Source: a virus. From it: 64,000 nt of DNA. A program made the position numbers and the translations under genes. The stretch lies in IMG/VR virus record IMGVR_UViG_3300025035_000001; one strand, given 5' to 3'. Shown one piece after another: positions 1-64,000 of the stretch. The notes below the pieces were generated by a model, which was given only the letters and a program-made list of their open reading frames with translations, had not been told where the DNA came from and did no database searches. Each line of letters begins with the position of its first letter. Position 1 is the first letter of the stretch.

Positions 1-3000
1 GGCTTTGGTGGAAGAATGGGTTTACGTATTTATCAGATGAATGATGCGATGGCTTTCTTAATTGAAGAAGGTTTAAATGAATTAGGAGCGAAAGTTCAGA
101 ACGGTGTTAAAACTTATTCAACAGAAGATATAAACGCAAAAGTAGTTAATACTTTAGCAGAGTTAAAAGAGTTCTTTAACAATGCACAATCAAGGTCTTT
201 ATCAGATGATTTTCAAAGAGTCGTTTTAAACATTAAACCTAATGAAAAAAAAAGGGCATCTAAATTTTTATTAAGTACTATTATTCCCGCAAATATTCAG
301 TTTGAAAAAGATTCTTTCGATACCTTCACAAATCTTTTTAACTATAAATCAACAACTTTTAAAAAGTTAAAAGGTCAACACATTCAACCAATTCAACAGT
401 TAAAATTACCTATTGAAAAGCTAGGTGATGATAGAGATGAATTAGTTACAATAGTTAGAAAAATGTTAATTTCTAAAATATCTGAATCAGATATAAGTCA
501 AGCATCTGAACTATTAAAAAATGAGGATCCTAATTTTAATAACAATCAGTTACGAGAACTTTTAGTAACTCAACTTAACTCTTATTTTACAAAACACTCA
601 GTAAGAGAAAAATATAAAGGTGGACAGTATGTAATCAGTCCTCAAACTACAGCGATTTATGAAGTTACTTTACCTGACGGAAGAGTTAAACGATATGCTG
701 GTTATTTTCAAGCTTTAAATTCAGCAAAAAGAGCTTGGAAAGATAATCAGGATACTGATATTGATTTTGGAAAGTTTTTAAAAACTAAAATTTCTAAACC
801 TCGAAGATTAAAAGGAGGTAATATGAAATTTAAAATTGTACAAGAGGGTCAGACTTTAGAAAAAGACTTCTTCGATACTAATATTTTTAAACTTTTAAAA
901 GATGCGTTTACAGATAAAAACAACGCTAGAAGAGCGAATGATATTGAAGCATTTAGAGAAGCTAAAGCTAAACACGAAGGAATATTAGGACTTGCTAATT
1001 ATACCGTTAAACAATTTGCTCAAGAGGGTGTCTTTATTGATTATAACAACGATTTAACTGTTAGAGAACAATATCCTATTGAAAAAGACAGTCTTAAAGT
1101 AACACCTTTTGAAATAGGTTTAAAATTAAAAGATGAGGACATTCAACAATTTGGAATTAAACCTTGGATGCAACCTGATGATATTGACCTTGACCATTTT
1201 AAAAGATTAGTTAGAAAAGAAAAAGGTTTACTATTTAACGAAGAGAATATTTCTCAAGATGAAGTAGATATAGAAAAAAAAGCAAAAGCATTATATAATA
1301 GTTTTCAAAGAATTATTGAAATGACTGTTTCTCGTACACCGGGTCAAGATTTACAATCTATTTTGGGAGGTAAAGTAGCTTTTATAACAAAAGGTAGTGA
1401 TAACAACATTGAAGCACCTATGGAGTTAGAGTATTTTCAAGGTGCTGACCAAGATATTGATAAAGGTGGTATTCCTATGATGGAAGCGGAAAACGGAAAG
1501 GTGATTTCTTGGCATCCAGATATGTACGACAATTTAGACAATCCTGATGTTATGCGTTTACCGTTTGTATTTAAAACTGATTATAAATTAGAAGAAAATG
1601 CAGATAAAGTATCTTCTATTGTTGCAGATATAATGCCTAAATATGACGAAAAAGAATTAATTGAAGCGATAAAAACAAGTAATAATTTAGGTATTCAAGC
1701 ACAAATTAAACTAGGTAAATATAAAACTTTTAATATTGATGATAAAAAAGTAGTAGAAGCTTTAAAAGAAAAACAAAAATGGAAACCTACTAGAAAAGGT
1801 GCTCGAAATTTTATCACACGTTTCTTATTCGATGCAGTAGTATTACCTGAAAACGCATTTCAAGCTCAAACAGCAATGACTATGGACGACTTAGATATGG
1901 AGGCTACTAACGCATCTAAAGGTAGATTAAGAAATCCTAAGAACCGATATAGTGCAGCTGCTCAAGACATTGCTAAAAACGATAACAACAAAGGTAAATT
2001 AACGATTGGTATTGCCGCTACCTTAATTAAAACTACAGGTATTTTTCAAAACGCCTATAATGAGTTAATGCGAAATTCTAATTTTTTATTCAGAAATACC
2101 CTTACTCCTTTAAGGGTAACTGATGAAAACGGTAAAATGGTTGAATATCAAGCAATACCTAATTTAAATTATAAAAATCTAAGTTTAAATACTTCAGATG
2201 ATAATTTAAAATACTTTATTGAAGTAATTCAAAGTTCTAAGTATGACCCACCTACAATACCAATAAATGGTGAAATGTTCAATAAAGCATACGTATTATC
2301 AGTTTTAGGTAATGCATTATCTACTAAAAAAGGTTCTAAAAAAAGAATTGAAGCGATGAAAAAAGTACGTAGTGTATTGAGTGATTTTGCTTCTTTTGAA
2401 GCGACCGTTACTTTTCTGGAATCTCAATTCTTATCCGCTGCTACAGATAACGCTAAGGAATTAATTCTTGAAAAAATAAATGCCGATGTAAGAACCGCAG
2501 GATTTTTTGGTTCTATGTTATTCAGAGGTGTTCCAATCGATGTGGCTATTGGGGTAATGACTCATCCAATGTTTGAATATATTGTATCTGAAACAGATAC
2601 TGATTTAGGTCAAGGTACTATAGAAATGTCAGATTTTATAGAAAGTATAGATGTAGAAGAAGAAGATGTTTTAGCGAATAATTTAAAAGAAACATTATTA
2701 ACGCTAAATAACATTAATGAACAAAACAGATTAGTAGCTAAGATAGCTTCTTTAAATCAAGGTACACCTAATAGTTTTTACGCTCAATTATCTTATCTAT
2801 CTCAAATTAAAAAATCACATCAAAAAATAACCAAAGATGAAGATTACATTTCATTAACTGCCGTGTTAGAGCAAATTTTAGAAGTAACACCTGAAAATCT
2901 AAGTCCTCATTTACATATTAATTTGATTGCGAGTAATCCTAATTATAAAGCATTAGTTAAAGGTTTAAATACTTTAGTTAGAGTACAAAGAACACTTTCT

Positions 3001-3900
3001 TCAGCTAATGATTTAGCTTTACAAATAGCAGAAAGAATTAAAGCCAAAAACACGGAAGAAGATATTAAATCATATTTAAGATTCTTGAGTGATGTTCAAT
3101 TAATTTCTTTTTTAAAATCAAACTCTCCAACGATTAAAAAAATGAAAAAGCTGACCAGAGCTAAATTATACAGTTCGGAAGGTGCTACAGAATTAAAAAA
3201 GATTTTACAAGATGCTATTTTAGAAAATAAAAATCAACTAGCGTATTTTGGTGGATACATTGCGGAAGATAACACTAAAGCCTTATATCCTGAAACTAGT
3301 TCCGAAATAAATTTAAAACCTAGTATAGTTATAGATTCAAACGACCCTATTGAATTAGAAATTAATATAAGTTTAATGAGAGCAGCCTTTAAAAAAGATG
3401 CTAATACAAAGATTGAAATAGGTGGTCAAAAGTTTGATTTTAAAGATATTTTATTTGTGTATGACCAATTAGTAACTAGGGGTTCTATGAGAACAGATTC
3501 TTTTGCAAGAGTAATGGTTTTAAACGATTGGAAGATTTTTGAAGATTTCAACGAGCTGGGTAAAAACTTAAACGATACTTTTAATATTCAAACATATCTT
3601 GACGAAGATAAAAATTATTTTACAGATGATTTTCATTTACAATTTACAGAAGTATACGGTGTTGAAACATTTGTAAAGGAAAACGAAAAAAGTAATGATT
3701 TTTTGTACGATTACGAAGGTTATGATACAGAAGAAAAATATGAAAAATATGATGATTATTTATCTTTGAAAATGTTAAAATCAGTAGAACCTGTGGCAGG
3801 AATAGTTACTAAAAAAGCGAAAACCAAAATAGAAAAAAATGATTTTATTCTTCAAATAGAAAAACTATTTGAAACTCCTAAAACTGAATTAATCTGTTAA
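1..3900 (+). CDS. crAss-like virion DNA-dependent RNA polymerase, C-terminal portion (5' end lies before the window)
   Basis: Frame is open from nt 1. SRTPGQD (RxP motif, 1330-1350) is followed by GADQDIDK (1441-1464), matching the DxDxD catalytic loop of double-psi-beta-barrel polymerases (DFDID in phi14:2 gp66). A giant virion-type gene follows. Confidence 0.8.
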   Translation, partial: GFGGRMGLRIYQMNDAMAFLIEEGLNELGAKVQNGVKTYSTEDINAKVVNTLAELKEFFNNAQSRSLSDDFQRVVLNIKPNEKKRASKFLLSTIIPANIQFEKDSFDTFTNLFNYKSTTFKKLKGQHIQPIQQLKLPIEKLGDDRDELVTIVRKMLISKISESDISQASELLKNEDPNFNNNQLRELLVTQLNSYFTKHSVREKYKGGQYVISPQTTAIYEVTLPDGRVKRYAGYFQALNSAKRAWKDNQDTDIDFGKFLKTKISKPRRLKGGNMKFKIVQEGQTLEKDFFDTNIFKLLKDAFTDKNNARRANDIEAFREAKAKHEGILGLANYTVKQFAQEGVFIDYNNDLTVREQYPIEKDSLKVTPFEIGLKLKDEDIQQFGIKPWMQPDDIDLDHFKRLVRKEKGLLFNEENISQDEVDIEKKAKALYNSFQRIIEMTVSRTPGQDLQSILGGKVAFITKGSDNNIEAPMELEYFQGADQDIDKGGIPMMEAENGKVISWHPDMYDNLDNPDVMRLPFVFKTDYKLEENADKVSSIVADIMPKYDEKELIEAIKTSNNLGIQAQIKLGKYKTFNIDDKKVVEALKEKQKWKPTRKGARNFITRFLFDAVVLPENAFQAQTAMTMDDLDMEATNASKGRLRNPKNRYSAAAQDIAKNDNNKGKLTIGIAATLIKTTGIFQNAYNELMRNSNFLFRNTLTPLRVTDENGKMVEYQAIPNLNYKNLSLNTSDDNLKYFIEVIQSSKYDPPTIPINGEMFNKAYVLSVLGNALSTKKGSKKRIEAMKKVRSVLSDFASFEATVTFLESQFLSAATDNAKELILEKINADVRTAGFFGSMLFRGVPIDVAIGVMTHPMFEYIVSETDTDLGQGTIEMSDFIESIDVEEEDVLANNLKETLLTLNNINEQNRLVAKIASLNQGTPNSFYAQLSYLSQIKKSHQKITKDEDYISLTAVLEQILEVTPENLSPHLHINLIASNPNYKALVKGLNTLVRVQRTLSSANDLALQIAERIKAKNTEEDIKSYLRFLSDVQLISFLKSNSPTIKKMKKLTRAKLYSSEGATELKKILQDAILENKNQLAYFGGYIAEDNTKALYPETSSEINLKPSIVIDSNDPIELEINISLMRAAFKKDANTKIEIGGQKFDFKDILFVYDQLVTRGSMRTDSFARVMVLNDWKIFEDFNELGKNLNDTFNIQTYLDEDKNYFTDDFHLQFTEVYGVETFVKENEKSNDFLYDYEGYDTEEKYEKYDDYLSLKMLKSVEPVAGIVTKKAKTKIEKNDFILQIEKLFETPKTELIC

Positions 3901-3904
3901 AATT

Positions 3905-6900
3905 ATGGCGATATGTATTAAAAATAAAAGTGGTGAAATAAGGATAGATAAATCTAATTACAAAGAATTTGAAAAAACTCATCCAGACTTAGCAAGTGAA
4001 ATTACAAAACAGATTAAACAAGGTGTAACTGATGAATTTTCCTTATCTTATCCTCCAAAAGGTTATTACCTTTTTAACACTTCTGGTTATGACCCTTCTC
4101 ATTTTACTTTTGAAAAAGGATTTAAATTTACAGAAAAAGATATTGATAGAGCTAATTTTTTAAATAAGCCAGTTAAAGTATTTGAAAATGTTGAAATCCC
4201 TTTTAAAAAAGGTCAACTTTTAAGAAACCGTTTAGGTGATACAAATATTATCTTAGCGAATGAAGATTCTAATAATAAAGAAGAATTTGATAAAATAGTT
4301 GATCACGAATTAGCTCATTTGCGTTTTGATAATCTTATAGATGAAAACGAAGCCGTTTCTAAATCGGCTAAAACAATATTGAGTAAATTAGAAACCTTAA
4401 ACGTAAGTAATAAAAAATTAGTAAAAGATTTACTAAATCGTGTTGATGGTAGCCCTTCAGAATTATTAGCGATTATAGATTCAGAACCCAAAGTAAAATC
4501 GTTTATAGAAAGTTTGTATTTAAGTAATGATGTGGATTTAATAGAGTCTGTAGAAACAATACATCACACTATGAATACATTTGTTAACGAGAATAGAACT
4601 TCAGAGGAATATAATGATAATTTACCATTTTCAGCAGCTAATTTAGATATTGAAACTTTAGAACAAACAAGTTTTAAAGAAGATGAAAACTATTTCAATA
4701 GAGTTAAAAAAACTTGGGATTTATATCAGACAAATAATAAGTTTAAAGGTTATGAGATAATTCAAAAAGGTGAGCACTCTTTTTTAGTTGAGAAAAATTA
4801 TGACAAAGAAAAAGGTTTTTCAGATATTGCTTATCAACAGCTTTTTCAAAAGTATCAAAGGGTCGAAGGTAAAACACTAAGTAATATTCTTAACGACAAT
4901 AATAGAGAAAGCCTTGTTAAATCAGAATGGGATGATTTAAAGCTTGATACTTTATCTGAACACGATTTGGTATTAGTGAGAAGAGAAAAAAAAGAAGATG
5001 GAAAAATTCAAGTATATATGCAGTATTTTCCAATCATGTATGTATTCCCTAGAGAACGTAAGTTTTTAGTAGCTACTGGATTCACCAATCAAAAAGGAAA
5101 AAATAAAGGTAAAGCAACTGCGCTACCTATTAATTATGACGATGTTATAGGATTTGCCAAATATTCAGGAAATCCTATAACAGAAATTCAACTACCTGCA
5201 AGTGGAGCAGAATATGCTAAAGAAATAGAGTTAGATACGCAAAATTTAAAAAAAGATTTTTCAATACAAACATATTCTCCTAATACCCATATTACGGTAT
5301 CGTTAGCTAATACTATTAAAGATAGAGTTAAACATGCTACAACTGTTGATAATTGGGTACAAGGGGGTGATGTGGTTAGAGTACGATGGGAAAAAAGTGA
5401 AGATTATAGAAACGATGAACATAAATTTAATTATTATGTAAAATTCTATAAAGTAGTAGCTAAACATGCTAACGCTGTAAGTGTTGCAATAAATAAAAAA
5501 AATGGAAGTGAGACTACTTTAGTTATTCCTTTTCATCAAATAGATAGAGTTGCTAAATCAAGAGAATCTTTCGATAAAGAATACAAAACTAAATTAAAAG
5601 AGGTTGAAATAACAAAAGGTAAAGAAACCTATACTGTATTTAATCCTGATGAGGAAGGAGAAATTAAAAAAATAGAGGATAGAAAAGAATATTTAAAAAA
5701 ACAAGGTTTAGATGAAAAAGAGTCAGAAAAAGAAATTTTATCTAGGATGTTACCTAGTGATTGGATAAAATATAAAGTAGCTAATCGAAAAGGAACATTA
5801 TGGGGAAAAATAATTAATGTAGGAGAAGATAGTGTTACTATTGTATCAGTTTCAAAGGAAGATACAAATTTAGAAGAAACAACTAAAAACTTTACCAAGA
5901 TTGTTTCTTTTAAAGATATTGAATGGCATTATTCTTCTTTGGATAAGGAAAACGAAACTTTTAGAAATCTTTATACTTATTTTAATAATCTTAAAGAAAC
6001 ATTTAACATATCTTCTAAAGCAGTAACAGCTTTAAATGAAGGAGCTGTGTTTCCTCCTGCTTATCGCACTATTACTGTTTCTAGTTTAAACGAAGACTAT
6101 ATAGACGAAAAAGGTAATTTAATGCGTTATTGGAAACAACTTAAACCAGGTGATAGGGTATCTCAAAGATTTAAGAAAAAAAATGGGGAATTTGGAATGA
6201 CAGTAGTCACAGTAACAAGAGTAGATTTACAAGGTAATGTATATTATGCCAACAAATCAGAATTTAAAACAACTAAAGGCGATTCTTTTTTTAGAACTAA
6301 TCGCTTTAAATTAAATCCTAAAGATGTTGTTAAATTTCATTTAATGGGAGAAACTGATTATCACCCTAGCTTCACTAAAGACTATCGTAAAAGCACATCT
6401 AAAGAAGTTGAAGAAGCATTTAAAGAATTTAATGAAAAATTAGAAGCTCAGAAAGCAAGAAACAATAAAAAAGATATTTCTTTAAACCAAGCAATTGAAT
6501 TTCAAAGTTTAGAAAAAGCAGAAGCTTTTAAAGAGTTGATGCTCGAACAGCAAAGACCCTTTACGTATGTGACTAAAGAAGTAACAGAGAAGAATCAAAA
6601 AAGAAAAGTTTATCTTAAAGCATGGGCTAAATTTTCTAAAGGTAAAGCCGTTAAAAAAAGTAATGGTGATTATGAAGCTGACCGACTAGTCACAAAGCTA
6701 GAAGCGGGTTACGCTAGAACAAATAATTATTTAACTATACCTATTGCTGCAAATCTTTTAAAAGAAGGTGATTATATTGCTCTAAAAAGAGATAATCAAG
6801 AATTTAAATTATATATTCAAGATGTATATAAATACAATCGAAAAGAGGGAGAAATAGGTTATTCTTTAACGACGTTAGGAAAAAGTAAAAAAGGAAGTCT

Positions 6901-9900
6901 ATATCATAGACAAGTTTATTTATATATTAATTTGAATGGAGAAGTTTCTGCAAAAATAGAGCAATTTGGTAAAAATGAAAAAGCAAAAGAAATTACTGTT
7001 GCTGCGTTAGGTTTAAAAGGTGGAGATTTAAGAAAAAATAAAGATTTAATTAGAGATAGAGACAATAAAACAGCAGCTCCTAAAATAAGAAAAACCAGAG
7101 CGAGTAAAGGTAAAATCAAAGCTCAAGATTTAGCAACGCTTACACAAATTGTAGATAATATAAATAATCTAACAGAAGCTAATGCTTCACTTGTAACAAA
7201 AGAAGAATTTAAACAAGCAATGATAAACAGAGGTGTTTATTATGTGAATGCTGAAAATGTAGAAAAAGCTTTTGTAGATAATGAAGGTAATATTGTAGTA
7301 AATAAAGAATTAGCTTCTACATCAGACGCTATGCACGAATATTATCACTTCGTAATGAGAAGTTTTGAAAAAGTAAATCCTAAAGCATATCAAGATTTAA
7401 TGAGTGCTGCGATGGAACATGAACTTTTTGAAGAAAAACGAGCTTTGTATTCTGATTATACTGATTTAGAAATAGCTGAAGAAGTTTTTGTAGGACTTGC
7501 TCAAGCTACTTTTGAATCTAAAAAAGACCCAAATTGGTTTGATAAGTTCAAGACTGTAATTAATGATTTTTATATACATTTTAAAAACTTTATCGGTAAA
7601 GTATTTGGTTATCAACCTTTTAAGTATGCAAGAGGTAGAGAGTTATTTAATATGACTTTAGAAGAACTCACACAACACTTTGGAAAAACAGATTTACGTA
7701 GATTAGAAAAAGAAAGAGTGACTTTATCTAATTCAATAACTGATTTAAGAAAAGGTGAAGCTATTCAAAAACTAAAAAATAATGTGTATTATGATGATAA
7801 TGTACCTTATCTGATTAATTCGCAAGGTGTTAGGTCTAAACTATTTGATAGAATACTACCTTTATCTAAAGATTTAGAAGTCGCATTAGAAATTTATGCA
7901 GAAATAGAATCTGATGTATTTAAACAAAAGATTAAAGATCAGAAGTTTCAAATACAAGATGGTGAATTACCTTTCAACTTAATTGAAAAGTATTTTGGTA
8001 ATCGTAGAGTAAGGTCTTCTCGTTTAGAAGCTTGGAAAACAACAAGAGATGAAGCTTTTGAAAAGATTAAAACCGCAGATATTATTAGTTTTAAAGAAGA
8101 AGAACATGAGTATTCTGTTAACGGTTCTAAAATAATAGGTAATTCTGAAAATTTAGAAAAAGAAGGAATTATTACACCTTATAATGAAGAAGATTTTAAA
8201 ACTAATTTAATTAATAACACTTTAGATTTAGTAGAAAAAACACAAGGCACATTAACTGAAGAAACCGAAGAGCAAATTAAAAGTAATATTGAACAATTTG
8301 TTAACCAGTTAAGTGTGATTAAAGAACCCGGTACATTGTTTCACAAAGCAATGCAAACTTTTCTTGAGGGTTATAATAAAGCTTATGGTAAAACTGATGA
8401 AGATAAAATAAGTAGGTCTTTAGACGATGCTTATGAAAAACTTATTGAAAGTGTAGATGGTGTAAATTGGTTTATAGATACACCCCAAATAAGAAATAAC
8501 TTTGAAACTAACGCAAGGCAACTTTTTGAAATTATTAAAATGAACTCAGGAGAGAATTTTAAAATTCTACCTGAACAAAAATTAACGTATACCGATGAAA
8601 ACGGTAAAATCACAGCCGCAGGTACGGCGGATATTGTCATTTTAAAAGCAAACGGTAAAGTAGATGTTTACGATTTTAAGTCATCTTATAAAAATGTTTC
8701 TAACTGGAGTAATTATAAAAACGAACACGTTGTAGCACAACAGTTGTCTTATCGCAGTTTTTTAAATTCTATGGGGCTTGTAGTAGATAATAATTTTATA
8801 TTACCTGTGTCTATGGATATGAATTTTAATACGGGTTATATTGATAGTTTTGAACCAATGAGTTTACTTAACATTTCAAGTTTTTTAAGTACTGAAGATA
8901 GAATAAAAATAGAAGATGAAATAAATCGTATTTATCCTGTTTCAGCTTCTAAAACAACTCAAGCTATTGAAAGTAATATTGAAGTAGCTGACTTTATGCA
9001 AGCTTATTTTAACTTCGATATTAATCCTACTAGAGAAACTACAGATGAAACAAACAAAAAACAATTTTCAGAAAGTTATAAATTTGAATCAGCAGTTCTT
9101 AGATTAATAGATAAACATAAAAACGGAAGATACACTGAAAAAAATCCTTTCGGAGATAAACCTATTTCAGTTAAAAAAGAATTAGAAAAGTTTAAAGTAA
9201 AAAAAGGATATAGTAGTATCGATAATATACCTATTGCGGATAGAATTAAAATTTATAAAGATACTTATTTAGATTTATTATTTAATTATGAAAAATCTAA
9301 AGGAAACACTTATAAAGCTGTAGTTGATTGGGTAAATGCACAAAGAGTAAACGTCTTATCTTCTCGCAATGTGGGTACAATGGCAGAGATAAACACTAAA
9401 ATCATAAAAAATAAAGATGATATATTTAATGAAACTTTCGCTTTAAAATTAGAAAAATATTTATACGATAGTAATTGGGAAGTAATTGAAAGTCCTGAAT
9501 TACAAGATTTAAACATTGTTGCTTTTTATCATAAACGAAATAAAGTTTGGGAATTTATTACTTTAACAGACAAAGACCCAAGCGACTATTTTCAAAATGG
9601 TGCTCAATCAACATTTCAACGAGTAGCTGCAATGCGTAGAAAAGGTTCTATTTTAGGAAAGTTTTTACCTGCACATCAGCTTACTGAAGATATTTTTGAA
9701 TCTACGTATGAAAACTATGAAGCGATGAAAGTAATGTTATTTATTATTAATAATCCTTCATTATTTAAAGATACTAAGATAGGAAAGTATAACCATGTTA
9801 TTAGCACTTCATCAACTACAAAAGATGTTGGGGATCAAACAATTAATTTTAATTGGTTTACTTTAGATGAAATGTTAAAACAATTAAAAAAAGTAGTTAG

Positions 9901-12676
9901 TCATCCAGCTACTAAAAATGTAAAAACAGAATTAGGTAAAAAGATTGAGAAATTCAATGTTAGAATATTTGACAATGTCGCAACTACTTATTTAGATGAA
10001 GCATTTATGCATCTTGATAGACTTCAAAGTAGAATGTTAGATTTGAGTAAATTTCAAAGAAACAATGAAGAAAGATTACTTAAAGGTCTAAAAATAGAAG
10101 GAACACAAACAATAGAAGATTTTTTTAAAACTAGGATACATCCTAAACTTTCTAATTTAGATGAGATTAATTATAAAATATTAGATGAAATTGTTCAAGA
10201 ATTGTCATTTTTAATTGATGCCGTAGAGAGAAAGCTAACGGTTGAGAACAGTGTGAATATATCTGAATTTTTATCACTTCTTCGTTCTGCAAGATTAGAA
10301 TTTGCTTATCAATTACCAGGTGCAAAGAACGAAGTACAAAAAATAGGTTCACTCACCAATGGTTATATGTTTGGTAAACCTGATGATTTGGTAGAACCTT
10401 CAGAAAAAGCAGTAGTCTCTTTAGTTAATCAAGCAAGGTTTGCTATACGTAATGAAGTTTTAGAATTTGCAAAAGGTGAACACTATGATAAAGTAAAAGC
10501 ATTGTATACTTCTAAAAACATGGGTACAATTAGCTCTGGTTTAAAACATGCTGTTTCAGGTAACTTTTTAAGAGCTTTTGACAATATGTTTGAATTAGAT
10601 GAGAAAGGTATGAATAATTATAGATTACGAGACCCTGATGAAAAAGCAGGTGATTACGATTATTTATCGAGAAAACAAACTGCTTTATCTATGCAAGAAA
10701 GAGATTATATTCGTTTTTTCTTAAAAGAAGTAAATGCGGTAAGAAGAGCTAACATGACAGCTAGTCAAAGAAAACAATTTGATGACGATACTGAAAGGCA
10801 TTTAGATTTACCTTTACAAAAAGCTTCTTCTTCAACTAAACTTCAAAATGAAGGTATTGGTGCAATGTTAGGAGAAGCTTATGAAAATATCATTAACCCT
10901 GCCCAAATATTTGAAGATGATATGAAATTTAAAAGAGCACAGGCAGAAAGAAAATATATGCCTAGTGTTTTTGATTATTTAGATACCGATATACAAGCTA
11001 GAGATGTAAAAATTCAACAAGCCAAAGATGATAATAACAAAGCGGCTTTTGAAACAAATTTAGAATTATTGTTAGATTCTTTTATATTATCTAATAGTAA
11101 GAAAAAACAGTTTAATAAAGTATTACCAATCATTAATGATTTGCGTTCTCACTTACTTTATCAAAGTATGGCTTATAACCAAGACACTGACAAAGCGGTT
11201 GAACAACTAGAGTTATATCTTGATTCAGCCGTATTCTCTAAGAGAGATAGAAGTTCTTCTAAGGATATAGAAGTGAGTAAAACTATACAAGGTGTTACTG
11301 GTGCAACTATGCAGTTAACAACAATGGCAAACTTAACTTTTAATGTGATGTCAGGTTTAAATCAGTATGTAGAATCTAACTTCTTAATGATGACTAAACA
11401 ATTAAGCGAAAGAAGTAACTTAAATACACCATCTGTTAGTGATTATGCATGGGCTTATCGTATGGTTCATGCTGATATTAAAAATGGTAAAACCGCAATT
11501 ACAAAGCTTCGAGAATTAAATCGTAGATACGGTATTAATGTAGATTTATCTGAACATGCGAAATACTTAACTAATCAAAATTATGGTTTAGCAAATGCTA
11601 CTCAAGCCGATGCTCTTTTACCTAACTCTATTCCTGATTACGTTACTCGAATGGCAATACTTTTAGCATATATGAAAAAAGACGGTTCTTGGGATGCTCA
11701 CACGATTAAAAATGATAGATTAATATATTTACCACATAAAGATAAAAGATTCTCCAAACTCTTTAATTCTAACGGTGTGATGAAAGATAAAAGTTTTTTT
11801 ACTACAGCTCAAGAAATGGAACAACTTACAATGTATGAAACATTAGTGAAAAGTCTTTCTTCTTCAGAGGGAGTTGTTGACGGAAAACCTATTATGGGTT
11901 ATGATGTAAAACAAGTACGAAACATGAAAAACGAAGCTGATACTATTTTAGGTGCGTTTACTAAAGCCGATAAATCAGCATATACCAATTTTGTAGGTTA
12001 TTCAATGTTACTTCAGTTTCAAAGGTATTTAGGCGGTACGCTTTATCGTCATTGGTTTGATGGAAAAGGTAAACGTTCTGATGCACAAGGAAGATACAAA
12101 CTTATAAAAAAAACAAAATTTAACGAAAATACAAGTAGAAATGAATTAGTATTAGACAAAAATAATAATCCTGTTTATGAATCTGTTTGGCAAACAGATT
12201 ATCACGAAGGTATTTTAAATACGTTTATGTATTTTATTAATAACACCAACTTAAAAAACCCTAAGTCATTTAGTAGTCTTTTGTTAGAAGGTTGGGCAGA
12301 TTTACCTGAAGAAGTTAAACGTAAACGTAAAGAAAATTTAAAGATGTTTTTAGCAGAAATGATAATTTTTATTCTTTCTAACATAGGTGGATATGCCTTA
12401 CTTGCTAACGCTAAAGAAACTCCTGGAGCTACAACCGCAGCTTTAGTTTTAGATAGAAGTACTAATAACATGATGTTTGGTTTTATAAGCAATGTGGTAA
12501 GTTTGGATAGAAATCCAGTCGCTTCAATTAACATGGCAAATAAAATTATCAGTAACACTTTTGATTCAGTAGTATTACTTTCTTCAGGTGAACCAATAAA
12601 AGCAATATCAAAAGTATCTCATAATTTTAATGTTACTGGTACAATAGCTGACGGTGTTCAGTACGTATTAGAATAA
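3905..12676 (+). CDS. Giant virion cargo/ejection protein with two zincin-like HExxH motifs and a PD-(D/E)xK nuclease-like domain
   Basis: 2923-aa ORF directly after the RNAP. HELAH at 4304-4318, HEYYH at 7334-7348 with downstream EE, GTADI...DFK at 8621-8680. Helical C-terminus. Confidence 0.7.
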   Translation: MAICIKNKSGEIRIDKSNYKEFEKTHPDLASEITKQIKQGVTDEFSLSYPPKGYYLFNTSGYDPSHFTFEKGFKFTEKDIDRANFLNKPVKVFENVEIPFKKGQLLRNRLGDTNIILANEDSNNKEEFDKIVDHELAHLRFDNLIDENEAVSKSAKTILSKLETLNVSNKKLVKDLLNRVDGSPSELLAIIDSEPKVKSFIESLYLSNDVDLIESVETIHHTMNTFVNENRTSEEYNDNLPFSAANLDIETLEQTSFKEDENYFNRVKKTWDLYQTNNKFKGYEIIQKGEHSFLVEKNYDKEKGFSDIAYQQLFQKYQRVEGKTLSNILNDNNRESLVKSEWDDLKLDTLSEHDLVLVRREKKEDGKIQVYMQYFPIMYVFPRERKFLVATGFTNQKGKNKGKATALPINYDDVIGFAKYSGNPITEIQLPASGAEYAKEIELDTQNLKKDFSIQTYSPNTHITVSLANTIKDRVKHATTVDNWVQGGDVVRVRWEKSEDYRNDEHKFNYYVKFYKVVAKHANAVSVAINKKNGSETTLVIPFHQIDRVAKSRESFDKEYKTKLKEVEITKGKETYTVFNPDEEGEIKKIEDRKEYLKKQGLDEKESEKEILSRMLPSDWIKYKVANRKGTLWGKIINVGEDSVTIVSVSKEDTNLEETTKNFTKIVSFKDIEWHYSSLDKENETFRNLYTYFNNLKETFNISSKAVTALNEGAVFPPAYRTITVSSLNEDYIDEKGNLMRYWKQLKPGDRVSQRFKKKNGEFGMTVVTVTRVDLQGNVYYANKSEFKTTKGDSFFRTNRFKLNPKDVVKFHLMGETDYHPSFTKDYRKSTSKEVEEAFKEFNEKLEAQKARNNKKDISLNQAIEFQSLEKAEAFKELMLEQQRPFTYVTKEVTEKNQKRKVYLKAWAKFSKGKAVKKSNGDYEADRLVTKLEAGYARTNNYLTIPIAANLLKEGDYIALKRDNQEFKLYIQDVYKYNRKEGEIGYSLTTLGKSKKGSLYHRQVYLYINLNGEVSAKIEQFGKNEKAKEITVAALGLKGGDLRKNKDLIRDRDNKTAAPKIRKTRASKGKIKAQDLATLTQIVDNINNLTEANASLVTKEEFKQAMINRGVYYVNAENVEKAFVDNEGNIVVNKELASTSDAMHEYYHFVMRSFEKVNPKAYQDLMSAAMEHELFEEKRALYSDYTDLEIAEEVFVGLAQATFESKKDPNWFDKFKTVINDFYIHFKNFIGKVFGYQPFKYARGRELFNMTLEELTQHFGKTDLRRLEKERVTLSNSITDLRKGEAIQKLKNNVYYDDNVPYLINSQGVRSKLFDRILPLSKDLEVALEIYAEIESDVFKQKIKDQKFQIQDGELPFNLIEKYFGNRRVRSSRLEAWKTTRDEAFEKIKTADIISFKEEEHEYSVNGSKIIGNSENLEKEGIITPYNEEDFKTNLINNTLDLVEKTQGTLTEETEEQIKSNIEQFVNQLSVIKEPGTLFHKAMQTFLEGYNKAYGKTDEDKISRSLDDAYEKLIESVDGVNWFIDTPQIRNNFETNARQLFEIIKMNSGENFKILPEQKLTYTDENGKITAAGTADIVILKANGKVDVYDFKSSYKNVSNWSNYKNEHVVAQQLSYRSFLNSMGLVVDNNFILPVSMDMNFNTGYIDSFEPMSLLNISSFLSTEDRIKIEDEINRIYPVSASKTTQAIESNIEVADFMQAYFNFDINPTRETTDETNKKQFSESYKFESAVLRLIDKHKNGRYTEKNPFGDKPISVKKELEKFKVKKGYSSIDNIPIADRIKIYKDTYLDLLFNYEKSKGNTYKAVVDWVNAQRVNVLSSRNVGTMAEINTKIIKNKDDIFNETFALKLEKYLYDSNWEVIESPELQDLNIVAFYHKRNKVWEFITLTDKDPSDYFQNGAQSTFQRVAAMRRKGSILGKFLPAHQLTEDIFESTYENYEAMKVMLFIINNPSLFKDTKIGKYNHVISTSSTTKDVGDQTINFNWFTLDEMLKQLKKVVSHPATKNVKTELGKKIEKFNVRIFDNVATTYLDEAFMHLDRLQSRMLDLSKFQRNNEERLLKGLKIEGTQTIEDFFKTRIHPKLSNLDEINYKILDEIVQELSFLIDAVERKLTVENSVNISEFLSLLRSARLEFAYQLPGAKNEVQKIGSLTNGYMFGKPDDLVEPSEKAVVSLVNQARFAIRNEVLEFAKGEHYDKVKALYTSKNMGTISSGLKHAVSGNFLRAFDNMFELDEKGMNNYRLRDPDEKAGDYDYLSRKQTALSMQERDYIRFFLKEVNAVRRANMTASQRKQFDDDTERHLDLPLQKASSSTKLQNEGIGAMLGEAYENIINPAQIFEDDMKFKRAQAERKYMPSVFDYLDTDIQARDVKIQQAKDDNNKAAFETNLELLLDSFILSNSKKKQFNKVLPIINDLRSHLLYQSMAYNQDTDKAVEQLELYLDSAVFSKRDRSSSKDIEVSKTIQGVTGATMQLTTMANLTFNVMSGLNQYVESNFLMMTKQLSERSNLNTPSVSDYAWAYRMVHADIKNGKTAITKLRELNRRYGINVDLSEHAKYLTNQNYGLANATQADALLPNSIPDYVTRMAILLAYMKKDGSWDAHTIKNDRLIYLPHKDKRFSKLFNSNGVMKDKSFFTTAQEMEQLTMYETLVKSLSSSEGVVDGKPIMGYDVKQVRNMKNEADTILGAFTKADKSAYTNFVGYSMLLQFQRYLGGTLYRHWFDGKGKRSDAQGRYKLIKKTKFNENTSRNELVLDKNNNPVYESVWQTDYHEGILNTFMYFINNTNLKNPKSFSSLLLEGWADLPEEVKRKRKENLKMFLAEMIIFILSNIGGYALLANAKETPGATTAALVLDRSTNNMMFGFISNVVSLDRNPVASINMANKIISNTFDSVVLLSSGEPIKAISKVSHNFNVTGTIADGVQYVLE

Positions 12677-12682
12677 GCTTAG

Positions 12683-12724
12683 AAAAAAAATACCCTCAAT
12701 TACCAGTAAAGGTAATCGAGGGTA
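12683..12724. terminator. Intrinsic terminator between the convergent blocks
   Basis: Hairpin taccctc-a-attacc / ggtaat-c-gagggta (12691-12724) with an A8 tract on the left, which is a U tract for minus-strand transcripts. Confidence 0.8.
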
Positions 12725-12728
12725 TATA

Positions 12729-12818
12729 TTATTCAAAACAACGTCCAATAACTATGAAAATAGCTACGAGAATAGCTTTTACAAAAAGAACAGTAATACA
12801 ATAAATTAAAAATTCCAT
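12729..12818 (-). CDS. Small hydrophobic peptide (29 aa, MEFLIYCITVLFVKAILVAIFIVIGRCFE)
   Basis: Translated by hand; not in the ORF track. Ends at the terminator and has one hydrophobic stretch. Confidence 0.4.
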   Translation of the reverse strand: MEFLIYCITVLFVKAILVAIFIVIGRCFE

Positions 12819-12924
12819 ATTATAAGTTTTAAATTTTTAAGATTTAAATATTCATTAAGATACTAGTACTCACTCAATATACTTTTAAAATACGACTGTC
12901 TTTTATTATCTTTTACTTAAAAAT

Positions 12925-13140
12925 TTAACGTGAGCTGCATATTTCTAAAGAATAAATAAAAATACTATCGTCTTTAGCTTCTTTTCTAATTTTAATTTGA
13001 AGTTCTTTCCAAACATCTTCTTTAGGCTTACTTCTTTCTGTCGTGTGTAAACCAGAAGAACAAAATTTTCCTGTTATACCATCAAAAGCAACCCATTCAT
13101 AAGTTACTTTTGGAAACCAGTTTTTTATAATTTCTATCAT
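12925..13140 (-). CDS. Hypothetical protein
   Basis: ORF track; abuts the neighbouring gene. Confidence 0.6.
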   Translation of the reverse strand: MIEIIKNWFPKVTYEWVAFDGITGKFCSSGLHTTERSKPKEDVWKELQIKIRKEAKDDSIFIYSLEICSSR

Positions 13141-13413
13141 TTAATTGTTATTTGAGCCTTCAAAATCTAATTTAACTAAATTAAGAATTTCATCTGTTGA
13201 TTTATCATAAATATTTGAATAAGACATTAATACCAATTGCATACTATTGACAAACATAGATTCGATTTCTGCGTTTTCTTTTGTTTTTATTTCAAAAAAA
13301 TCTTTCTGTCTAAGTATATCTAATTTAATTAATGTCTTTAAACAGGTATACAATTCTGATTCAGGGATAAATTTTTCTACTTTCATTAAATTATTTTTAA
13401 TATTGATTTTCAT
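13141..13413 (-). CDS. Hypothetical protein
   Basis: ORF track; overlaps the upstream gene in an operon-like way. Confidence 0.6.
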   Translation of the reverse strand: MKINIKNNLMKVEKFIPESELYTCLKTLIKLDILRQKDFFEIKTKENAEIESMFVNSMQLVLMSYSNIYDKSTDEILNLVKLDFEGSNNN

Positions 13414-13870
13414 TATTTTCAGTAAACAACTTTAAATATTCTTTTTCTGATGGTAAATTGTTTAATTTTAATTTTACTAAGTGACTATAAAATTTTGTAA
13501 TAAACAATTCTTTTTGAAAGTTTATTGTGTAAAATACCACACCCCATTTTTTAATTTCTTTTTCATTGGTATACTCAACAAACTTAACTTCTCCGTTTTC
13601 AATCATTTGATGTATATCAGAACCACAATCTCTACTTAAGTAAGGATAGTTACTTTTCCAATTTACATCGTCATCAACTATTTTACTTTGTTTTTGATTA
13701 ATTAAATTAATCTTTTCAAGTTTGTTTTGGTATTTATTTAAATCTCCATTTTTTAAGTAGTTGAGTATTTCTATACCTTGACTATCTGGGTATCTATCCC
13801 ATTGTCCATATTGTTGAACTTTTACTTTACCCTCTTTATTTATTACTGTTTGTAAGTGTCTTGTACCCAT
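13397..13870 (-). CDS. Conserved phage hypothetical protein (MGTR...WDGYP-like family)
   Basis: MGTRH start and QWDRYPDSQG resemble a common phage protein family recalled as having WDGYP. Confidence 0.6.
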   Translation of the reverse strand: MGTRHLQTVINKEGKVKVQQYGQWDRYPDSQGIEILNYLKNGDLNKYQNKLEKINLINQKQSKIVDDDVNWKSNYPYLSRDCGSDIHQMIENGEVKFVEYTNEKEIKKWGVVFYTINFQKELFITKFYSHLVKLKLNNLPSEKEYLKLFTENNENQY

Positions 13871-13927
13871 TTTTTAATTTTAATTTTATAATGTTAACTT
13901 TTACTATATGTAATATTTACCTATTTT

Positions 13928-14182
13928 TTAGTAAAAAGATAATAGGTCAATCTTTGGTAAGTCCGCACCTTTTACTTTGGTTACATCGCCAATTTGTATT
14001 GTATTAGGATAATTGCTTTGTGTTACCTTAATTGCGTGTTTGTCTATTTCAGAAGCAAAGTAATTGTTCACGTTAATTCCTGCACGTTCTAAAGCTAACC
14101 TACCACATGATATGCCGTCAAGTGAAGAAAGTATATTAATACCCTCACTTAAAAAAATATTATTACTACATTTGTTTTTCAT
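13928..14182 (-). pseudogene. Truncated C5 cytosine DNA methyltransferase (N-terminal fragment)
   Basis: ILSSLDGISCG (degenerate motif I), YFASEID, GDV and IDLL are present, but the ORF stops where the catalytic GGSPC should begin. Confidence 0.8.
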
Positions 14183-14215
14183 ATCAAAGTTTTGTGTTTA
14201 AAATCTGCACCAAAC

Positions 14216-14311
14216 AGCTAACAGAGTATATAAAAAAATAGCCTATGAAAAGTCTGTGTATAATATCAAAGTTTGTGGTTAAGCTACTTTTCATATACCT
14301 GTACGTTATGC
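14216..14311 (-). repeat. attC-like imperfect palindrome a
   Basis: Minus strand gcaTAAC...GTTAGCT, 96 bp. Arms gtatataaaaaaatagc / gctacttttcatatac. The TAA stop of 14306..14518 lies inside the left core. Confidence 0.65.
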
Positions 14312-14518
14312 AACATTTGATAATCGAATCTTTTCACGTTCTGCTTTATACCACCGTAGTTTCTCATACCGACTTTGGTAATGCGTTTTTAATAGTTTTC
14401 CCCACATTTCTTTTATCCTAAAGTCATCAATCCATGGGCTACACTCAAAGTCTTTCTGCCACTCTATAAACTGCCATTCTCTGTATGCACTTACTAATGG
14501 AAGTATTGGTAAAACCAA
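14306..14518 (-). CDS. Hypothetical protein, cassette-like
   Basis: ORF track; lies between palindromes b and a. The frame extends upstream through palindrome b. Confidence 0.55.
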   Translation of the reverse strand: MVLPILPLVSAYREWQFIEWQKDFECSPWIDDFRIKEMWGKLLKTHYQSRYEKLRWYKAEREKIRLSNVA

Positions 14519-14553
14519 AGTTGCACCAAACGCATTCCACCAGAAAAAACGTT

Positions 14554-14685
14554 GCGTAACACGGTATATAGAAAATAGCCGTGTTATGGGTCTTTTTAAA
14601 ACTATTTTCTTGTTATCAAATTTATTTACTTTCTACATTGTTTGTGCTTAATTTAAGCTACTTACAATATACTTTTCTATTATAG
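14554..14685 (-). repeat. attC-like imperfect palindrome b (left core degenerate, AAT)
   Basis: Arms gtatatagaaaatagc / gctacttacaatatac pair at 13 of 16 positions. Right core GTTACGC. Similar in sequence to palindrome a. Confidence 0.6.
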
Positions 14686-14744
14686 ATGAGGGTAAAAAAT
14701 CCCACGCTCATCCTATCACACTATTAAGTAAATGGAACACTTTT

Positions 14745-14930
14745 TTAATTTTCATTTAGTTCTGCAATCCATTTATCAATTTGTTTTTGATCTTCAACAG
14801 GTCTTCCAAATTTCAAATCCTTTAAACAATCTACCAAACAATACCTAACAGGCATTTTTAATGGTTTACCAATGTTTTCCTTTTTTTCTTCTTCGGTCAT
14901 TGATTTTGTGAAAATTTTAATGTTTTTCAT
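14745..14930 (-). CDS. Hypothetical protein, cassette-like
   Basis: ORF track; starts 24 nt after the GTTACGG core of palindrome c. Confidence 0.6.
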   Translation of the reverse strand: MKNIKIFTKSMTEEEKKENIGKPLKMPVRYCLVDCLKDLKFGRPVEDQKQIDKWIAELNEN

Positions 14931-14953
14931 TTTTTTAAGTATTAAACACCAGC

Positions 14954-15070
14954 CCGTAACATTAAATATAAAACAGCAGGGCTGTGGTGCTGAATCATAC
15001 TATGAGCTACTACTCATCTTAATTTTTGTGATAAAAGTTCCGCCCTTCGGGAAGCTGCAAAACGTTAGCG
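14954..15070 (-). repeat. attC-like element c
   Basis: Minus strand cgctAAC (directly after the stop of 15071..15391) to GTTACGG, 117 bp. Arms pair only partially. Confidence 0.5.
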
Positions 15071-15391
15071 TTAATTCGCCTTGTGTACTAAGTCAGCTAC
15101 TACCTGATTAATGTACTTATTTAGTTGATTCCGCAAGGCAACCGCTTGACCATAACTGAGTAATATTGTTCCTTTACCGTATTCTTCGTCTTCCTCCCAT
15201 CCATCACCTCTGTCGATTAATCTGGCACACCAGTCTTTTACTGATAGTCTTAGCTGATATTCGTGAGGTTCTGGATTTTTAAAATGGTCAAGCGAAAGTC
15301 TTGCTCTACTTCCGTTTTTTAAATAAAAAATATCCTCAGATTCCCGTCCACCAGAACTACCGCTAACAACAGCTAGGGCTAATGAGTACAA
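15071..15391 (-). CDS. Hypothetical protein, cassette-like
   Basis: ORF track; N-terminal AVVSGS is encoded across a GTTAGCG core (15361-15367). Confidence 0.6.
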   Translation of the reverse strand: MYSLALAVVSGSSGGRESEDIFYLKNGSRARLSLDHFKNPEPHEYQLRLSVKDWCARLIDRGDGWEEDEEYGKGTILLSYGQAVALRNQLNKYINQVVADLVHKAN

Positions 15392-15436
15392 CCCATAACA
15401 TTGGCTATATGTAATGCCTTAATTATATAGTTAAAC
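15361..15436 (-). repeat. attC-like element d (shortened, two right cores)
   Basis: Minus strand GTTTAAC is an exact RYYYAAC containing the stop of 15431..15823. It is followed by GTTATGG (15393-15399) and GTTAGCG (15361-15367). Confidence 0.45.
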
Positions 15437-15823
15437 ACAATATAGAGCCATTCCCCTTTTAAATAAATCAGAAGCAATAGTTTTGCGTTCTAAAAAATCT
15501 TGGAATTTATTTCTTTTCTCTATTGGTTTTATGCCTGTTATATGGCTATATTCTGATTTAAACATTTGTTTAAACTCATTATCTAAACCTTCAATCCCCT
15601 TTTCAGCATAATAATATCCGTTTAAAAGTGTATATTGACAAATATTTGTCGCAGTATGCATATCTACGTCAGTAAATGGTCTAATAAATGATACTACACA
15701 ATATCTATCCATTTTTGATAATTCCGTTGATACTAAAAAAGACTCGTGTAAAATACTGTGTTTAACAACAGGTTTATTTAATGTCTGTTCTATGCTGTTT
15801 TTTAAATTCTGTTCTTTTTTCAT
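15431..15823 (-). CDS. Hypothetical protein, cassette-like
   Basis: ORF track; start codon lies inside element e, and PVVKHS is encoded across the GTTAAAC core. Confidence 0.65.
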   Translation of the reverse strand: MKKEQNLKNSIEQTLNKPVVKHSILHESFLVSTELSKMDRYCVVSFIRPFTDVDMHTATNICQYTLLNGYYYAEKGIEGLDNEFKQMFKSEYSHITGIKPIEKRNKFQDFLERKTIASDLFKRGMALYCV

Positions 15824-15890
15824 ATGTATTTATATTTTGAAAGTTTAGTGTTTTTAATCCGTTACTTTTAATAGCTGCATTCTGTTAGTT
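15760..15890 (-). repeat. attC-like element e
   Basis: Minus strand aacTAAC (stop of a 13-codon mini-ORF, 15885..15926) to GTTAAAC, 131 bp. Arms pair weakly. Confidence 0.45.
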
Positions 15891-15968
15891 GCAAGTGCTA
15901 CTTTTGTGCTTTGTATTAAGCTTCATCGTAGTATTCTTTTTGTTTTATTTTTTATTCAATACACAAAA

Positions 15969-16151
15969 TTATATAAAATCTTTTTTATCAACATATGGAT
16001 CATCTATTGATGTTTCCAATTGCGATAAACTAACATTTAATGCAGAAACAACTTTATAATGACCGTCTGTAATAATTCACGCGTATCTACTCAAATCATT
16101 ATAAGTTATTTTCTCATCGTTCAAAAAAATATTTAAACCTTTTAATATCAT
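15969..16151 (-). pseudogene. 60-codon ORF interrupted by an in-frame TGA (16077-16079)
   Basis: Hand translation MILKGLNIFLNDEKITYNDLSRYA*IITDGHYKVVSAL...; starts 3 nt after the upstream stop. Confidence 0.45.
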
Positions 16152-16153
16152 TC

Positions 16154-16606
16154 TTATATATAAGTTCCTATACATTTATTATTTTCAATTTTTTCAAGTA
16201 AAAAATGAGTAGGTAATTTAGATTGTATAATAATATTTAATAATTCTTGAAATCTTTGGTTATTTTCTGTTTGATCTTTAATTGAACCTAATCCTATTTT
16301 ACCACAAGATAAATTATACATTTTCCTTAAATCTTCTTCAGTGTATTGAAACTCGTCAAAACCTCTTGGTTCAACAACTATTTTTGGTAAAAGAGGTAAA
16401 TTTAATTCAGGTGCACTGTTGTGTTTTGGTTGGTAGGCTATGATTTTCTTCCAATATTTATTAGCATATTCTAATGAACATTTTTTTATATCTTTATAAT
16501 CAAATACGTCTCTGCCATTTGTAAGATTAGTGGATTTCTCTTTAATCTTCTCATTAGAAACAGCTAATATATAATCAAACGTTTCTATTATTTTTATTTT
16601 GTTCAT
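16154..16606 (-). CDS. Hypothetical protein
   Basis: ORF track, 150 aa. Confidence 0.7.
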   Translation of the reverse strand: MNKIKIIETFDYILAVSNEKIKEKSTNLTNGRDVFDYKDIKKCSLEYANKYWKKIIAYQPKHNSAPELNLPLLPKIVVEPRGFDEFQYTEEDLRKMYNLSCGKIGLGSIKDQTENNQRFQELLNIIIQSKLPTHFLLEKIENNKCIGTYI

Positions 16607-16617
16607 TTTATTTATAT

Positions 16618-16992
16618 TTATTTTAAATCAGAGGACTTATTAATTTCAATTGACGTTCCTTTATGATTTCTTTTTAACCATTCTTTCAGTTGTGGGTAAA
16701 CAACTTCATAAATAGAGAAAGGAACAAAAATAACAAAATTTTCAGTATAAGAATTTAATCTATTTAACAGTTTCTCTAATGCTTTTTTAAAAGCTTTTTC
16801 AACATTACTATCTTCACTGTCGCTGTCTAACTGATAAACAACATACTGGTTGTCTATACTTTTATATTCAAGTAAAACTGTTATTTTCACCTTGTAAAAA
16901 GGGGGTGTTATCTTATAAAGACTATCTACCCCCGTAATTTCATTCTCTAAAACCGTAAAAGATTCAAAACGCAATACCGTTGAATAAAACAA
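16618..16992 (-). CDS. Hypothetical protein
   Basis: ORF track, 124 aa, TTG start uncertain. Confidence 0.6.
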   Translation of the reverse strand: MFYSTVLRFESFTVLENEITGVDSLYKITPPFYKVKITVLLEYKSIDNQYVVYQLDSDSEDSNVEKAFKKALEKLLNRLNSYTENFVIFVPFSIYEVVYPQLKEWLKRNHKGTSIEINKSSDLK

Positions 16993-16999
16993 AATATCT

Positions 17000-17287
17000 T
17001 TAATTTTTTTTTAAATTAATATTATCCCAATAAGTATCCGCAAAGTCTGAATCTTCGGTAAATATCTCAATAGTTTTATGACTTTTGTTTTCTTGAGGTG
17101 ACAAATATGTTTCAGTATCATATAATATCTCACAAGAACCAAGTTGTTCACATATATTTTTATCATTATATAACTCGGATGGTAAATAACCTGTTTCTAA
17201 TTTTTTAATAATTTTATCCGCAGATTCTTTTGACTCAATTGGTATTCTAAACCAAACTGTTGCTTTATAATCTAAATAGTTATTCAT
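17000..17287 (-). CDS. Hypothetical protein
   Basis: ORF track; tight packing with neighbours. Confidence 0.7.
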   Translation of the reverse strand: MNNYLDYKATVWFRIPIESKESADKIIKKLETGYLPSELYNDKNICEQLGSCEILYDTETYLSPQENKSHKTIEIFTEDSDFADTYWDNINLKKN

Positions 17288-17289
17288 GA

Positions 17290-17514
17290 TTAATAATTTT
17301 TTGTAATAAAAATAAAATAAGCTGAAAGATTTGTTAAACTACCTCTGTTAATTTCGTCACTGAAACCTTTTAGAGTATAAACCTTGCCAGTATCTTCAGC
17401 TTTTTGCATAAATTCTTGTGCTTCTTTTTCATCACCGTTCCAATCTTTAATATCTAAATAAGAGATATTCATTGATGCAGCGTGATTTATAAAAATTCTA
17501 TATTCTTTTTTCAT
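17290..17514 (-). CDS. Hypothetical protein
   Basis: ORF track; overlaps the upstream stop. Confidence 0.7.
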   Translation of the reverse strand: MKKEYRIFINHAASMNISYLDIKDWNGDEKEAQEFMQKAEDTGKVYTLKGFSDEINRGSLTNLSAYFIFITKNY

Positions 17515-18247
17515 TACAATTCAAATTTAATGTTTTTGTTAATCTGTTCTAATAATCCATTTGTTTCAAAATCATCTCCGTAAAATCCACCGCAGCTGTC
17601 AATTTCATCCCAACATATATTTTCAGTAAAATATTCTTTTTGTGTTTGAGTATCAAATATATGCCCACTATCGATTAAATCTTGAAAGATACTACCGGTA
17701 GTAGAATAGCTTACTTTTTTTTTAAATAAAATGTAATACCATACATCACCTGATAAATACTGATTCCATTCTTTAATTAAAGATTCTGCTACTTGATAAG
17801 ATTTTCCTTCGTTAAATTCGCTCCTTTTTAGGAGTACAAAACCATTACAACAAGAATCGAATCTATCGTTAAAAGGATATTGATTAGCCTTTAAACTAAG
17901 TACTACACCAGAATGTATATAAGCTATTACTGGAAATACATAATATTCTTTTTCAAAATCAAAATAATCATCAATAGCAACTTGATACTCATCATATTTT
18001 TCTTGGTCTAATTCTGAAAGATTATTTACATTTTTGTCTTTTAAAAAATGTTTAAGTTCGTCTTTTGTATTCAGATAATCAAATATATCTTTTGGATAAA
18101 ACCCATCTTTTAAAACGGTAAGTTCACGATGATCGTATACAAAAAACAATTCCCACCCCCTCTTTCATCAGGTGATTCGGGAAATCGGTCTTGATAAATA
18201 TTTAACTTGTACTCGCCACACTTACTAATTAATTCTTTTCTCATCAT
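17514..18247 (-). pseudogene. Conserved phage protein split by a -1 frameshift (or programmed frameshift)
   Basis: Upstream ORF 18110..18247 (MMRKEL...IYQDRFPESPDE) overlaps ORF 17514..18149 (AYIHSG, WNQYLSGDVW, DSCGGFYG) in the -1 frame, across G-rich and T6 runs. Confidence 0.6.
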
Positions 18248-18263
18248 TTAATATTGTTTTGTA

Positions 18264-18605
18264 TTAAAACTCTTTAACTCTTTGATTTAACTTCTCAAAA
18301 TTTTCAATTTCCAAATTTTCGACATCAATCACAAATCCACTCATTGCTAATACTTTTCTACACTCTTTTTCTGTTTGAAGTCCTATTACAAACCAGTTTG
18401 GATAAATAGGTAAGTCGTAAGTTGAAAGATGAATGTTATCTTCTTCTACACAAGTTTTCCAAGAAAGAGGTTTATAATCTTTTAAATCTTTTAACCGTTT
18501 AAACTCCTAGGTGTCTGGAAAATTTATTTCTTCTATCAATTGATATACCGTTTGAACAGATAATTCAAAAGACTTTAATTTTGTATCTTTAATTCCTATT
18601 ATCAT
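18264..18605 (-). pseudogene. 113-codon ORF interrupted by an in-frame TAG (18507-18509)
   Basis: Hand translation MIIGIKDTKL...NFPDT*EFKRLKDL...QRVKEF; A-rich leader; fills the gap between two genes. Confidence 0.55.
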
Positions 18606-18636
18606 TTTTTTTTCAAATAAATTATAAATCTTTTTA

Positions 18637-18987
18637 TTATTTCTCTAATAAGTTAAATGTTCTAATTAAATCTGTTAATTTATCTTCAGACACGTATATC
18701 ATTAAAATAGCATCTGAAGTAGAAGTTGAAAACTCTATACACCAGTTTTTACGTCCTCCTTGTATACTTTTCCAATTTATACAACTTTTTCTATATACAA
18801 TAACATCGTATGTAAAAGAAGATTTTTCTTTATGTTTAATATAATCTTCTATTGATTCAATACTATCGCCTATTAAACTATTAGATTGAATAAAGTGCGT
18901 ATATTTATTATCTACAAACCATTTTAAAATACTATCGTATTGTTCTGGTTTAAATTTGTAAAATATATCTTTATTATACGTGTGCAT
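18637..18987 (-). CDS. Hypothetical protein
   Basis: ORF track, 116 aa. Confidence 0.7.
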   Translation of the reverse strand: MHTYNKDIFYKFKPEQYDSILKWFVDNKYTHFIQSNSLIGDSIESIEDYIKHKEKSSFTYDVIVYRKSCINWKSIQGGRKNWCIEFSTSTSDAILMIYVSEDKLTDLIRTFNLLEK

Positions 18988-19002
18988 ATTTTTTTAAAAA
19001 TT

Positions 19003-19029
19003 AAAGAGGGTATTATAACTACCCTCTTT
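19003..19029 (-). terminator. Intrinsic terminator-like hairpin
   Basis: aaagagggta / taccctcttt, 10-bp stem just after the stop at 19037. Confidence 0.7.
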
Positions 19030-19036
19030 ATTTATA

Positions 19037-19876
19037 TTAGATAATTTTCTCACCGATTTCTTGAATTTCTTTTATTGGAATCGTGTGACATCTTACAACT
19101 AAAAATTTATCATTCCATTCGTCAATTTTATAATGTTCAATTCTATAGCCTACAATATTTTCATTTGCTAATATTTTTTGATACAATATTTTAGCAGCGG
19201 CTATAGGAATTTTAACATCTTTACTTGTTTCTACATGTTTACCTGAACTAGATATTCTTAAATAACAATATTTATCAGTGAAAGTATCAATATCATAATT
19301 TTTAAAGTGTTCAATGTTACGGGTACGTTTTAACTTAAAATATGCTTTTCTAGTTTTTTCTTCTTCTTTAAGTTTTGTAATAGTTTCTTCAGTATTTACT
19401 AAAAAAGGTTGTACTATTTCTTCTAACTCTTTATGTTTTTTTTCATTTGTATTTACATCTAAAATCACATATTTTTTATTTTCTAAATATGTTTTCCAAA
19501 GAGTTTGAATATTATATAAATAAGTTTCAGGTTTTCTAGCTTTACCTATAAGTACTGTTAACTCGTATATTTGACGACTTACTAAATCAGTATCTGTTTG
19601 AGTAAGACGTAATTGTTTATATTGAGTAGTCGCCTCACTTAATAACTTAACATGTTTACTTGTAGTGTTAGAGTAACCCTTATCATTAATTAATATGGTA
19701 TTATCATCGATAAATTTACCTAACATATAATGCTTTCCATAAGAATAAATAATATCACCATATGGTTTATCAAAATTACTTTGTTCAAAATAAACATTAC
19801 TACTTCTTGCCTCTGTCTGAATTTGTTGTGCGAACAAATGTATTACTTCACTTCCTGAACTAAATACTTTTTTCAT
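19037..19876 (-). CDS. Conserved phage hypothetical protein
   Basis: 279 aa; YSYGKHY, YSNTTSKH and VRCH motifs recall a widespread phage family. Confidence 0.7.
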   Translation of the reverse strand: MKKVFSSGSEVIHLFAQQIQTEARSSNVYFEQSNFDKPYGDIIYSYGKHYMLGKFIDDNTILINDKGYSNTTSKHVKLLSEATTQYKQLRLTQTDTDLVSRQIYELTVLIGKARKPETYLYNIQTLWKTYLENKKYVILDVNTNEKKHKELEEIVQPFLVNTEETITKLKEEEKTRKAYFKLKRTRNIEHFKNYDIDTFTDKYCYLRISSSGKHVETSKDVKIPIAAAKILYQKILANENIVGYRIEHYKIDEWNDKFLVVRCHTIPIKEIQEIGEKII

Positions 19877-20186
19877 TTAATCTTTCTTTTAATTTTCTAA
19901 TTTCTTCTTCTTTTTCTTTAATAGAATTAAGCACACCTGTTTCAAAATCAATGTGTTTACTGATTTCTTCTTTATCTTTAATGCTAAGTTCTAACTGCAT
20001 AAAATTCTCTAAATCATAAGTTATAATACCATTCACACCATTAGCAATCCAAACATTGAAAAGATAACCATCTATTTTTACTTTCTTTGTGTAAGCATTT
20101 GTCTCGATTACTTCATATTCACCTTTTTTTAAACGCATTACAAAATAATCTTGAACTTCTTTTACTTTTTCTCTTATATTATTCAT
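19860..20186 (-). CDS. Hypothetical protein
   Basis: ORF track; C-terminal coiled coil. Confidence 0.7.
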   Translation of the reverse strand: MNNIREKVKEVQDYFVMRLKKGEYEVIETNAYTKKVKIDGYLFNVWIANGVNGIITYDLENFMQLELSIKDKEEISKHIDFETGVLNSIKEKEEEIRKLKERLNEKSI

Positions 20187-20457
20187 TTTTTTTCAATTTA
20201 AAACCTGCATTTAACATTTTTTAAAGGCTTCTTAAATCATTTCTGATAAATACGAAGTCTTTAAAATTTTTTTAATAAATCAGCTCCTTATAATGGAGTA
20301 ATTTCTTCATTATTTTTATTTACAAATTCTTGTAAATTCAAATAACTCCATAAAGGAAACATTGCGTAACCAATAAACCTTAAATAGCTTTTACAAGCTG
20401 ATTCAAAGTTCCCGTTTTTGTATTTGCATTTTTTACGGTAATAAAATTATTTTTTAT

Positions 20458-21114
20458 TTAAAAGTCTAAAGATTTTAAATTAAAAACTTTTAAACTTTGT
20501 TGAAAAGGATGATTAGAATAGTTTTCTAATTGTTTTAGCATTTCGTTACATACTAAAGTTGTTTCAAATTGTGCATCTGGTTTTAACCTTTGCTTACACA
20601 ATCTAATAAAAGCATATAAACTACCTGTCCATATCATTGTGGTATTGAGATTAAGGGGAAGAATAGTTCTCGCTTGTTCTTTAGACACTCCTTTTTCAAT
20701 TAACATTTTATAAGCATCTTTACAATGATTAATAACTGCTTCTTCAATAGCTGTACATTGAGCTTGGTATTCTACTACCCCTTCACTTCCTTGTTTACTA
20801 GATTTAGATTGTTTTCTCCATTCCTTAATAGTTGTATAAGTATCGCTAAAATCTACATATCTGCCTGACACACTGTTGTAAATTACGCCAGATTGAGTTT
20901 TAACAATCTGTCTTTCAACATATATTGGAATTTCTAATCTATATTGAAGTTGTGCATGAGCAAAAACACTCCAATGATTGTGTTCTGCAAGATATTTAAT
21001 CAGTTTATCGTTAGCGAGTTTAGAATAATTATCTGCACTTTTTAAATACGACACACGAGCGACATCACATACCATGGTATCATTCCCAAAGACTTTTAAT
21101 AATTCTACTTTCAT
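20458..21114 (-). CDS. thyX: Flavin-dependent thymidylate synthase
   Basis: ARVS, HNHWSVFAH, RQ..K...NSVSGRY, EQARTILP, and RL...AQ.E. Confidence 0.85.
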   Translation of the reverse strand: MKVELLKVFGNDTMVCDVARVSYLKSADNYSKLANDKLIKYLAEHNHWSVFAHAQLQYRLEIPIYVERQIVKTQSGVIYNSVSGRYVDFSDTYTTIKEWRKQSKSSKQGSEGVVEYQAQCTAIEEAVINHCKDAYKMLIEKGVSKEQARTILPLNLNTTMIWTGSLYAFIRLCKQRLKPDAQFETTLVCNEMLKQLENYSNHPFQQSLKVFNLKSLDF

Positions 21115-21593
21115 AACTCTTTAAACTCATCAGGTTCTTTATACTGCAAACTTTTTAAAATCTTGTTATCACTTTTCCTTCGGATAATGAAATAATTACC
21201 TACTTGTTGATAGTAAGCATCAATTGATCCTCCTAACTTGTTAGGGTGTTTTCCTAGTTGATATGCTAAAACAGTATCTTCAGCAATCGTTTTATTTTGA
21301 GTAAATTTTGAATAGTTAGATTTTCCTACATTTATTAGTTTTTCTTTGTAAGAATCTTCTATATCAAACATTACTGGACTATTATGAATTACCCAAAACA
21401 AATCTGCAATAGCATCTTTATAATCTTCAAGATTAGCTTCTTTAAAAGCTTGTACAGCTTCATCTAATTCTTCTTGTATAAGACTTACCCAAAGATTAAA
21501 AGTGTCTTGAGAAGCTTGTATTGCAGGATTAAAAGGCACTGCTTTTGTACCTGCAAGTTTTAACCAATTAAATACGTTGTCTATTTCTTTCAT
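21111..21593 (-). CDS. MazG-like nucleoside triphosphate pyrophosphohydrolase
   Basis: LIQEELDE...DAIADLFWV...SNYSK...KILK pattern of phage all-alpha NTP-PPases. Confidence 0.75.
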   Translation of the reverse strand: MKEIDNVFNWLKLAGTKAVPFNPAIQASQDTFNLWVSLIQEELDEAVQAFKEANLEDYKDAIADLFWVIHNSPVMFDIEDSYKEKLINVGKSNYSKFTQNKTIAEDTVLAYQLGKHPNKLGGSIDAYYQQVGNYFIIRRKSDNKILKSLQYKEPDEFKEL

Positions 21594-21599
21594 TGTTTT

Positions 21600-22007
21600 T
21601 TAAATTTCTTCAATTGTCCAGTTTAAAGGTGCACCACTTTGTATCCAAGAAGATAAAATAAAATCTTTATCCATAGTCCAAGACACTTTAACAGATTCTA
21701 TTGCACTGTTTTCTAAATTAACTTTAGTATCTATTTTATAATAGGTAAATAAATTAAATCCGTTTTCATTTACAGTTACTTCAATCTCGTTTTTATTTTC
21801 AAAGTGTGAAGAAAGGTTTTCTGCCACTTCATAAGGTACTTCAATAATTACTACGGTTTCTCTTTTACGTTCCGGTATTATTAATTTTGGATTTAAGTGA
21901 GAAAGATTTAATTGTTTTCTCACTTCTTTTACTACTGATACACCTTCTGGTGAAAGTAGTTCTACTAAACGACCTGTTTGAGGTCTAAATACAACTTTAA
22001 AATTCAT
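21600..22007 (-). CDS. Hypothetical protein
   Basis: ORF track, 135 aa. Confidence 0.7.
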   Translation of the reverse strand: MNFKVVFRPQTGRLVELLSPEGVSVVKEVRKQLNLSHLNPKLIIPERKRETVVIIEVPYEVAENLSSHFENKNEIEVTVNENGFNLFTYYKIDTKVNLENSAIESVKVSWTMDKDFILSSWIQSGAPLNWTIEEI

Positions 22008-22035
22008 AATGTTTAATGTTTAATGTTTAATGTTT
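22008..22035. repeat. Heptamer tandem repeat (AATGTTT)x4
   Basis: Read directly from sequence; abuts the start codon at 22005-22007. Confidence 0.9.
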
Positions 22036-22045
22036 AATTTACTTT

Positions 22046-22948
22046 TTAAAAATCACCTTTATTTACTTGCATTACTTTAAATCCAAATCTTCTTGCATGA
22101 TTAACAACTTGGTTTCTATCATCAAACATACAAGTAATGTAATACTTTTTAACTAATTCTCTCCACATAGATTCTTTAACTTTCCAATCGGGAAGGTAAG
22201 AACCTTGAGGGCGCATTAACAATAGTTCGTAAGGAATATTGTGAAACTTTAACCATTTAATAGTTTTTTTACGACAAATAGAATCTCTACCAGAACATAT
22301 AATAATTTTATACTCTTCTTTTAAAGCAAATAAGACATTGGCTACATAATTATTCAAAGAATCATTACCTACTGATTTCCAATCGTAAGCACTTCTTTCA
22401 CCCTTATAGGCTAAAGTACCATCTATATCGAATATAACCGATTCAGGTAAGATAGGATTTTGTATAATCGGTTTAGGATTATATGCATAACTTTTAAAAT
22501 CAAAAGATTTACATAAGGTTTCATACTCTTTCCATTGATTTCTAATAACTTTTTCTCCTACTTGACGAGTTCTTTTTTTATCATTTTCAATACAATCATG
22601 TAACGTTGTATTCATTGTTTTAGGTACGTCAACAAAAGAGATATTTGTATAAAAGAATCGTCTAATAATTTGATTAAGATATTCTATTTTTAAATGAGTA
22701 TTGTCTAAAATAATGTCATACCCCTTATCAAGATATTGTTCAATGTTACGATTAATAAAGTCTGTGACAGTTTTTTCACAATCTTTTAAATTTTCTTTTT
22801 CGTAATATTTATGAACTGATTTTTCTGTATAGCCAAATAACATTTCACGAGCTTTATCTCGACTTAAAATAATAGTGTTATCAGTAGCTATATTTTTAGC
22901 TAGTGTAGACTTACCACAACCGCTAGATCCAATTAATACTTTTATCAT
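22046..22948 (-). CDS. pseT: Polynucleotide 5'-kinase/3'-phosphatase (T4 PseT-like)
   Basis: N-terminal P-loop GSSGCGKST, C-terminal HAD DIDGT, SGR, and FDDRNQVV. Confidence 0.9.
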   Translation of the reverse strand: MIKVLIGSSGCGKSTLAKNIATDNTIILSRDKAREMLFGYTEKSVHKYYEKENLKDCEKTVTDFINRNIEQYLDKGYDIILDNTHLKIEYLNQIIRRFFYTNISFVDVPKTMNTTLHDCIENDKKRTRQVGEKVIRNQWKEYETLCKSFDFKSYAYNPKPIIQNPILPESVIFDIDGTLAYKGERSAYDWKSVGNDSLNNYVANVLFALKEEYKIIICSGRDSICRKKTIKWLKFHNIPYELLLMRPQGSYLPDWKVKESMWRELVKKYYITCMFDDRNQVVNHARRFGFKVMQVNKGDF

Positions 22949-23093
22949 ACTGTAAAAAATTTACTTTTTTGTTATTCTCAATGTGAATTGCTTGTTTAAT
23001 AATTTGATGTAAATATAATTTTAAGTTTTATTAATAATGTTTTAAATAATCGTTTTCTTGATGACAAGAAAACGATTATTCTATTTTTTATGT

Positions 23094-23678
23094 TTAAGGT
23101 ATGTATAAATTAATTGGGTTATCCTTATGAATGTCAATGTCGGGATAATTGTTTTTGAAATTTCGCAAATCAAAAGGTTTTGTTATCAGATGAATGCCAT
23201 TTTTAGTTGGTAGTTGAGTCACTAATTTATTGCCTTCAGGATTACAATTATCAATAAAGTGTATCATTTCTAAAAGCCACTCATCATCAAAATCCCCATC
23301 AATATCTATTATCCAAGTCTTGTTTTTGTCGTTGTGTCCATTTCCGCAAGCCCTATCGTATGATTTTTTGATAAAAGAATATTCGCCATTTGCCATTGAA
23401 TTAGCTATGTTTTGCATTGTTTTAAATGCAACGTTACTGTAAGACCTTTTATTTAATCTAAGCATCGCCCTTGCATTAAATTGATTGCACAATTCTTTTA
23501 TTTCATCGTATTTGCTTTCAAGGTATTCAATACTCCCTATGTAATAGTTTTTAATAACTCTACTATTTGAACCCAATTGCGGATTCTCTTTTTTTCGTTG
23601 AAGAATTTGCAAGTAGTAAAAATCATCATCTGATTCAAAAACAAGCAATTCCTTTATTTTGTCAAAAACATCTATCAT
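23094..23678 (-). CDS. Conserved phage protein with AEP (primase-polymerase)-like motifs
   Basis: DDFYYLQILQRKKE N-terminus; WIIDID (motif I-like) and TKNGIHLI (motif II-like). Confidence 0.55.
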   Translation of the reverse strand: MIDVFDKIKELLVFESDDDFYYLQILQRKKENPQLGSNSRVIKNYYIGSIEYLESKYDEIKELCNQFNARAMLRLNKRSYSNVAFKTMQNIANSMANGEYSFIKKSYDRACGNGHNDKNKTWIIDIDGDFDDEWLLEMIHFIDNCNPEGNKLVTQLPTKNGIHLITKPFDLRNFKNNYPDIDIHKDNPINLYIP

Positions 23679-23693
23679 AATAAGTTATATTAT

Positions 23694-23787
23694 GGCTAAC
23701 ACAATATATAGTGTATAACCGATTAAACATCTATTTTATAGCCAAGTTTTAGGTGTTCGGCTACACACCATATACAAAACATTACCG
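23694..23787 (-). repeat. attC-like imperfect palindrome f
   Basis: Arms tatatagtgtataaccga / tcggctacacaccatata pair at 15 of 18 positions. Right core GTTAGCC lies 15 nt before the start at 23678. Left core is ggtAAT. Confidence 0.65.
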
Positions 23788-23918
23788 CTCATTTAAGAGC
23801 ACAAATACCGAACAATATCAGTTTTTACAATTCGGAAGTTTTTTGTTTTCAAATTCCTTAGAATTATCATGACTGAAATAGTTGTATAGCGTGTTTGCAA
23901 GAATGCTTACTCATAACC

Positions 23919-23955
23919 GCAATACTCCCGTATATCGCAGGAGTATTGCTTTTTT
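23919..23955 (+). terminator. Terminator-like hairpin oriented for the + strand
   Basis: gcaatactcc / ggagtattgc 10-bp stem followed by T6. Confidence 0.55.
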
Positions 23956-24010
23956 GTGAACTACCCCCCCCACGTTCCGATGGGTGGGTTTTACGCTCCG
24001 TCATATAAAA
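23956..24010. mobile_element. Possible IS200/IS605-type end or non-autonomous remnant
   Basis: gtgaactaccccccccacgttccgatgggtgggttttacgctcc resembles, from memory, the hairpin ends of IS200/IS605 elements. No tnpA or tnpB is present. Confidence 0.4.
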
Positions 24011-24090
24011 GCGATACCTGAAAGATACCGCTTTTGTTAAATCCTGTTAATAATTTTTTTTTACTTTATATCAAGTGATAATATCTGTAG

Positions 24091-26859
24091 TTATCCTTCA
24101 CAATAATAGCAATCATTAAAAGTACTACTGTTCATATTTCTTGAAGCAATTGATTCAGTTCTTAAATAGTATAATGTTTTTAAACCTTGTTTCCAAGCTT
24201 CTAAATGAACATTAGATAACCATTTACCTTCTACATCAGAAGGAAAAAATAAATTTAAGCTAATTCCTTGATCTACATATTGTTGCATTATGGCAGCTTG
24301 TTTAACAAGTTCTAATTGATTTATTTCATAAGCTGTAAGATAAACCTCTTTTTCCAAATCAGTTAAAAATTCACAATGTTGAACAGAACCTTTATACGTT
24401 GTTTCTATAGTATTCCAAAATTCAGGAGTATCTTTTTCAGGATACTTTTCTCGAATTAACTTTTCAAAGTTTTTATTTCTACGTATAAAAGTACCTTTAG
24501 AGCTTTTTTGAATAAAAGCATTTGCTATAATAGGTTCTATCCCTTGTGAAACCCCTCCCATAACTAAACTTGTAGTAGTTGTTGGAGCAATAGCAAATAA
24601 ACATAAATTTCTATTTGTATCACACCATTCAGGCGCACCCAGTAATTTACCATATTTTTTATTGTAAACATCACCTTCTTTTTTTAATTTACTACCTATT
24701 GCTTTAATTAAGTTTTTAGTAGCGAAAGAAATAAAAGGAATATTGTTCTGTTGCAGATAAGCATGAAATCCTAACCAACCCAAACCTAACAATCTACTCT
24801 TTTCTGCAAAACGAACGGCGTTTTCAAAACCTTCTACATTTTTTGCATTCTCTATAAATTCTTGCAAGTTAACATCTAAAAACAACAAAGCGTGCTCTAT
24901 AAAATCATTGTCATTTTTCCATTCGTCATATTTAGCAATGTTTACAGAAGCTAAATCACAAACAACAGTGTGTTCATAATCATGATATGATAAAATCTCG
25001 CTATTACCTGTTAATACTCCATTACTTAAAAGAAACTTACCTGTAGTAGGTATAGTAGGACAAAATACTTCTTCTTTATTTTTTAAATATTCTATTTTAG
25101 TAATTTTTTTATAATCTGTTAATCTTCTATTTGGCTTTACTGATGGTTTTTTTAATCTTACGCAAAACAATTTATCAAATAACTCAAAAGAATCATAACT
25201 TCCAATACTCAATCTATAAACAGTAGTTCTACCTTCATGTTTACAAATATCAAAGTTAGAAGAATAACCTATAGAAAATATTAAAGACTGTAAAGATTTT
25301 ATAAACTTTTCGTGAACTGATGAAATTTGAATACCCTTGCTATAAGTACCGTCAGCATCTAATATTCCACTTAGTAACATTAACTTATCTTTTTCATTTA
25401 AATTTGTAAAATCAGGTAAGTTTTGTTTATAGTCTTTACAATAACTAAGTAATTCGTTACTTACTGATGTTAAACCCTTTAATCGTTTAAATCTTTGCTT
25501 ACCCAATTGTGGTGTATTAATTACTTCATCTGAGAACGAAAAGTCTAAAATAGTATTTGAATTAATAATTTCATTTTGTTTTAACTCTTTTACCGATTCT
25601 ATTAACCTTTTTAAACATGCGTACTTTGTAAAATGTACGTTTAACAAAGGTCTGTTACTATGTGATGTACCGTCACCAAGTAAAAAACCTTTTATATAAG
25701 CACCTCTCATACTTTCTGAACCGAAATAACTTTTAAAGTTACTTTCAAGCCACATTCCTACTTTCAAATCAGATGTAAATGTTTCATAGTATTTATTTCT
25801 TCTAATATCTTCATAAGATTTAGCTGCAAACCATCTATGATTTTTATTAGCGTCCACATAACTACCATTTTTAAAATGTACTCTAATAACTTCATCTTCA
25901 CCAAAAGATTTAAAATTATTACATTTTACCCAATCATTACCATCAAAAATAGTAACCTCTTTACCTACTAAATCTTTGATTTTAAAAACACCTTCTTTAG
26001 TAAGAACTTCTGTACTACCAGCTAAACAGCAGATATTCGTTCCGTTTACTTTAAGATTACGTTTTTTCATATCGTCAGGTCTTTGATTATGAACATTATG
26101 ATAATACATAATATAAGGTTGACCTGTTTTCATACGTGTGGATAGTATTTTAGCGTAGGTGTTTCTAGCTTCTGTATTTCCATTGATAATATCTTCCATG
26201 AAAAAATCATCGATTGTTACACAATGATTAATGTTGAGACACTGACGATTTACATCTCCTTCTGGTAATCTTATTTTTAAAAATTCATTAATGTCTTTAT
26301 GCCTAATGGGGAGATTTATTGAAAATGCACCTCTCCTTGTACCACCTTGTGCAGTAGCCACTACAGCACTATCAAATACTTTAATGAAAGGAACAACGCC
26401 TTCTGTAAAGCCACCTTTACTTATAACTTCTCCTCTTCCTCTGACTTTTTCAAAAGTAATCCCAACACCACCACCATATTTAGTAAGTAAAGCAGTTTCT
26501 TTAAGTGTGTTATATATTCCTTTTAAATTATCTGGAGTCTTAGCAACAAAGCAACTAATTGTAAAACCTTTATTTGAACCAAGGTTAGATAAAATAGGTG
26601 TTGAAGGAGATAACCAACCTTTCCATAAGTAATCAAACCATGTTGATTTAACTTTTTTGGTTCTTAGTTTTGATTCAGATGCTGATAGTTTACCTTGCTT
26701 TCTAAACATATCATACAGTTTGTCAGATAATGTATCTACAATACGAACATACATCTGACGGGGGGTTTCATTTTCAAGAAGGTGTTGTTTTTTAAGTGTT
26801 TTTAAACCTTCTTCAACCATCCATTCAGGATAATCTATTCCTTTAATCCAGTTTTCCAT
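24091..26859 (-). CDS. nrdA: Ribonucleotide reductase class Ia alpha subunit, intein-containing
   Basis: ISCF, GGGVG, TNIC|SEI across the intein, AIAPT, KTLYY and C-terminal CYYCEG. Likely start is MENW at 26859, just after the nrdB stop. Confidence 0.93.
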   Translation of the reverse strand: MENWIKGIDYPEWMVEEGLKTLKKQHLLENETPRQMYVRIVDTLSDKLYDMFRKQGKLSASESKLRTKKVKSTWFDYLWKGWLSPSTPILSNLGSNKGFTISCFVAKTPDNLKGIYNTLKETALLTKYGGGVGITFEKVRGRGEVISKGGFTEGVVPFIKVFDSAVVATAQGGTRRGAFSINLPIRHKDINEFLKIRLPEGDVNRQCLNINHCVTIDDFFMEDIINGNTEARNTYAKILSTRMKTGQPYIMYYHNVHNQRPDDMKKRNLKVNGTNICCLAGSTEVLTKEGVFKIKDLVGKEVTIFDGNDWVKCNNFKSFGEDEVIRVHFKNGSYVDANKNHRWFAAKSYEDIRRNKYYETFTSDLKVGMWLESNFKSYFGSESMRGAYIKGFLLGDGTSHSNRPLLNVHFTKYACLKRLIESVKELKQNEIINSNTILDFSFSDEVINTPQLGKQRFKRLKGLTSVSNELLSYCKDYKQNLPDFTNLNEKDKLMLLSGILDADGTYSKGIQISSVHEKFIKSLQSLIFSIGYSSNFDICKHEGRTTVYRLSIGSYDSFELFDKLFCVRLKKPSVKPNRRLTDYKKITKIEYLKNKEEVFCPTIPTTGKFLLSNGVLTGNSEILSYHDYEHTVVCDLASVNIAKYDEWKNDNDFIEHALLFLDVNLQEFIENAKNVEGFENAVRFAEKSRLLGLGWLGFHAYLQQNNIPFISFATKNLIKAIGSKLKKEGDVYNKKYGKLLGAPEWCDTNRNLCLFAIAPTTTTSLVMGGVSQGIEPIIANAFIQKSSKGTFIRRNKNFEKLIREKYPEKDTPEFWNTIETTYKGSVQHCEFLTDLEKEVYLTAYEINQLELVKQAAIMQQYVDQGISLNLFFPSDVEGKWLSNVHLEAWKQGLKTLYYLRTESIASRNMNSSTFNDCYYCEG
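25003..26028 (-). mobile_element. Intein (342 aa) with LAGLIDADG homing endonuclease in NrdA
   Basis: CLAGSTEV start, block B ANKNHRW, GFLLGDG and SGILDADG motifs, end VLTGN followed by Ser+1. Confidence 0.9.
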
Positions 26860-26860
26860 A

Positions 26861-27808
26861 TTAAAATAAATCGTTTGCTTCAAACTCAGTTTTAGTATAC
26901 TCTGTAACACGTGTGGCAAAAAAGTCTCCAAACTCTCTACCTCTGCTTAATGAATCAAACCAAGACATTCTATGAACAGCTTCTTTATTCACATTCATTA
27001 TTGGTGAATAACCTATTTCATTAAGTTTTAGATTAATCCGAAAAGCTACAAAATTCTTTAAATCGTTTTTATTAATAGTTCTTATTTCGTTAAATCCGTT
27101 GAATATAGAATCAATAAAAGACGTTTCTAACTCATATACTATATTTGCAGCAATAAGAATATCTTTTTCACACCGTTCTTTTAATCCTTTTGTTTCTTCA
27201 CATAAAGTATTAAATAGTTGAATACCTCCTTTGCTGTGAAGGTCTTCATCTCTTATAGAATATGAAACTATTTGTCCTACACCTTTTAATAAATTTTCTT
27301 TTTGAAAAGAAAGAAGTACTGCAAAAGAACTAAAGATTAATACACCTTCTGTAAATGCTGAAAAAATAGCTAATGATTTTGCAATCTCTTCAATACTTTC
27401 AGATTTAGTGTCTATAAGATAATCTAATTTTGATTTTGTATGTTCATCTTGCACAAAAGCTTTATAATCGGCTAATCCTAATTCTTCATTTAACATAGAA
27501 TAAGAATCAATATGTATTCCTTCAAAATACGAAAAGGTGGCTGCCATCATTTGTATTTCAGGCTTTGGAAACCATTCTGCTACTTTCCGCCAGTAGTCAC
27601 CTACAAGAACTTCAGCTTGAACGAAACCTTTAAGAATACCACCTATTACTTCTTTTTCTGTCAGTGTTAAATCTTGCGACCAATTTTTTAAGTCTTCAGA
27701 TAATTTAATTTCGTCTTTTGTCCAATGAACAGATTGTTGTAATCTGTAATAATCATAAGACCATTGATATTCAAAAGGCTTATAATAGTTTCTTAATTTA
27801 TTAATCAT
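26861..27808 (-). CDS. nrdB: Ribonucleotide reductase class Ia beta subunit
   Basis: W...E, EGIHIDSYS, EGVLIFSSF and DEDLH di-iron ligands; adjacent to nrdA. Confidence 0.93.
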   Translation of the reverse strand: MINKLRNYYKPFEYQWSYDYYRLQQSVHWTKDEIKLSEDLKNWSQDLTLTEKEVIGGILKGFVQAEVLVGDYWRKVAEWFPKPEIQMMAATFSYFEGIHIDSYSMLNEELGLADYKAFVQDEHTKSKLDYLIDTKSESIEEIAKSLAIFSAFTEGVLIFSSFAVLLSFQKENLLKGVGQIVSYSIRDEDLHSKGGIQLFNTLCEETKGLKERCEKDILIAANIVYELETSFIDSIFNGFNEIRTINKNDLKNFVAFRINLKLNEIGYSPIMNVNKEAVHRMSWFDSLSRGREFGDFFATRVTEYTKTEFEANDLF

Positions 27809-27833
27809 TTTGATAAAGTTAAAATTTTAAATA

Positions 27834-27859
27834 AAAAGAGTCACAAATGTAACTCTTTT
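27834..27859. terminator. Hairpin upstream of nrdB
   Basis: aaaagagt / actctttt 8-bp stem; on the minus strand the loop contains TACATTTG. Confidence 0.5.
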
Positions 27860-28194
27860 ATCACAACTCAGACGTTAATTTTTAACGGCTCTTAATTATT
27901 TTAAACCAGAAAGTAGGTTCTTTTTTGTAAAGGTCAATTAAAAGCCAAACAATTCCTTGATAATGTATTGTGTAGATATTCTTTTTTGTTTTAAATACAA
28001 AAACAAAATCTAAAAACAATATCAAGTAAGCAAACAAAAGTACTAGTATCATTATTTTAATTTTTTTAGTTTCACTGATGTAATCATTCTTTTTTTTTAA
28101 TTCTTCTTAACCATTTCATTCTTAATTTTTAGCAAAGATTTTTTATCTTTATTTATCACTTTTTAGAGTTTTTTAATTTGTTTATTTTTTATGT

Positions 28195-28632
28195 TTATAC
28201 GGGTTCAAAATAAAAAGACCCTCTTCGATTACTCCATTGCGTTTTATTCGCCGGTATATACAATTTTTTTTCCGTATTTTTTGAAAAATACAAAATTTGT
28301 CCTTGTTCTAAAGCATCTTTTTTTAAAATTTTATATCTCCCTTCATCGCTTATTACCATAATACCATCTACTTTAACAACTAAAGCATAAGGTACAGACC
28401 AAGAATTTGTTTTTTGATGTTTAAACTTTTCTAAGTCTTTTTTCATAAAAATAAGAAACTCTCGGTTATTTTTTTTAGATATTACAAGTGTACCGATTAC
28501 TCTATCTGTTAACGCATTAGGTGGCTTTAAAAATACTTTATTACCTATTAACTGATAAAAAGCTCCGTCAGAATCTTTAAATGTAAATTCTGGTTCTAAC
28601 GCTTTCAATTGTTCATCTGTTGGTTTTTTCAA
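28195..28632 (-). CDS. Hypothetical protein
   Basis: ORF track, 145 aa. Confidence 0.7.
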   Translation of the reverse strand: MKKPTDEQLKALEPEFTFKDSDGAFYQLIGNKVFLKPPNALTDRVIGTLVISKKNNREFLIFMKKDLEKFKHQKTNSWSVPYALVVKVDGIMVISDEGRYKILKKDALEQGQILYFSKNTEKKLYIPANKTQWSNRRGSFYFEPV

Positions 28633-28841
28633 TTTTCTCTTATTAAATTAAAATGAATAATAAATTGATTAATGTCATAAGCGATACGTGAACCTTTTAG
28701 TCTTATAACTATAGCTTCATCACCATCTAAATTTATAACAATTACATCTTCAACCCTAAGTAACATATCTTTGCGAAAAGAATTACTTAAATCTTCTTTA
28801 GGTGAAACCCATACGATTTGTTTTAAGGTTGTTGTATCCAT
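28629..28841 (-). CDS. Hypothetical protein
   Basis: ORF track; overlapping start/stop. Confidence 0.65.
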   Translation of the reverse strand: MDTTTLKQIVWVSPKEDLSNSFRKDMLLRVEDVIVINLDGDEAIVIRLKGSRIAYDINQFIIHFNLIREN

Positions 28842-29419
28842 TATTGTTTTAATTTAAAAGCGTAACTTCGTTTTGGTAACATTGGTGTAGCTTTACAAAG
28901 TAATAAAAATATTCTTTCAAAAGGTTTTCCCTCATCTGTAAAAATATATTCATAAGCATCTACTTTATAACCATCGTCATCAGTTACATAAAATTTATTT
29001 ATTTGACAACGAAAACCTTCAATTTCTTCTACGTGGTAAGAGACTACGATACTATCTACCTCAAAGAAAAAAGAAATTTCTTGAAATTGAACAATCATTT
29101 TGTTGTCATATCTGGTGAAACTGCAATCTTCTACTTCAACGAATTTATAATCATATAAAACCTTGACTGTTAGCGTAGTATCGAACGCTAACTCTTTAAT
29201 TTTATATGTCTGGGCTTCTATATTAAAAAAGATTAAGAGAAATAAACAACTTAAAAATATCTTTTTTCCTTCTTGTTTTAACCGTATTGCGATACATTTG
29301 ATATTTTTCTGAGATGTTTCGTGTATTCTAGCTAATTCAATAATGTTAAATTTAAATTTATCATTTTGAATTAACGTATCTCGTATCTTTTCATTTTTTG
29401 TTTTGTTTTTACTATTCAT
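28841..29419 (-). CDS. Hypothetical protein with internal hydrophobic segment
   Basis: IFLSCLFLLIFFNIEAQ resembles a signal or transmembrane segment after a basic N-terminus. Confidence 0.65.
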   Translation of the reverse strand: MNSKNKTKNEKIRDTLIQNDKFKFNIIELARIHETSQKNIKCIAIRLKQEGKKIFLSCLFLLIFFNIEAQTYKIKELAFDTTLTVKVLYDYKFVEVEDCSFTRYDNKMIVQFQEISFFFEVDSIVVSYHVEEIEGFRCQINKFYVTDDDGYKVDAYEYIFTDEGKPFERIFLLLCKATPMLPKRSYAFKLKQ

Positions 29420-30384
29420 TTAATATTAGTTAATAATTCAATAAGACTAGGATAACGGTCTTGTTCTGTTTTATCTGAAGCTTTTAAAACAATAATGTCA
29501 GTAGAACTTCGAGATAAGTTGTTTAAATAATAGAATGAAGAATGTATAATACTTTCAAGTATACTTCCTGTAACTTTATATCGCTCTACTGATTTATATT
29601 TTTTATGCACACCGAAAAAATAAAAGTTTATCTTATCGTAAGATACTTTGTATTTCAAATGGTACGCATAAGCGTATAAAGCAGCTTGATATATATTATT
29701 CCATTGACGTATAAAAGAAGGTAAATTTTCAGAACGAAATGACTTATAATCTATTAAAATGTGTTCATCTCTATTAATCAATACTACATCAATCATTATT
29801 TTAATTAGTTTATCTGTTTTTGGACAAGTAACTAATTCTATTACTTCACGGTTAACAAAAATTGCTTTATTAAACAATTCTTTTAATTTTTCATCTTGCC
29901 ATAAATGATTGTATAATAATTTAATATTGTTAATTGTTTCTATTGGCTTTGAAAACTCTAAATTAGTTATAGGGTATCTGCCAGATTCTCTTATTTTATT
30001 TATTTGATTATCAATTTCAATAACCTCTTCTTTTATTTTATCAATGGCTTTTTCTATTTTAGGTAATAAAGATTTATCACCCATTTTATAAGCTTTAGTA
30101 GCTAAGTTATCAAAAGCGTTTACATAAGATTCTATTGTGTATTTACCTCTTACAACATCTGCTTTACTAGACGATAAGGGTAACTCTACTGCTTGTAAAG
30201 CTTCTACTAAAATAGGTTGTTCTAAACATTCGTGTAATAAAGAACCAAACCGCAAAGCTTCAGTACTCGGAGTGGTCTTCTCTTGATACAAGTGACCAGT
30301 ACCTCTAATATAATATTCCACAAAATTTTTAATTTTTGATGAATTTATTCGTGAAACATCTTCAAAATATTCTTCTCTTGTCAT
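29416..30384 (-). CDS. PD-(D/E)xK exonuclease (RecE/exonuclease VIII-like)
   Basis: SSKIK, ALRFGSLLHECLEQP, IDVV...LIDYKS, YQAALY. Confidence 0.75.
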   Translation of the reverse strand: MTREEYFEDVSRINSSKIKNFVEYYIRGTGHLYQEKTTPSTEALRFGSLLHECLEQPILVEALQAVELPLSSSKADVVRGKYTIESYVNAFDNLATKAYKMGDKSLLPKIEKAIDKIKEEVIEIDNQINKIRESGRYPITNLEFSKPIETINNIKLLYNHLWQDEKLKELFNKAIFVNREVIELVTCPKTDKLIKIMIDVVLINRDEHILIDYKSFRSENLPSFIRQWNNIYQAALYAYAYHLKYKVSYDKINFYFFGVHKKYKSVERYKVTGSILESIIHSSFYYLNNLSRSSTDIIVLKASDKTEQDRYPSLIELLTNIK

Positions 30385-31208
30385 ATCTTTCCTTTATTTA
30401 ATGAAAAATCAATAAATGAAACACCTTCAAAACCTTTTCTATCATAAATATAATCGATGTGATATTGTAAATCATTAGTTAGGTTTTTAGAAATTAAATA
30501 AGTCATTGCCTGTGATTTAGAGATATTAGACATTTGTGCTCTCATAATAAATTGAATCATCACATTATGACGATTACCTTTTTGATATATGCCGTATTTC
30601 TTCAAAACATAAAATAAAATATTATCACAAGTTTTAATATAATTTTTAACTTTCCCTACTCTTTTTTCTAGTACTGGTGGTTGAATATCTTTAGCACAAA
30701 TTAGTATTTCAGATTTAGGATTATAAAACAGGTTTTCATCTTTAGACATTACATTGTTTCGACTGATATTAGAAACACTAGTATCTACAAAAACACCTTG
30801 TTGTTTAAGAATATCAGCGTATTTCAAATACGTTGGTTTATAATTATTTACGGTAATGTGATTGCAAGCAACTAATATACCTAAACCTCTTTCGGTAACT
30901 GATTTCCAATAAGCTCTAACATAAGGAAGCTTAGTAGCATCAATTTTTTCATCTACATCTACATACAATAAATTTGAAGGTTTAATTAAACCACTTGTCT
31001 TTTTAGAAGAGAAAGTACCTGCCCATGTAATTACTGGTAAGTTAGCTTTAAGATTCTCATAATTTAATCCTTTATTATATTTTTCTCGGATTAAATCGAT
31101 TCTTTTAGATATTCTTTCACTTGGATTTTTAATGTTGTTAAGAACTATTTCTAAATTAACATCTGTTATCTTAGTATTAGAAAATCGGTTTATAAATACA
31201 CTTACCAT
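30381..31208 (-). CDS. BT4734/VirE-N-like primase-polymerase domain protein
   Basis: KANLPVITWAGTF, LLYVDVD, KSVTERG, and a C-terminal GNRH helical (PriCT-like) region. Confidence 0.65.
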   Translation of the reverse strand: MVSVFINRFSNTKITDVNLEIVLNNIKNPSERISKRIDLIREKYNKGLNYENLKANLPVITWAGTFSSKKTSGLIKPSNLLYVDVDEKIDATKLPYVRAYWKSVTERGLGILVACNHITVNNYKPTYLKYADILKQQGVFVDTSVSNISRNNVMSKDENLFYNPKSEILICAKDIQPPVLEKRVGKVKNYIKTCDNILFYVLKKYGIYQKGNRHNVMIQFIMRAQMSNISKSQAMTYLISKNLTNDLQYHIDYIYDRKGFEGVSFIDFSLNKGKI

Positions 31209-31234
31209 ACTGTTTATTTTAAAGAATTAAAAAG

Positions 31235-31262
31235 AAAGCATCTGTATTTCTACAGATGCTTT
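31235..31262 (-). terminator. Intrinsic terminator
   Basis: aaagcatctgta / tacagatgcttt 12-bp stem after the SSB-like gene. Confidence 0.75.
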
Positions 31263-31268
31263 TGTAAT

Positions 31269-32168
31269 TTAAAACGGTAATTCAGAATTATCTGTTTGTA
31301 TTACTGCGGGTGTATCTTTGATGTCACTAATTTTAAAATCAGACCCATAGTCACTTTCACGATACTCAATCAAAGTTCTAGGAATAGATAAACCGTTAGG
31401 TGTGGTATAAGTACCTCTAGGTAAATTGTATTGATTTCCATCTTGACTTTCTTTCATTACAAAATCAGCAATATAATCATAAGCCCTATCAGTTAATGTA
31501 CCACCTTTCCAAAACTCTTGATTATAAACAGTTGGATAACCTGAATCATTAATATAAAATAAAACTCTAACTCTACAATCTGCATTAACAGGATTGTTAA
31601 CAGTATCTTTAAAAATTGTAACTTCTCCTTCAGCAATAGAATCAAAATCTAAAGCTTCAAATAACACATTAGGTTCTAAGTTTAACCAACGTGTCATAAA
31701 TTTATACATCATTAACTCACCTTCTCTAGCAGCGTACAAAGGTGATGCATTTGTGAACCAACCCATATTAGGGTTATTTTGCATAGCGGTGATAGCTTCT
31801 TCAACTGTAGAATATTTTTTACCAGTACCGATAGAACGAATTGCATCTTTAAATTCAGCGTTCATAATACGAACAGTTTGTCGTTCTTTACCTAGATATT
31901 CTATTCTATTAGATACTGATATTCTTAAATTGTTAAAAATTTCTTTAGTAGTATCTCCTATTTGAATAGAATCTTTTAACCAAAACGACAAAATTTGAAA
32001 CTTATTTCCGTCGTTATAAATATCAACCCCATCATATTCAGGGTCTTTCTGAATCATTATACCGTTGTCGTTTAACTCTTCTTTTGTGGGATTGAAAAAT
32101 GCAATTTGAGAATTAGATAAACCTAAAACTTTTGTTCCGTTACTTGATGGTTTTTTTCCTACTAACAT
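31269..32168 (-). CDS. Putative single-stranded DNA-binding protein
   Basis: Acidic tail ending ELPF; located in the replication cluster. Confidence 0.55.
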   Translation of the reverse strand: MLVGKKPSSNGTKVLGLSNSQIAFFNPTKEELNDNGIMIQKDPEYDGVDIYNDGNKFQILSFWLKDSIQIGDTTKEIFNNLRISVSNRIEYLGKERQTVRIMNAEFKDAIRSIGTGKKYSTVEEAITAMQNNPNMGWFTNASPLYAAREGELMMYKFMTRWLNLEPNVLFEALDFDSIAEGEVTIFKDTVNNPVNADCRVRVLFYINDSGYPTVYNQEFWKGGTLTDRAYDYIADFVMKESQDGNQYNLPRGTYTTPNGLSIPRTLIEYRESDYGSDFKISDIKDTPAVIQTDNSELPF

Positions 32169-32208
32169 ACTTTTTGTTTTTATAAATGAATTAAAATATT
32201 GAAAAATA

Positions 32209-32252
32209 AAAAAGAGTAAAGAGGTTCAAACATAAACAACTTTACTCTTTTT
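32209..32252. terminator. Hairpin between 32266 gene and the SSB-like gene
   Basis: aaaaagagtaaag / ctttactcttttt 13-bp stem; on the minus strand the loop contains TATGTTTG. Confidence 0.6.
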
Positions 32253-32265
32253 AAAAATTTGTTTT

Positions 32266-32823
32266 TTAGTTACTTTTTACAGTTTCCTCTACTGATTTAA
32301 CTTCGTTATTAACTTCTTCAAAATCGTCTTTTACCGTATTTAAACCAAGAGTACCTGATTTTTTCTTAGCTACAATAGGTACAACTCTAGCAGGTACGAT
32401 TTCATAAAATTCTAAATATTCTGCACCTTTAAGACCACTACTTGCTGCTGATTTACGTAACTCAATTGTTTTTTGAACATCGCAATCCTTCACATCAAAA
32501 TTGTTAGTGTTAATATGAATATAGCGTCCAATCAAATCGACTAAATCACTTCTTAATACTTCGTGATTACCGTCTTTCATTTTAGGTACAGTATGCGTTC
32601 TAAAGTTATTTTGCATATCAGAGAGTAACGCTTCTCTTTCTCTGATTGCGGCAATATAAATTTTACCTGAATCTTGAATTAGAAAACTATATTTCTCATC
32701 AAACTTTGCTTTGATGGTGTTGTGATATAAAGCTTTTTTAGAATCGTATTTAATTCTAATTAAATAATCACTTGGTCTTGTTTTTTTTGTTTTTCTGGAG
32801 TTATTACTTGTGATGATTTCCAT
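32266..32823 (-). CDS. Hypothetical protein
   Basis: ORF track; likely start is MEII at 32823, which avoids overlap with the ATPase gene. Confidence 0.65.
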   Translation of the reverse strand: MEIITSNNSRKTKKTRPSDYLIRIKYDSKKALYHNTIKAKFDEKYSFLIQDSGKIYIAAIREREALLSDMQNNFRTHTVPKMKDGNHEVLRSDLVDLIGRYIHINTNNFDVKDCDVQKTIELRKSAASSGLKGAEYLEFYEIVPARVVPIVAKKKSGTLGLNTVKDDFEEVNNEVKSVEETVKSN

Positions 32824-32845
32824 TGTTTTTAAAAAATTAAAATGT

Positions 32846-33607
32846 TTATAGTAAAGATGTAAAAATACGTTCCCAATGAGCAGTGATTTTATTATCTTCG
32901 TCAGATTCAGCAACGACAATAGACTTACCTCTTAAGTGTTCAGGTCTTGCTTCAACAACCGTATTATCACCACCTTCAAAACTAATAATAGTTTTATTTT
33001 TTTTACGATATACATAACCTAATGCATCTGCTTTTGCAGGAATTAAACGTTTAAGTTTACCTGTTAAATCAATTTCCATAGTTGATAATTCTTTTCCATC
33101 TTTGTCAATTAATTTATCAGCGGAGTGACCTAACAATATTAAAGCTTTTTTAGGATAAGGAGTAAAAGAATTAATTATTTTTTTATACGCTTCTCTGACA
33201 TAAAGATAACCACCACCTTGCGGTAACGTTTTAACGTCTGCATTAGGATTTGGTAAACCTGTTTTTTTATCAATTTCCCAAGATTTACCCATAGGTGTTG
33301 CTCGGTATAACTGGTTAGCTAAAGGAAGAATAACATCTTCTAATATTGTGGCAGTATCGAGTGTGATAAAATCATATTGGTGTTCACTTTTTTGCAACGC
33401 TATGATAATATCTCTTAAAGATTCTACTGTTGTTGCTTTAACTTTCATACTTGATACAAAATCTGAACCATCTTCTAAATCTATTAATAAATTATTTGGT
33501 AACAATGATGCGATAGTAGTTTTACCACATTTGGGTTTACCGAATAAAATAATAAATCTAGGGTCTTTCTGTATTGCCTCAATAGGCGTTGTTGGTAATT
33601 CAATCAT
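32846..33607 (-). CDS. Sak4-like AAA ATPase / phage NTP-binding recombination protein
   Basis: GKPKCGKTT, IDLEDG, TLDTAT, GHS, ADALGY. Confidence 0.8.
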   Translation of the reverse strand: MIELPTTPIEAIQKDPRFIILFGKPKCGKTTIASLLPNNLLIDLEDGSDFVSSMKVKATTVESLRDIIIALQKSEHQYDFITLDTATILEDVILPLANQLYRATPMGKSWEIDKKTGLPNPNADVKTLPQGGGYLYVREAYKKIINSFTPYPKKALILLGHSADKLIDKDGKELSTMEIDLTGKLKRLIPAKADALGYVYRKKNKTIISFEGGDNTVVEARPEHLRGKSIVVAESDEDNKITAHWERIFTSLL

Positions 33608-33618
33608 TTTTTACTTTG

Positions 33619-34689
33619 TTATAGGTATATACCTTGTCTAATTTTAACATAATCTTGTGGAGTTAATTTACTAGCGATTGGTAATTGTTTAAATGTATTT
33701 GTAGAACCGTTATAATAAGTTCCAATAGAACCGATACTCCCAAATCGATTTTTAATAATGTGTAAAGAACGAAAGTAACCTCCCATAGAAGGAATGTTAA
33801 AACCTTCCATACTTTCTATTTGATATACGAAAGGGTCAAACACACCTATTACTACATCAGCATCGTGATAAGTAGTTTTATTATCTGCTAAACCATCTAA
33901 AGAAGGTATCATTTTTTCTACTACTGGTTTACCTTTCATATCATATTGGGCTTTTAACTTTTCACCAGACTGTTGTTGAATATTAATTACAGCACAGTTA
34001 AACTGTTTTTTTAGTATTTTTAAACAATACTCTTTTGACCATGACGATATTCTATTCCAAGCATTATTTTCATCACTCATTAAACCAATATGGTCTACTA
34101 CTACGAGATTAAACTCATACGGATTATGCGGATGGTATCTAAAAACTTTTTCACCTTCTTCATCAACTTCTTCTATTAATTTTCCTTTACTTAACAAATC
34201 AGTAGTGACATAACTTACCATTTCAGAAGGTTCATACAACGTATCTAAAATAACAACTTTAGAATAAATGTCTTTTACATAAGGTAGATATTTAGATATA
34301 ACCTGAATGTTAGTATCAGATAATATTTTATCACCTAACGATTGCAATTCTGCAAGACTTATTTCTAAATTAGTTTCTTTTTTTACGGTTGCACTTATTG
34401 TAGATAAAATAAATTGGTCTTTACTTTCTTCTAAAGCAAAATAATATATTTTTAAATCTATATTATGTTCTTTAGCAAAGCGTATAGCGTTAAAAACAAA
34501 AGCCGCTTTAGTAAATTGAGTTTTTCCAATACCTGAACCAGCTGTAACAATATACTGAAAACCTTTACGAATACCATATAATTTTTCCTGTAAACCTGGA
34601 ATATTAAAAGGTATTGAATGGTGTATACCATCAAGTCTATCTTGTTTAGCTTTTAAAAGCTTTTGATATAATTTATCTACTTCATTCAT
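33619..34689 (-). CDS. DnaB-like replicative helicase
   Basis: AGSGIGKT, ALEES, VVDHIG, QQ, and KNRFG arginine finger. Confidence 0.85.
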   Translation of the reverse strand: MNEVDKLYQKLLKAKQDRLDGIHHSIPFNIPGLQEKLYGIRKGFQYIVTAGSGIGKTQFTKAAFVFNAIRFAKEHNIDLKIYYFALEESKDQFILSTISATVKKETNLEISLAELQSLGDKILSDTNIQVISKYLPYVKDIYSKVVILDTLYEPSEMVSYVTTDLLSKGKLIEEVDEEGEKVFRYHPHNPYEFNLVVVDHIGLMSDENNAWNRISSWSKEYCLKILKKQFNCAVINIQQQSGEKLKAQYDMKGKPVVEKMIPSLDGLADNKTTYHDADVVIGVFDPFVYQIESMEGFNIPSMGGYFRSLHIIKNRFGSIGSIGTYYNGSTNTFKQLPIASKLTPQDYVKIRQGIYL

Positions 34690-35368
34690 TCGACATACCT
34701 AACCAGTTAACATTTTGTTTATTTTCAAAGGATTCCCAAGCAGCATCAACTACAAAATCACCAATTAACGTAAATCCAAATGTCTTACGTATTTCAGGAT
34801 TTTTTAAATTATTGATAATCTCTTTATGTAATTCTTCATTGTAATTTATTTGTTGAAGATAAATACTAAATAAGTCATTACGTTCGTAATACAACTCTCC
34901 TTTATATCTAAAACCCTTACTTAAACGTTTAGCGTTAAAATCTCCAGTAGATGTTTCTATAATTTTAGGATACGCTTCCCAAAACTCTAAAGCTATTTGA
35001 TAATAACGTTTACGTTGTTTATTTACTTTTTCTATCTGGTCTTCTTTAAAACCATAAATTTTAGATAAGTGAATCGCAAACTCTTCAGATAACTCAATCA
35101 AATCAGGAAAGTTATCTTCTTTTTCCCAACGATTTAATAACAATCCTTTTTCATACATCTCATTTATTTCTTCTCTGCTAATCTTATTTTTAATATTTTC
35201 ATCAAAAACACTTATATCAAGATAACAATATAAACTTTCTGTCAGTTTTAACCAAATAAACTTAACAAAAAGCAACTGTTGAGAAGTTAATTTAAATTGT
35301 GTAATAACTTCTACATCAGCTTTAGTATTATCTTCTAACGCTCTTTGTCGTATTTCAGAAACTGTCAT
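34682..35368 (-). CDS. Hypothetical protein (possibly helicase-loader or replication associated)
   Basis: ORF track; likely start MTVSE; FWEAYP motif; lies between two helicases. Confidence 0.6.
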   Translation of the reverse strand: MTVSEIRQRALEDNTKADVEVITQFKLTSQQLLFVKFIWLKLTESLYCYLDISVFDENIKNKISREEINEMYEKGLLLNRWEKEDNFPDLIELSEEFAIHLSKIYGFKEDQIEKVNKQRKRYYQIALEFWEAYPKIIETSTGDFNAKRLSKGFRYKGELYYERNDLFSIYLQQINYNEELHKEIINNLKNPEIRKTFGFTLIGDFVVDAAWESFENKQNVNWLGMSNE

Positions 35369-35373
35369 TTCTA

Positions 35374-36774
35374 TTACCCCATCAGGTCTTTCTCCTCTAA
35401 CCATATTGGACTTTCTTTATTGTTTTTTTGTAATATGTTAAGAAATTTTAATTCATACGTTGATTCACCGTTATTTACTTGTGGATGATATGCCATGTAT
35501 AAATTATATACTATACTTTTATCTAACAATTCATCTCTTTGTCGAACTACTCTTCCATCTTTCTGTACTTTTTGATATTGTTTTGTATTATAACCATGAT
35601 GAATTGAAATTCTAGCTTTTTTAAAATCAGCTCCTTCTTTCGCAGTACTTACTGAATTTAGCATATTACAGCTTGCCTCACCTTCATCAAACAATTTTGC
35701 ATTTATCTTTCGTTGTTTAACTGAAAGACCACTATGATGACTAAGCCCACCAATTTTTTCGGTAATTAAATCTGCAAAATTTTGTGACATTGTAAAGTTA
35801 ATTTTATGCTCTTCAGGATGTAATTCAACAATACGTCTTAACACTTTTAAGCGTTGTGTATTGTTATTTACTAACTTTGTCTTAGCAGCTTGTAATGAAT
35901 AAACATCCGCAATTGCTTTTTTTAATGTACCTACAGGAACATTACGTAGCGCAGCTAAACGCTCTAATGCTGGAGAAACCATTACTTTGTAAGGTTGACC
36001 TTTTTTTTCTCCTGATTTGTAAAACTTAATTTGTTCATAGTGTTTAAGTAAAACAGTTTCAGGATTGTTATCACCTATATAAATAATACCTTCGTTTAAA
36101 CTGCGATAACCTATAAACTTAACTGTATTTAACTGACGAAGATTTTTAAACTGACCATATCTCCACTTTTGTTTTTGAGCTTCTTCAAAATCTTCTATTT
36201 TAGGGTCTAAATATAACAATGTATCTCGTAGATTTGTTTCGATACGCATTAAGTTTTTAGAAGTTAAATAATCAAGATGAATTTTGACATTGTATTCTTT
36301 ACGGGTATTAATCCAGTTGTTTTGTTCAGCTTCTTCTCTAGTAACTATATCACTAATAGGAAATCCATATTTTTCCATAGCTTTATAATGTGTTTCATCT
36401 AAAGTGGCAGTTAATGCAATCATTTTAGAAGATGCAAATACTTTAAGAACTCTGATATATTCTTCAGTATTAATCAATAAATGAACTTCATCTATGATTA
36501 AAAAATCAACATGTATAGGTTTAGATTTATATAAAGATTGCCAAGTATCTACTGGACAATCTACTTCACTTTTCCATTGTGTACGTAATAAATCCGTAGG
36601 TACAATAATTTGAAACTTAATATTTGGATTCTTAGTCTTTGCTTTTTGTATGATTTTCAAAGCTACTCTAGTTTTACCATAACCTGTTACGGCTAACAAA
36701 GTAGCTTTATGTTTACTAACAATATCATCACGTATTTTAACGATATTGATTTCTTGTCTTTCGTCTCTTGTCAT
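35374..36774 (-). CDS. Superfamily 2 helicase
   Basis: TGYGKT, VPT, DEVH, TAT, and QKDGRVVR. Confidence 0.85.
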   Translation of the reverse strand: MTRDERQEINIVKIRDDIVSKHKATLLAVTGYGKTRVALKIIQKAKTKNPNIKFQIIVPTDLLRTQWKSEVDCPVDTWQSLYKSKPIHVDFLIIDEVHLLINTEEYIRVLKVFASSKMIALTATLDETHYKAMEKYGFPISDIVTREEAEQNNWINTRKEYNVKIHLDYLTSKNLMRIETNLRDTLLYLDPKIEDFEEAQKQKWRYGQFKNLRQLNTVKFIGYRSLNEGIIYIGDNNPETVLLKHYEQIKFYKSGEKKGQPYKVMVSPALERLAALRNVPVGTLKKAIADVYSLQAAKTKLVNNNTQRLKVLRRIVELHPEEHKINFTMSQNFADLITEKIGGLSHHSGLSVKQRKINAKLFDEGEASCNMLNSVSTAKEGADFKKARISIHHGYNTKQYQKVQKDGRVVRQRDELLDKSIVYNLYMAYHPQVNNGESTYELKFLNILQKNNKESPIWLEEKDLMG

Positions 36775-36776
36775 AA

Positions 36777-37040
36777 TTACTGATTATAAAGCTCTTCTAT
36801 TTTTTCATATAAAGTATTTCTTTTAGTAATGTCGTTAAGTAGTTGTGTAAACCTCTCCAACATTTCGGTTGTTTTAAGGTTATTATTCTTTTTTTCAGAT
36901 AATATAAAACCTTTTTTTTCTAAATAGATAATAATATCTAATTCATCCATTTCCATTAAAAGAGATTCAGGAGTATAATAATCTAAAATATCATATATCT
37001 CTATATCTTTTAATATTCTGTTTAATTCAATTTTATTCAT
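36777..37040 (-). CDS. Hypothetical protein
   Basis: ORF track; tight packing. Confidence 0.7.
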   Translation of the reverse strand: MNKIELNRILKDIEIYDILDYYTPESLLMEMDELDIIIYLEKKGFILSEKKNNNLKTTEMLERFTQLLNDITKRNTLYEKIEELYNQ

Positions 37041-37042
37041 AC

Positions 37043-38941
37043 TTAAAATAATATTAATTGTTTAGGTTCTATTTTATTTAGCAGCTCTTCTACTCTTGAA
37101 ATGTAATACTGATAATTAATGTTATTAGGAAATACGTTGGTGTGTTTATTATACAATGTAACTGGAACATCTTTTAACATATTTGCTAATCTACCTGTAT
37201 CTAATTTCTTTTTATACAAAAATTTACCATCTGTACTAGCGTAAAATCTATTCGTTCTTTGTTGTTTTTTATCGTCCCAATATACTTCATATTTTTTACT
37301 TACTTTTGGTGTGTTACAAAAGTCAAAAATATTTTTATGATTAATGATAAATGCAACAGGGTCAATATTTTTTATAAAATAAGCTTGAACGGCTTTTGGA
37401 ATTACTAAGTTATTACTACTATGAAAGAAAAACAATTGAGGATTTTTCATCAATCTACCTTTTTCTTTTATTTTACCTTCTTGTGTTATTGCAAAATAAG
37501 AATTTACATCTTCTCTTACAATCAAGTTATATTTTTCAGTTTCTAAAGGTATTTCAATTAAATCTTCCCACCATTTGATTATCTGTTTAACTGTTTCATG
37601 TTGATGTTTTAACACGTGTACTTCAACACCATCAGTATTCACACTAATAACTTTAACACCTTGTAATTCAAACTCTTCTGCTAACATAGTTAAAAATAAT
37701 TGACCGTTAATAGTAATTTTTAAATTAGCTACTGGGTCATACACCCAAGCATAAGCACTTTTTAAATTACCAGTATAACCATTTAGCAATAGTTTATATA
37801 AATCATTTAACATTTCAGCTTCTGAATCTACATTTCCTTCTTTTAAAGCCTTTTTAGCTCTTTTTTTAGCTTCTACTCTAGTGATGTATTTTTCTTTATA
37901 CAATTTAACAAAAGTAGAGTTTAAATGAGAAGGATAAAAATTGTAAACGAATGTTAAATGAGGATAATAACTTGTTGCATCTACTGCCCATATTTCACCA
38001 TTTAATAATGGTTTAATTACCGCTGATTTATCTTTTGTGTGTAAACCACCTACACCAAAAACAAATAAATTATCTTTAAACATTTGTTTAAAAGACCAAG
38101 AATTTTCATTGTTATCTTTAACTAAAGATATTCTTGAATTTAACAAGTCATTTAATACTTGTTGGAACTCTTTAGTCTTAAAGTTAACTTTATGATTAAT
38201 TAATTTTTTACCGTCTACGTAATTATGCGTTAGTATTTTAGGAACAACTTTAGATGCAGAAACATTAATACTTTTTGCGTATTCTTCTTTTAAAACATCA
38301 AGCCCCATGTTTACACCATCTGATGACATATAGTTTTTATTGTACTTTTTACTTACTTGAAACTTTAGATTTATATCTTGTTTCATTGCTTTAGCTAAAG
38401 TATAAGTAACTTTTACGTCATTTAAATTGTATTCTAAAACACTATCTATTTGTGATTCATCTATTTTTATTCCTGGTTGAAAAGGTAAATCTTGAATATT
38501 ATCAGCTTTTAAAAACGCAGCAGCCGTTTTTAAACTTATTTGTTTACTTCTTCTAATTAATTGTGTCCAATAAAGAAATAAGTCTACTTGTGTTATTTGA
38601 ACATTTCTAGGAGGATATTTGTAAGCTTTATATGCCTCATAATGTTCTTTTATAATATCTTCCGACAATTGAAATATAGCGTCACAAATTTTTTCACTGT
38701 TATTATTTTTATATTTACTAAAGTTTTTAATCAACATAAAAATTATAACATCATCATAATGCTTACTATTAAATCCTACCAAAAACATAGGATTGTTCAC
38801 GTAAAAATTATATATCATTAAATAATCATTTTTACGTGAACTTATTTCAAACTGATAAACCTGTTCACAGTTATTATAATCTAATATTGTAACTGTAAAC
38901 AGGTTAGGCGCAACCTCTATATCGTGAACGTAAATATTCAT
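37043..38941 (-). CDS. Family B DNA polymerase (crAss-type)
   Basis: Exonuclease motifs HDIE, GFNSKHYD and YNLNDV; polymerase motifs DATSYYP, KLLLNGYTG and NTDG. Confidence 0.9.
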   Translation of the reverse strand: MNIYVHDIEVAPNLFTVTILDYNNCEQVYQFEISSRKNDYLMIYNFYVNNPMFLVGFNSKHYDDVIIFMLIKNFSKYKNNNSEKICDAIFQLSEDIIKEHYEAYKAYKYPPRNVQITQVDLFLYWTQLIRRSKQISLKTAAAFLKADNIQDLPFQPGIKIDESQIDSVLEYNLNDVKVTYTLAKAMKQDINLKFQVSKKYNKNYMSSDGVNMGLDVLKEEYAKSINVSASKVVPKILTHNYVDGKKLINHKVNFKTKEFQQVLNDLLNSRISLVKDNNENSWSFKQMFKDNLFVFGVGGLHTKDKSAVIKPLLNGEIWAVDATSYYPHLTFVYNFYPSHLNSTFVKLYKEKYITRVEAKKRAKKALKEGNVDSEAEMLNDLYKLLLNGYTGNLKSAYAWVYDPVANLKITINGQLFLTMLAEEFELQGVKVISVNTDGVEVHVLKHQHETVKQIIKWWEDLIEIPLETEKYNLIVREDVNSYFAITQEGKIKEKGRLMKNPQLFFFHSSNNLVIPKAVQAYFIKNIDPVAFIINHKNIFDFCNTPKVSKKYEVYWDDKKQQRTNRFYASTDGKFLYKKKLDTGRLANMLKDVPVTLYNKHTNVFPNNINYQYYISRVEELLNKIEPKQLILF

Positions 38942-39757
38942 TTATTCTTTTTTAATTAAAACTTTGCTATCAGGATTTCTTAAATCCAAAGCCACTTGAA
39001 AATTACCTGGTATTTCCATTACAGAAAAGTCTTTTAAAGATATTTCAGAATCTAAACCACTTTCATCGTAGTCTTCTTGATAACCTTCACTAACTACCAT
39101 CTGATAATAGTATTCTCTTTCTCCATCAGGGCTAAATGGTTTTAAATCTAAGTCTTTTGGCTTAGAAGCGAAAGTTTTTTTAGAAATATGAATATTTTTT
39201 AATACCGTTCCAGCAACAAAATTATCTTCAATAAATCTATCATAAAACAAAGGGTCATACCATTTTGCAGCATATCTATATTTATTTGGATAACCTTCTT
39301 GTGGATATATCATGTCGGTATTCACTCGATAAGCATCGTTGTCCATTAAGTCAAACCAAATACCTCTTATACACTCAGGTTGTATTCCAAGTTTTTTATC
39401 ATTACGAAGTTGTTTAATAATTAAATCTTGCCCTTGAAACAACGTTCCGTAAACCAATTGTGCATTTTTTGCACTTTCCATTTCTATCTGAACACTTTTA
39501 TTAAGATAAAATGTAACTTCTTGTTGTCGTAATATAATCATTTTACCTTTTGGAGTTGCTAAAGAAGAATTTTCTTTTGGTGTCTGATATATCTCTACTG
39601 GTCCAAATATTCTTCTTCGATAACATATCTCTTCTTCGATTAACTTAGGATTTATTAATTTTTCCTTAGTTAAAGGATTCATAACTGTTCGCACTGGACT
39701 TAAATTAGGTTTTCCAGCAAAAACCCACTTTTCATAATTCTGTTTTAATACATTCAT
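38942..39757 (-). CDS. Hypothetical protein
   Basis: ORF track, 271 aa. Confidence 0.75.
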   Translation of the reverse strand: MNVLKQNYEKWVFAGKPNLSPVRTVMNPLTKEKLINPKLIEEEICYRRRIFGPVEIYQTPKENSSLATPKGKMIILRQQEVTFYLNKSVQIEMESAKNAQLVYGTLFQGQDLIIKQLRNDKKLGIQPECIRGIWFDLMDNDAYRVNTDMIYPQEGYPNKYRYAAKWYDPLFYDRFIEDNFVAGTVLKNIHISKKTFASKPKDLDLKPFSPDGEREYYYQMVVSEGYQEDYDESGLDSEISLKDFSVMEIPGNFQVALDLRNPDSKVLIKKE

Positions 39758-39784
39758 AATTTAAAAGGAATTTAAGAAAGATTT

Positions 39785-40411
39785 TTAGTTTAAAATCCAC
39801 TTTTTTCCTGTTACTGTTTTTAATTTTAGAATTACTTTTTCTTTTTTACAAGTTACTAATATCTTAGACTTTTTAATTTTAACTACTGTCTGCCACACAT
39901 AAGTAAGATAAACTACTTTTAATTTAGTAGTATATTCTTTATCTTCAGCATATCCTGAATTACCAATTTTTTCTATTTGCTTAACAATATCATTTGTTTC
40001 AAATATTCCTCGGTAACGATTATATTTATTTAAGAATTTACAATAATCTGCAATTGCTTTACCTAACGTATCATATATTCTATGACGACGTAAACGCAAC
40101 GTTTGATTATCAATAACTAATTCAGTAGGATGATATTCATCTATTCTATTAGTTAAGTTATAAATTCTAAAATATTCATCATCTAGGATAAAACCTTGTT
40201 CTTGTATAGCTTGTGTTATAGCTAATTCTGGATTGATATTGTATTTTGTAAAAGTATCTTTGTAAGAATACAAAAGAAAGACATACGCTTCTTTGTAATC
40301 CATTGGTTCAAAATCATAATATTCTTCTACGTTTAAGTTTTTTTCTAAACGAGGAGCACTCGCATACAAAATTGAACTGAACAATAAAAGGATTACTATA
40401 AAATACCTCAT
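39785..40411 (-). CDS. GH73/glucosaminidase-like peptidoglycan hydrolase with signal peptide
   Basis: N-terminal hydrophobic signal; TQAIQEQG; GYAEDKEY. Confidence 0.7.
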   Translation of the reverse strand: MRYFIVILLLFSSILYASAPRLEKNLNVEEYYDFEPMDYKEAYVFLLYSYKDTFTKYNINPELAITQAIQEQGFILDDEYFRIYNLTNRIDEYHPTELVIDNQTLRLRRHRIYDTLGKAIADYCKFLNKYNRYRGIFETNDIVKQIEKIGNSGYAEDKEYTTKLKVVYLTYVWQTVVKIKKSKILVTCKKEKVILKLKTVTGKKWILN

Positions 40412-40460
40412 AAGTTGTTTGTTTGGTAAACTGACTAAAATACAATTGTCAAGCTAATAA

Positions 40461-40784
40461 TTATATATTTAGTTCTTTACATCCTTTATTAGTGATTCTA
40501 CCAATAACTTCAAATACTTCTTTACAAGTAGTTTCTGCTATTTCACTAACTAGAATCAACTCACTTGGAAATTGATAAGAACCTTCAAACCAATCTGATG
40601 AAGGTTTAAACATTTTATAATTTTTACCTAATGGAATTGACGTACCTAAAGCTCGTACGTATAATTTATCATTTTTTATTTTAATTACTATTACTGGTCT
40701 TTTTTTTCTACCGTTATCATACACTTTACTTAATTTAACCAGTACAATATCTCTCTCTTTAATCTGAAATGCATTTTTTATCAT
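40461..40784 (-). CDS. PemK/MazF-fold protein
   Basis: DIVLVK...GRKKRPVIVI...ALGTS...IG pattern. Confidence 0.55.
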   Translation of the reverse strand: MIKNAFQIKERDIVLVKLSKVYDNGRKKRPVIVIKIKNDKLYVRALGTSIPLGKNYKMFKPSSDWFEGSYQFPSELILVSEIAETTCKEVFEVIGRITNKGCKELNI

Positions 40785-40850
40785 TTGAACATTTTTTAAC
40801 TATTAAATAGGTTCTTCATTATTTTAAAAACAATGAAAAACCTATTTAAA

Positions 40851-41141
40851 TTATGCACTTAAGACTACTTTTTTTTGCGTTATTACGCTTTGAACTTTAC
40901 TACGATAAAAACGCATTTGTTTTTTTAAATTACGTAGTTTAAATTCATAGTTTTTGTCTTCCGTGTTTAAACGTTGAATACACTTATGACAAAATCTTTC
41001 TTCTTTACGAAATTTGTATTCTTGCGTAATATAATTTGCAAGAATTACTGCTTTAGTGATTTTTCTGGTATCTTTTTGTTTTTTAGGAGCACCTTTCATC
41101 AATAAGATGTCTCCAATACTTACTTTATGTTTTCTATTCAT
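40851..41141 (-). CDS. Basic hypothetical protein
   Basis: ORF track, 96 aa. Confidence 0.6.
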   Translation of the reverse strand: MNRKHKVSIGDILLMKGAPKKQKDTRKITKAVILANYITQEYKFRKEERFCHKCIQRLNTEDKNYEFKLRNLKKQMRFYRSKVQSVITQKKVVLSA

Positions 41142-41156
41142 TGTTTTTTAATTTAT

Positions 41157-41408
41157 TTAAAAAATTTTTAATTCAGATTCATCATCAAACTTAAAATCGT
41201 CAAACTCAAAATCTTCATCTTCATCATTTTTAAAAGACAACCATAAGTCGAATTCTTGTTCAAAATCCATTTTTTCTTTGGTTTCTTTTTCCCATTGATT
41301 ATAATCAAAGGTATTAATAGAGGTTACTACAGAACCAAAAACAGTTAACCCAAAAGATAAAGTAAATGCACTAACACCGATTAATAAATTCAAAATGATT
41401 TCATTCAT
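41157..41408 (-). CDS. Small membrane protein with acidic tail
   Basis: N-terminal hydrophobic helix; D/E-rich C-terminus. Confidence 0.65.
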   Translation of the reverse strand: MNEIILNLLIGVSAFTLSFGLTVFGSVVTSINTFDYNQWEKETKEKMDFEQEFDLWLSFKNDEDEDFEFDDFKFDDESELKIF

Positions 41409-41437
41409 GTTATTTAATTTAGTTGTTTATATTCTAC

Positions 41438-41890
41438 CTACTTGAAAATATGCCACAAATGAGAATTTTTATCCACATTTGCTTGGACTAAATAATTTTT
41501 CGCAGACGCTTTCTTATTTTTTTGTAAATAAATATTTACAACTAATGCATGTTGTTCATATAATATTGCAGCATCTAATAATCTTGGATTGTTAGAAGCT
41601 TTCATAATAAATAACAACTGACGAATTCCGTCGTCTGAACGGTAATTATCTAATGCGATATGCAGTTCTGTAATGGCATTAGTTGTGTCTTTCATTTGCA
41701 TACTTGCGAATGCTTGACGCTCCCAAAGTTTATACTTTACACGTGGATGTTGTGACTTTAAAATCATCATTGCATAAAGTTGTTTAGCTTCTCTAAATTT
41801 ACCAGCTAAACATAGACTATCTGCTTCTTTAAGTTGTGCGTGAGCATTAAACGCAAATAAAAGAATTATAAAACTGACTAATTTTTTCAT
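41438..41890 (-). CDS. Secreted TPR-like helical protein
   Basis: Sec signal MKKLVSFIILLFAFNAHA; repeated helical pattern. Confidence 0.65.
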   Translation of the reverse strand: MKKLVSFIILLFAFNAHAQLKEADSLCLAGKFREAKQLYAMMILKSQHPRVKYKLWERQAFASMQMKDTTNAITELHIALDNYRSDDGIRQLLFIMKASNNPRLLDAAILYEQHALVVNIYLQKNKKASAKNYLVQANVDKNSHLWHIFK

Positions 41891-41925
41891 TATTTTATAT
41901 TTTAGCGTTAAAAATTAAAAACAAA

Positions 41926-41954
41926 AAACCCTTAATTTAAAAGACTAAGGGTTT
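41926..41954 (-). terminator. Intrinsic terminator
   Basis: aaaccctta / taagggttt 9-bp stem with an A tract on the left. Confidence 0.7.
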
Positions 41955-41976
41955 AAAATCTTAAATTTTACTAAGT

Positions 41977-42198
41977 TTATTTTAAATCTTTGGCAGTGTA
42001 TATTTTATTTACTCCATTACACGTTGCTTCAAATAACGTTCTGTCAAACGACACCCATTCTACTTGACATTTGCAATTTTTAATAATTACATTCTGTCTA
42101 GGTTGAACATCAACAGGTATAAAAATATCACCTTTGATGTAAAAGAATACATGCACCAGTATTACAAGTGCTATCACAAAACAAAAGAATTTATTCAT
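41977..42198 (-). CDS. Small membrane-anchored protein
   Basis: N-terminal TM segment; three Cys in the soluble part. Confidence 0.65.
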   Translation of the reverse strand: MNKFFCFVIALVILVHVFFYIKGDIFIPVDVQPRQNVIIKNCKCQVEWVSFDRTLFEATCNGVNKIYTAKDLK

Positions 42199-42346
42199 GA
42201 TTAAGTTGTTTTAAACTTAATACTTGAAATCCTTTTCTTTCAACTGTGTCATAAGCTTTACACATTGCTTCTACAATGTCTTCACTTACTACTTTTATTA
42301 CTTTTGATGTTCGATTATTTAATCGAACTTTAAATTTGTATTGCAT
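42191..42346 (-). CDS. Small protein (51 aa), T7 Gp2-like sequence pattern
   Basis: Hand translation MQYKFKVRLNNRTSKVIKVVSEDIVEAMCKAYDTVERKGFQVLSLKQLNHE; starts 3 nt after the upstream stop. Confidence 0.65.
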   Translation of the reverse strand: MQYKFKVRLNNRTSKVIKVVSEDIVEAMCKAYDTVERKGFQVLSLKQLNHE

Positions 42347-42348
42347 AC

Positions 42349-43242
42349 TTAATAATCTAACAAGTGTAAATTATATTTTTCAATTATACTTTTCAACTGC
42401 TCTCCATACACTGGAGATGTTGCGTAGCCCACACCACCATACTTTGTAGAACCAATCATATTTGCCCATTCTTTATAATTTTTACCTTTTGTAAACAACG
42501 GTGCATACCGAATATTAGTAGATAAAAATAAAGAATGTTCTCTAAACGATTCCCAAGCACTACCATAGTTTTTAAAACGGTCTTTTACTTTACATTTGTA
42601 AAGTTTTTTACCTTTTTTTATAACTATTTGTTTAGAAATAATTTTACGCTTATTTTTTTTAATTTCTTTAGCGTTAAAATATTCTGTAGTGATAATTGGT
42701 GTAGAAAATTGAGATTTATCTTTAATTCCAAAATAGTTATTATTAACTACTTTACTTCCCCAACCTGTTTCTAACGCAGATTGTGCAAGAATAATAGAAG
42801 CCGGAATATGAAACTTCGTTTGTTCCATTAAAGATGTTTCAATTTTGTTTACTTCCTTATTATCAGTAAAGAAATCATACACATGTTGACGTATTGTATT
42901 GTCATTTAACAATAACTTTTTGAACATTATTGCTATTTGTGTATTCATTTCTTTAATTTTTTCTGTATCAAGTTGGTCTACTCGATTCACTTTGTGTGCA
43001 ATCAAGTATTTAAATACCAATTGCTGTCTTTTTACAATAAACTCATCTTTACTGAAAATTACAGTTTTCGGTTCAGGTTGAGAAGCTGTTTTAACTTCTA
43101 CTGTTTTAATAGTAGGTTCGATTTTAAAACTAGCTAACATTGTAAAAATAATACACATAAGAATGAAGATTAACCAACGAAGGTTAAGTAACTTTAACTC
43201 AGTAAAGTCCACGGTAATTATAAGATATTGATTTTTTTTCAT
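42349..43242 (-). CDS. GH73 glucosaminidase (FlgJ-type) with N-terminal membrane anchor
   Basis: IILAQSALETGWG, NNYFGIK, F..Y.S..ESF..H, GYATSPVYG. Confidence 0.85.
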   Translation of the reverse strand: MKKNQYLIITVDFTELKLLNLRWLIFILMCIIFTMLASFKIEPTIKTVEVKTASQPEPKTVIFSKDEFIVKRQQLVFKYLIAHKVNRVDQLDTEKIKEMNTQIAIMFKKLLLNDNTIRQHVYDFFTDNKEVNKIETSLMEQTKFHIPASIILAQSALETGWGSKVVNNNYFGIKDKSQFSTPIITTEYFNAKEIKKNKRKIISKQIVIKKGKKLYKCKVKDRFKNYGSAWESFREHSLFLSTNIRYAPLFTKGKNYKEWANMIGSTKYGGVGYATSPVYGEQLKSIIEKYNLHLLDY

Positions 43243-43260
43243 CCTTAAAGATAATAAAAA

Positions 43261-43281
43261 AGGGAGAATATTATTCTCCCT
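43261..43281 (-). terminator. Intrinsic terminator
   Basis: agggagaat / attctccct 9-bp stem with an A tract on the left. Confidence 0.7.
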
Positions 43282-43286
43282 ATCTA

Positions 43287-43424
43287 TTAAATTTGAACTA
43301 CTGAAAGGATTACAATTCCTTCTGATTGTAGTTCTTTAATAGCTGCTTTCCTATCAACAGCCTCGACAATACCTGTTACAATGACTCTACCCCGAGTAGT
43401 GTAACTAAACGCAAATGTTTTCAT
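43287..43424 (-). CDS. Small protein (45 aa), beta-beta-alpha-beta pattern
   Basis: Hand translation MKTFAFSYTTRGRVIVTGIVEAVDRKAAIKELQSEGIVILSVVQI; has its own terminator. Confidence 0.65.
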   Translation of the reverse strand: MKTFAFSYTTRGRVIVTGIVEAVDRKAAIKELQSEGIVILSVVQI

Positions 43425-43451
43425 TGTTTAATGTTTATAAATTAAAAAAAA

Positions 43452-43883
43452 TTATTTATTTGTTTTTGAAAGTTTTAAACCTTCAAGTTGATGCACATAT
43501 CTTAGTGCATTTAGCTTTTTTTCAAGGTTGCGTTTAGACTTACCTTTTGCAACGCTATAGCTACCTTCGTCAAGAATAGTTAAAATTTTGTTAATTCTAA
43601 AAACTTCATATCTACCACCATGTAGATATAATTTTGCACCTTTTAACAACTCTGGTAAAGCTGTTATTTCGATACGGTCATCCGTTTTAAAAATAACCCA
43701 TTTACCTTGAGTTGTTCTCACAACATCAAAGTTTAACTCTACAAGCGTCTTACCATCTTCAATGTAATAACCTCTTGTAAAAAGTTCAGCATTGTCTAAT
43801 TCAATAGCGGATATTTCATCATTTTGTGCCATTAAACTTAGTGACATCATTAATCCGCTTAATATCAATATTAATTTTTTCAT
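43452..43883 (-). CDS. Secreted hypothetical protein
   Basis: Sec signal MKKLILILSGLMMSLSLMA. Confidence 0.7.
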   Translation of the reverse strand: MKKLILILSGLMMSLSLMAQNDEISAIELDNAELFTRGYYIEDGKTLVELNFDVVRTTQGKWVIFKTDDRIEITALPELLKGAKLYLHGGRYEVFRINKILTILDEGSYSVAKGKSKRNLEKKLNALRYVHQLEGLKLSKTNK

Positions 43884-44062
43884 TTTTTTTTATTGTTTTT
43901 GAAATAGTATTATTTTAAATACTAAAGTTTATACCTACAAACATATATTACAACTTCTACTATAAACCCTTTTCAATAAAATGAAAAAGTAAAAGTAGGA
44001 ATAATTAATTGCTAAGAAATACTATAATTTTTTGCACAATTAATTCAAGCGGTGCGATAACT

Positions 44063-44256
44063 GAGGCGTTTAGTTCAATATTGTTGAATATAAAGCCTAA
44101 ACCTAGCATCACCACTTTAGGTAATGCTAGGTATTTAAGCAGTTTTTTATTTTTTTACCACTTTCATATTATGAAATGGTAATTTTGAAAGAGCTAACCT
44201 AGTTCTTTCAAGTTCGGCTTCTGTTCTCGAGTGAAATGCTTTTTGAACAACGCCTC
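44063..44256 (-). ncRNA. Candidate multi-stem structured RNA overlapping a small ORF
   Basis: Long-range pairs 44063-44070/44249-44256 and 44073-44078/44243-44248 enclose three hairpins. Confidence 0.35.
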
Positions 44257-44278
44257 CTAAGTGAATTATGTAGTACAT
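44147..44278 (-). CDS. Small protein (43 aa)
   Basis: Hand translation MYYIIHLGGVVQKAFHSRTEAELERTRLALSKLPFHNMKVVKK; followed by a 9-bp hairpin (44101-44132). Confidence 0.5.
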   Translation of the reverse strand: MYYIIHLGGVVQKAFHSRTEAELERTRLALSKLPFHNMKVVKK

Positions 44279-44407
44279 AAAATACAATTTAATATTTAAA
44301 AATTAATAAAGATTAATACTATTAACTGCTTTAGTATATGTCTTCTACTGTTAAAAGAGTAGATACACGTATTTCACAAGAGCCTAATTCATATACAGTT
44401 ACTTTCG

Positions 44408-44455
44408 TAAATCGTCAGGAATCGAACCTGATTGGTAACCGTCTCACCGATTTTA
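44408..44455 (-). ncRNA. tRNA-like fragment (T-arm plus acceptor-like stem); not a complete tRNA
   Basis: Minus strand tcagg-TTCGATT-cctga T-arm, aaatcg/cgattt closing stem and a short extra hairpin. Confidence 0.35.
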
Positions 44456-44797
44456 GGCACTTTAAATTATATACTGCATACGTACCTAAAATATGCAGTA
44501 ATTTCGGGATGTCGGAAAAGTGAGGTTTTGTTTAAGTTGTTGATTATCAACCACTTACACTCACTTTTCCAACAAAAATACATACACTTAACAAGCTCTA
44601 CAATGATTATTGTGTTAAGTTTTCATTAAGTTTTTCTTAATGAATCTTAACGGCTTGTTAAATTCTCTTAATAATTGTTAATGTTCCGCTGTCAACTGGA
44701 ACTTTAATTAAAAAGTGAATACACGTGTTGCTAATCTGCTATCACCTAGATTAGTTAATACACGTGAGTGTACTTATCCCCGAAGGGTGGTAAGGCA

Positions 44798-45181
44798 CTA
44801 TAACAGTGCCTTACCAAAAACGCCTACCTTACCCTCTACCTCTTCACCACCTATTGCTGGGTACAGTTGCACCGCTAGCATCCCAGCGGGCACGGTGGTC
44901 ACGTCTCGGTCAAACGTGATTCTCAGTAGCTTAGAAATATTCCCGTCAGTGACTGGAATATTTAATGCTGGTACTTGAAGTGGTTTCAGAAAATCCTCTC
45001 TTTTAGCGATTTGTGCGGGTGTCGGTTTCTTACCCAACGCATATCCCTCCCGATCAGCTAATTTTCGGTGCTGACCGGTGTTTATTTTTTCCGTCAGAGT
45101 TATCTCCTCCGGAATGGTCAACTCCACGAGGTCTCCCCCGTGAATTTTTTCCATTACTGAGCTCTTAATTTTAACAATCAT
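44798..45181 (-). CDS. Hypothetical protein, first gene of the leftward block, GC-rich
   Basis: ORF track; 146 of 300 bases are G+C in 44821-45120; ccc-TTCG-ggg hairpin follows the stop. Confidence 0.7.
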   Translation of the reverse strand: MIVKIKSSVMEKIHGGDLVELTIPEEITLTEKINTGQHRKLADREGYALGKKPTPAQIAKREDFLKPLQVPALNIPVTDGNISKLLRITFDRDVTTVPAGMLAVQLYPAIGGEEVEGKVGVFGKALL

Positions 45182-45480
45182 ATTTAAAAATTTAATTCCC
45201 TGAAATAAACTAAATCAGTGCAACCATCAGGGGTAGCTACACCAAAAACTAGCAGAGTGGGGAGCTGTTGGTAGTACTCCACTGTCTCTTCGATTACACA
45301 ATTGTTTTACTTGTTACCAGAACCTTTTTTTCTATCGTTACTGTTTTTTTTTATTACTGTACAGTTGTTTTTGTGTTTTCCACTTTTTTTTAACTTCATA
45401 ATCCCTTAGTTAAATCAGATGCTCTTTTTTTTGATTCTGCTTATAAATCAGTACTCTTGATCAACACTAAACATAATACT

Positions 45481-45771
45481 ATGCTTTTTATAATCACCAC
45501 ACACGCAAAAAAAAGGTTAAAAGAACGCATGAAATCAAATATTAAAGCAGAGACTTTAGCGAAGAGAGCATACTACCGGGGGGTTAAGTATGAGAATATA
45601 GAAGACGGGGGGTTGTTTCGACTACTTGCTAAATTATTAGTTTCCGAGAATAGGACTTTAAGAATTTATGGTAATATGATTTTTATATTTAATAGTGAAC
45701 CAAAGAGGGTGTGTTTAATCACGGTACTTTATTTACCTAAAGCTTACAGGTCGATTAAGTCGTTAAGGTAG
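45481..45771 (+). CDS. DUF4258/RelE-like small nuclease-fold protein
   Basis: ITTHAKKRLKER...YGNMIFIF...LITV pattern; likely start MLFII at 45481. Confidence 0.5.
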   Translation: MLFIITTHAKKRLKERMKSNIKAETLAKRAYYRGVKYENIEDGGLFRLLAKLLVSENRTLRIYGNMIFIFNSEPKRVCLITVLYLPKAYRSIKSLR

Positions 45772-45964
45772 TTTTATTTTGATTGTATGTAGCCTTGTTA
45801 TCCAGTTAAATGAGCTTATGTTACTATGAGCTTATGTTTTTATAAACGCCCATTCGTCGTAGCAAAGGTAATTTCATTTCGGGCTTAATATCCTTTATAT
45901 ATATAGGGTAACATTGTATACATTATGTTTAATATAGTTGTAAGGCGGTTTTTAAAACGCTATT

Positions 45965-46025
45965 GGGGTACGTGGTGTATCCCCGTAGGGTAACGTGGTG
46001 TATCCTATGTAGGTATACACCACGT
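45965..46025. repeat. Iteron-like repeats (ACGTGGTGTAT x2 direct, x1 inverted)
   Basis: Copies at 45970-45980, 45993-46003 and inverted at 46015-46025. Confidence 0.85.
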
Positions 46026-46101
46026 ATACTTTCGAGATGTACGAAAGTGAACATCAAGTATTTTATGTTAATAAATGTTAATAAAGATAAAAGTATTTTA
46101 T

Positions 46102-46132
46102 TTTGATTAACGGTATACTTTTTTTATCTTTG
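46102..46132 (+). promoter_or_regulatory. Bacteroidota primary-sigma-type promoter
   Basis: TTTG (46102-46105), 19-nt spacer, TATCTTTG (46125-46132), 28 nt before the RepL-like start. Confidence 0.7.
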
Positions 46133-46160
46133 ATAATAATAAAGATAGTTAAAGTATACT

Positions 46161-46667
46161 ATGCGAAAAATAAGAATTAGTACAACCGAAGAAATAATAT
46201 ACCGAAAAACTCAAAATTTAGAATTTGAGTTAGATGACGAGTTTGTTCAGTTTTATCAGGTGCAATTACAATTTATGTTAGAATTAAATCCTAATTGTCC
46301 AACAGCTTTGGTATTTTTTTGTGTACTCGAAATGGATGATGAAAACTTTGTTAGTTACGATGCTATTTTCAGAAAACGTTTCAGAGAGTTTTTAGCTCTT
46401 AATAATTTAACGTACTCCGATATTGCAATTAAGAAAGCAATGGCTACACTTAAAAATTTAGGTTGGTTGGAGTCTTTATCTAAAGGTAGATACCGAGTTT
46501 CTCTTTTTCATGTATGGAAAGGAAAAATAAAAAATAGATTAGAAGAGGTTAAAAAAATAAGTTATCAAGATACTAGAGATTATAGAACGGTAAAAAAATA
46601 TCTTCAACATACTGAAGATGGTACAATTCAAAAATTAAAAGAGTTAGCTAAAAAAAGTAACCCATAA
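46161..46667 (+). CDS. RepL-like winged-HTH replication/maintenance protein
   Basis: FVQFY...N.V...IKKAMATLKNLGWL...KGRY...WKG pattern. Confidence 0.65.
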   Translation: MRKIRISTTEEIIYRKTQNLEFELDDEFVQFYQVQLQFMLELNPNCPTALVFFCVLEMDDENFVSYDAIFRKRFREFLALNNLTYSDIAIKKAMATLKNLGWLESLSKGRYRVSLFHVWKGKIKNRLEEVKKISYQDTRDYRTVKKYLQHTEDGTIQKLKELAKKSNP

Positions 46668-46944
46668 GAAAAAGATATACTGAGGTTTACGTTTCTTTAT
46701 TTAAGGCTTTCTGTAAAACAAAATCAGTAATAGAGATACCATTACTTTTGTATATGTTTAGAAGAATCGGTAATATTAATATCCTTGAAGTAAATAAAGA
46801 ACGGTTAGATTAGATAAAGGTAGATGCCAATTAAATCCTATGTATGTGTGGAGAGGTAGTCAAAGTAAAAGAAAGGAGATTTTAAAAGAAATTATTAAAC
46901 TTCCTAATAACAATAAACAGAAATTTTTAAAAACTAAAATATGA
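46661..46944 (+). pseudogene. Degenerate second RepL-like paralog
   Basis: Frame A gives YTEVYVSLF...NINILEVNKERLD*. Frame B from 46813 gives DKGRCQLNPMYVWRGSQSKRKEILKEI. The junction is at tagat-tagat; there is no start codon. Confidence 0.55.
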
Positions 46945-47828
46945 ATCTTTATTTATCTGATGATAGTATTTGGTTTAATGATGAAAAACACATTTATACC
47001 AATAAAGACAACGAGCGATATACTTCAGTTACTAAATTTATTGAAAGCTTTAAACCTAAATTTGATTCGTCTTTTTGGTTGCGTTATAAAGCGGTAGAAA
47101 GATTGCTGATAAGTGTAAAAGAACATGAAACATGGAAAAAATTAAAACTAAAATATTTACAAACAGAAGATAAAAATCTGTTTCTAAATATAGAAACATT
47201 ACACCAAGAAGTAGGTTCTCTTTGGCAATTGTTAGAAGAGTTAAAGTTAGAAAAGTTACAATTAATAATTAAAAAAGAATGGGATGAAAAATCAAAAACT
47301 TCTTTAGCTAAAGGTTCTTCTTTTCACGACCAACAAGAAGATTTCTATAGAAAGAAATATAGTTACCCATCCGATTTTTCTGGTTATGATTTACGCTATC
47401 CTAATTTAACGGCTGATTATAAAGTAGAATATCCTGAATTACGTTTATATAATCACGAATACAAGTTAGCAGGGTCTGCTGATTTAATTACAACTTATAA
47501 AAATGGAAATATTGATATTTGTGATTATAAAACTTCTAAGACTTTAGATTTTCAATCTTATCAAAATCCATACACAAAACATAAGCAAATGATGAAAGAC
47601 CCTATTTCTGACTTAGATGATTGTAATTTTACACATTACTCTTTACAATTATCTATTTATGCTTGGATGATGGAACAGTTAGGTTATAAGATAAGTAATT
47701 TAACAATTGAACATATTATATATACGAATATGACAAAAAAACCTTTACGTAAAGTACACACGGTAACTTATATGAAAAAAGCAGTAGAGTTAATGTTAAA
47801 TTATCATCAAAATGAATCTAAAAAATAA
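46941..47828 (+). CDS. PD-(D/E)xK nuclease (Cas4/exonuclease-like)
   Basis: F.DEKHIY...YTSVT, GSSFH, LAGSADL, DYKTS, HYSLQLSIY. Confidence 0.8.
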   Translation: MNLYLSDDSIWFNDEKHIYTNKDNERYTSVTKFIESFKPKFDSSFWLRYKAVERLLISVKEHETWKKLKLKYLQTEDKNLFLNIETLHQEVGSLWQLLEELKLEKLQLIIKKEWDEKSKTSLAKGSSFHDQQEDFYRKKYSYPSDFSGYDLRYPNLTADYKVEYPELRLYNHEYKLAGSADLITTYKNGNIDICDYKTSKTLDFQSYQNPYTKHKQMMKDPISDLDDCNFTHYSLQLSIYAWMMEQLGYKISNLTIEHIIYTNMTKKPLRKVHTVTYMKKAVELMLNYHQNESKK

Positions 47829-48342
47829 ACTAATTAATAAACTAAAAAGTCCTAACCATATTTTAATTGCTTTAGTATTAGCATTAATTGTTCAATCTTC
47901 TCATTCCGTATTTGCTTATATGAATGTGATTGAAGGCAGATACGAGGGTTTTTTATTTTGGTTTAATCTATTAATCGGTTCAGCATTTGCAATCGCTATT
48001 TCATGGTCTATTCTTTTACATACGGTTCATAAAGTACAATGGGTAGCGTTTGTATATTTGTTTGTTGAAACAATTATCAATCTCGTATATTACGAAATAT
48101 TAGACGAGTCATTAAAAATTACACAAGTTATACCGATGATATTATTTTCTTTATTTTTACCTTTTACTATATCTAGGTATGCGTTCTTAATGAAACGTTT
48201 AGATACTGAAGAAGAAGTATTTGAACCTAGTCAAATAAATGAATTAACACAAAGACTTGAAAAATTAGAAACTGGAGGTGAATATTCTATGCAGTTAAAC
48301 GATAAGTTTTATACCGTTAAATTACAAAAAAATGAAGTTTGA
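47812..48342 (+). CDS. Multi-pass membrane protein
   Basis: About four hydrophobic segments. Confidence 0.7.
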   Translation: MNLKNKLINKLKSPNHILIALVLALIVQSSHSVFAYMNVIEGRYEGFLFWFNLLIGSAFAIAISWSILLHTVHKVQWVAFVYLFVETIINLVYYEILDESLKITQVIPMILFSLFLPFTISRYAFLMKRLDTEEEVFEPSQINELTQRLEKLETGGEYSMQLNDKFYTVKLQKNEV

Positions 48343-48856
48343 TAGTGAAGAAGAAAAACATTTTTATTGGTATCTGTTAGAATTACAAGATTTAGGCATT
48401 GTTAAAAATATTCAAAGGTCTGAGTCGTTTACGCTTTGTGAAGCAGTTTATTCAAAAAATAAGACTTTATTTGAAGATGTAGTATATACACCTGATTTTA
48501 AATGTGAAGTACTTAAAGAAAAAAATCTGTTTCAGCCTTTTTCTAATCCGATGGTTTCATCAAGAGCGAGAAAAGAAACAAGGTTAACGTTTAATGATGA
48601 AATAAACATTGCGTATTTTGAGGTAAAACCAATTATAGATGTTCGAGGTAAAACAACAGAAGTTAATTTAAAACGTAAATGGCTATATCTAAGACACAAA
48701 GTTTTTGTAGAGTTAGTCAAAATACCAGGAAGCTCTAATAAAGGCTCACATCTATTTAAAAAGACTTTTACACCTATTAAATATTTATCCACACCTACTG
48801 GAAAACAAAGAAAAATAAATTATGAGTTTAAAAGTATCAGAGAATATTTTAAATGA
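48332..48856 (+). CDS. DUF1064-like PD-(D/E)xK endonuclease
   Basis: KFDSEEE..FY, YTPDF, FEVK. Confidence 0.65.
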   Translation: MKFDSEEEKHFYWYLLELQDLGIVKNIQRSESFTLCEAVYSKNKTLFEDVVYTPDFKCEVLKEKNLFQPFSNPMVSSRARKETRLTFNDEINIAYFEVKPIIDVRGKTTEVNLKRKWLYLRHKVFVELVKIPGSSNKGSHLFKKTFTPIKYLSTPTGKQRKINYEFKSIREYFK

Positions 48857-49022
48857 GCTTAAACAATCTTTTACGGTAACCCTTACACATTACGATACTA
48901 TTATTGCAATCGCTAAGAAAAGAAGTAATTTACAAATAGATAAAGTGATTAAAATATTTAAATCGCTTTTATTAGCGGTAGAATTTAATAAAAATATAAA
49001 TAATGCGATATGCGTAAGTTAA
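48822..49022 (+). CDS. Hypothetical protein (start uncertain)
   Basis: ORF track; fills a gap but overlaps both neighbours. Confidence 0.35.
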   Translation: MSLKVSENILNELKQSFTVTLTHYDTIIAIAKKRSNLQIDKVIKIFKSLLLAVEFNKNINNAICVS

Positions 49023-49504
49023 TGATAATTGGACACGGTGGTCATGGTAAAGATACCGTGGCTTCAATGCTGTCACAAATTAGACCCTATCGTTATATAC
49101 CCGCAAGTCTATATGTAGCTAAGAATATTATCTTTCCTCAAATGAAAGATAAATATGCAAACTTTATTGATTGTTTTGAAGATAGACGTAATCATAGAGC
49201 GTTGTGGTACAATATGATTCAAGAATATACAAAAAATGATTCGATTCGTCTAATTCGTGAATTTTATCAGCCGTTTGATATTTATACAGGTTGTAGAGAT
49301 TCAGTATCTTTACAAAAAGCTAAAAAAGAAAAACTTATTGATAAAGTAATTTGGATAGAAGCATCTAAACGTTTACCTTTAGAAAATGAATCATCCATGA
49401 AAATATCTCATTCAGATGCTGATTATATTTTATATAATAACGACAAACATTTATATTCGTTAAGAAACAATGTAAATCAAATGATTATTGAATTGACGTT
49501 ATGA
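49010..49504 (+). CDS. Deoxynucleoside monophosphate kinase-like P-loop protein
   Basis: IIGHGGHGKDTVA, TGCRD, IWIEAS.RLP.E, ADYILYNN. Confidence 0.7.
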   Translation: MRKLMIIGHGGHGKDTVASMLSQIRPYRYIPASLYVAKNIIFPQMKDKYANFIDCFEDRRNHRALWYNMIQEYTKNDSIRLIREFYQPFDIYTGCRDSVSLQKAKKEKLIDKVIWIEASKRLPLENESSMKISHSDADYILYNNDKHLYSLRNNVNQMIIELTL

Positions 49505-49794
49505 AACTACTATTAAAACCTATAGCTATTTATTATAAAGCTCTTGACGATAGTGGTTATCAAGAATATATCGCTTTTGAAACATTTTTAATTAAAGCGA
49601 GGTTGATTTCTAACATAACTTATTTTAAAACCGTTAAAAAATTACCTAAACTGCCAATAAAAATAGGTTTCTACAATAATCTTTTAAAAAAACTTTTTGG
49701 AGAAGTTGTTTATAAATCAAGACAAAATCTTTTAGAGTTACTTTATATACAAACCGTTAATCATATTAAAAAAAACATATATTTAGTTAAATGA
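49501..49794 (+). CDS. Hypothetical protein
   Basis: ORF track; overlapping start/stop. Confidence 0.6.
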   Translation: MKLLLKPIAIYYKALDDSGYQEYIAFETFLIKARLISNITYFKTVKKLPKLPIKIGFYNNLLKKLFGEVVYKSRQNLLELLYIQTVNHIKKNIYLVK

Positions 49795-49952
49795 ATAAAG
49801 TATTTGAAGCATATCTGAAAGCGTTAAATTCGGGTATATTGGAAGAGTTATTACCTGATTACACTGGTGATTTTAAGACTGATAAAATTCATTTTAAAAA
49901 AGCGTGGATAAAACGAAAACAAATAGACCCTCGTTTTCAATTGTTGAAATAA
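49791..49952 (+). CDS. Hypothetical protein (53 aa, MNKVFEAYLKALNSG...)
   Basis: Hand translation; ATG overlaps the upstream stop. Confidence 0.55.
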   Translation: MNKVFEAYLKALNSGILEELLPDYTGDFKTDKIHFKKAWIKRKQIDPRFQLLK

Positions 49953-49954
49953 TT

Positions 49955-50113
49955 ATGAAATTATTATTGGATTCTTTTCTTTCTTGTTTTAGATGGTATC
50001 GACGTTTATACAAAGGAACGTGGGTAAAACGAAGATTCAATCACAGTACCGAATGGTTTCTTTATGAAGGGAGTAACCCTGAAGATTTTGAAAAGTACGA
50101 AGTTTATGAATAA
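49955..50113 (+). CDS. Hypothetical protein (MKLLLDSF...)
   Basis: 3' part of track ORF 49904..50113; start moved to avoid overlap. Confidence 0.5.
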   Translation: MKLLLDSFLSCFRWYRRLYKGTWVKRRFNHSTEWFLYEGSNPEDFEKYEVYE

Positions 50114-50120
50114 TTTTGTA

Positions 50121-50128
50121 TATATTTG
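50121..50128 (+). promoter_or_regulatory. Bacteroidota -7 element TATATTTG
   Basis: Intergenic, 27 nt before the ORF at 50155; no clear -33 box. Confidence 0.4.
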
Positions 50129-50154
50129 CATAGTTTTAATTTAAATCCTTAAGT

Positions 50155-50325
50155 ATGTCTGAGCTACTTCCTATTTTAACAAGACTTTTAAAAATAAATG
50201 AAATCACCGAAGAAGAATTTGTAATGTTTATTGAGGTAATTATAAAAGCAGAATCCCAACCATCATCTGTTTTTGATATTTCAAAATATTATTCATCTTC
50301 AATGATTTATAGTGTTGATTTTTAA
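50155..50325 (+). CDS. Hypothetical protein (56 aa, MSELLPIL...)
   Basis: Hand translation; fills the intergenic gap. Confidence 0.5.
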   Translation: MSELLPILTRLLKINEITEEEFVMFIEVIIKAESQPSSVFDISKYYSSSMIYSVDF

Positions 50326-50354
50326 AAATACTAATCCTTGCAATCTCGTAAATT

Positions 50355-50891
50355 ATGCATAATGAAAAAACAAAATTTGGTAGTTTCTTACAAAAAATAG
50401 GAAATACTTTTGGAGACATTACTACTATTGGTGAAGGTTTATTACAAGGGACACCCGCAGGTACAGTAATAAGTACTGTTAAAAATTTATTAGAAGGTAA
50501 AATGGAAAATCAAGCTTTAACAGAAGCTGAAAGAATTAGAGCTAGAGAGTTAAAACTTGAATTAGAACTAGCGAGTCAAGACTTTGAAACTGAGTTAGTA
50601 AAAACACAACAGTTAGAAATGGATTCTGCTCGTAAATACAACGCATCTATTCAAAATGACCCTGATTCTACTTCATTAGCTAAGATAGTCCCTTACTTTT
50701 TAGATTTATCTATTGTGCTTACTTGGATAGGAGCTACTTTCTATATTGCTTTTAACGCTTTTAGAGGAACAAGTGTTTCAGATGGTATATGGGGTTTATA
50801 TTCTACAGTTACTGGATTGGCTACTCAAATTATTGGTTTTCACAGAGGTTCTAGTATCGGTAGTAAACGTAAAGATTTAAAATTGACATGA
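50355..50891 (+). CDS. Putative holin (3TM-holin-like)
   Basis: EM.SAR, two C-terminal TM helices, and GFHRGSSIGSK.K ending. Confidence 0.65.
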   Translation: MHNEKTKFGSFLQKIGNTFGDITTIGEGLLQGTPAGTVISTVKNLLEGKMENQALTEAERIRARELKLELELASQDFETELVKTQQLEMDSARKYNASIQNDPDSTSLAKIVPYFLDLSIVLTWIGATFYIAFNAFRGTSVSDGIWGLYSTVTGLATQIIGFHRGSSIGSKRKDLKLT

Positions 50892-51171
50892 TGGAAAAGA
50901 ATTTTTTAAAAAAATGGTAATCATATGTTTAGTGCTGTTAGGACAGGTTGTGGTTCTAGTATCGGTAGTAAACGTAAAGATTTAAAATTGACATGATGGA
51001 AAAGAATTTTTTAAAAAAATGGCAAACCGTTAAAATTAAAGACTTGAATCATAAGAGTGATAATCACCCTTATATGAAAGTAGTTAATTTTATATGGGCG
51101 ACTAATGACGATGGTTCTTTAAGGCAAGACCATAACGGTAATCATATGTTAAGTGCTGTTAGAACAGGTTG
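50847..51171 (+). repeat. Partial tandem duplication: 71-bp exact repeat plus 35-bp near repeat
   Basis: 50847-50917 equals 50952-51022. 50916-50950 matches 51137-51171 with 2 mismatches. Confidence 0.95.
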
Positions 51172-51337
51172 GTTTTCAGAAGATTATATTTGGATTGAGA
51201 AAGAATGGCATTCTCATTTGTTAGAACCTGTTGAAAGTCATCCTAAAGCTTTATTAAATAATGCTTATTTACAGCTTATCAGGTTAGGTAATTTAGAAAT
51301 TTCAGAAAAATTAAAAACAATCATTCAAGAGCTATGA
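50993..51337 (+). CDS. Conserved crAss-like hypothetical protein (DUF2158-like)
   Basis: V.IK....P.M.V...V..GWF pattern. Confidence 0.6.
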   Translation: MMEKNFLKKWQTVKIKDLNHKSDNHPYMKVVNFIWATNDDGSLRQDHNGNHMLSAVRTGWFSEDYIWIEKEWHSHLLEPVESHPKALLNNAYLQLIRLGNLEISEKLKTIIQEL

Positions 51338-51675
51338 GTAAGAAATCAATGTTAAAAAGTTTAGTAGACATTACAGAAGCCGAAAAGAAATTTGCTGCGA
51401 AAATGGAAGTAAATGACGACTACGTTATTGTTAAACCTGCAAGAGTTACCCCTCAAAAAGGTATTATTGTACCTAAAGGACTTCAAGTTAAAAGTTATGG
51501 TTACGTAGTCAAAGGAGGTGGTAAATATCAAGAAGGTGATTTAATCGGTTGGTCAGACAGAACTATTGGTTATCCTTTAGAGATTAAATCAGAAAATTTT
51601 AGTGAAAACACCTTTGACGGTAATTGGCTTAGTATTTTTGAAAAAGACGTTATTTATAAACTTAAATTATCTTAA
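51334..51675 (+). CDS. GroES/Cpn10-like co-chaperonin
   Basis: DYVIVKP...KGIIVP...GYVVKGG...GDLI...IFEKDVI. Confidence 0.6.
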   Translation: MSKKSMLKSLVDITEAEKKFAAKMEVNDDYVIVKPARVTPQKGIIVPKGLQVKSYGYVVKGGGKYQEGDLIGWSDRTIGYPLEIKSENFSENTFDGNWLSIFEKDVIYKLKLS

Positions 51676-51678
51676 AGT

Positions 51679-51924
51679 ATGGAAATTGTAAATGTAGAAC
51701 AAAGGAATCAAGAAATACCTAAAATTAGAGGTAATTCTAAATTATTCACTAAGTCTATTGGTGAAGGAGAAGATAAAACCTTAGTCGTTATAAAGTTAGA
51801 ATTTACACCTACCGAACAAGGTACTGATTTATTTTATGTTGCAGATGGAAAAAATCAAATCATGTTTAACACTTACCCTTTGATAAAAGATGAGTCAATT
51901 GAAAAAGAAGCTGGAGAAGCTTAA
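51679..51924 (+). CDS. Hypothetical protein
   Basis: ORF track. Confidence 0.6.
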   Translation: MEIVNVEQRNQEIPKIRGNSKLFTKSIGEGEDKTLVVIKLEFTPTEQGTDLFYVADGKNQIMFNTYPLIKDESIEKEAGEA

Positions 51925-52390
51925 AGAAGAAGTTGCTTATTATGCGTCTGCTGCACCTAAAGTAGCAGACGCTTATATTAAATATGCTTTAGGTGATAAA
52001 GCAGAAGATTTACAAAAAGCGTTTAGACAACATCAATGTGAAACTTGTGTTCTTTATAAAAAAGAAGATGATTACGCACAATGTAATCCTGATTTGTTAG
52101 CAAACGCAAAAGATGAAACTTATACTTTAGATACTGTTCGCAAAGCAGGCTTTCCTTTATATAAAGAAAAAGGAGTTATTTATTCTGCGGTAATAGATAA
52201 TCAAGTGTTTGTGAGAGGTTGTGGTTGCCCTGTAGGTGGAACAAATGCAAAATGGAAATTTAGTTTTGAAGAATCCGATTTAAAAAGAGGTAATGGTACA
52301 GCACCTTGTCCTAGAAATCGCTGGATTAATGAAAAATTTGAAATATGGAAACAACAGCAAGAAAAGTTTTACAAAGAATCAAAGAGTTAG
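51890..52390 (+). CDS. Cys-rich putative zinc-binding protein
   Basis: CETC, C, GCGC and CPRNRW. Confidence 0.7.
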   Translation: MSQLKKKLEKLKEEVAYYASAAPKVADAYIKYALGDKAEDLQKAFRQHQCETCVLYKKEDDYAQCNPDLLANAKDETYTLDTVRKAGFPLYKEKGVIYSAVIDNQVFVRGCGCPVGGTNAKWKFSFEESDLKRGNGTAPCPRNRWINEKFEIWKQQQEKFYKESKS

Positions 52391-52806
52391 GTCAAGATAA
52401 GCCATCAATTCAAAAGTGTGCTTGTATGACTTTGTTTAACACCTTACGTTGGAGTGCTACTCAAACACATCTTTGGCATTTTCAAACCGAAATATTAGCA
52501 GAACACAAAACTTTAAATAGTTATTACGAAGAAATTATTAATCTAATGGATAGTTTCATTGAAACTTATATTGGTCATTACGGTAGACCTTCTACACAAC
52601 CTTTTAATTTTAAACTAGAAGATTATAAAGAACCATTCAACAACCAAGAGGGTAATCAAATATATAACCATTTAAAAGAAGTGTTTATCGTAATTGATAC
52701 AATAAGGCAAAATGAGAAAGTACGTGATTTAAGTGACTTAAAAAATATTATAGATGAAATAGATGCTTTCGTGAACAAAACTAAATATCTTTTAACTCTT
52801 AGTTAA
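52345..52806 (+). CDS. Ferritin/Dps-like four-helix protein (DUF5856-like)
   Basis: THLWH, HKTL..YYE, DSFIETY.G.YGR, DEI...NKTKYLLTL; true start is probably later. Confidence 0.7.
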   Translation: METTARKVLQRIKELGQDKPSIQKCACMTLFNTLRWSATQTHLWHFQTEILAEHKTLNSYYEEIINLMDSFIETYIGHYGRPSTQPFNFKLEDYKEPFNNQEGNQIYNHLKEVFIVIDTIRQNEKVRDLSDLKNIIDEIDAFVNKTKYLLTLS

Positions 52807-52808
52807 TT

Positions 52809-54065
52809 ATGACCGACTATCAAGAAATTTTAAATCGTTATCTTCAACGTATTAAAGAAGATGGGATTAGTTTTCATAAAGCGGCTAGAATGATACTTGA
52901 AGATTATCCTTTTGTTACTAAAGCGCATAGAACAATAAGGTATGATTTATCAAATACGCTTAAAAGAAAAGAAAAACAAAGCGGTGGTAACACGATTAAC
53001 TTTGAAAAAAACTACGAATACAAAGGTAGAAGGTCAATGACTTCTACTGAAGATGCGATTGAATTTTTTGATATTGATTTACATAGAGAAGAAATTGTAA
53101 AAAGTCAGTTTAACGCATGGGATGTAACTATAAAAGATGCTGACGGTAAAGCGGTCACTTCAACCAATTACCAAGTTAAATTAATCACTACACCAAAAAA
53201 GATTTCTTTTGATTATACTAAAGCATTAACAAAGTTAAAAACAGAAAAATATACTCCAAAAGTAATAAAAGGTTCAGGTGCTGGACTTTTATCAATTGCG
53301 GATATACATACTGGTGCAAATACTGAAAAATCTGAAGGTTTAGTGAAAACTAAACCTTTTTCTTTTAACATACTTCAAGAGTATATGTCAGCTATTGTTG
53401 CACAAGCAAATGAATTAAATAGAGAAGAAGTAAGAGTTGCTATTTTAGGCGATTTGATAGAATCTTTTACTGGTTTAAATCATTTAAACTCATGGCAAGA
53501 TATGGAATCTTGGATGGGAGATGCTGTAATTCTAGCTTATGAAATCATTAAAGAATTTTTGTCAAAGATTAATAACCTCAGTAAAGTATATATTGTTTCA
53601 GGAAATCACGATAGAATCTCTTCTAATCGAGAAGGTGACCCAATAGGAAATGTAACTAAATTAGTAGCTTTTATGTTAAAGCAGTCAGGATTTAACGTAG
53701 TGTATCATCCTGTGGTAATTAGCGAAAGTTTTGACCAGATACATTATATTATGACACACGGACATCATAAAATGGTAAAAGAAGTTATTAAAATGATTTT
53801 AAACTATGGTGGAGACCGTTCAGAATATCATGTTTTAATGTATGGTCATTTTCACACTCGTAATAAGAAAATACCGGTAGATACTAGAATAGATAATTTA
53901 GTATTACAAGATTCAGTAGATTATCGAGCAATAGGAGTTGCTCCTTTATTCACTGGTAATTTGTTTTCTGAAACGTTAGGTTACAGTTCTACCGCAGGTT
54001 TTTCATGGGTAGAGAGAGCTGGAAACGCACAACGTAATATTAACCATTTTGATTTTGGATTATAA
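52809..54065 (+). CDS. Calcineurin-like metallophosphoesterase
   Basis: ADIH, GDLIE, GNHDR, THGH, GHFH. Confidence 0.85.
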   Translation: MTDYQEILNRYLQRIKEDGISFHKAARMILEDYPFVTKAHRTIRYDLSNTLKRKEKQSGGNTINFEKNYEYKGRRSMTSTEDAIEFFDIDLHREEIVKSQFNAWDVTIKDADGKAVTSTNYQVKLITTPKKISFDYTKALTKLKTEKYTPKVIKGSGAGLLSIADIHTGANTEKSEGLVKTKPFSFNILQEYMSAIVAQANELNREEVRVAILGDLIESFTGLNHLNSWQDMESWMGDAVILAYEIIKEFLSKINNLSKVYIVSGNHDRISSNREGDPIGNVTKLVAFMLKQSGFNVVYHPVVISESFDQIHYIMTHGHHKMVKEVIKMILNYGGDRSEYHVLMYGHFHTRNKKIPVDTRIDNLVLQDSVDYRAIGVAPLFTGNLFSETLGYSSTAGFSWVERAGNAQRNINHFDFGL

Positions 54066-54068
54066 ACA

Positions 54069-54383
54069 ATGAAAAGAGTAGAGAATAAATATAAGTTAAA
54101 AATACGTTCTAATTGGTATAAATCAGAAGTAGATATATATGAAGGTAATGGAACGTATGCGAGATATGCAGAAGGATGTTTTTCTCAAAACAATGAAAAT
54201 TTTCTTATTTATCCTCTATTGAGTCAATTTTATTTATGGGTTGGACCGGGTAAACAATTAGTAAATGTGGATAGAGTAATACTTAAAGTTCCCGACATAA
54301 ATAATTATGAAAAAGACCCTAATATTTTTTATAAATATGCTAATTTGTTGTTAGATAGATACATTGAAAAAACGTTTAAGTAA
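54069..54383 (+). CDS. Hypothetical protein
   Basis: ORF track. Confidence 0.65.
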   Translation: MKRVENKYKLKIRSNWYKSEVDIYEGNGTYARYAEGCFSQNNENFLIYPLLSQFYLWVGPGKQLVNVDRVILKVPDINNYEKDPNIFYKYANLLLDRYIEKTFK

Positions 54384-54949
54384 TGGAAGTATTTGAATTA
54401 AAAGCGGGTCGATTAAAAATCAAAGATGCTAATATCTTACTTATTCCTGAGTTTCAAGTTTTATGGGATTCTGACAGTTCAAAAGAAAAAGTAAAAGTTT
54501 TTGAAATGTTTAAATTTTTGTATCTCTATTGTGATTACAAAAGTCCGTTTAATGACTTTAACGATACAAAAAGAAAAGAAGAATCCTTGTTAAGAACTAC
54601 GCTTTCTTCTAAAGATTTAGAAACACCAAATATGAAAGCAGCAGCTAAAATATATATTGCTATTGAAAATACAAATCCTGTAATTAAAGCAATTGGTGGA
54701 GCGAAGAAATTGCTAGATAAAATGCAAGATTATATTGAAGAGGTGGATTTTACTGAAAAAATAGATGGAGGAGCACAGAAAGGAAAGTTAGTTCACTCTA
54801 TTGCAGAAGCTAGAAAAACAATTATTGAAATGCCTTTAATTGTAGAAAAGTTGCGTGAGTTACGTAAAGCTTATGAAGAGGAAACAAAAGAAGTGGTAGA
54901 TTATCGTAAGAATACAAAACCATCTGTTTGGTCAGATATAGAAGGTTAA
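54383..54949 (+). CDS. Conserved crAss-like protein upstream of terL (possible small terminase)
   Basis: Position, plus IPEF...YLYCDYKSPF motif and helical C-terminus. Confidence 0.6.
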   Translation: MEVFELKAGRLKIKDANILLIPEFQVLWDSDSSKEKVKVFEMFKFLYLYCDYKSPFNDFNDTKRKEESLLRTTLSSKDLETPNMKAAAKIYIAIENTNPVIKAIGGAKKLLDKMQDYIEEVDFTEKIDGGAQKGKLVHSIAEARKTIIEMPLIVEKLRELRKAYEEETKEVVDYRKNTKPSVWSDIEG

Positions 54950-54950
54950 T

Positions 54951-57674
54951 ATGCATCCTGAAATAGAACAATATCAAAAAGATTTTATTTGGAATCCGGA
55001 AAAAATGTCGGAGCAAGAATGTATCGCTAAAAAATTACCGTACATTGATAAAGAAGGAAATATTAAAAATACTTTTAGATTCTCTGAAAGTGGTAACGCT
55101 TATCAAAAGAACGGTGTTTATACCAATCATCCGCCACAGTCTGATAGTTGGTTTACTTTTTGGAACAGAGAGAGAAAAAGAGTAAGAGAAGGTTACTGGC
55201 TAGGTCAAGTTCGTATCACCGGTTATCACTATTTCTTCTTGAATTTTCATAGAATGAAAATTGCGGTAAACGGTAATGAAACAGAAGGTTTTGCAAAGTT
55301 TATGCGCTTACAATTCTTTTTATTTCATCTTTTTGATTATGCTGATTATACAAAACAAAACTTTGCGTTTATAAAACTTCGTTCTTGCGGAGCTTCAGAA
55401 TGTGCTGCTGCGATAGGAGAAGTAGATTGCCTAGTTCCACCAATTAGATTGGAAGGAAGTGTGAAACGTAAACAAATGCCTTCTAACGCCTACTTTGCTT
55501 CAGATTCTGATTACTTAGGTGGTGATGACGGTATCTTTACAAAAATGACTAGAGCAATGACTTGGGCTACTCAAAATACAGAAGGTGGGTTATATGAACC
55601 TTTCGCAATTAACTCTTCAGGTAAGATTATGCACTGGATGGTAGGTGAAAGAGATAACAGTAATAAACCTGTTCAAAAAGGTGGTGAGATTATAGCTAGA
55701 GTAGTTCGCGAACCTGATGAAGCACGAGCAGGTCGTAAAAGAAGAGTGTTTTTTGAAGAGTGTCAGATTGTTGGTTCTAAAGTACTTATGTATGATAGTA
55801 CTTGGAAAAACATTGAGGATATTGTTGTAGGTGATTTTGTAATGGGTATTGATTCTAAACCTAGAGAAGTGTTAAAAACCGTTAGAAATAAAGGTAAACT
55901 TCTTTCAGTTTATAAACAAGGTGAATTGTTACTACAGGTAACACCTAATCATAGATTATTTTTTGAAGATTTTAACGGAAAAGAAGTTTATATATCAGCA
56001 CATAATTATATAAAATTATCAAAAAATTCTAAAAGATTTTTTAATACAAAAACTAATTTATATGCTGTAAAATTTAAAAATTATAAATTAAATACAAGAA
56101 TACGATTTATAATAGAAGTGAAAGATGAAGGAATTGAAGATGAATATATAGGATTAACTTTAGACAAAGATCAATTATATATTACTGACAATTTTATCAT
56201 TACACATAATTCTGGAGCAAATAAAAATTTAGGTGCGAGTATGGGCGTAGTTGAATCAAACTTAAAACGTCTTGCAGATAAAACCGGAATTCAAATTGTT
56301 TGGGGGACATCTAATGAGAAATCAGAAGGTATTCAAGCTTTTAAAGATGTATTACAGAATCCTAGAGGCGTTTATCAAACTTTAGCATTTCGTAATGTGT
56401 GGAGAGCTTTAGAACATGGGGAACAAGGTTTTAAAGATATTCCTTGGAATCCTTTTGAATATTTATTACATCCTTCCGAAAAAGAATTATATGCTGTAGG
56501 TTATTTTATTCCTGCGTATGAATTAAAGATAAGAGACGAAGATGGAAACCCTGATAGATTAGCTGCTTATCATAACATTATTCAAGAACGTTTAAAATTA
56601 CAAGAAAACTCTAGTTCAGACCAAAGAGGTTTATTAGCTTTTATTGCTGATAATCCTATTTTCATGGAAGAAGCACTTCTAGTATCAAAAGGTAAATTAT
56701 TTAATCATGATGGTTTAGCACAACAATTAGTAAAACTAGATACCGGAATGCTTAAACCCACAATACACCGAGGTATTTTTGAATTTGAAAAAAATAATAA
56801 AAATCAAGTTGTGGGTGTTCGATTTTGGGAAGACAGAACAGGAAATATATTCTTAGCTGAAATCCCAAGTTGGGCTAAAAGAGAAGGTAATTCGTGGTAT
56901 GTTGACATATTAACAGAAAGACCTTGGCATCAATATATTGCTGGGATTGATGGTATTGACCAAGGTGTTGATGATTCATCAGGAAAAGGTTCAAGTTTAG
57001 CTTGCGTAGTGAAGAAAAGACTAACAAAAGAAGATGGTATTAGCGACTCTTTTGCAAATACTTATGTAGGATTGTATAATCATCGTTCGAATGATGCTAG
57101 AACTGACTTTGAAAACGTATTACAGATGCTCTTATTCTTTCATGCTCAAGCACTATTAGAATTTTCTAAAATCCGTATTCGAGATTATATCATAGAAGAA
57201 AAAAAATGTGCAAAGTATTTAGCCATAGAACCTAAAGCACCAGGAGAAAAAATAAATAAATTTAGGAGAAATACCGCTAGACGTGGATTACGAGTTACAA
57301 AAGACATTATATATTTTTATATTGACCTAATTAAAGATTATATTCAAGACTATTATCAAACTTTTATTTTTAAAATTTTAGTCTCACAGTTGTTAGATTA
57401 TACTTTTGAAGATAAAGGTAAGCTAGATATAGTTGCTGCAATGGGAATGTGTGAAGTATTAAATGCTGAACTTCGAGATATTCCTGTAATGCAAAATGAA
57501 AATAAAGACGCTTTATTTCCTTCAGGATTAGGTTATTATACCGACCCTATAACAGGAGTTAAGAAATTTGGAGTTTGTAAACAAGATTTAGATTTAAACC
57601 CTCCAAAACAAAAACAAGTAGATTATTACGATACTAGACCCGATGCTGAAAAAACAATAATTTATATAGATTAA
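54951..57674 (+). CDS. terL: Terminase large subunit, intein-containing
   Basis: ITGYHYFFLNF, KLRSCGASE (Walker A region), FFEE (Walker B), WGTS, GIDGIDQG and D..AA nuclease motifs; followed by the portal. Confidence 0.9.
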   Translation: MHPEIEQYQKDFIWNPEKMSEQECIAKKLPYIDKEGNIKNTFRFSESGNAYQKNGVYTNHPPQSDSWFTFWNRERKRVREGYWLGQVRITGYHYFFLNFHRMKIAVNGNETEGFAKFMRLQFFLFHLFDYADYTKQNFAFIKLRSCGASECAAAIGEVDCLVPPIRLEGSVKRKQMPSNAYFASDSDYLGGDDGIFTKMTRAMTWATQNTEGGLYEPFAINSSGKIMHWMVGERDNSNKPVQKGGEIIARVVREPDEARAGRKRRVFFEECQIVGSKVLMYDSTWKNIEDIVVGDFVMGIDSKPREVLKTVRNKGKLLSVYKQGELLLQVTPNHRLFFEDFNGKEVYISAHNYIKLSKNSKRFFNTKTNLYAVKFKNYKLNTRIRFIIEVKDEGIEDEYIGLTLDKDQLYITDNFIITHNSGANKNLGASMGVVESNLKRLADKTGIQIVWGTSNEKSEGIQAFKDVLQNPRGVYQTLAFRNVWRALEHGEQGFKDIPWNPFEYLLHPSEKELYAVGYFIPAYELKIRDEDGNPDRLAAYHNIIQERLKLQENSSSDQRGLLAFIADNPIFMEEALLVSKGKLFNHDGLAQQLVKLDTGMLKPTIHRGIFEFEKNNKNQVVGVRFWEDRTGNIFLAEIPSWAKREGNSWYVDILTERPWHQYIAGIDGIDQGVDDSSGKGSSLACVVKKRLTKEDGISDSFANTYVGLYNHRSNDARTDFENVLQMLLFFHAQALLEFSKIRIRDYIIEEKKCAKYLAIEPKAPGEKINKFRRNTARRGLRVTKDIIYFYIDLIKDYIQDYYQTFIFKILVSQLLDYTFEDKGKLDIVAAMGMCEVLNAELRDIPVMQNENKDALFPSGLGYYTDPITGVKKFGVCKQDLDLNPPKQKQVDYYDTRPDAEKTIIYID
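55761..56210 (+). mobile_element. Mini-intein (150 aa, no homing endonuclease) in TerL
   Basis: CQIVGSKV start, VTPNH block B, end ITHN followed by Ser+1; inserted directly after FFEE. Confidence 0.9.
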
Positions 57675-57678
57675 AACC

Positions 57679-60018
57679 ATGTTAGCTAACTTTTTAATAG
57701 AAGATATAATCGACACCGTTCCTGAAAATGAAAAAAAAGAAATAAAGTATTTAAAAGGAAACGTTGACCATGCGATAAGTTCATTAGTTTATGATAAAAT
57801 TCGTGAACGAGTGGCGTATAACACTTATTGGGGGAAAAGAGATGAAACAGAACTTCAACATCTATCAGATAACTATGGAGTGGGTGTTCCCATAGCGATT
57901 CCTAATATGCGTTTAATGGCAGGTAGAATAAATCGTTTAATTGGTAAAGCGTTACAGAATAATTTAGATTATCATGTTACCTGTTCTAATAGCACTGCAA
58001 TTGATATTAAAATGCAACAAAAAAGAAATTTAATTATTTCTGAATTAGAAACCGAAGTCAATAAAGTTGCAGAAGAAAATAAAAAGTTATTGGTTAATCG
58101 AAAGGATGCTGAAGGAAAACCGCTACCTATTAGAGATGTGCTTAGTGATAAGTTTTTAAAAAAAATTAGACAAAAATATGGTGAATCTTGGCAAGCTGAT
58201 TTTGAAATATCGATAGAAAAATTCTTAAAACATATTACCGATAGAAAAGAATTATCACAAAAAAACAGTGAATGGTTTAGAGATTTATGTGTTACAGGAC
58301 AAGAGTTTACAAGAATATATGTAAAAGAAGAAGGAAAGCTTCCTGATATTTGGAGAGTTGACCCTGAAAACTTCTTTTATGAATCTAATCACGAATCACC
58401 TTGGATAGAAGATTGTCGTAGAGTAGTTTATAGACGGTATATGAGTCCTACTGCTATTCTTAATGAGTTAGGACCATTAATGACAAAAGAAGACCATAAA
58501 AAAGTAGCTAGAGCAATTACAAGCTATTATAATTCGGTTTATCAACGAGAGGTTTTATTTCAAGAAGACCAGTTTGGAGAAAACAGAGCCATTACAAATT
58601 CTCCTAGATATGTAGCAGATTTAATAGAAGTTTTTCATGTAGAATGGGTGGCTACAAACTACGAAGACCGTCCTGTCGAAGCATTAAATTTAGTTGAATC
58701 TAAAACTGCCAATATCAAATCTAAGAAAAGACAGCGAAAAGATAGATACGAAGGTTATAAAATTGAAATTGCTGGAGGTATTTATTGCGGTATGGGTAAA
58801 TCTAAACATATTCTTAGAACACAAGATGACCCTTCTGATTGTAAACTCACTTACAACGGTTATGTGTACGGTAGACATAGAGCTAGAGGTACTTTCGATA
58901 GTGCTTATAGAACGGTACATGATGAACCGTTTTCAATGGTTTTAGCTACAAAAGATATTCAAGATTTATACGATATTACTCACTTTCATTTGAATAATCT
59001 GTACGCAATGGCTAGACCAGGTGGTACAATTACTGTTCTTGAACATATCCCTAAAGAGTTTGGAGATACTCCAGAAGAAAGAATCATCAAGAATGCCGCG
59101 TATGAGAAAACACTTTCTCAAAAAGTAATTAGTCTTTCTCAACAAGGTTCAATACCTGGAGAAGCGGGTTCGATTCCTTTTAACAACTACGGACAGTATA
59201 GTACTAATTTAGATGGGCAACTTCTTCAAGCTTTTATATCTTATATAGGTGTTTTAGAGTCACAAGCCGACAAAATGTTAGGGTTAAATCCTCAAATGAT
59301 GGGTGAAGTAGAAGAACGAAGTGGTAAAGGAGTAACTACTCAAGCAATACAACAAGCCGAACTGATTACAAAAGAAATGTTTAGAGTTCACTCTTTGTTT
59401 CTGCGTAAAATTCTCACGAGTTTGGCTAATCTCGCTAGAATAGCTTTTCCTAACGGTTACTACTCTTCAATTGTTTTAGGTGAGGATCATCAAATATTTC
59501 ATTTAGACCAAACTTCTTCCATGGCAGATTACGATGTGTTTGTAACAGATGACCATGAAGAATCTATAGAGATTTCAAAAGTTGATGATTTAGCGATGTC
59601 TGCCATTAGTTCAGGAGCAACTTCTATGAGAGCCGCCTTTGATGTTATTTTAGCACGTTCTGTTGCCGGTAAAAAGAGAGCTGTTCTTCGTGCAGAAGAA
59701 GATACTCAAGAAGATGCTAGACAACAAGTCGAACAGTTACAAAATGAAATGGAAACCATTAATCAGAATCTTGAAAAAATGCGTAAAGAAAATGAAAATC
59801 TTAAAAAGAAAGCTACTGAGGTTGAAATTAAAAAAGAAGAGTTGACACTTAAAAAACAACAACAGCAATTTGAACAAAATAAACATAAAGAAGAAATCAC
59901 TTTGAAAAAAGAATCAGTGAATAATAAATACGAAATTGAAAAAAACGAATTGAAAGCTGAAATACTACAAATGACAGATTTTAATTTAAGAAACGATAAA
60001 ATCAATAAAAACAGATGA
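57679..60018 (+). CDS. Portal protein (crAss-type)
   Basis: Follows terL; 779 aa; VTGQEF...RVDP, LGLNPQMMG; coiled-coil C-terminus. Confidence 0.85.
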   Translation: MLANFLIEDIIDTVPENEKKEIKYLKGNVDHAISSLVYDKIRERVAYNTYWGKRDETELQHLSDNYGVGVPIAIPNMRLMAGRINRLIGKALQNNLDYHVTCSNSTAIDIKMQQKRNLIISELETEVNKVAEENKKLLVNRKDAEGKPLPIRDVLSDKFLKKIRQKYGESWQADFEISIEKFLKHITDRKELSQKNSEWFRDLCVTGQEFTRIYVKEEGKLPDIWRVDPENFFYESNHESPWIEDCRRVVYRRYMSPTAILNELGPLMTKEDHKKVARAITSYYNSVYQREVLFQEDQFGENRAITNSPRYVADLIEVFHVEWVATNYEDRPVEALNLVESKTANIKSKKRQRKDRYEGYKIEIAGGIYCGMGKSKHILRTQDDPSDCKLTYNGYVYGRHRARGTFDSAYRTVHDEPFSMVLATKDIQDLYDITHFHLNNLYAMARPGGTITVLEHIPKEFGDTPEERIIKNAAYEKTLSQKVISLSQQGSIPGEAGSIPFNNYGQYSTNLDGQLLQAFISYIGVLESQADKMLGLNPQMMGEVEERSGKGVTTQAIQQAELITKEMFRVHSLFLRKILTSLANLARIAFPNGYYSSIVLGEDHQIFHLDQTSSMADYDVFVTDDHEESIEISKVDDLAMSAISSGATSMRAAFDVILARSVAGKKRAVLRAEEDTQEDARQQVEQLQNEMETINQNLEKMRKENENLKKKATEVEIKKEELTLKKQQQQFEQNKHKEEITLKKESVNNKYEIEKNELKAEILQMTDFNLRNDKINKNR

Positions 60019-60428
60019 ACGATTACTCCCTCTTTAAAGGTTACGAATCCAGAAGCGGAAAAAGTTATCAGGCAAAACGTTCAGAAGAAAAAAAAATATC
60101 TGAGCGCAATGTAAAATCAATGATTTTAAAATTAGAGGAACAGTTAGCTGAACCTGATTTAGATATAGAAGAGTTTACTATTTTACAAAAAAGGTATAAG
60201 TCTTTAAAAGAAAGATTTAAAATAAAGAAAACTTCTAAAGATTTAAATGAGTTACGTATTCCTTTTCAAGAAGATAATAAGACAATTCGTTATATTCGGG
60301 AAAAGAATTGTTTTAAACCAAAATGGATAGCCAAGTACGGTAAGGAAAGAATAGAACGAACAATTGAAGCTTTTAAGCAACAAATGTTTAAAAAACCTGA
60401 AAATACTTTATATTGGAATCCGTTCTAA
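60015..60428 (+). CDS. Hypothetical protein
   Basis: ORF track; ATGA overlap with the portal stop. Confidence 0.65.
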   Translation: MNDYSLFKGYESRSGKSYQAKRSEEKKISERNVKSMILKLEEQLAEPDLDIEEFTILQKRYKSLKERFKIKKTSKDLNELRIPFQEDNKTIRYIREKNCFKPKWIAKYGKERIERTIEAFKQQMFKKPENTLYWNPF

Positions 60429-60440
60429 ATATTATAAATT

Positions 60441-62345
60441 ATGGCAAACCAAAAAACAAAAGCGCAGTTAGCTTTGGATTTGAATGTTCATTCTGAAAAC
60501 ATGACTGCCACAATAAGTCCTTCTAATTATATAGAACCGTTAGAAGATCAAGCAGTAAGAACACAACTCAATCTTATTATAGATGATTTAATTATTTCTA
60601 ATTTTAACGTTGTTGATGGGATACAGATAGCAAATATTACTGGATTAACTTCCGCATTGTCAAGTAAACATCCTTTTGACCCTACGATTTTAAATCAATC
60701 TACTTTAGTAGATAATCTTGTTACTTTAGATGCCACAAGACCTTTGACGGCGAATCAAGGTGTAGTATTAAAAAATCTAATTGATGCAATTCCCTCTAGA
60801 AATGATGCAACGTCTTTAGCAGAATCTACTCCTAGTGAAGTAACAGCTATTGAATTAAGGTCACATTTAGATGACACGTCTATGCATTTTACAATTGCTG
60901 ATGGTACGGTAAATACTACTTCGGTATGGAGTTCTACTAAAATATTATCGGAATTGATTCTTAAAGCAGATGCTTCACATACTCATTCACAACTACATAC
61001 TCAAGGAACAGATGTTACGCTTGCGTTAGCGACTCCAAGTGAAGTAACAGCCGTAGATTTAAGAGAACATCTTGATAGTGCTGTAAATCCTCACACAACT
61101 ACTTTAACTCAAGTTGTTGAAGCTTCAAGTTTACCAACTACTAAAGGTATCCTTTATACCTCTAACGGAACAAGTTTAATTGGATTTCCTGTCGGTATAG
61201 ATGGTCAAGTTTTAAAAGTAAATTCATCAACAGCTAGTGGTTTAGAATTTAGTTCAGATATTGGAGAAGTAAATACCATTGCGAGTTTAGGCACAGGAGA
61301 ATCGATTGCTATTGGTAAAGTAGGTACAGAATTAAGAACAAGAGCATTAAACTCATTAAACTCAATTTTAACAATCACTACCAACGGTAATCAATTAGAT
61401 TTTGATATTGAACCTGAACAAATAAACCATGCTGATTTAGCAAACATTGGAGCAAATACCCACGCTCAAATAGATGCACACATTGCCGCCATTAACCCTC
61501 ATGGTTTAACACTAGACCTTTTAAGTCCTTTGACAGCAGCAGGCGATTTGTTAACTTATAACGGATCAAATAATGTTCGATTTGGAATTGGAACAAACGG
61601 TCAAGTATTAGCTTCTAACGGAACATCTTTAGTGTGGAGTTCTGATTTGTCAGTGGCTTCTTCACATACGGTTTCAACCTCTAATCCACATATTACAAAT
61701 GTAAATCAAGTAGCTATTGCTTCGTATGGTTCAGTACCTTCTAAAGGAACTTTACTAGTGTCAGATGGAACAAATGTTTTAGAACTTGCTCCGGGAGTAG
61801 ATGGTCAAATGTTAATCGCTAATTCTTCAAACACCTTAGGGGTTCAATATACTGCGGCTGGAGAAATCAACACCGCCACTTCTTTATCCGGAACAGGTCA
61901 AGAAATTACAGCAGGTAAAACAGGAGCAATTCTTAACTTTAGAAGAATTGAAACAGGCGATGCTTCTAAATTAACAGTAACTACTGCGGGTAATCAAATT
62001 ATTTTATCCGTTGTTGACGGTGGTATAGACCATGATTCTTTAGCTGGATTAGGGGGTACACCTATTTACACTCATGCCAATATTGATTCACATATTAATG
62101 CGGTTACTGGTAACCCTCACAATGTAACCGCTTCTGATATAGGTGTCGATGCTGGGGCAACCAATAATCCTCAACAATTAGCAATTGTAACATTAACTGA
62201 TTCTACAACAGGTACAGTGGACAATACTTTATCTTCAATTTCAGGTTCAGGAGCAGATGTTGATATTAATAATAATTTTGCTGAATTAGCGAATCAAATC
62301 GCTTTAATTAAAACAGCTTTAACTAATTCAGGAATTACTGCATAA
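60441..62345 (+). CDS. Fibre-like structural protein (head or tail fibre)
   Basis: Repeats G.LL...G......G.DGQVL and H...NPH; C-terminal NNNFAELANQI..L...G helix. Confidence 0.7.
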   Translation: MANQKTKAQLALDLNVHSENMTATISPSNYIEPLEDQAVRTQLNLIIDDLIISNFNVVDGIQIANITGLTSALSSKHPFDPTILNQSTLVDNLVTLDATRPLTANQGVVLKNLIDAIPSRNDATSLAESTPSEVTAIELRSHLDDTSMHFTIADGTVNTTSVWSSTKILSELILKADASHTHSQLHTQGTDVTLALATPSEVTAVDLREHLDSAVNPHTTTLTQVVEASSLPTTKGILYTSNGTSLIGFPVGIDGQVLKVNSSTASGLEFSSDIGEVNTIASLGTGESIAIGKVGTELRTRALNSLNSILTITTNGNQLDFDIEPEQINHADLANIGANTHAQIDAHIAAINPHGLTLDLLSPLTAAGDLLTYNGSNNVRFGIGTNGQVLASNGTSLVWSSDLSVASSHTVSTSNPHITNVNQVAIASYGSVPSKGTLLVSDGTNVLELAPGVDGQMLIANSSNTLGVQYTAAGEINTATSLSGTGQEITAGKTGAILNFRRIETGDASKLTVTTAGNQIILSVVDGGIDHDSLAGLGGTPIYTHANIDSHINAVTGNPHNVTASDIGVDAGATNNPQQLAIVTLTDSTTGTVDNTLSSISGSGADVDINNNFAELANQIALIKTALTNSGITA

Positions 62346-63667
62346 TGCCAGTACAACAAACTATACCGATACAAAATATCACCAATGGTGATTCTCAAAT
62401 CACAGGGATAGTTTTGACTTTACGTCAAAGCTGTCCTACAGTGGTTTCTAAAACTTATACTGAAGCAGATGCTGAAATAACACTAACTCCAACTTCAATT
62501 ACCATTGACAGTTCTTTTGGAGACTGTAATAATATTACAGGAACTATTCGAGTTAACGTACTTTATGAAGGAACAGTGTGTAGTAAAACGATAAACTTTA
62601 AACCTAATTTTACACCCCCTTTAAGAGGAGTACTTAAAATTCGTTCAGGTCAATCTAATGCCGTTATCGGTAACGATGACTTAGGACAATATGAACTTAA
62701 ACAACGGTCAGGTTCTTTATTTTCAATACTTACAAATGTAGGTACAAACGCAATTCGAGTTAAATCCGTTATTGAAACCACTGACCCAAGTTTAAAATTT
62801 AATTTTATTAATATTACAACACCTTTTATACTTCAACCTTTTCAAACTCGAAAGGTTTATTATCAGTTAGATACAAATACTGGGGGTTCGTTTTCAGCAA
62901 GTTATACTGTTTTATGGGAAGATATTGATGAACAGATTGAACAGTCTTATATTTATACAAAAAACTTTTCAGTACGTCAACCTTGCGTAATTAACTCAAT
63001 TGAAGTTAGAATCGACAATAACGGTGCAGGCAATAGATGGATAGAATTTGCTTCTGTTGCTGCTAAAACAATAAAATTAACTTCAAGAAATGTTAAGTTT
63101 ATCGGTATTACAGGAGACCCTAATGGAATTAATCAAACGATTACTGGTAATGTTTCATTCGGTTCAATTGCTAGAACAACAACTATTGCAGATGTAGAAA
63201 GAAATAGTGTTTGGAATTTAAATAACGGATTAATAATAAAAGAAATTATTCCAAAATTGTCTAAATATTTTAGAGCATCTCTTAGAACTTATCAACCGAT
63301 AGAGATAAGTCCGGGAGTATTTCAAGTACCTGTAGCATTAGGTGTTCAAGACCATATTCAAAATCAAAGATTTAAACCTAGTCAAGCTATTGAAATTATC
63401 GCTACCGTTGGTTCTCAAACGTTTAACAGCGGTGTAATAGCCACTCCTTTAACTACTTCAAGTACCTATGGAGATGGTTTTGCAATAAAAACACCTTCAG
63501 GTTTAAACGTAGGTGTTTTTACCCAACCTACCGTTACCGTAAGTGGAACAGCACCTGTAGAAATTTCAGTAACTGCTAAAATTTATGAAGTGATTAATTT
63601 TGGACTTACCGCTAAAGTTTTAGTTAGTGCATACATTAAAAATTATTTCACCATTACTTGTCCTTAG
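62345..63667 (+). CDS. Beta-rich structural protein with Ig-like domain
   Basis: TNVGTNAIRVKSV...PFILQPFQT...F.A.Y Ig-like pattern. Confidence 0.6.
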   Translation: MPVQQTIPIQNITNGDSQITGIVLTLRQSCPTVVSKTYTEADAEITLTPTSITIDSSFGDCNNITGTIRVNVLYEGTVCSKTINFKPNFTPPLRGVLKIRSGQSNAVIGNDDLGQYELKQRSGSLFSILTNVGTNAIRVKSVIETTDPSLKFNFINITTPFILQPFQTRKVYYQLDTNTGGSFSASYTVLWEDIDEQIEQSYIYTKNFSVRQPCVINSIEVRIDNNGAGNRWIEFASVAAKTIKLTSRNVKFIGITGDPNGINQTITGNVSFGSIARTTTIADVERNSVWNLNNGLIIKEIIPKLSKYFRASLRTYQPIEISPGVFQVPVALGVQDHIQNQRFKPSQAIEIIATVGSQTFNSGVIATPLTTSSTYGDGFAIKTPSGLNVGVFTQPTVTVSGTAPVEISVTAKIYEVINFGLTAKVLVSAYIKNYFTITCP

Positions 63668-63670
63668 ATT

Positions 63671-64000
63671 ATGCCAGTACAACAAACTATAAATATTGAT
63701 GCACCTTCAGAAATAGAAATCATTGGTGTTTCTTTAACTGTTGAAGATAATTGTCTCTCGACTTCGTTAACAGTAGATGATTCCGACCCCAGTGTGTCTT
63801 TTACTCAAACCTCTATTACGATTAATAATTCTTTTGGAAGTTGTGAAGATTTATCAGGAACGGTTACTTTATTTTTTAGATTGTATTCTTCAGATTGTTC
63901 TGATGTTTTTAAGGTAGGCTTCTTTTTTGTTCCTGGTATTGTAGAAGTAGATTTTAATTTTGATGATCTGAGTGAATTCTCAGGAAGTTTAATCAAAGCC
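63671..64000 (+). CDS. Paralog of the preceding gene's N-terminal domain (runs off the window)
   Basis: Hand translation MPVQQTINID...TSITINNSFGSCEDLSGTV; first 21 nt are identical to 62345-62365. Confidence 0.7.
   Translation, partial: MPVQQTINIDAPSEIEIIGVSLTVEDNCLSTSLTVDDSDPSVSFTQTSITINNSFGSCEDLSGTVTLFFRLYSSDCSDVFKVGFFFVPGIVEVDFNFDDLSEFSGSLIKA

What the first reader, a model, noticed from the sequence alone, without database searches (positions are those of the whole stretch)
13928..15930. Integron-cassette-like array (attC-like palindromes between small genes) in a lytic phage with no integrase in view
Five elements (14216-14311, 14554-14685, 14954-15070, 15361-15436, 15760-15890) separate five co-oriented genes. 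On the coding strand each starts with a ..TAAC or ..TAAT core and ends with GTT (GTTAGCT, GTTACGC, GTTACGG, GTTATGG, GTTAAAC). Three left cores contain a TAA stop and one directly follows a stop. Established: attC sites are RYYYAAC...GTTRRRY imperfect palindromes of about 55-141 bp and often overlap the cassette stop. Inference: the phage captures or shuffles accessory genes as cassettes, using a host integrase or hairpin-mediated recombination.
Basis: partly seen in the sequence, partly recalled or inferred. Interest (0 to 1): 0.85.

Follow-up and report, generated by a model that had tools for sequence, protein, structure and literature searches.

The report
Hairpin-bounded gene cassettes in phage
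The spacers between these small phage genes are copies or worn-down remnants of a widespread hairpin element of Bacteroidota phages that marks the borders of swappable single-gene cassettes, much like integron attC sites but without the integron enzyme and not a true member of that family.

Summary
All genes lie on the minus strand. The five spacers do not fold as end-to-end palindromes, and TAAC/GTT cores alone are not above chance. E1 (14211-14316), more weakly E2 (14549-14690), and the isolated E6 (23689-23792) belong to a structured family. I found 68 copies in 38 loci, often in arrays between small genes. E5 is a decayed copy; E3, E4 and a sixth remnant E0 are fragments.

Anatomy: nnnnnnnnYAAC, a 5-7 nt spacer, an 18-bp covarying stem, a loop in discrete size classes, a 3-nt spacer, GTTRnnnnnnnn.

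Each YAAC box is complementary to the GTTR box of the upstream element, not to its own. So every gene is flanked by 12-14 nt inverted repeats, as in integron cassettes. This holds in two independent sets and for two cassettes in this window. In three contig comparisons, shared modules end at TAAC.

No integrase is visible in the window. No IntI was found in 201 Flavobacteriaceae genomes. One family member, published as P12002L_attC1, failed the IntI1 assay. The agent and any regulatory role remain inferred.

This scan met the same family before on other DNA (e1-3285714, e1-3541497).

The parts
13887..13914 (-). E0: remnant of a family element (half of a 3' arm plus a GTTA box) directly behind the truncated methylase gene
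   Evidence: 85% direct repeat with the E4 half arm (D7); coordinates
13928..14182 (-). 84-aa N-terminal fragment of a C-5 cytosine DNA methyltransferase: truncated cargo gene
   Evidence: Pfam PF00145 positions 3-66 of 324, E 1.1e-9; PHROG DNA methyltransferase
14211..14316 (-). E1, intact family element. YAAC box 14305-14316 (holds the TAA stop of the 70-aa ORF), spacer 14299-14304, 5' arm 14281-14298, loop 14245-14280, 3' arm 14226-14244, GTTA box 14211-14222
   Evidence: 50.9 bits, E 1.4e-7 against model R1, which was built without it; coordinates
14305..14560 (-). Cassette B: GTTA box of E2, then the 70-aa ORF (14306-14518), then the YAAC box of E1. Relatives start at an ATG inside the GTTA box; here that codon reads ACG
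   Evidence: Ends pair at 10 Watson-Crick plus 1 wobble of 12. The same unit occurs in two other contigs, with identity ending at TAAC. Homologues are 74-86% identical
14549..14690 (-). E2, family element with a long (73 nt) loop. TAAT box 14679-14690, 5' arm 14655-14672, 3' arm 14564-14581, GTTA box 14549-14560
   Evidence: 21.6 bits, E 0.1 against R2; positional homology with family hairpins in L138 and L139
14685..14712 (-). Short G+C-rich hairpin with a T run behind the 61-aa ORF; terminator-like and not part of the family
   Evidence: Read from the sequence; coordinates
14745..14930 (-). 61-aa ORF with no family match and no cassette-type end repeats
14949..15069 (-). E3, degenerate. Family-type 5' end (GCTAACG plus spacer) and 3' end (arm-like stretch plus GTTA box) around an unrelated centre
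   Evidence: No model hit; fold z -0.4; ends located
15071..15391 (-). 106-aa ORF with a TTG start. An ATG inside the E4 GTTA box is out of frame and stops after 5 codons
15388..15441 (-). E4, truncated element. YAAC box 15430-15441 (holds the TAA stop of the 130-aa ORF), 3' arm only 15403-15420, GTTA box 15388-15399; 5' arm and loop are missing
   Evidence: fold z +0.6
15430..15766 (-). Cassette A: GTTA box of E5, then the body of the 130-aa ORF, then the YAAC box of E4
   Evidence: Ends pair at 11 Watson-Crick plus 1 wobble of 12
15755..15895 (-). E5, decayed long-loop element. YAAC box 15884-15895, mutated 5' arm 15859-15877, 3' arm 15769-15787, GTTA box 15755-15766. The ATG of the 130-aa ORF (15823) lies in its loop
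   Evidence: 78.6% identity over 97 nt to the phi19:3 copy, which scores 40 bits; the arms no longer pair
23689..23792 (-). E6, best-preserved copy in the window, 22 nt upstream of the 194-aa gene
   Evidence: 114.6 bits. Its 20-mer recurs in 10 viral contigs in front of different genes

Best explanation
The spacers are copies and remnants of a family of folded joints that bound mobile single-gene cassettes in phages of Bacteroidota (mostly Flavobacteriia).

A unit is: hairpin, GTTR box, short leader, gene, YAAC box. The GTTR and YAAC boxes of one unit are complementary over 12-14 nt. If the unit were cut out as a circle or single strand, they would close into one long attC-like stem.

Units are exchanged between phage genomes by breakage and joining at the 5' foot of the hairpin, within TAAC-G and the 5-7 nt spacer. 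The hairpin therefore moves with the gene downstream of it.

Shown: the family, its structure, the end complementarity and the breakpoints.

Inferred:
- The sense strand is the one that folds.
- The hairpin also serves expression of its gene (a conserved loop word, and a start codon 17-29 nt behind the GTTR box or inside the loop).
- The agent is either a host Xer-type tyrosine recombinase acting on folded single strands, or hairpin-provoked template switching or short-homology recombination by the phage's own machinery. It is not an integron integrase.

In this window the array is old. Two cassettes still have matching ends. The others, including a methylase cut to 84 residues, are decaying.
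For: Family:
- Model R1, built from nine E6-type copies, finds E1 at E 1.4e-7.
- Model R2 finds 68 copies in 38 loci and 32 more in bacterial-genome contigs, always on the gene strand and often in arrays 0.3-1.3 kb apart.

Structure:
- The stem has 18 pairs, 15 with compensatory changes, and 96.9% of cells are paired.
- The covariation score is 0.61, against 0.17 in shuffles and about 0.1 when slid.
- Two G-T pairs are almost invariant on the sense strand. Elsewhere G-T outnumbers A-C 29 to 8.

Cassette ends (8 variable positions):
- YAAC(k) pairs with GTTR(k-1) at 4.4 Watson-Crick. In situ it is 2.5 and permuted 2.7. One of 100,000 permutations reached the observed value.
- Replication on independent loci gave 5.25 against 2.67 in situ and 2.63 permuted, with 0 of 20,000 permutations as high.
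- In the window: 12 of 12 for E5 to E4 and 11 of 12 for E2 to E1; in situ only the four invariant bases pair.

Breakpoints:
- L053/L093 are 99% identical from just after TAACG-nn, through hairpin and gene, to the next TAACG, then unrelated.
- L008/L015 show the same pattern.
- The window's 70-aa gene is shared with L138 and L139 up to TAAC and followed by three different sequences.

Compactness: upstream ORFs stop inside the YAAC box region. Downstream ORFs start 17-48 nt after GTTR, or in the loop.
Against: - No recombinase can be named. None was found among 20 window ORFs.
- Two complete element-bearing phage genomes lack tyrosine, serine and Y1 recombinase domains.
- The tyrosine recombinases next to arrays in phi19:3, G006 and G008 are unrelated to one another.
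- The 2-4 nt right after TAACG differ even between 99% identical modules. This is not expected of a simple precise single cut.
- One comparison (window against L138/L139) breaks on the other side of the hairpin.
- The only polymorphism seen in this phage's own population removes E6 plus its gene (about 850 nt), and its ends are not at the cores.
- Only three contig comparisons give breakpoints.
- The alignments were fitted to the model, which inflates pairing counts.
- No RNA data exist for this phage, so a purely regulatory role of the hairpin is not excluded.
Confidence: 0.6

Rival explanations
1. Regulatory joints in the manner of PeSLs. The hairpin is primarily a terminator, RNA-processing site and promoter or leader between early genes. 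Gene swapping is a by-product of ordinary homologous recombination between these conserved sequences. The gene-flanking repeats would serve the mRNA, for example as a 5'-3' panhandle after processing.
For: - The element fills the whole space from stop to start and keeps a fixed distance to the ATG.
- G-T wobbles lie on the sense (RNA-like) strand.
- A conserved loop word AAAC-TTTG resembles the Bacteroidetes -7 box TAnnTTTG: 13 of 65 loops match at 5 of 6 or better, against 5.7 +/- 2.5 in shuffles.
- PeSLs are composite promoter/terminator motifs that flank ORFans, recombine and give mini-circles without any dedicated recombinase (PMC2839356, PMC4122927).
Against: - Breakpoints fall at the 5-nt TAACG word and not in the much longer identical stems next to it.
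- Nothing in a terminator or promoter role predicts 12-14 nt complementarity between the two ends of each gene.
- The promoter match is weak and the TTG-to-box spacing (23-31 nt) is longer than the 19 to about 21 nt I recall for Bacteroidetes promoters.
- Copies with 4-5 nt loops cannot hold a promoter.
Confidence: 0.25
2. Genuine integron attC sites (a CALIN), recombined by a host IntI integron integrase, as the first reader proposed and as Qi et al. 2023 proposed for a Polaribacter phage.
For: - Box words fit the loose RYYYAAC/GTTRRRY consensus (GCCTAAC/GTTAGGC occur) and cassette-end complementarity is present.
- HattCI called the family member at L018:29995-30069 an attC site. A neighbouring site in the same phage did recombine with IntI1.
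Against: - P12002L_attC1, the clear family member, was the one site of six that gave no IntI1 recombinants.
- The stem has no bulged extrahelical bases.
- The exchange point is on the YAAC side, so the hairpin goes with the downstream gene.
- No match above the IntI cut-off in 201 Flavobacteriaceae genomes or in the Lutibacter genome that carries a copy (no positive control rang).
- There is no attI or intI in the window.
Confidence: 0.05
3. Inverted repeats for DNA inversion. Each gene is an inverton-like switchable segment flanked by recombinase target repeats, as is common in Bacteroidota.
For: Each gene is flanked by 12-14 nt inverted repeats. Tyrosine recombinases sit next to some arrays.
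Against: All 100 copies found are co-oriented with their genes, and no strand-switch joints appeared in four metagenome runs. The breakpoints indicate exchange of units, not inversion.
Confidence: 0.04
4. Chance palindromes in AT-rich intergenic DNA.
For: Four of the five elements as delimited fold no better than shuffles. TAAC and GTTA are frequent words.
Against: Model hits reach E 1e-7 to 1e-23, with covariation, recurrence in about 50 contigs and precise breakpoints.
Confidence: 0.01

Closest known systems
Integron attC sites and CALINs, including those reported in virulent phages (Qi et al. 2023, PMC9892861)
   Same: - YAAC...GTTR boxes around an imperfect hairpin with an unpaired spacer and a variable terminal loop.
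- Arrays between co-oriented single genes, with stops overlapping the left box.
- The two ends of each cassette are complementary.
- DNA methylases are common cargo.
- One family member (P12002L_attC1) was already called an attC site.
   Different: - No extrahelical bases; the stem sequence is strongly conserved.
- The exchange point is at the 5' foot, so the hairpin precedes and travels with its gene.
- End complementarity is 12-14 nt instead of about 7.
- There is no IntI in phages or sampled hosts.
- The tested member failed with IntI1.
PeSLs (promoter-early stem-loops) of T4-type phages (Arbiol et al. 2010, PMC2839356; Comeau et al. 2014, PMC4122927)
   Same: - Conserved composite intergenic motifs with a stem-loop, between small ORFans in plastic regions of lytic phages.
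- They mark indel and replacement borders.
- No dedicated recombinase is known.
   Different: - PeSLs are defined by a near-consensus sigma-70 promoter plus a G/C-tract terminator.
- Their crossovers lie in the loop or the AT-rich part.
- No gene-flanking inverted repeats are described.
- Here the host type, sequence and 18-bp covarying stem are different.
Folded single-strand sites used by host XerCD (CTX-type phage attP(+), IMEX elements)
   Same: A hairpin in one DNA strand creates the duplex target of a host tyrosine recombinase, so the mobile element needs no recombinase of its own (my knowledge, not tested here).
   Different: No dif-like site was shown here, no integration into a chromosome dimer-resolution site, and no Xer dependence was tested.
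RNase III processing hairpins between T7 early genes
   Same: Lower stem, asymmetric internal loop and upper stem lie exactly between cistrons, with structure on the sense strand (my knowledge).
   Different: T7 sites are not flanked by gene-spanning repeats and are not borders of gene exchange. No processing data exist here.
Morons (autonomous promoter-gene-terminator inserts in phage genomes)
   Same: Single accessory genes with their own upstream signal are inserted between other genes. E6 plus the 194-aa gene is present or absent within the population.
   Different: Morons have no common folded joint and no matching end repeats.

Membership tests
Integron attC site | R'' RYYYAAC and R' GTTRRRY boxes at the two ends | tested here: inconclusive
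   YAAC and GTTR are nearly invariant and some copies read GCCTAAC/GTTAGGC. The three positions beyond are free, so only 4 of 7 positions are constrained.
Integron attC site | Imperfect hairpin with R box, unpaired central spacer, L box/stem and variable terminal structure | tested here: met
   A 5-7 nt / 3 nt unpaired spacer, an 18-bp covarying stem, and loops of 4-5, 30-38, 61-65 or 70-76 nt.
Integron attC site | Conserved extrahelical (bulged) bases that set strand choice | tested here: not met
   Most copies have 18 nt in each arm with no bulge. Instead there are two invariant G-T pairs on the sense strand.
Integron attC site | The inverse core of a cassette is complementary to the core at the start of the same cassette | tested here: met
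   4.4-5.25 of 8 variable positions pair, against 2.5-2.7 in situ or permuted; p about 1e-5 and below 5e-5 in two sets. Two cassettes in the window show it.
Integron attC site | Crossover at G|TT of R', so that the attC travels behind the gene upstream of it | tested here: not met
   In three comparisons the hairpin stays with the downstream gene and the border is at TAAC-G on the 5' side. One border lies on the 3' side.
Integron attC site | An IntI integron integrase in the element or host | tested here: not met
   None among 20 window ORFs. None above cut-off in 201 Flavobacteriaceae genomes or in Lutibacter litoralis (no positive control, and the window covers only part of the phage).
Integron attC site | Recombination by IntI in an attC x attI assay | not testable with these tools
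   Literature only: the family member P12002L_attC1 gave no recombinants with IntI1, while five other phage sites did (PMC9892861).
PeSL (T4-type promoter-early stem-loop) | Host-consensus early promoter joined to a terminator stem-loop | tested here: inconclusive
   A loop word resembles the Bacteroidetes -7 box (13 of 65 against 5.7 in shuffles), but spacing is off and no transcript data exist. The stem is not followed by a T run.
PeSL (T4-type promoter-early stem-loop) | Flanks small ORFans in plastic regions and marks indel or replacement borders between related phages | tested here: met
   Arrays between small ORFs without known families; borders.
The hairpin family defined here (models R1/R2) | Significant match to a covariance model built without the sequence in question | tested here: met
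   E1 met: 50.9 bits, E 1.4e-7 against R1. E6 was in R1's training set, but its 20-mer recurs in 10 viral contigs. E2 is marginal: E 0.1 against R2. E3, E4 and E5 are not met by the model; E5 is tied in by direct homology.

The most novel reading that the evidence does not exclude
Phages of Bacteroidota run an integron-like gene-cassette system of their own kind. A folded site lies in front of each gene and doubles as its expression signal. It is cut at TAAC on the strand that folds. It is served not by IntI but by a host Xer-type enzyme or an as yet unrecognised phage protein. Cassettes, often anti-restriction methylases, circulate between unrelated phage families and occasionally host islands.
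Probability: 0.3. Interest if true: 0.85.

Novelty: new variant of a known kind. Interest (0 to 1): 0.7.

Why it matters
How lytic phages acquire and shuffle their many small accessory genes is largely unexplained outside the T4 group. This family offers a concrete, sequence-defined joint with mapped borders. It is present in unrelated phage families (Pachyviridae, Incheonvirus, the large phage of this window), in many metagenomic viral contigs and in a Flavobacteriaceae chromosome.

If the joints are enzyme targets, integron-style cassette exchange would extend to a phylum and a lifestyle where integron integrases were not found. The published label 'attC site' for one member would also need re-reading.

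If they are only regulatory, they are still a large uncatalogued structured element (no Rfam match) that can be used to delimit accessory genes in Bacteroidota phage genomes.

The cargo seen here (DNA methylases, a primase-polymerase neighbour, defence-island context) points to the phage-host arms race.

Tried and rejected
- Folding the five elements end to end on both strands gave no attC-like global hairpin for four of them.
- Sigma-70 promoter and terminator scans were not above shuffles.
- Rfam gave no family at gathering score and only noise at E up to 5.
- The short motifs AGTAGCT and AAACTTTGAT as stand-alone window-wide signals: the first is enriched but lies mostly inside genes, the second is at chance level.
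- The strict word GCTAT..TATA..GTTA occurs only twice in the window.
- Searches for close relatives of this phage:
  - The own assembly is not held.
  - The nearest record is an 18-kb fragment without the region.
  - The flanking 157-aa protein has no relatives in viral contigs.
  - The 150-aa protein has only two distant relatives.
  - The 70-aa protein has none in viral contigs, but six in the protein collection.
- No RNA runs hold this DNA.
- The joint 14205 to 15828 in two runs rests on only 20 letters and was not used.
- A dedicated recombinase family next to arrays (lead e1-3541497). Tyrosine recombinases lie just downstream of arrays in phi19:3 and G006, and 4 kb from one in G008. They are not alike (E 0.1 or worse), and 8 of 11 contigs, including two complete genomes, have none.
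- Y1 transposase: not found. Serine recombinase: not consistently found.
- A Bacteroidetes promoter in the loop has weak support only.
Full report
CONTEXT

The window is part of a large AT-rich (about 27% GC) phage assembled from aquifer metagenomes; 24 runs hold the region and none is RNA. Nucleotide and protein neighbours are phages of Flavobacteriia such as Cellulophaga, Olleya and Tenacibaculum.

From 12.9 to 45 kb all genes run on the minus strand. They include replication and nucleotide-metabolism genes.

The finding covers five small minus-strand ORFs:
- 13928-14182 is only the first 84 residues of a C-5 DNA methylase (Pfam positions 3-66 of 324).
- The other four have no family match.

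CHECK OF THE OBSERVATION

The elements as delimited are not end-to-end palindromes. As single-stranded DNA, four of the five fold no better than shuffles on either strand. E2 and the isolated sixth element fold better, E2 through local hairpins. Rfam has nothing here.

On those grounds alone the finding would fail its own refutation test. It is rescued by comparison with other genomes.

A FAMILY

In each case about 95 nt are conserved, directly in front of a different gene.

- A covariance model of nine such copies (R1) finds E1 of the array at 50.9 bits, E 1.4e-7.
- A second model (R2) finds 68 copies in 38 loci.
- R2 also finds 32 copies in contigs of Maribacter, Psychroflexus, Chitinophagaceae and other Bacteroidota bins, and in the chromosome of Lutibacter litoralis beside a type III restriction-modification locus.

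Copies are always co-oriented with the genes. They often stand in arrays 0.3-1.3 kb apart, for example six in L093 and four each in L031 and L061.

ANATOMY

Read on the gene strand, an element consists of:
- a 12-nt box ending in YAAC;
- a 5-7 nt spacer beginning with G;
- an 18-nt arm;
- a loop in discrete size classes (4-5, 30-38, 61-65, 70-76 nt);
- the 18-nt return arm;
- a 3-nt spacer;
- a 12-nt box beginning with GTTR.

The stem is well supported. Fifteen of its 18 pairs show compensatory double changes and 96.9% of cells are paired. The covariation score is 0.61, against 0.17 in shuffles and about 0.1 when the partner is slid. The alignment was fitted to the model, which favours pairing.

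Two pairs are G-T in 63 of 67 and 66 of 68 copies. At the other positions G-T outnumbers A-C 29 to 8. So the gene strand, as DNA or RNA, folds better than its complement.

THE CASSETTE SIGNATURE

Beyond the four invariant bases, the YAAC box of an element is not complementary to the GTTR box of the same element: 2.5 Watson-Crick pairs of 8, equal to background. It is complementary to the GTTR box of the next element upstream.

- For 16 neighbour pairs up to 700 nt apart the mean is 4.4 of 8. Typical pairs show 10 Watson-Crick pairs, a conserved wobble and two or three more pairs. One of 100,000 permutations reached this value.
- An independent set of 12 neighbour pairs from the bacterial-genome contigs gives 5.25, against 2.67 in situ and 2.63 permuted, with 0 of 20,000 permutations as high.

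Every gene is thus bracketed by inverted repeats, GTTR-n6-GTTA ... TAAT-n6-YAAC. This is the relation known for integron cassettes, whose inverse core matches the core at the start of the same cassette (my knowledge of the integron literature).

The units are compact. Upstream ORFs stop inside the YAAC box region, at the TAA of TAAC or 7-13 nt before it. Downstream ORFs start 17-48 nt after GTTR or, in about a quarter of long-loop copies, inside the loop.

WHERE UNITS BREAK

Three comparisons were available.

1. L053 and L093 are 99% identical over 354 nt. The identity begins just after TAACG-nn, runs through hairpin, GTTR box and gene, and ends at the next TAACG. Beyond it come different hairpins.
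2. L008 and L015 show the same at 92% identity.
3. The window's own 70-aa gene recurs in L138 and L139 at 74-86% protein identity. It is next to a Prim-Pol-like gene in one and behind an N6/N4 methylase in the other.
   - Identity ends at GCATAAC and three different sequences follow.
   - L138 and L139 share the hairpin in front of the gene and differ upstream of its TAACG.
   - The window has another hairpin allele (E2) in front of the same GTTR box.

The usual border is therefore the 5' foot of the hairpin, and the hairpin travels with the gene downstream of it. A border at the 3' foot also occurs.

The 2-4 nt after TAACG differ in every comparison, even at 99% identity. I cannot explain this. 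An overlap region inherited from either parent would fit, but that is conjecture.

THE WINDOW'S ARRAY IN THIS LIGHT

- Cassette A runs from the GTTA box of E5 (15755-15766) to the YAAC box of E4 (15430-15441). Its ends pair at 12 of 12, one of them a wobble.
- Cassette B runs from the GTTA box of E2 (14549-14560) to the YAAC box of E1 (14305-14316). Its ends pair at 11 of 12.
  - In relatives the start codon of this gene is the ATG inside the GTTA box.
  - Here it reads ACG, which also creates the one mismatch in the repeat.
- E5 is homologous to a phi19:3 copy but its 5' arm no longer pairs.
- The ATG of the 130-aa ORF lies in the loop of E5.
- E4 has lost its 5' arm and loop.
- E3 keeps only family-type ends.
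- A half element, E0, follows the truncated methylase.

The array looks like an old, eroding set of cassettes rather than an active site.

THE AGENT

No tyrosine recombinase is among 20 window ORFs of suitable size. The phi19:3 recombinase finds nothing in the window. The window is only part of the genome.

Of 11 element-bearing contigs, three encode a tyrosine recombinase. In phi19:3 and G006 it lies just downstream of the array; in G008 it is 4 kb away. The three proteins are not alike.

Two complete genomes, a 38-kb contig with terminal repeats and Polaribacter phage P12002L, have no tyrosine, serine or Y1 recombinase domain.

No integron integrase was found above cut-off in 201 Flavobacteriaceae genomes. 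No control genome rang, so this reads as 'not found in those searched'.

LITERATURE

Qi et al. 2023 (PMC9892861) reported clusters of attC sites without integrase in virulent phages, among them Polaribacter phage P12002L. Their site P12002L_attC1, as given in their primer table, is my R2 hit at L018:29995-30069. Further R2 hits flank the methylase and Mom-like genes of that phage. That site was the only one of six that gave no recombinants with IntI1.

The PeSLs of T4-type phages are the nearest functional analogue. They are composite promoter/terminator motifs that flank ORFans, mark replacement borders and give mini-circles with no dedicated recombinase (PMC2839356, PMC4122927).

This scan met the same family twice before on other DNA (e1-3285714, e1-3541497). 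My results agree on the family and on the borders. They only partly bear out the claim of a dedicated recombinase.

VERDICT

The spacers are real members or relics of an attC-like joint family that bounds exchangeable genes. Three defining integron features are not met: extrahelical bases, the crossover side, and IntI.

I put 0.6 on hairpin-foot exchange of gene-plus-hairpin units with an unidentified agent. I put 0.25 on primarily regulatory joints with homology-driven exchange. The other readings get little.

A regulatory role of the hairpin, suggested by a loop word like the Bacteroidetes -7 box, has weak support and is compatible with either reading.

Noticed in passing
window 23105-23955: Presence/absence polymorphism in the phage population. 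In runs X24 and X23 a contig joins 23104 to about 23956, removing a terminator-like hairpin, E6 and nearly all of the 194-aa gene. Depth is 7.5 without against 5.8 with in X24, and 2.2 against 5.7 in X23. The ends are not at TAAC/GTTA words; one lies beside a run of eight G.
   Followed up: partly
window 14151-14318: Short contigs (97-460 nt) at higher depth than the phage match only this stretch, at about 88% identity, and then run on unlike. E1-like elements therefore sit in other genomes of the same aquifer community.
   Followed up: no
family copies, spacer after TAACG (e.g. L053:6795 / L093:9925; L008:6800 / L015:365): The 2-4 nt right after TAACG differ even between modules that are 99% identical on one side. 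This holds whichever side is shared, as if that short spacer were set anew or inherited at random at each junction.
   Followed up: partly
long-loop family copies (e.g. L003:1485-1637, L086:924-1073, L040:1535-1687; window 15755-15895): In about a quarter of copies with 61-76 nt loops, an ATG in the loop opens the long downstream ORF. The 3' arm and the GTTR box are then translated as residues about 10-25 of unrelated proteins.
   Followed up: partly
L141 (Lutibacter litoralis NZ_BMNS01000001, 626.4-626.6 kb) and L152: One family copy lies in a bacterial chromosome in front of a 72-aa ORF. It sits among DUF3644, DUF3800 and a type III restriction-modification pair, about 7.5 kb from a 393-aa tyrosine recombinase and near the contig end. 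It may lie on an integrated element.
   Followed up: partly
supplement of PMC9892861 (PH101_attC1, PH101_attC2): The two sites of Pseudoalteromonas phage PH101 that did recombine with IntI1 also read TATAACG...CTTGTTAT. TAACG-type joints may therefore not be confined to Bacteroidota phages.
   Followed up: no
window 14183-14205 and 15824-15859: The 36 nt in front of the ATGs of the methylase fragment and of the 130-aa ORF are 72% alike (AAAC-TTTG/C word). A weak joint between exactly these two places appears in two runs, with only 20 letters on one side.
   Followed up: no
window 3905-12676 and 1-3900: A 2923-aa ORF and a 1299-aa or longer ORF have almost no database relatives (one 22% identical match in a gut phage contig). 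They lie next to the early-gene block.
   Followed up: no
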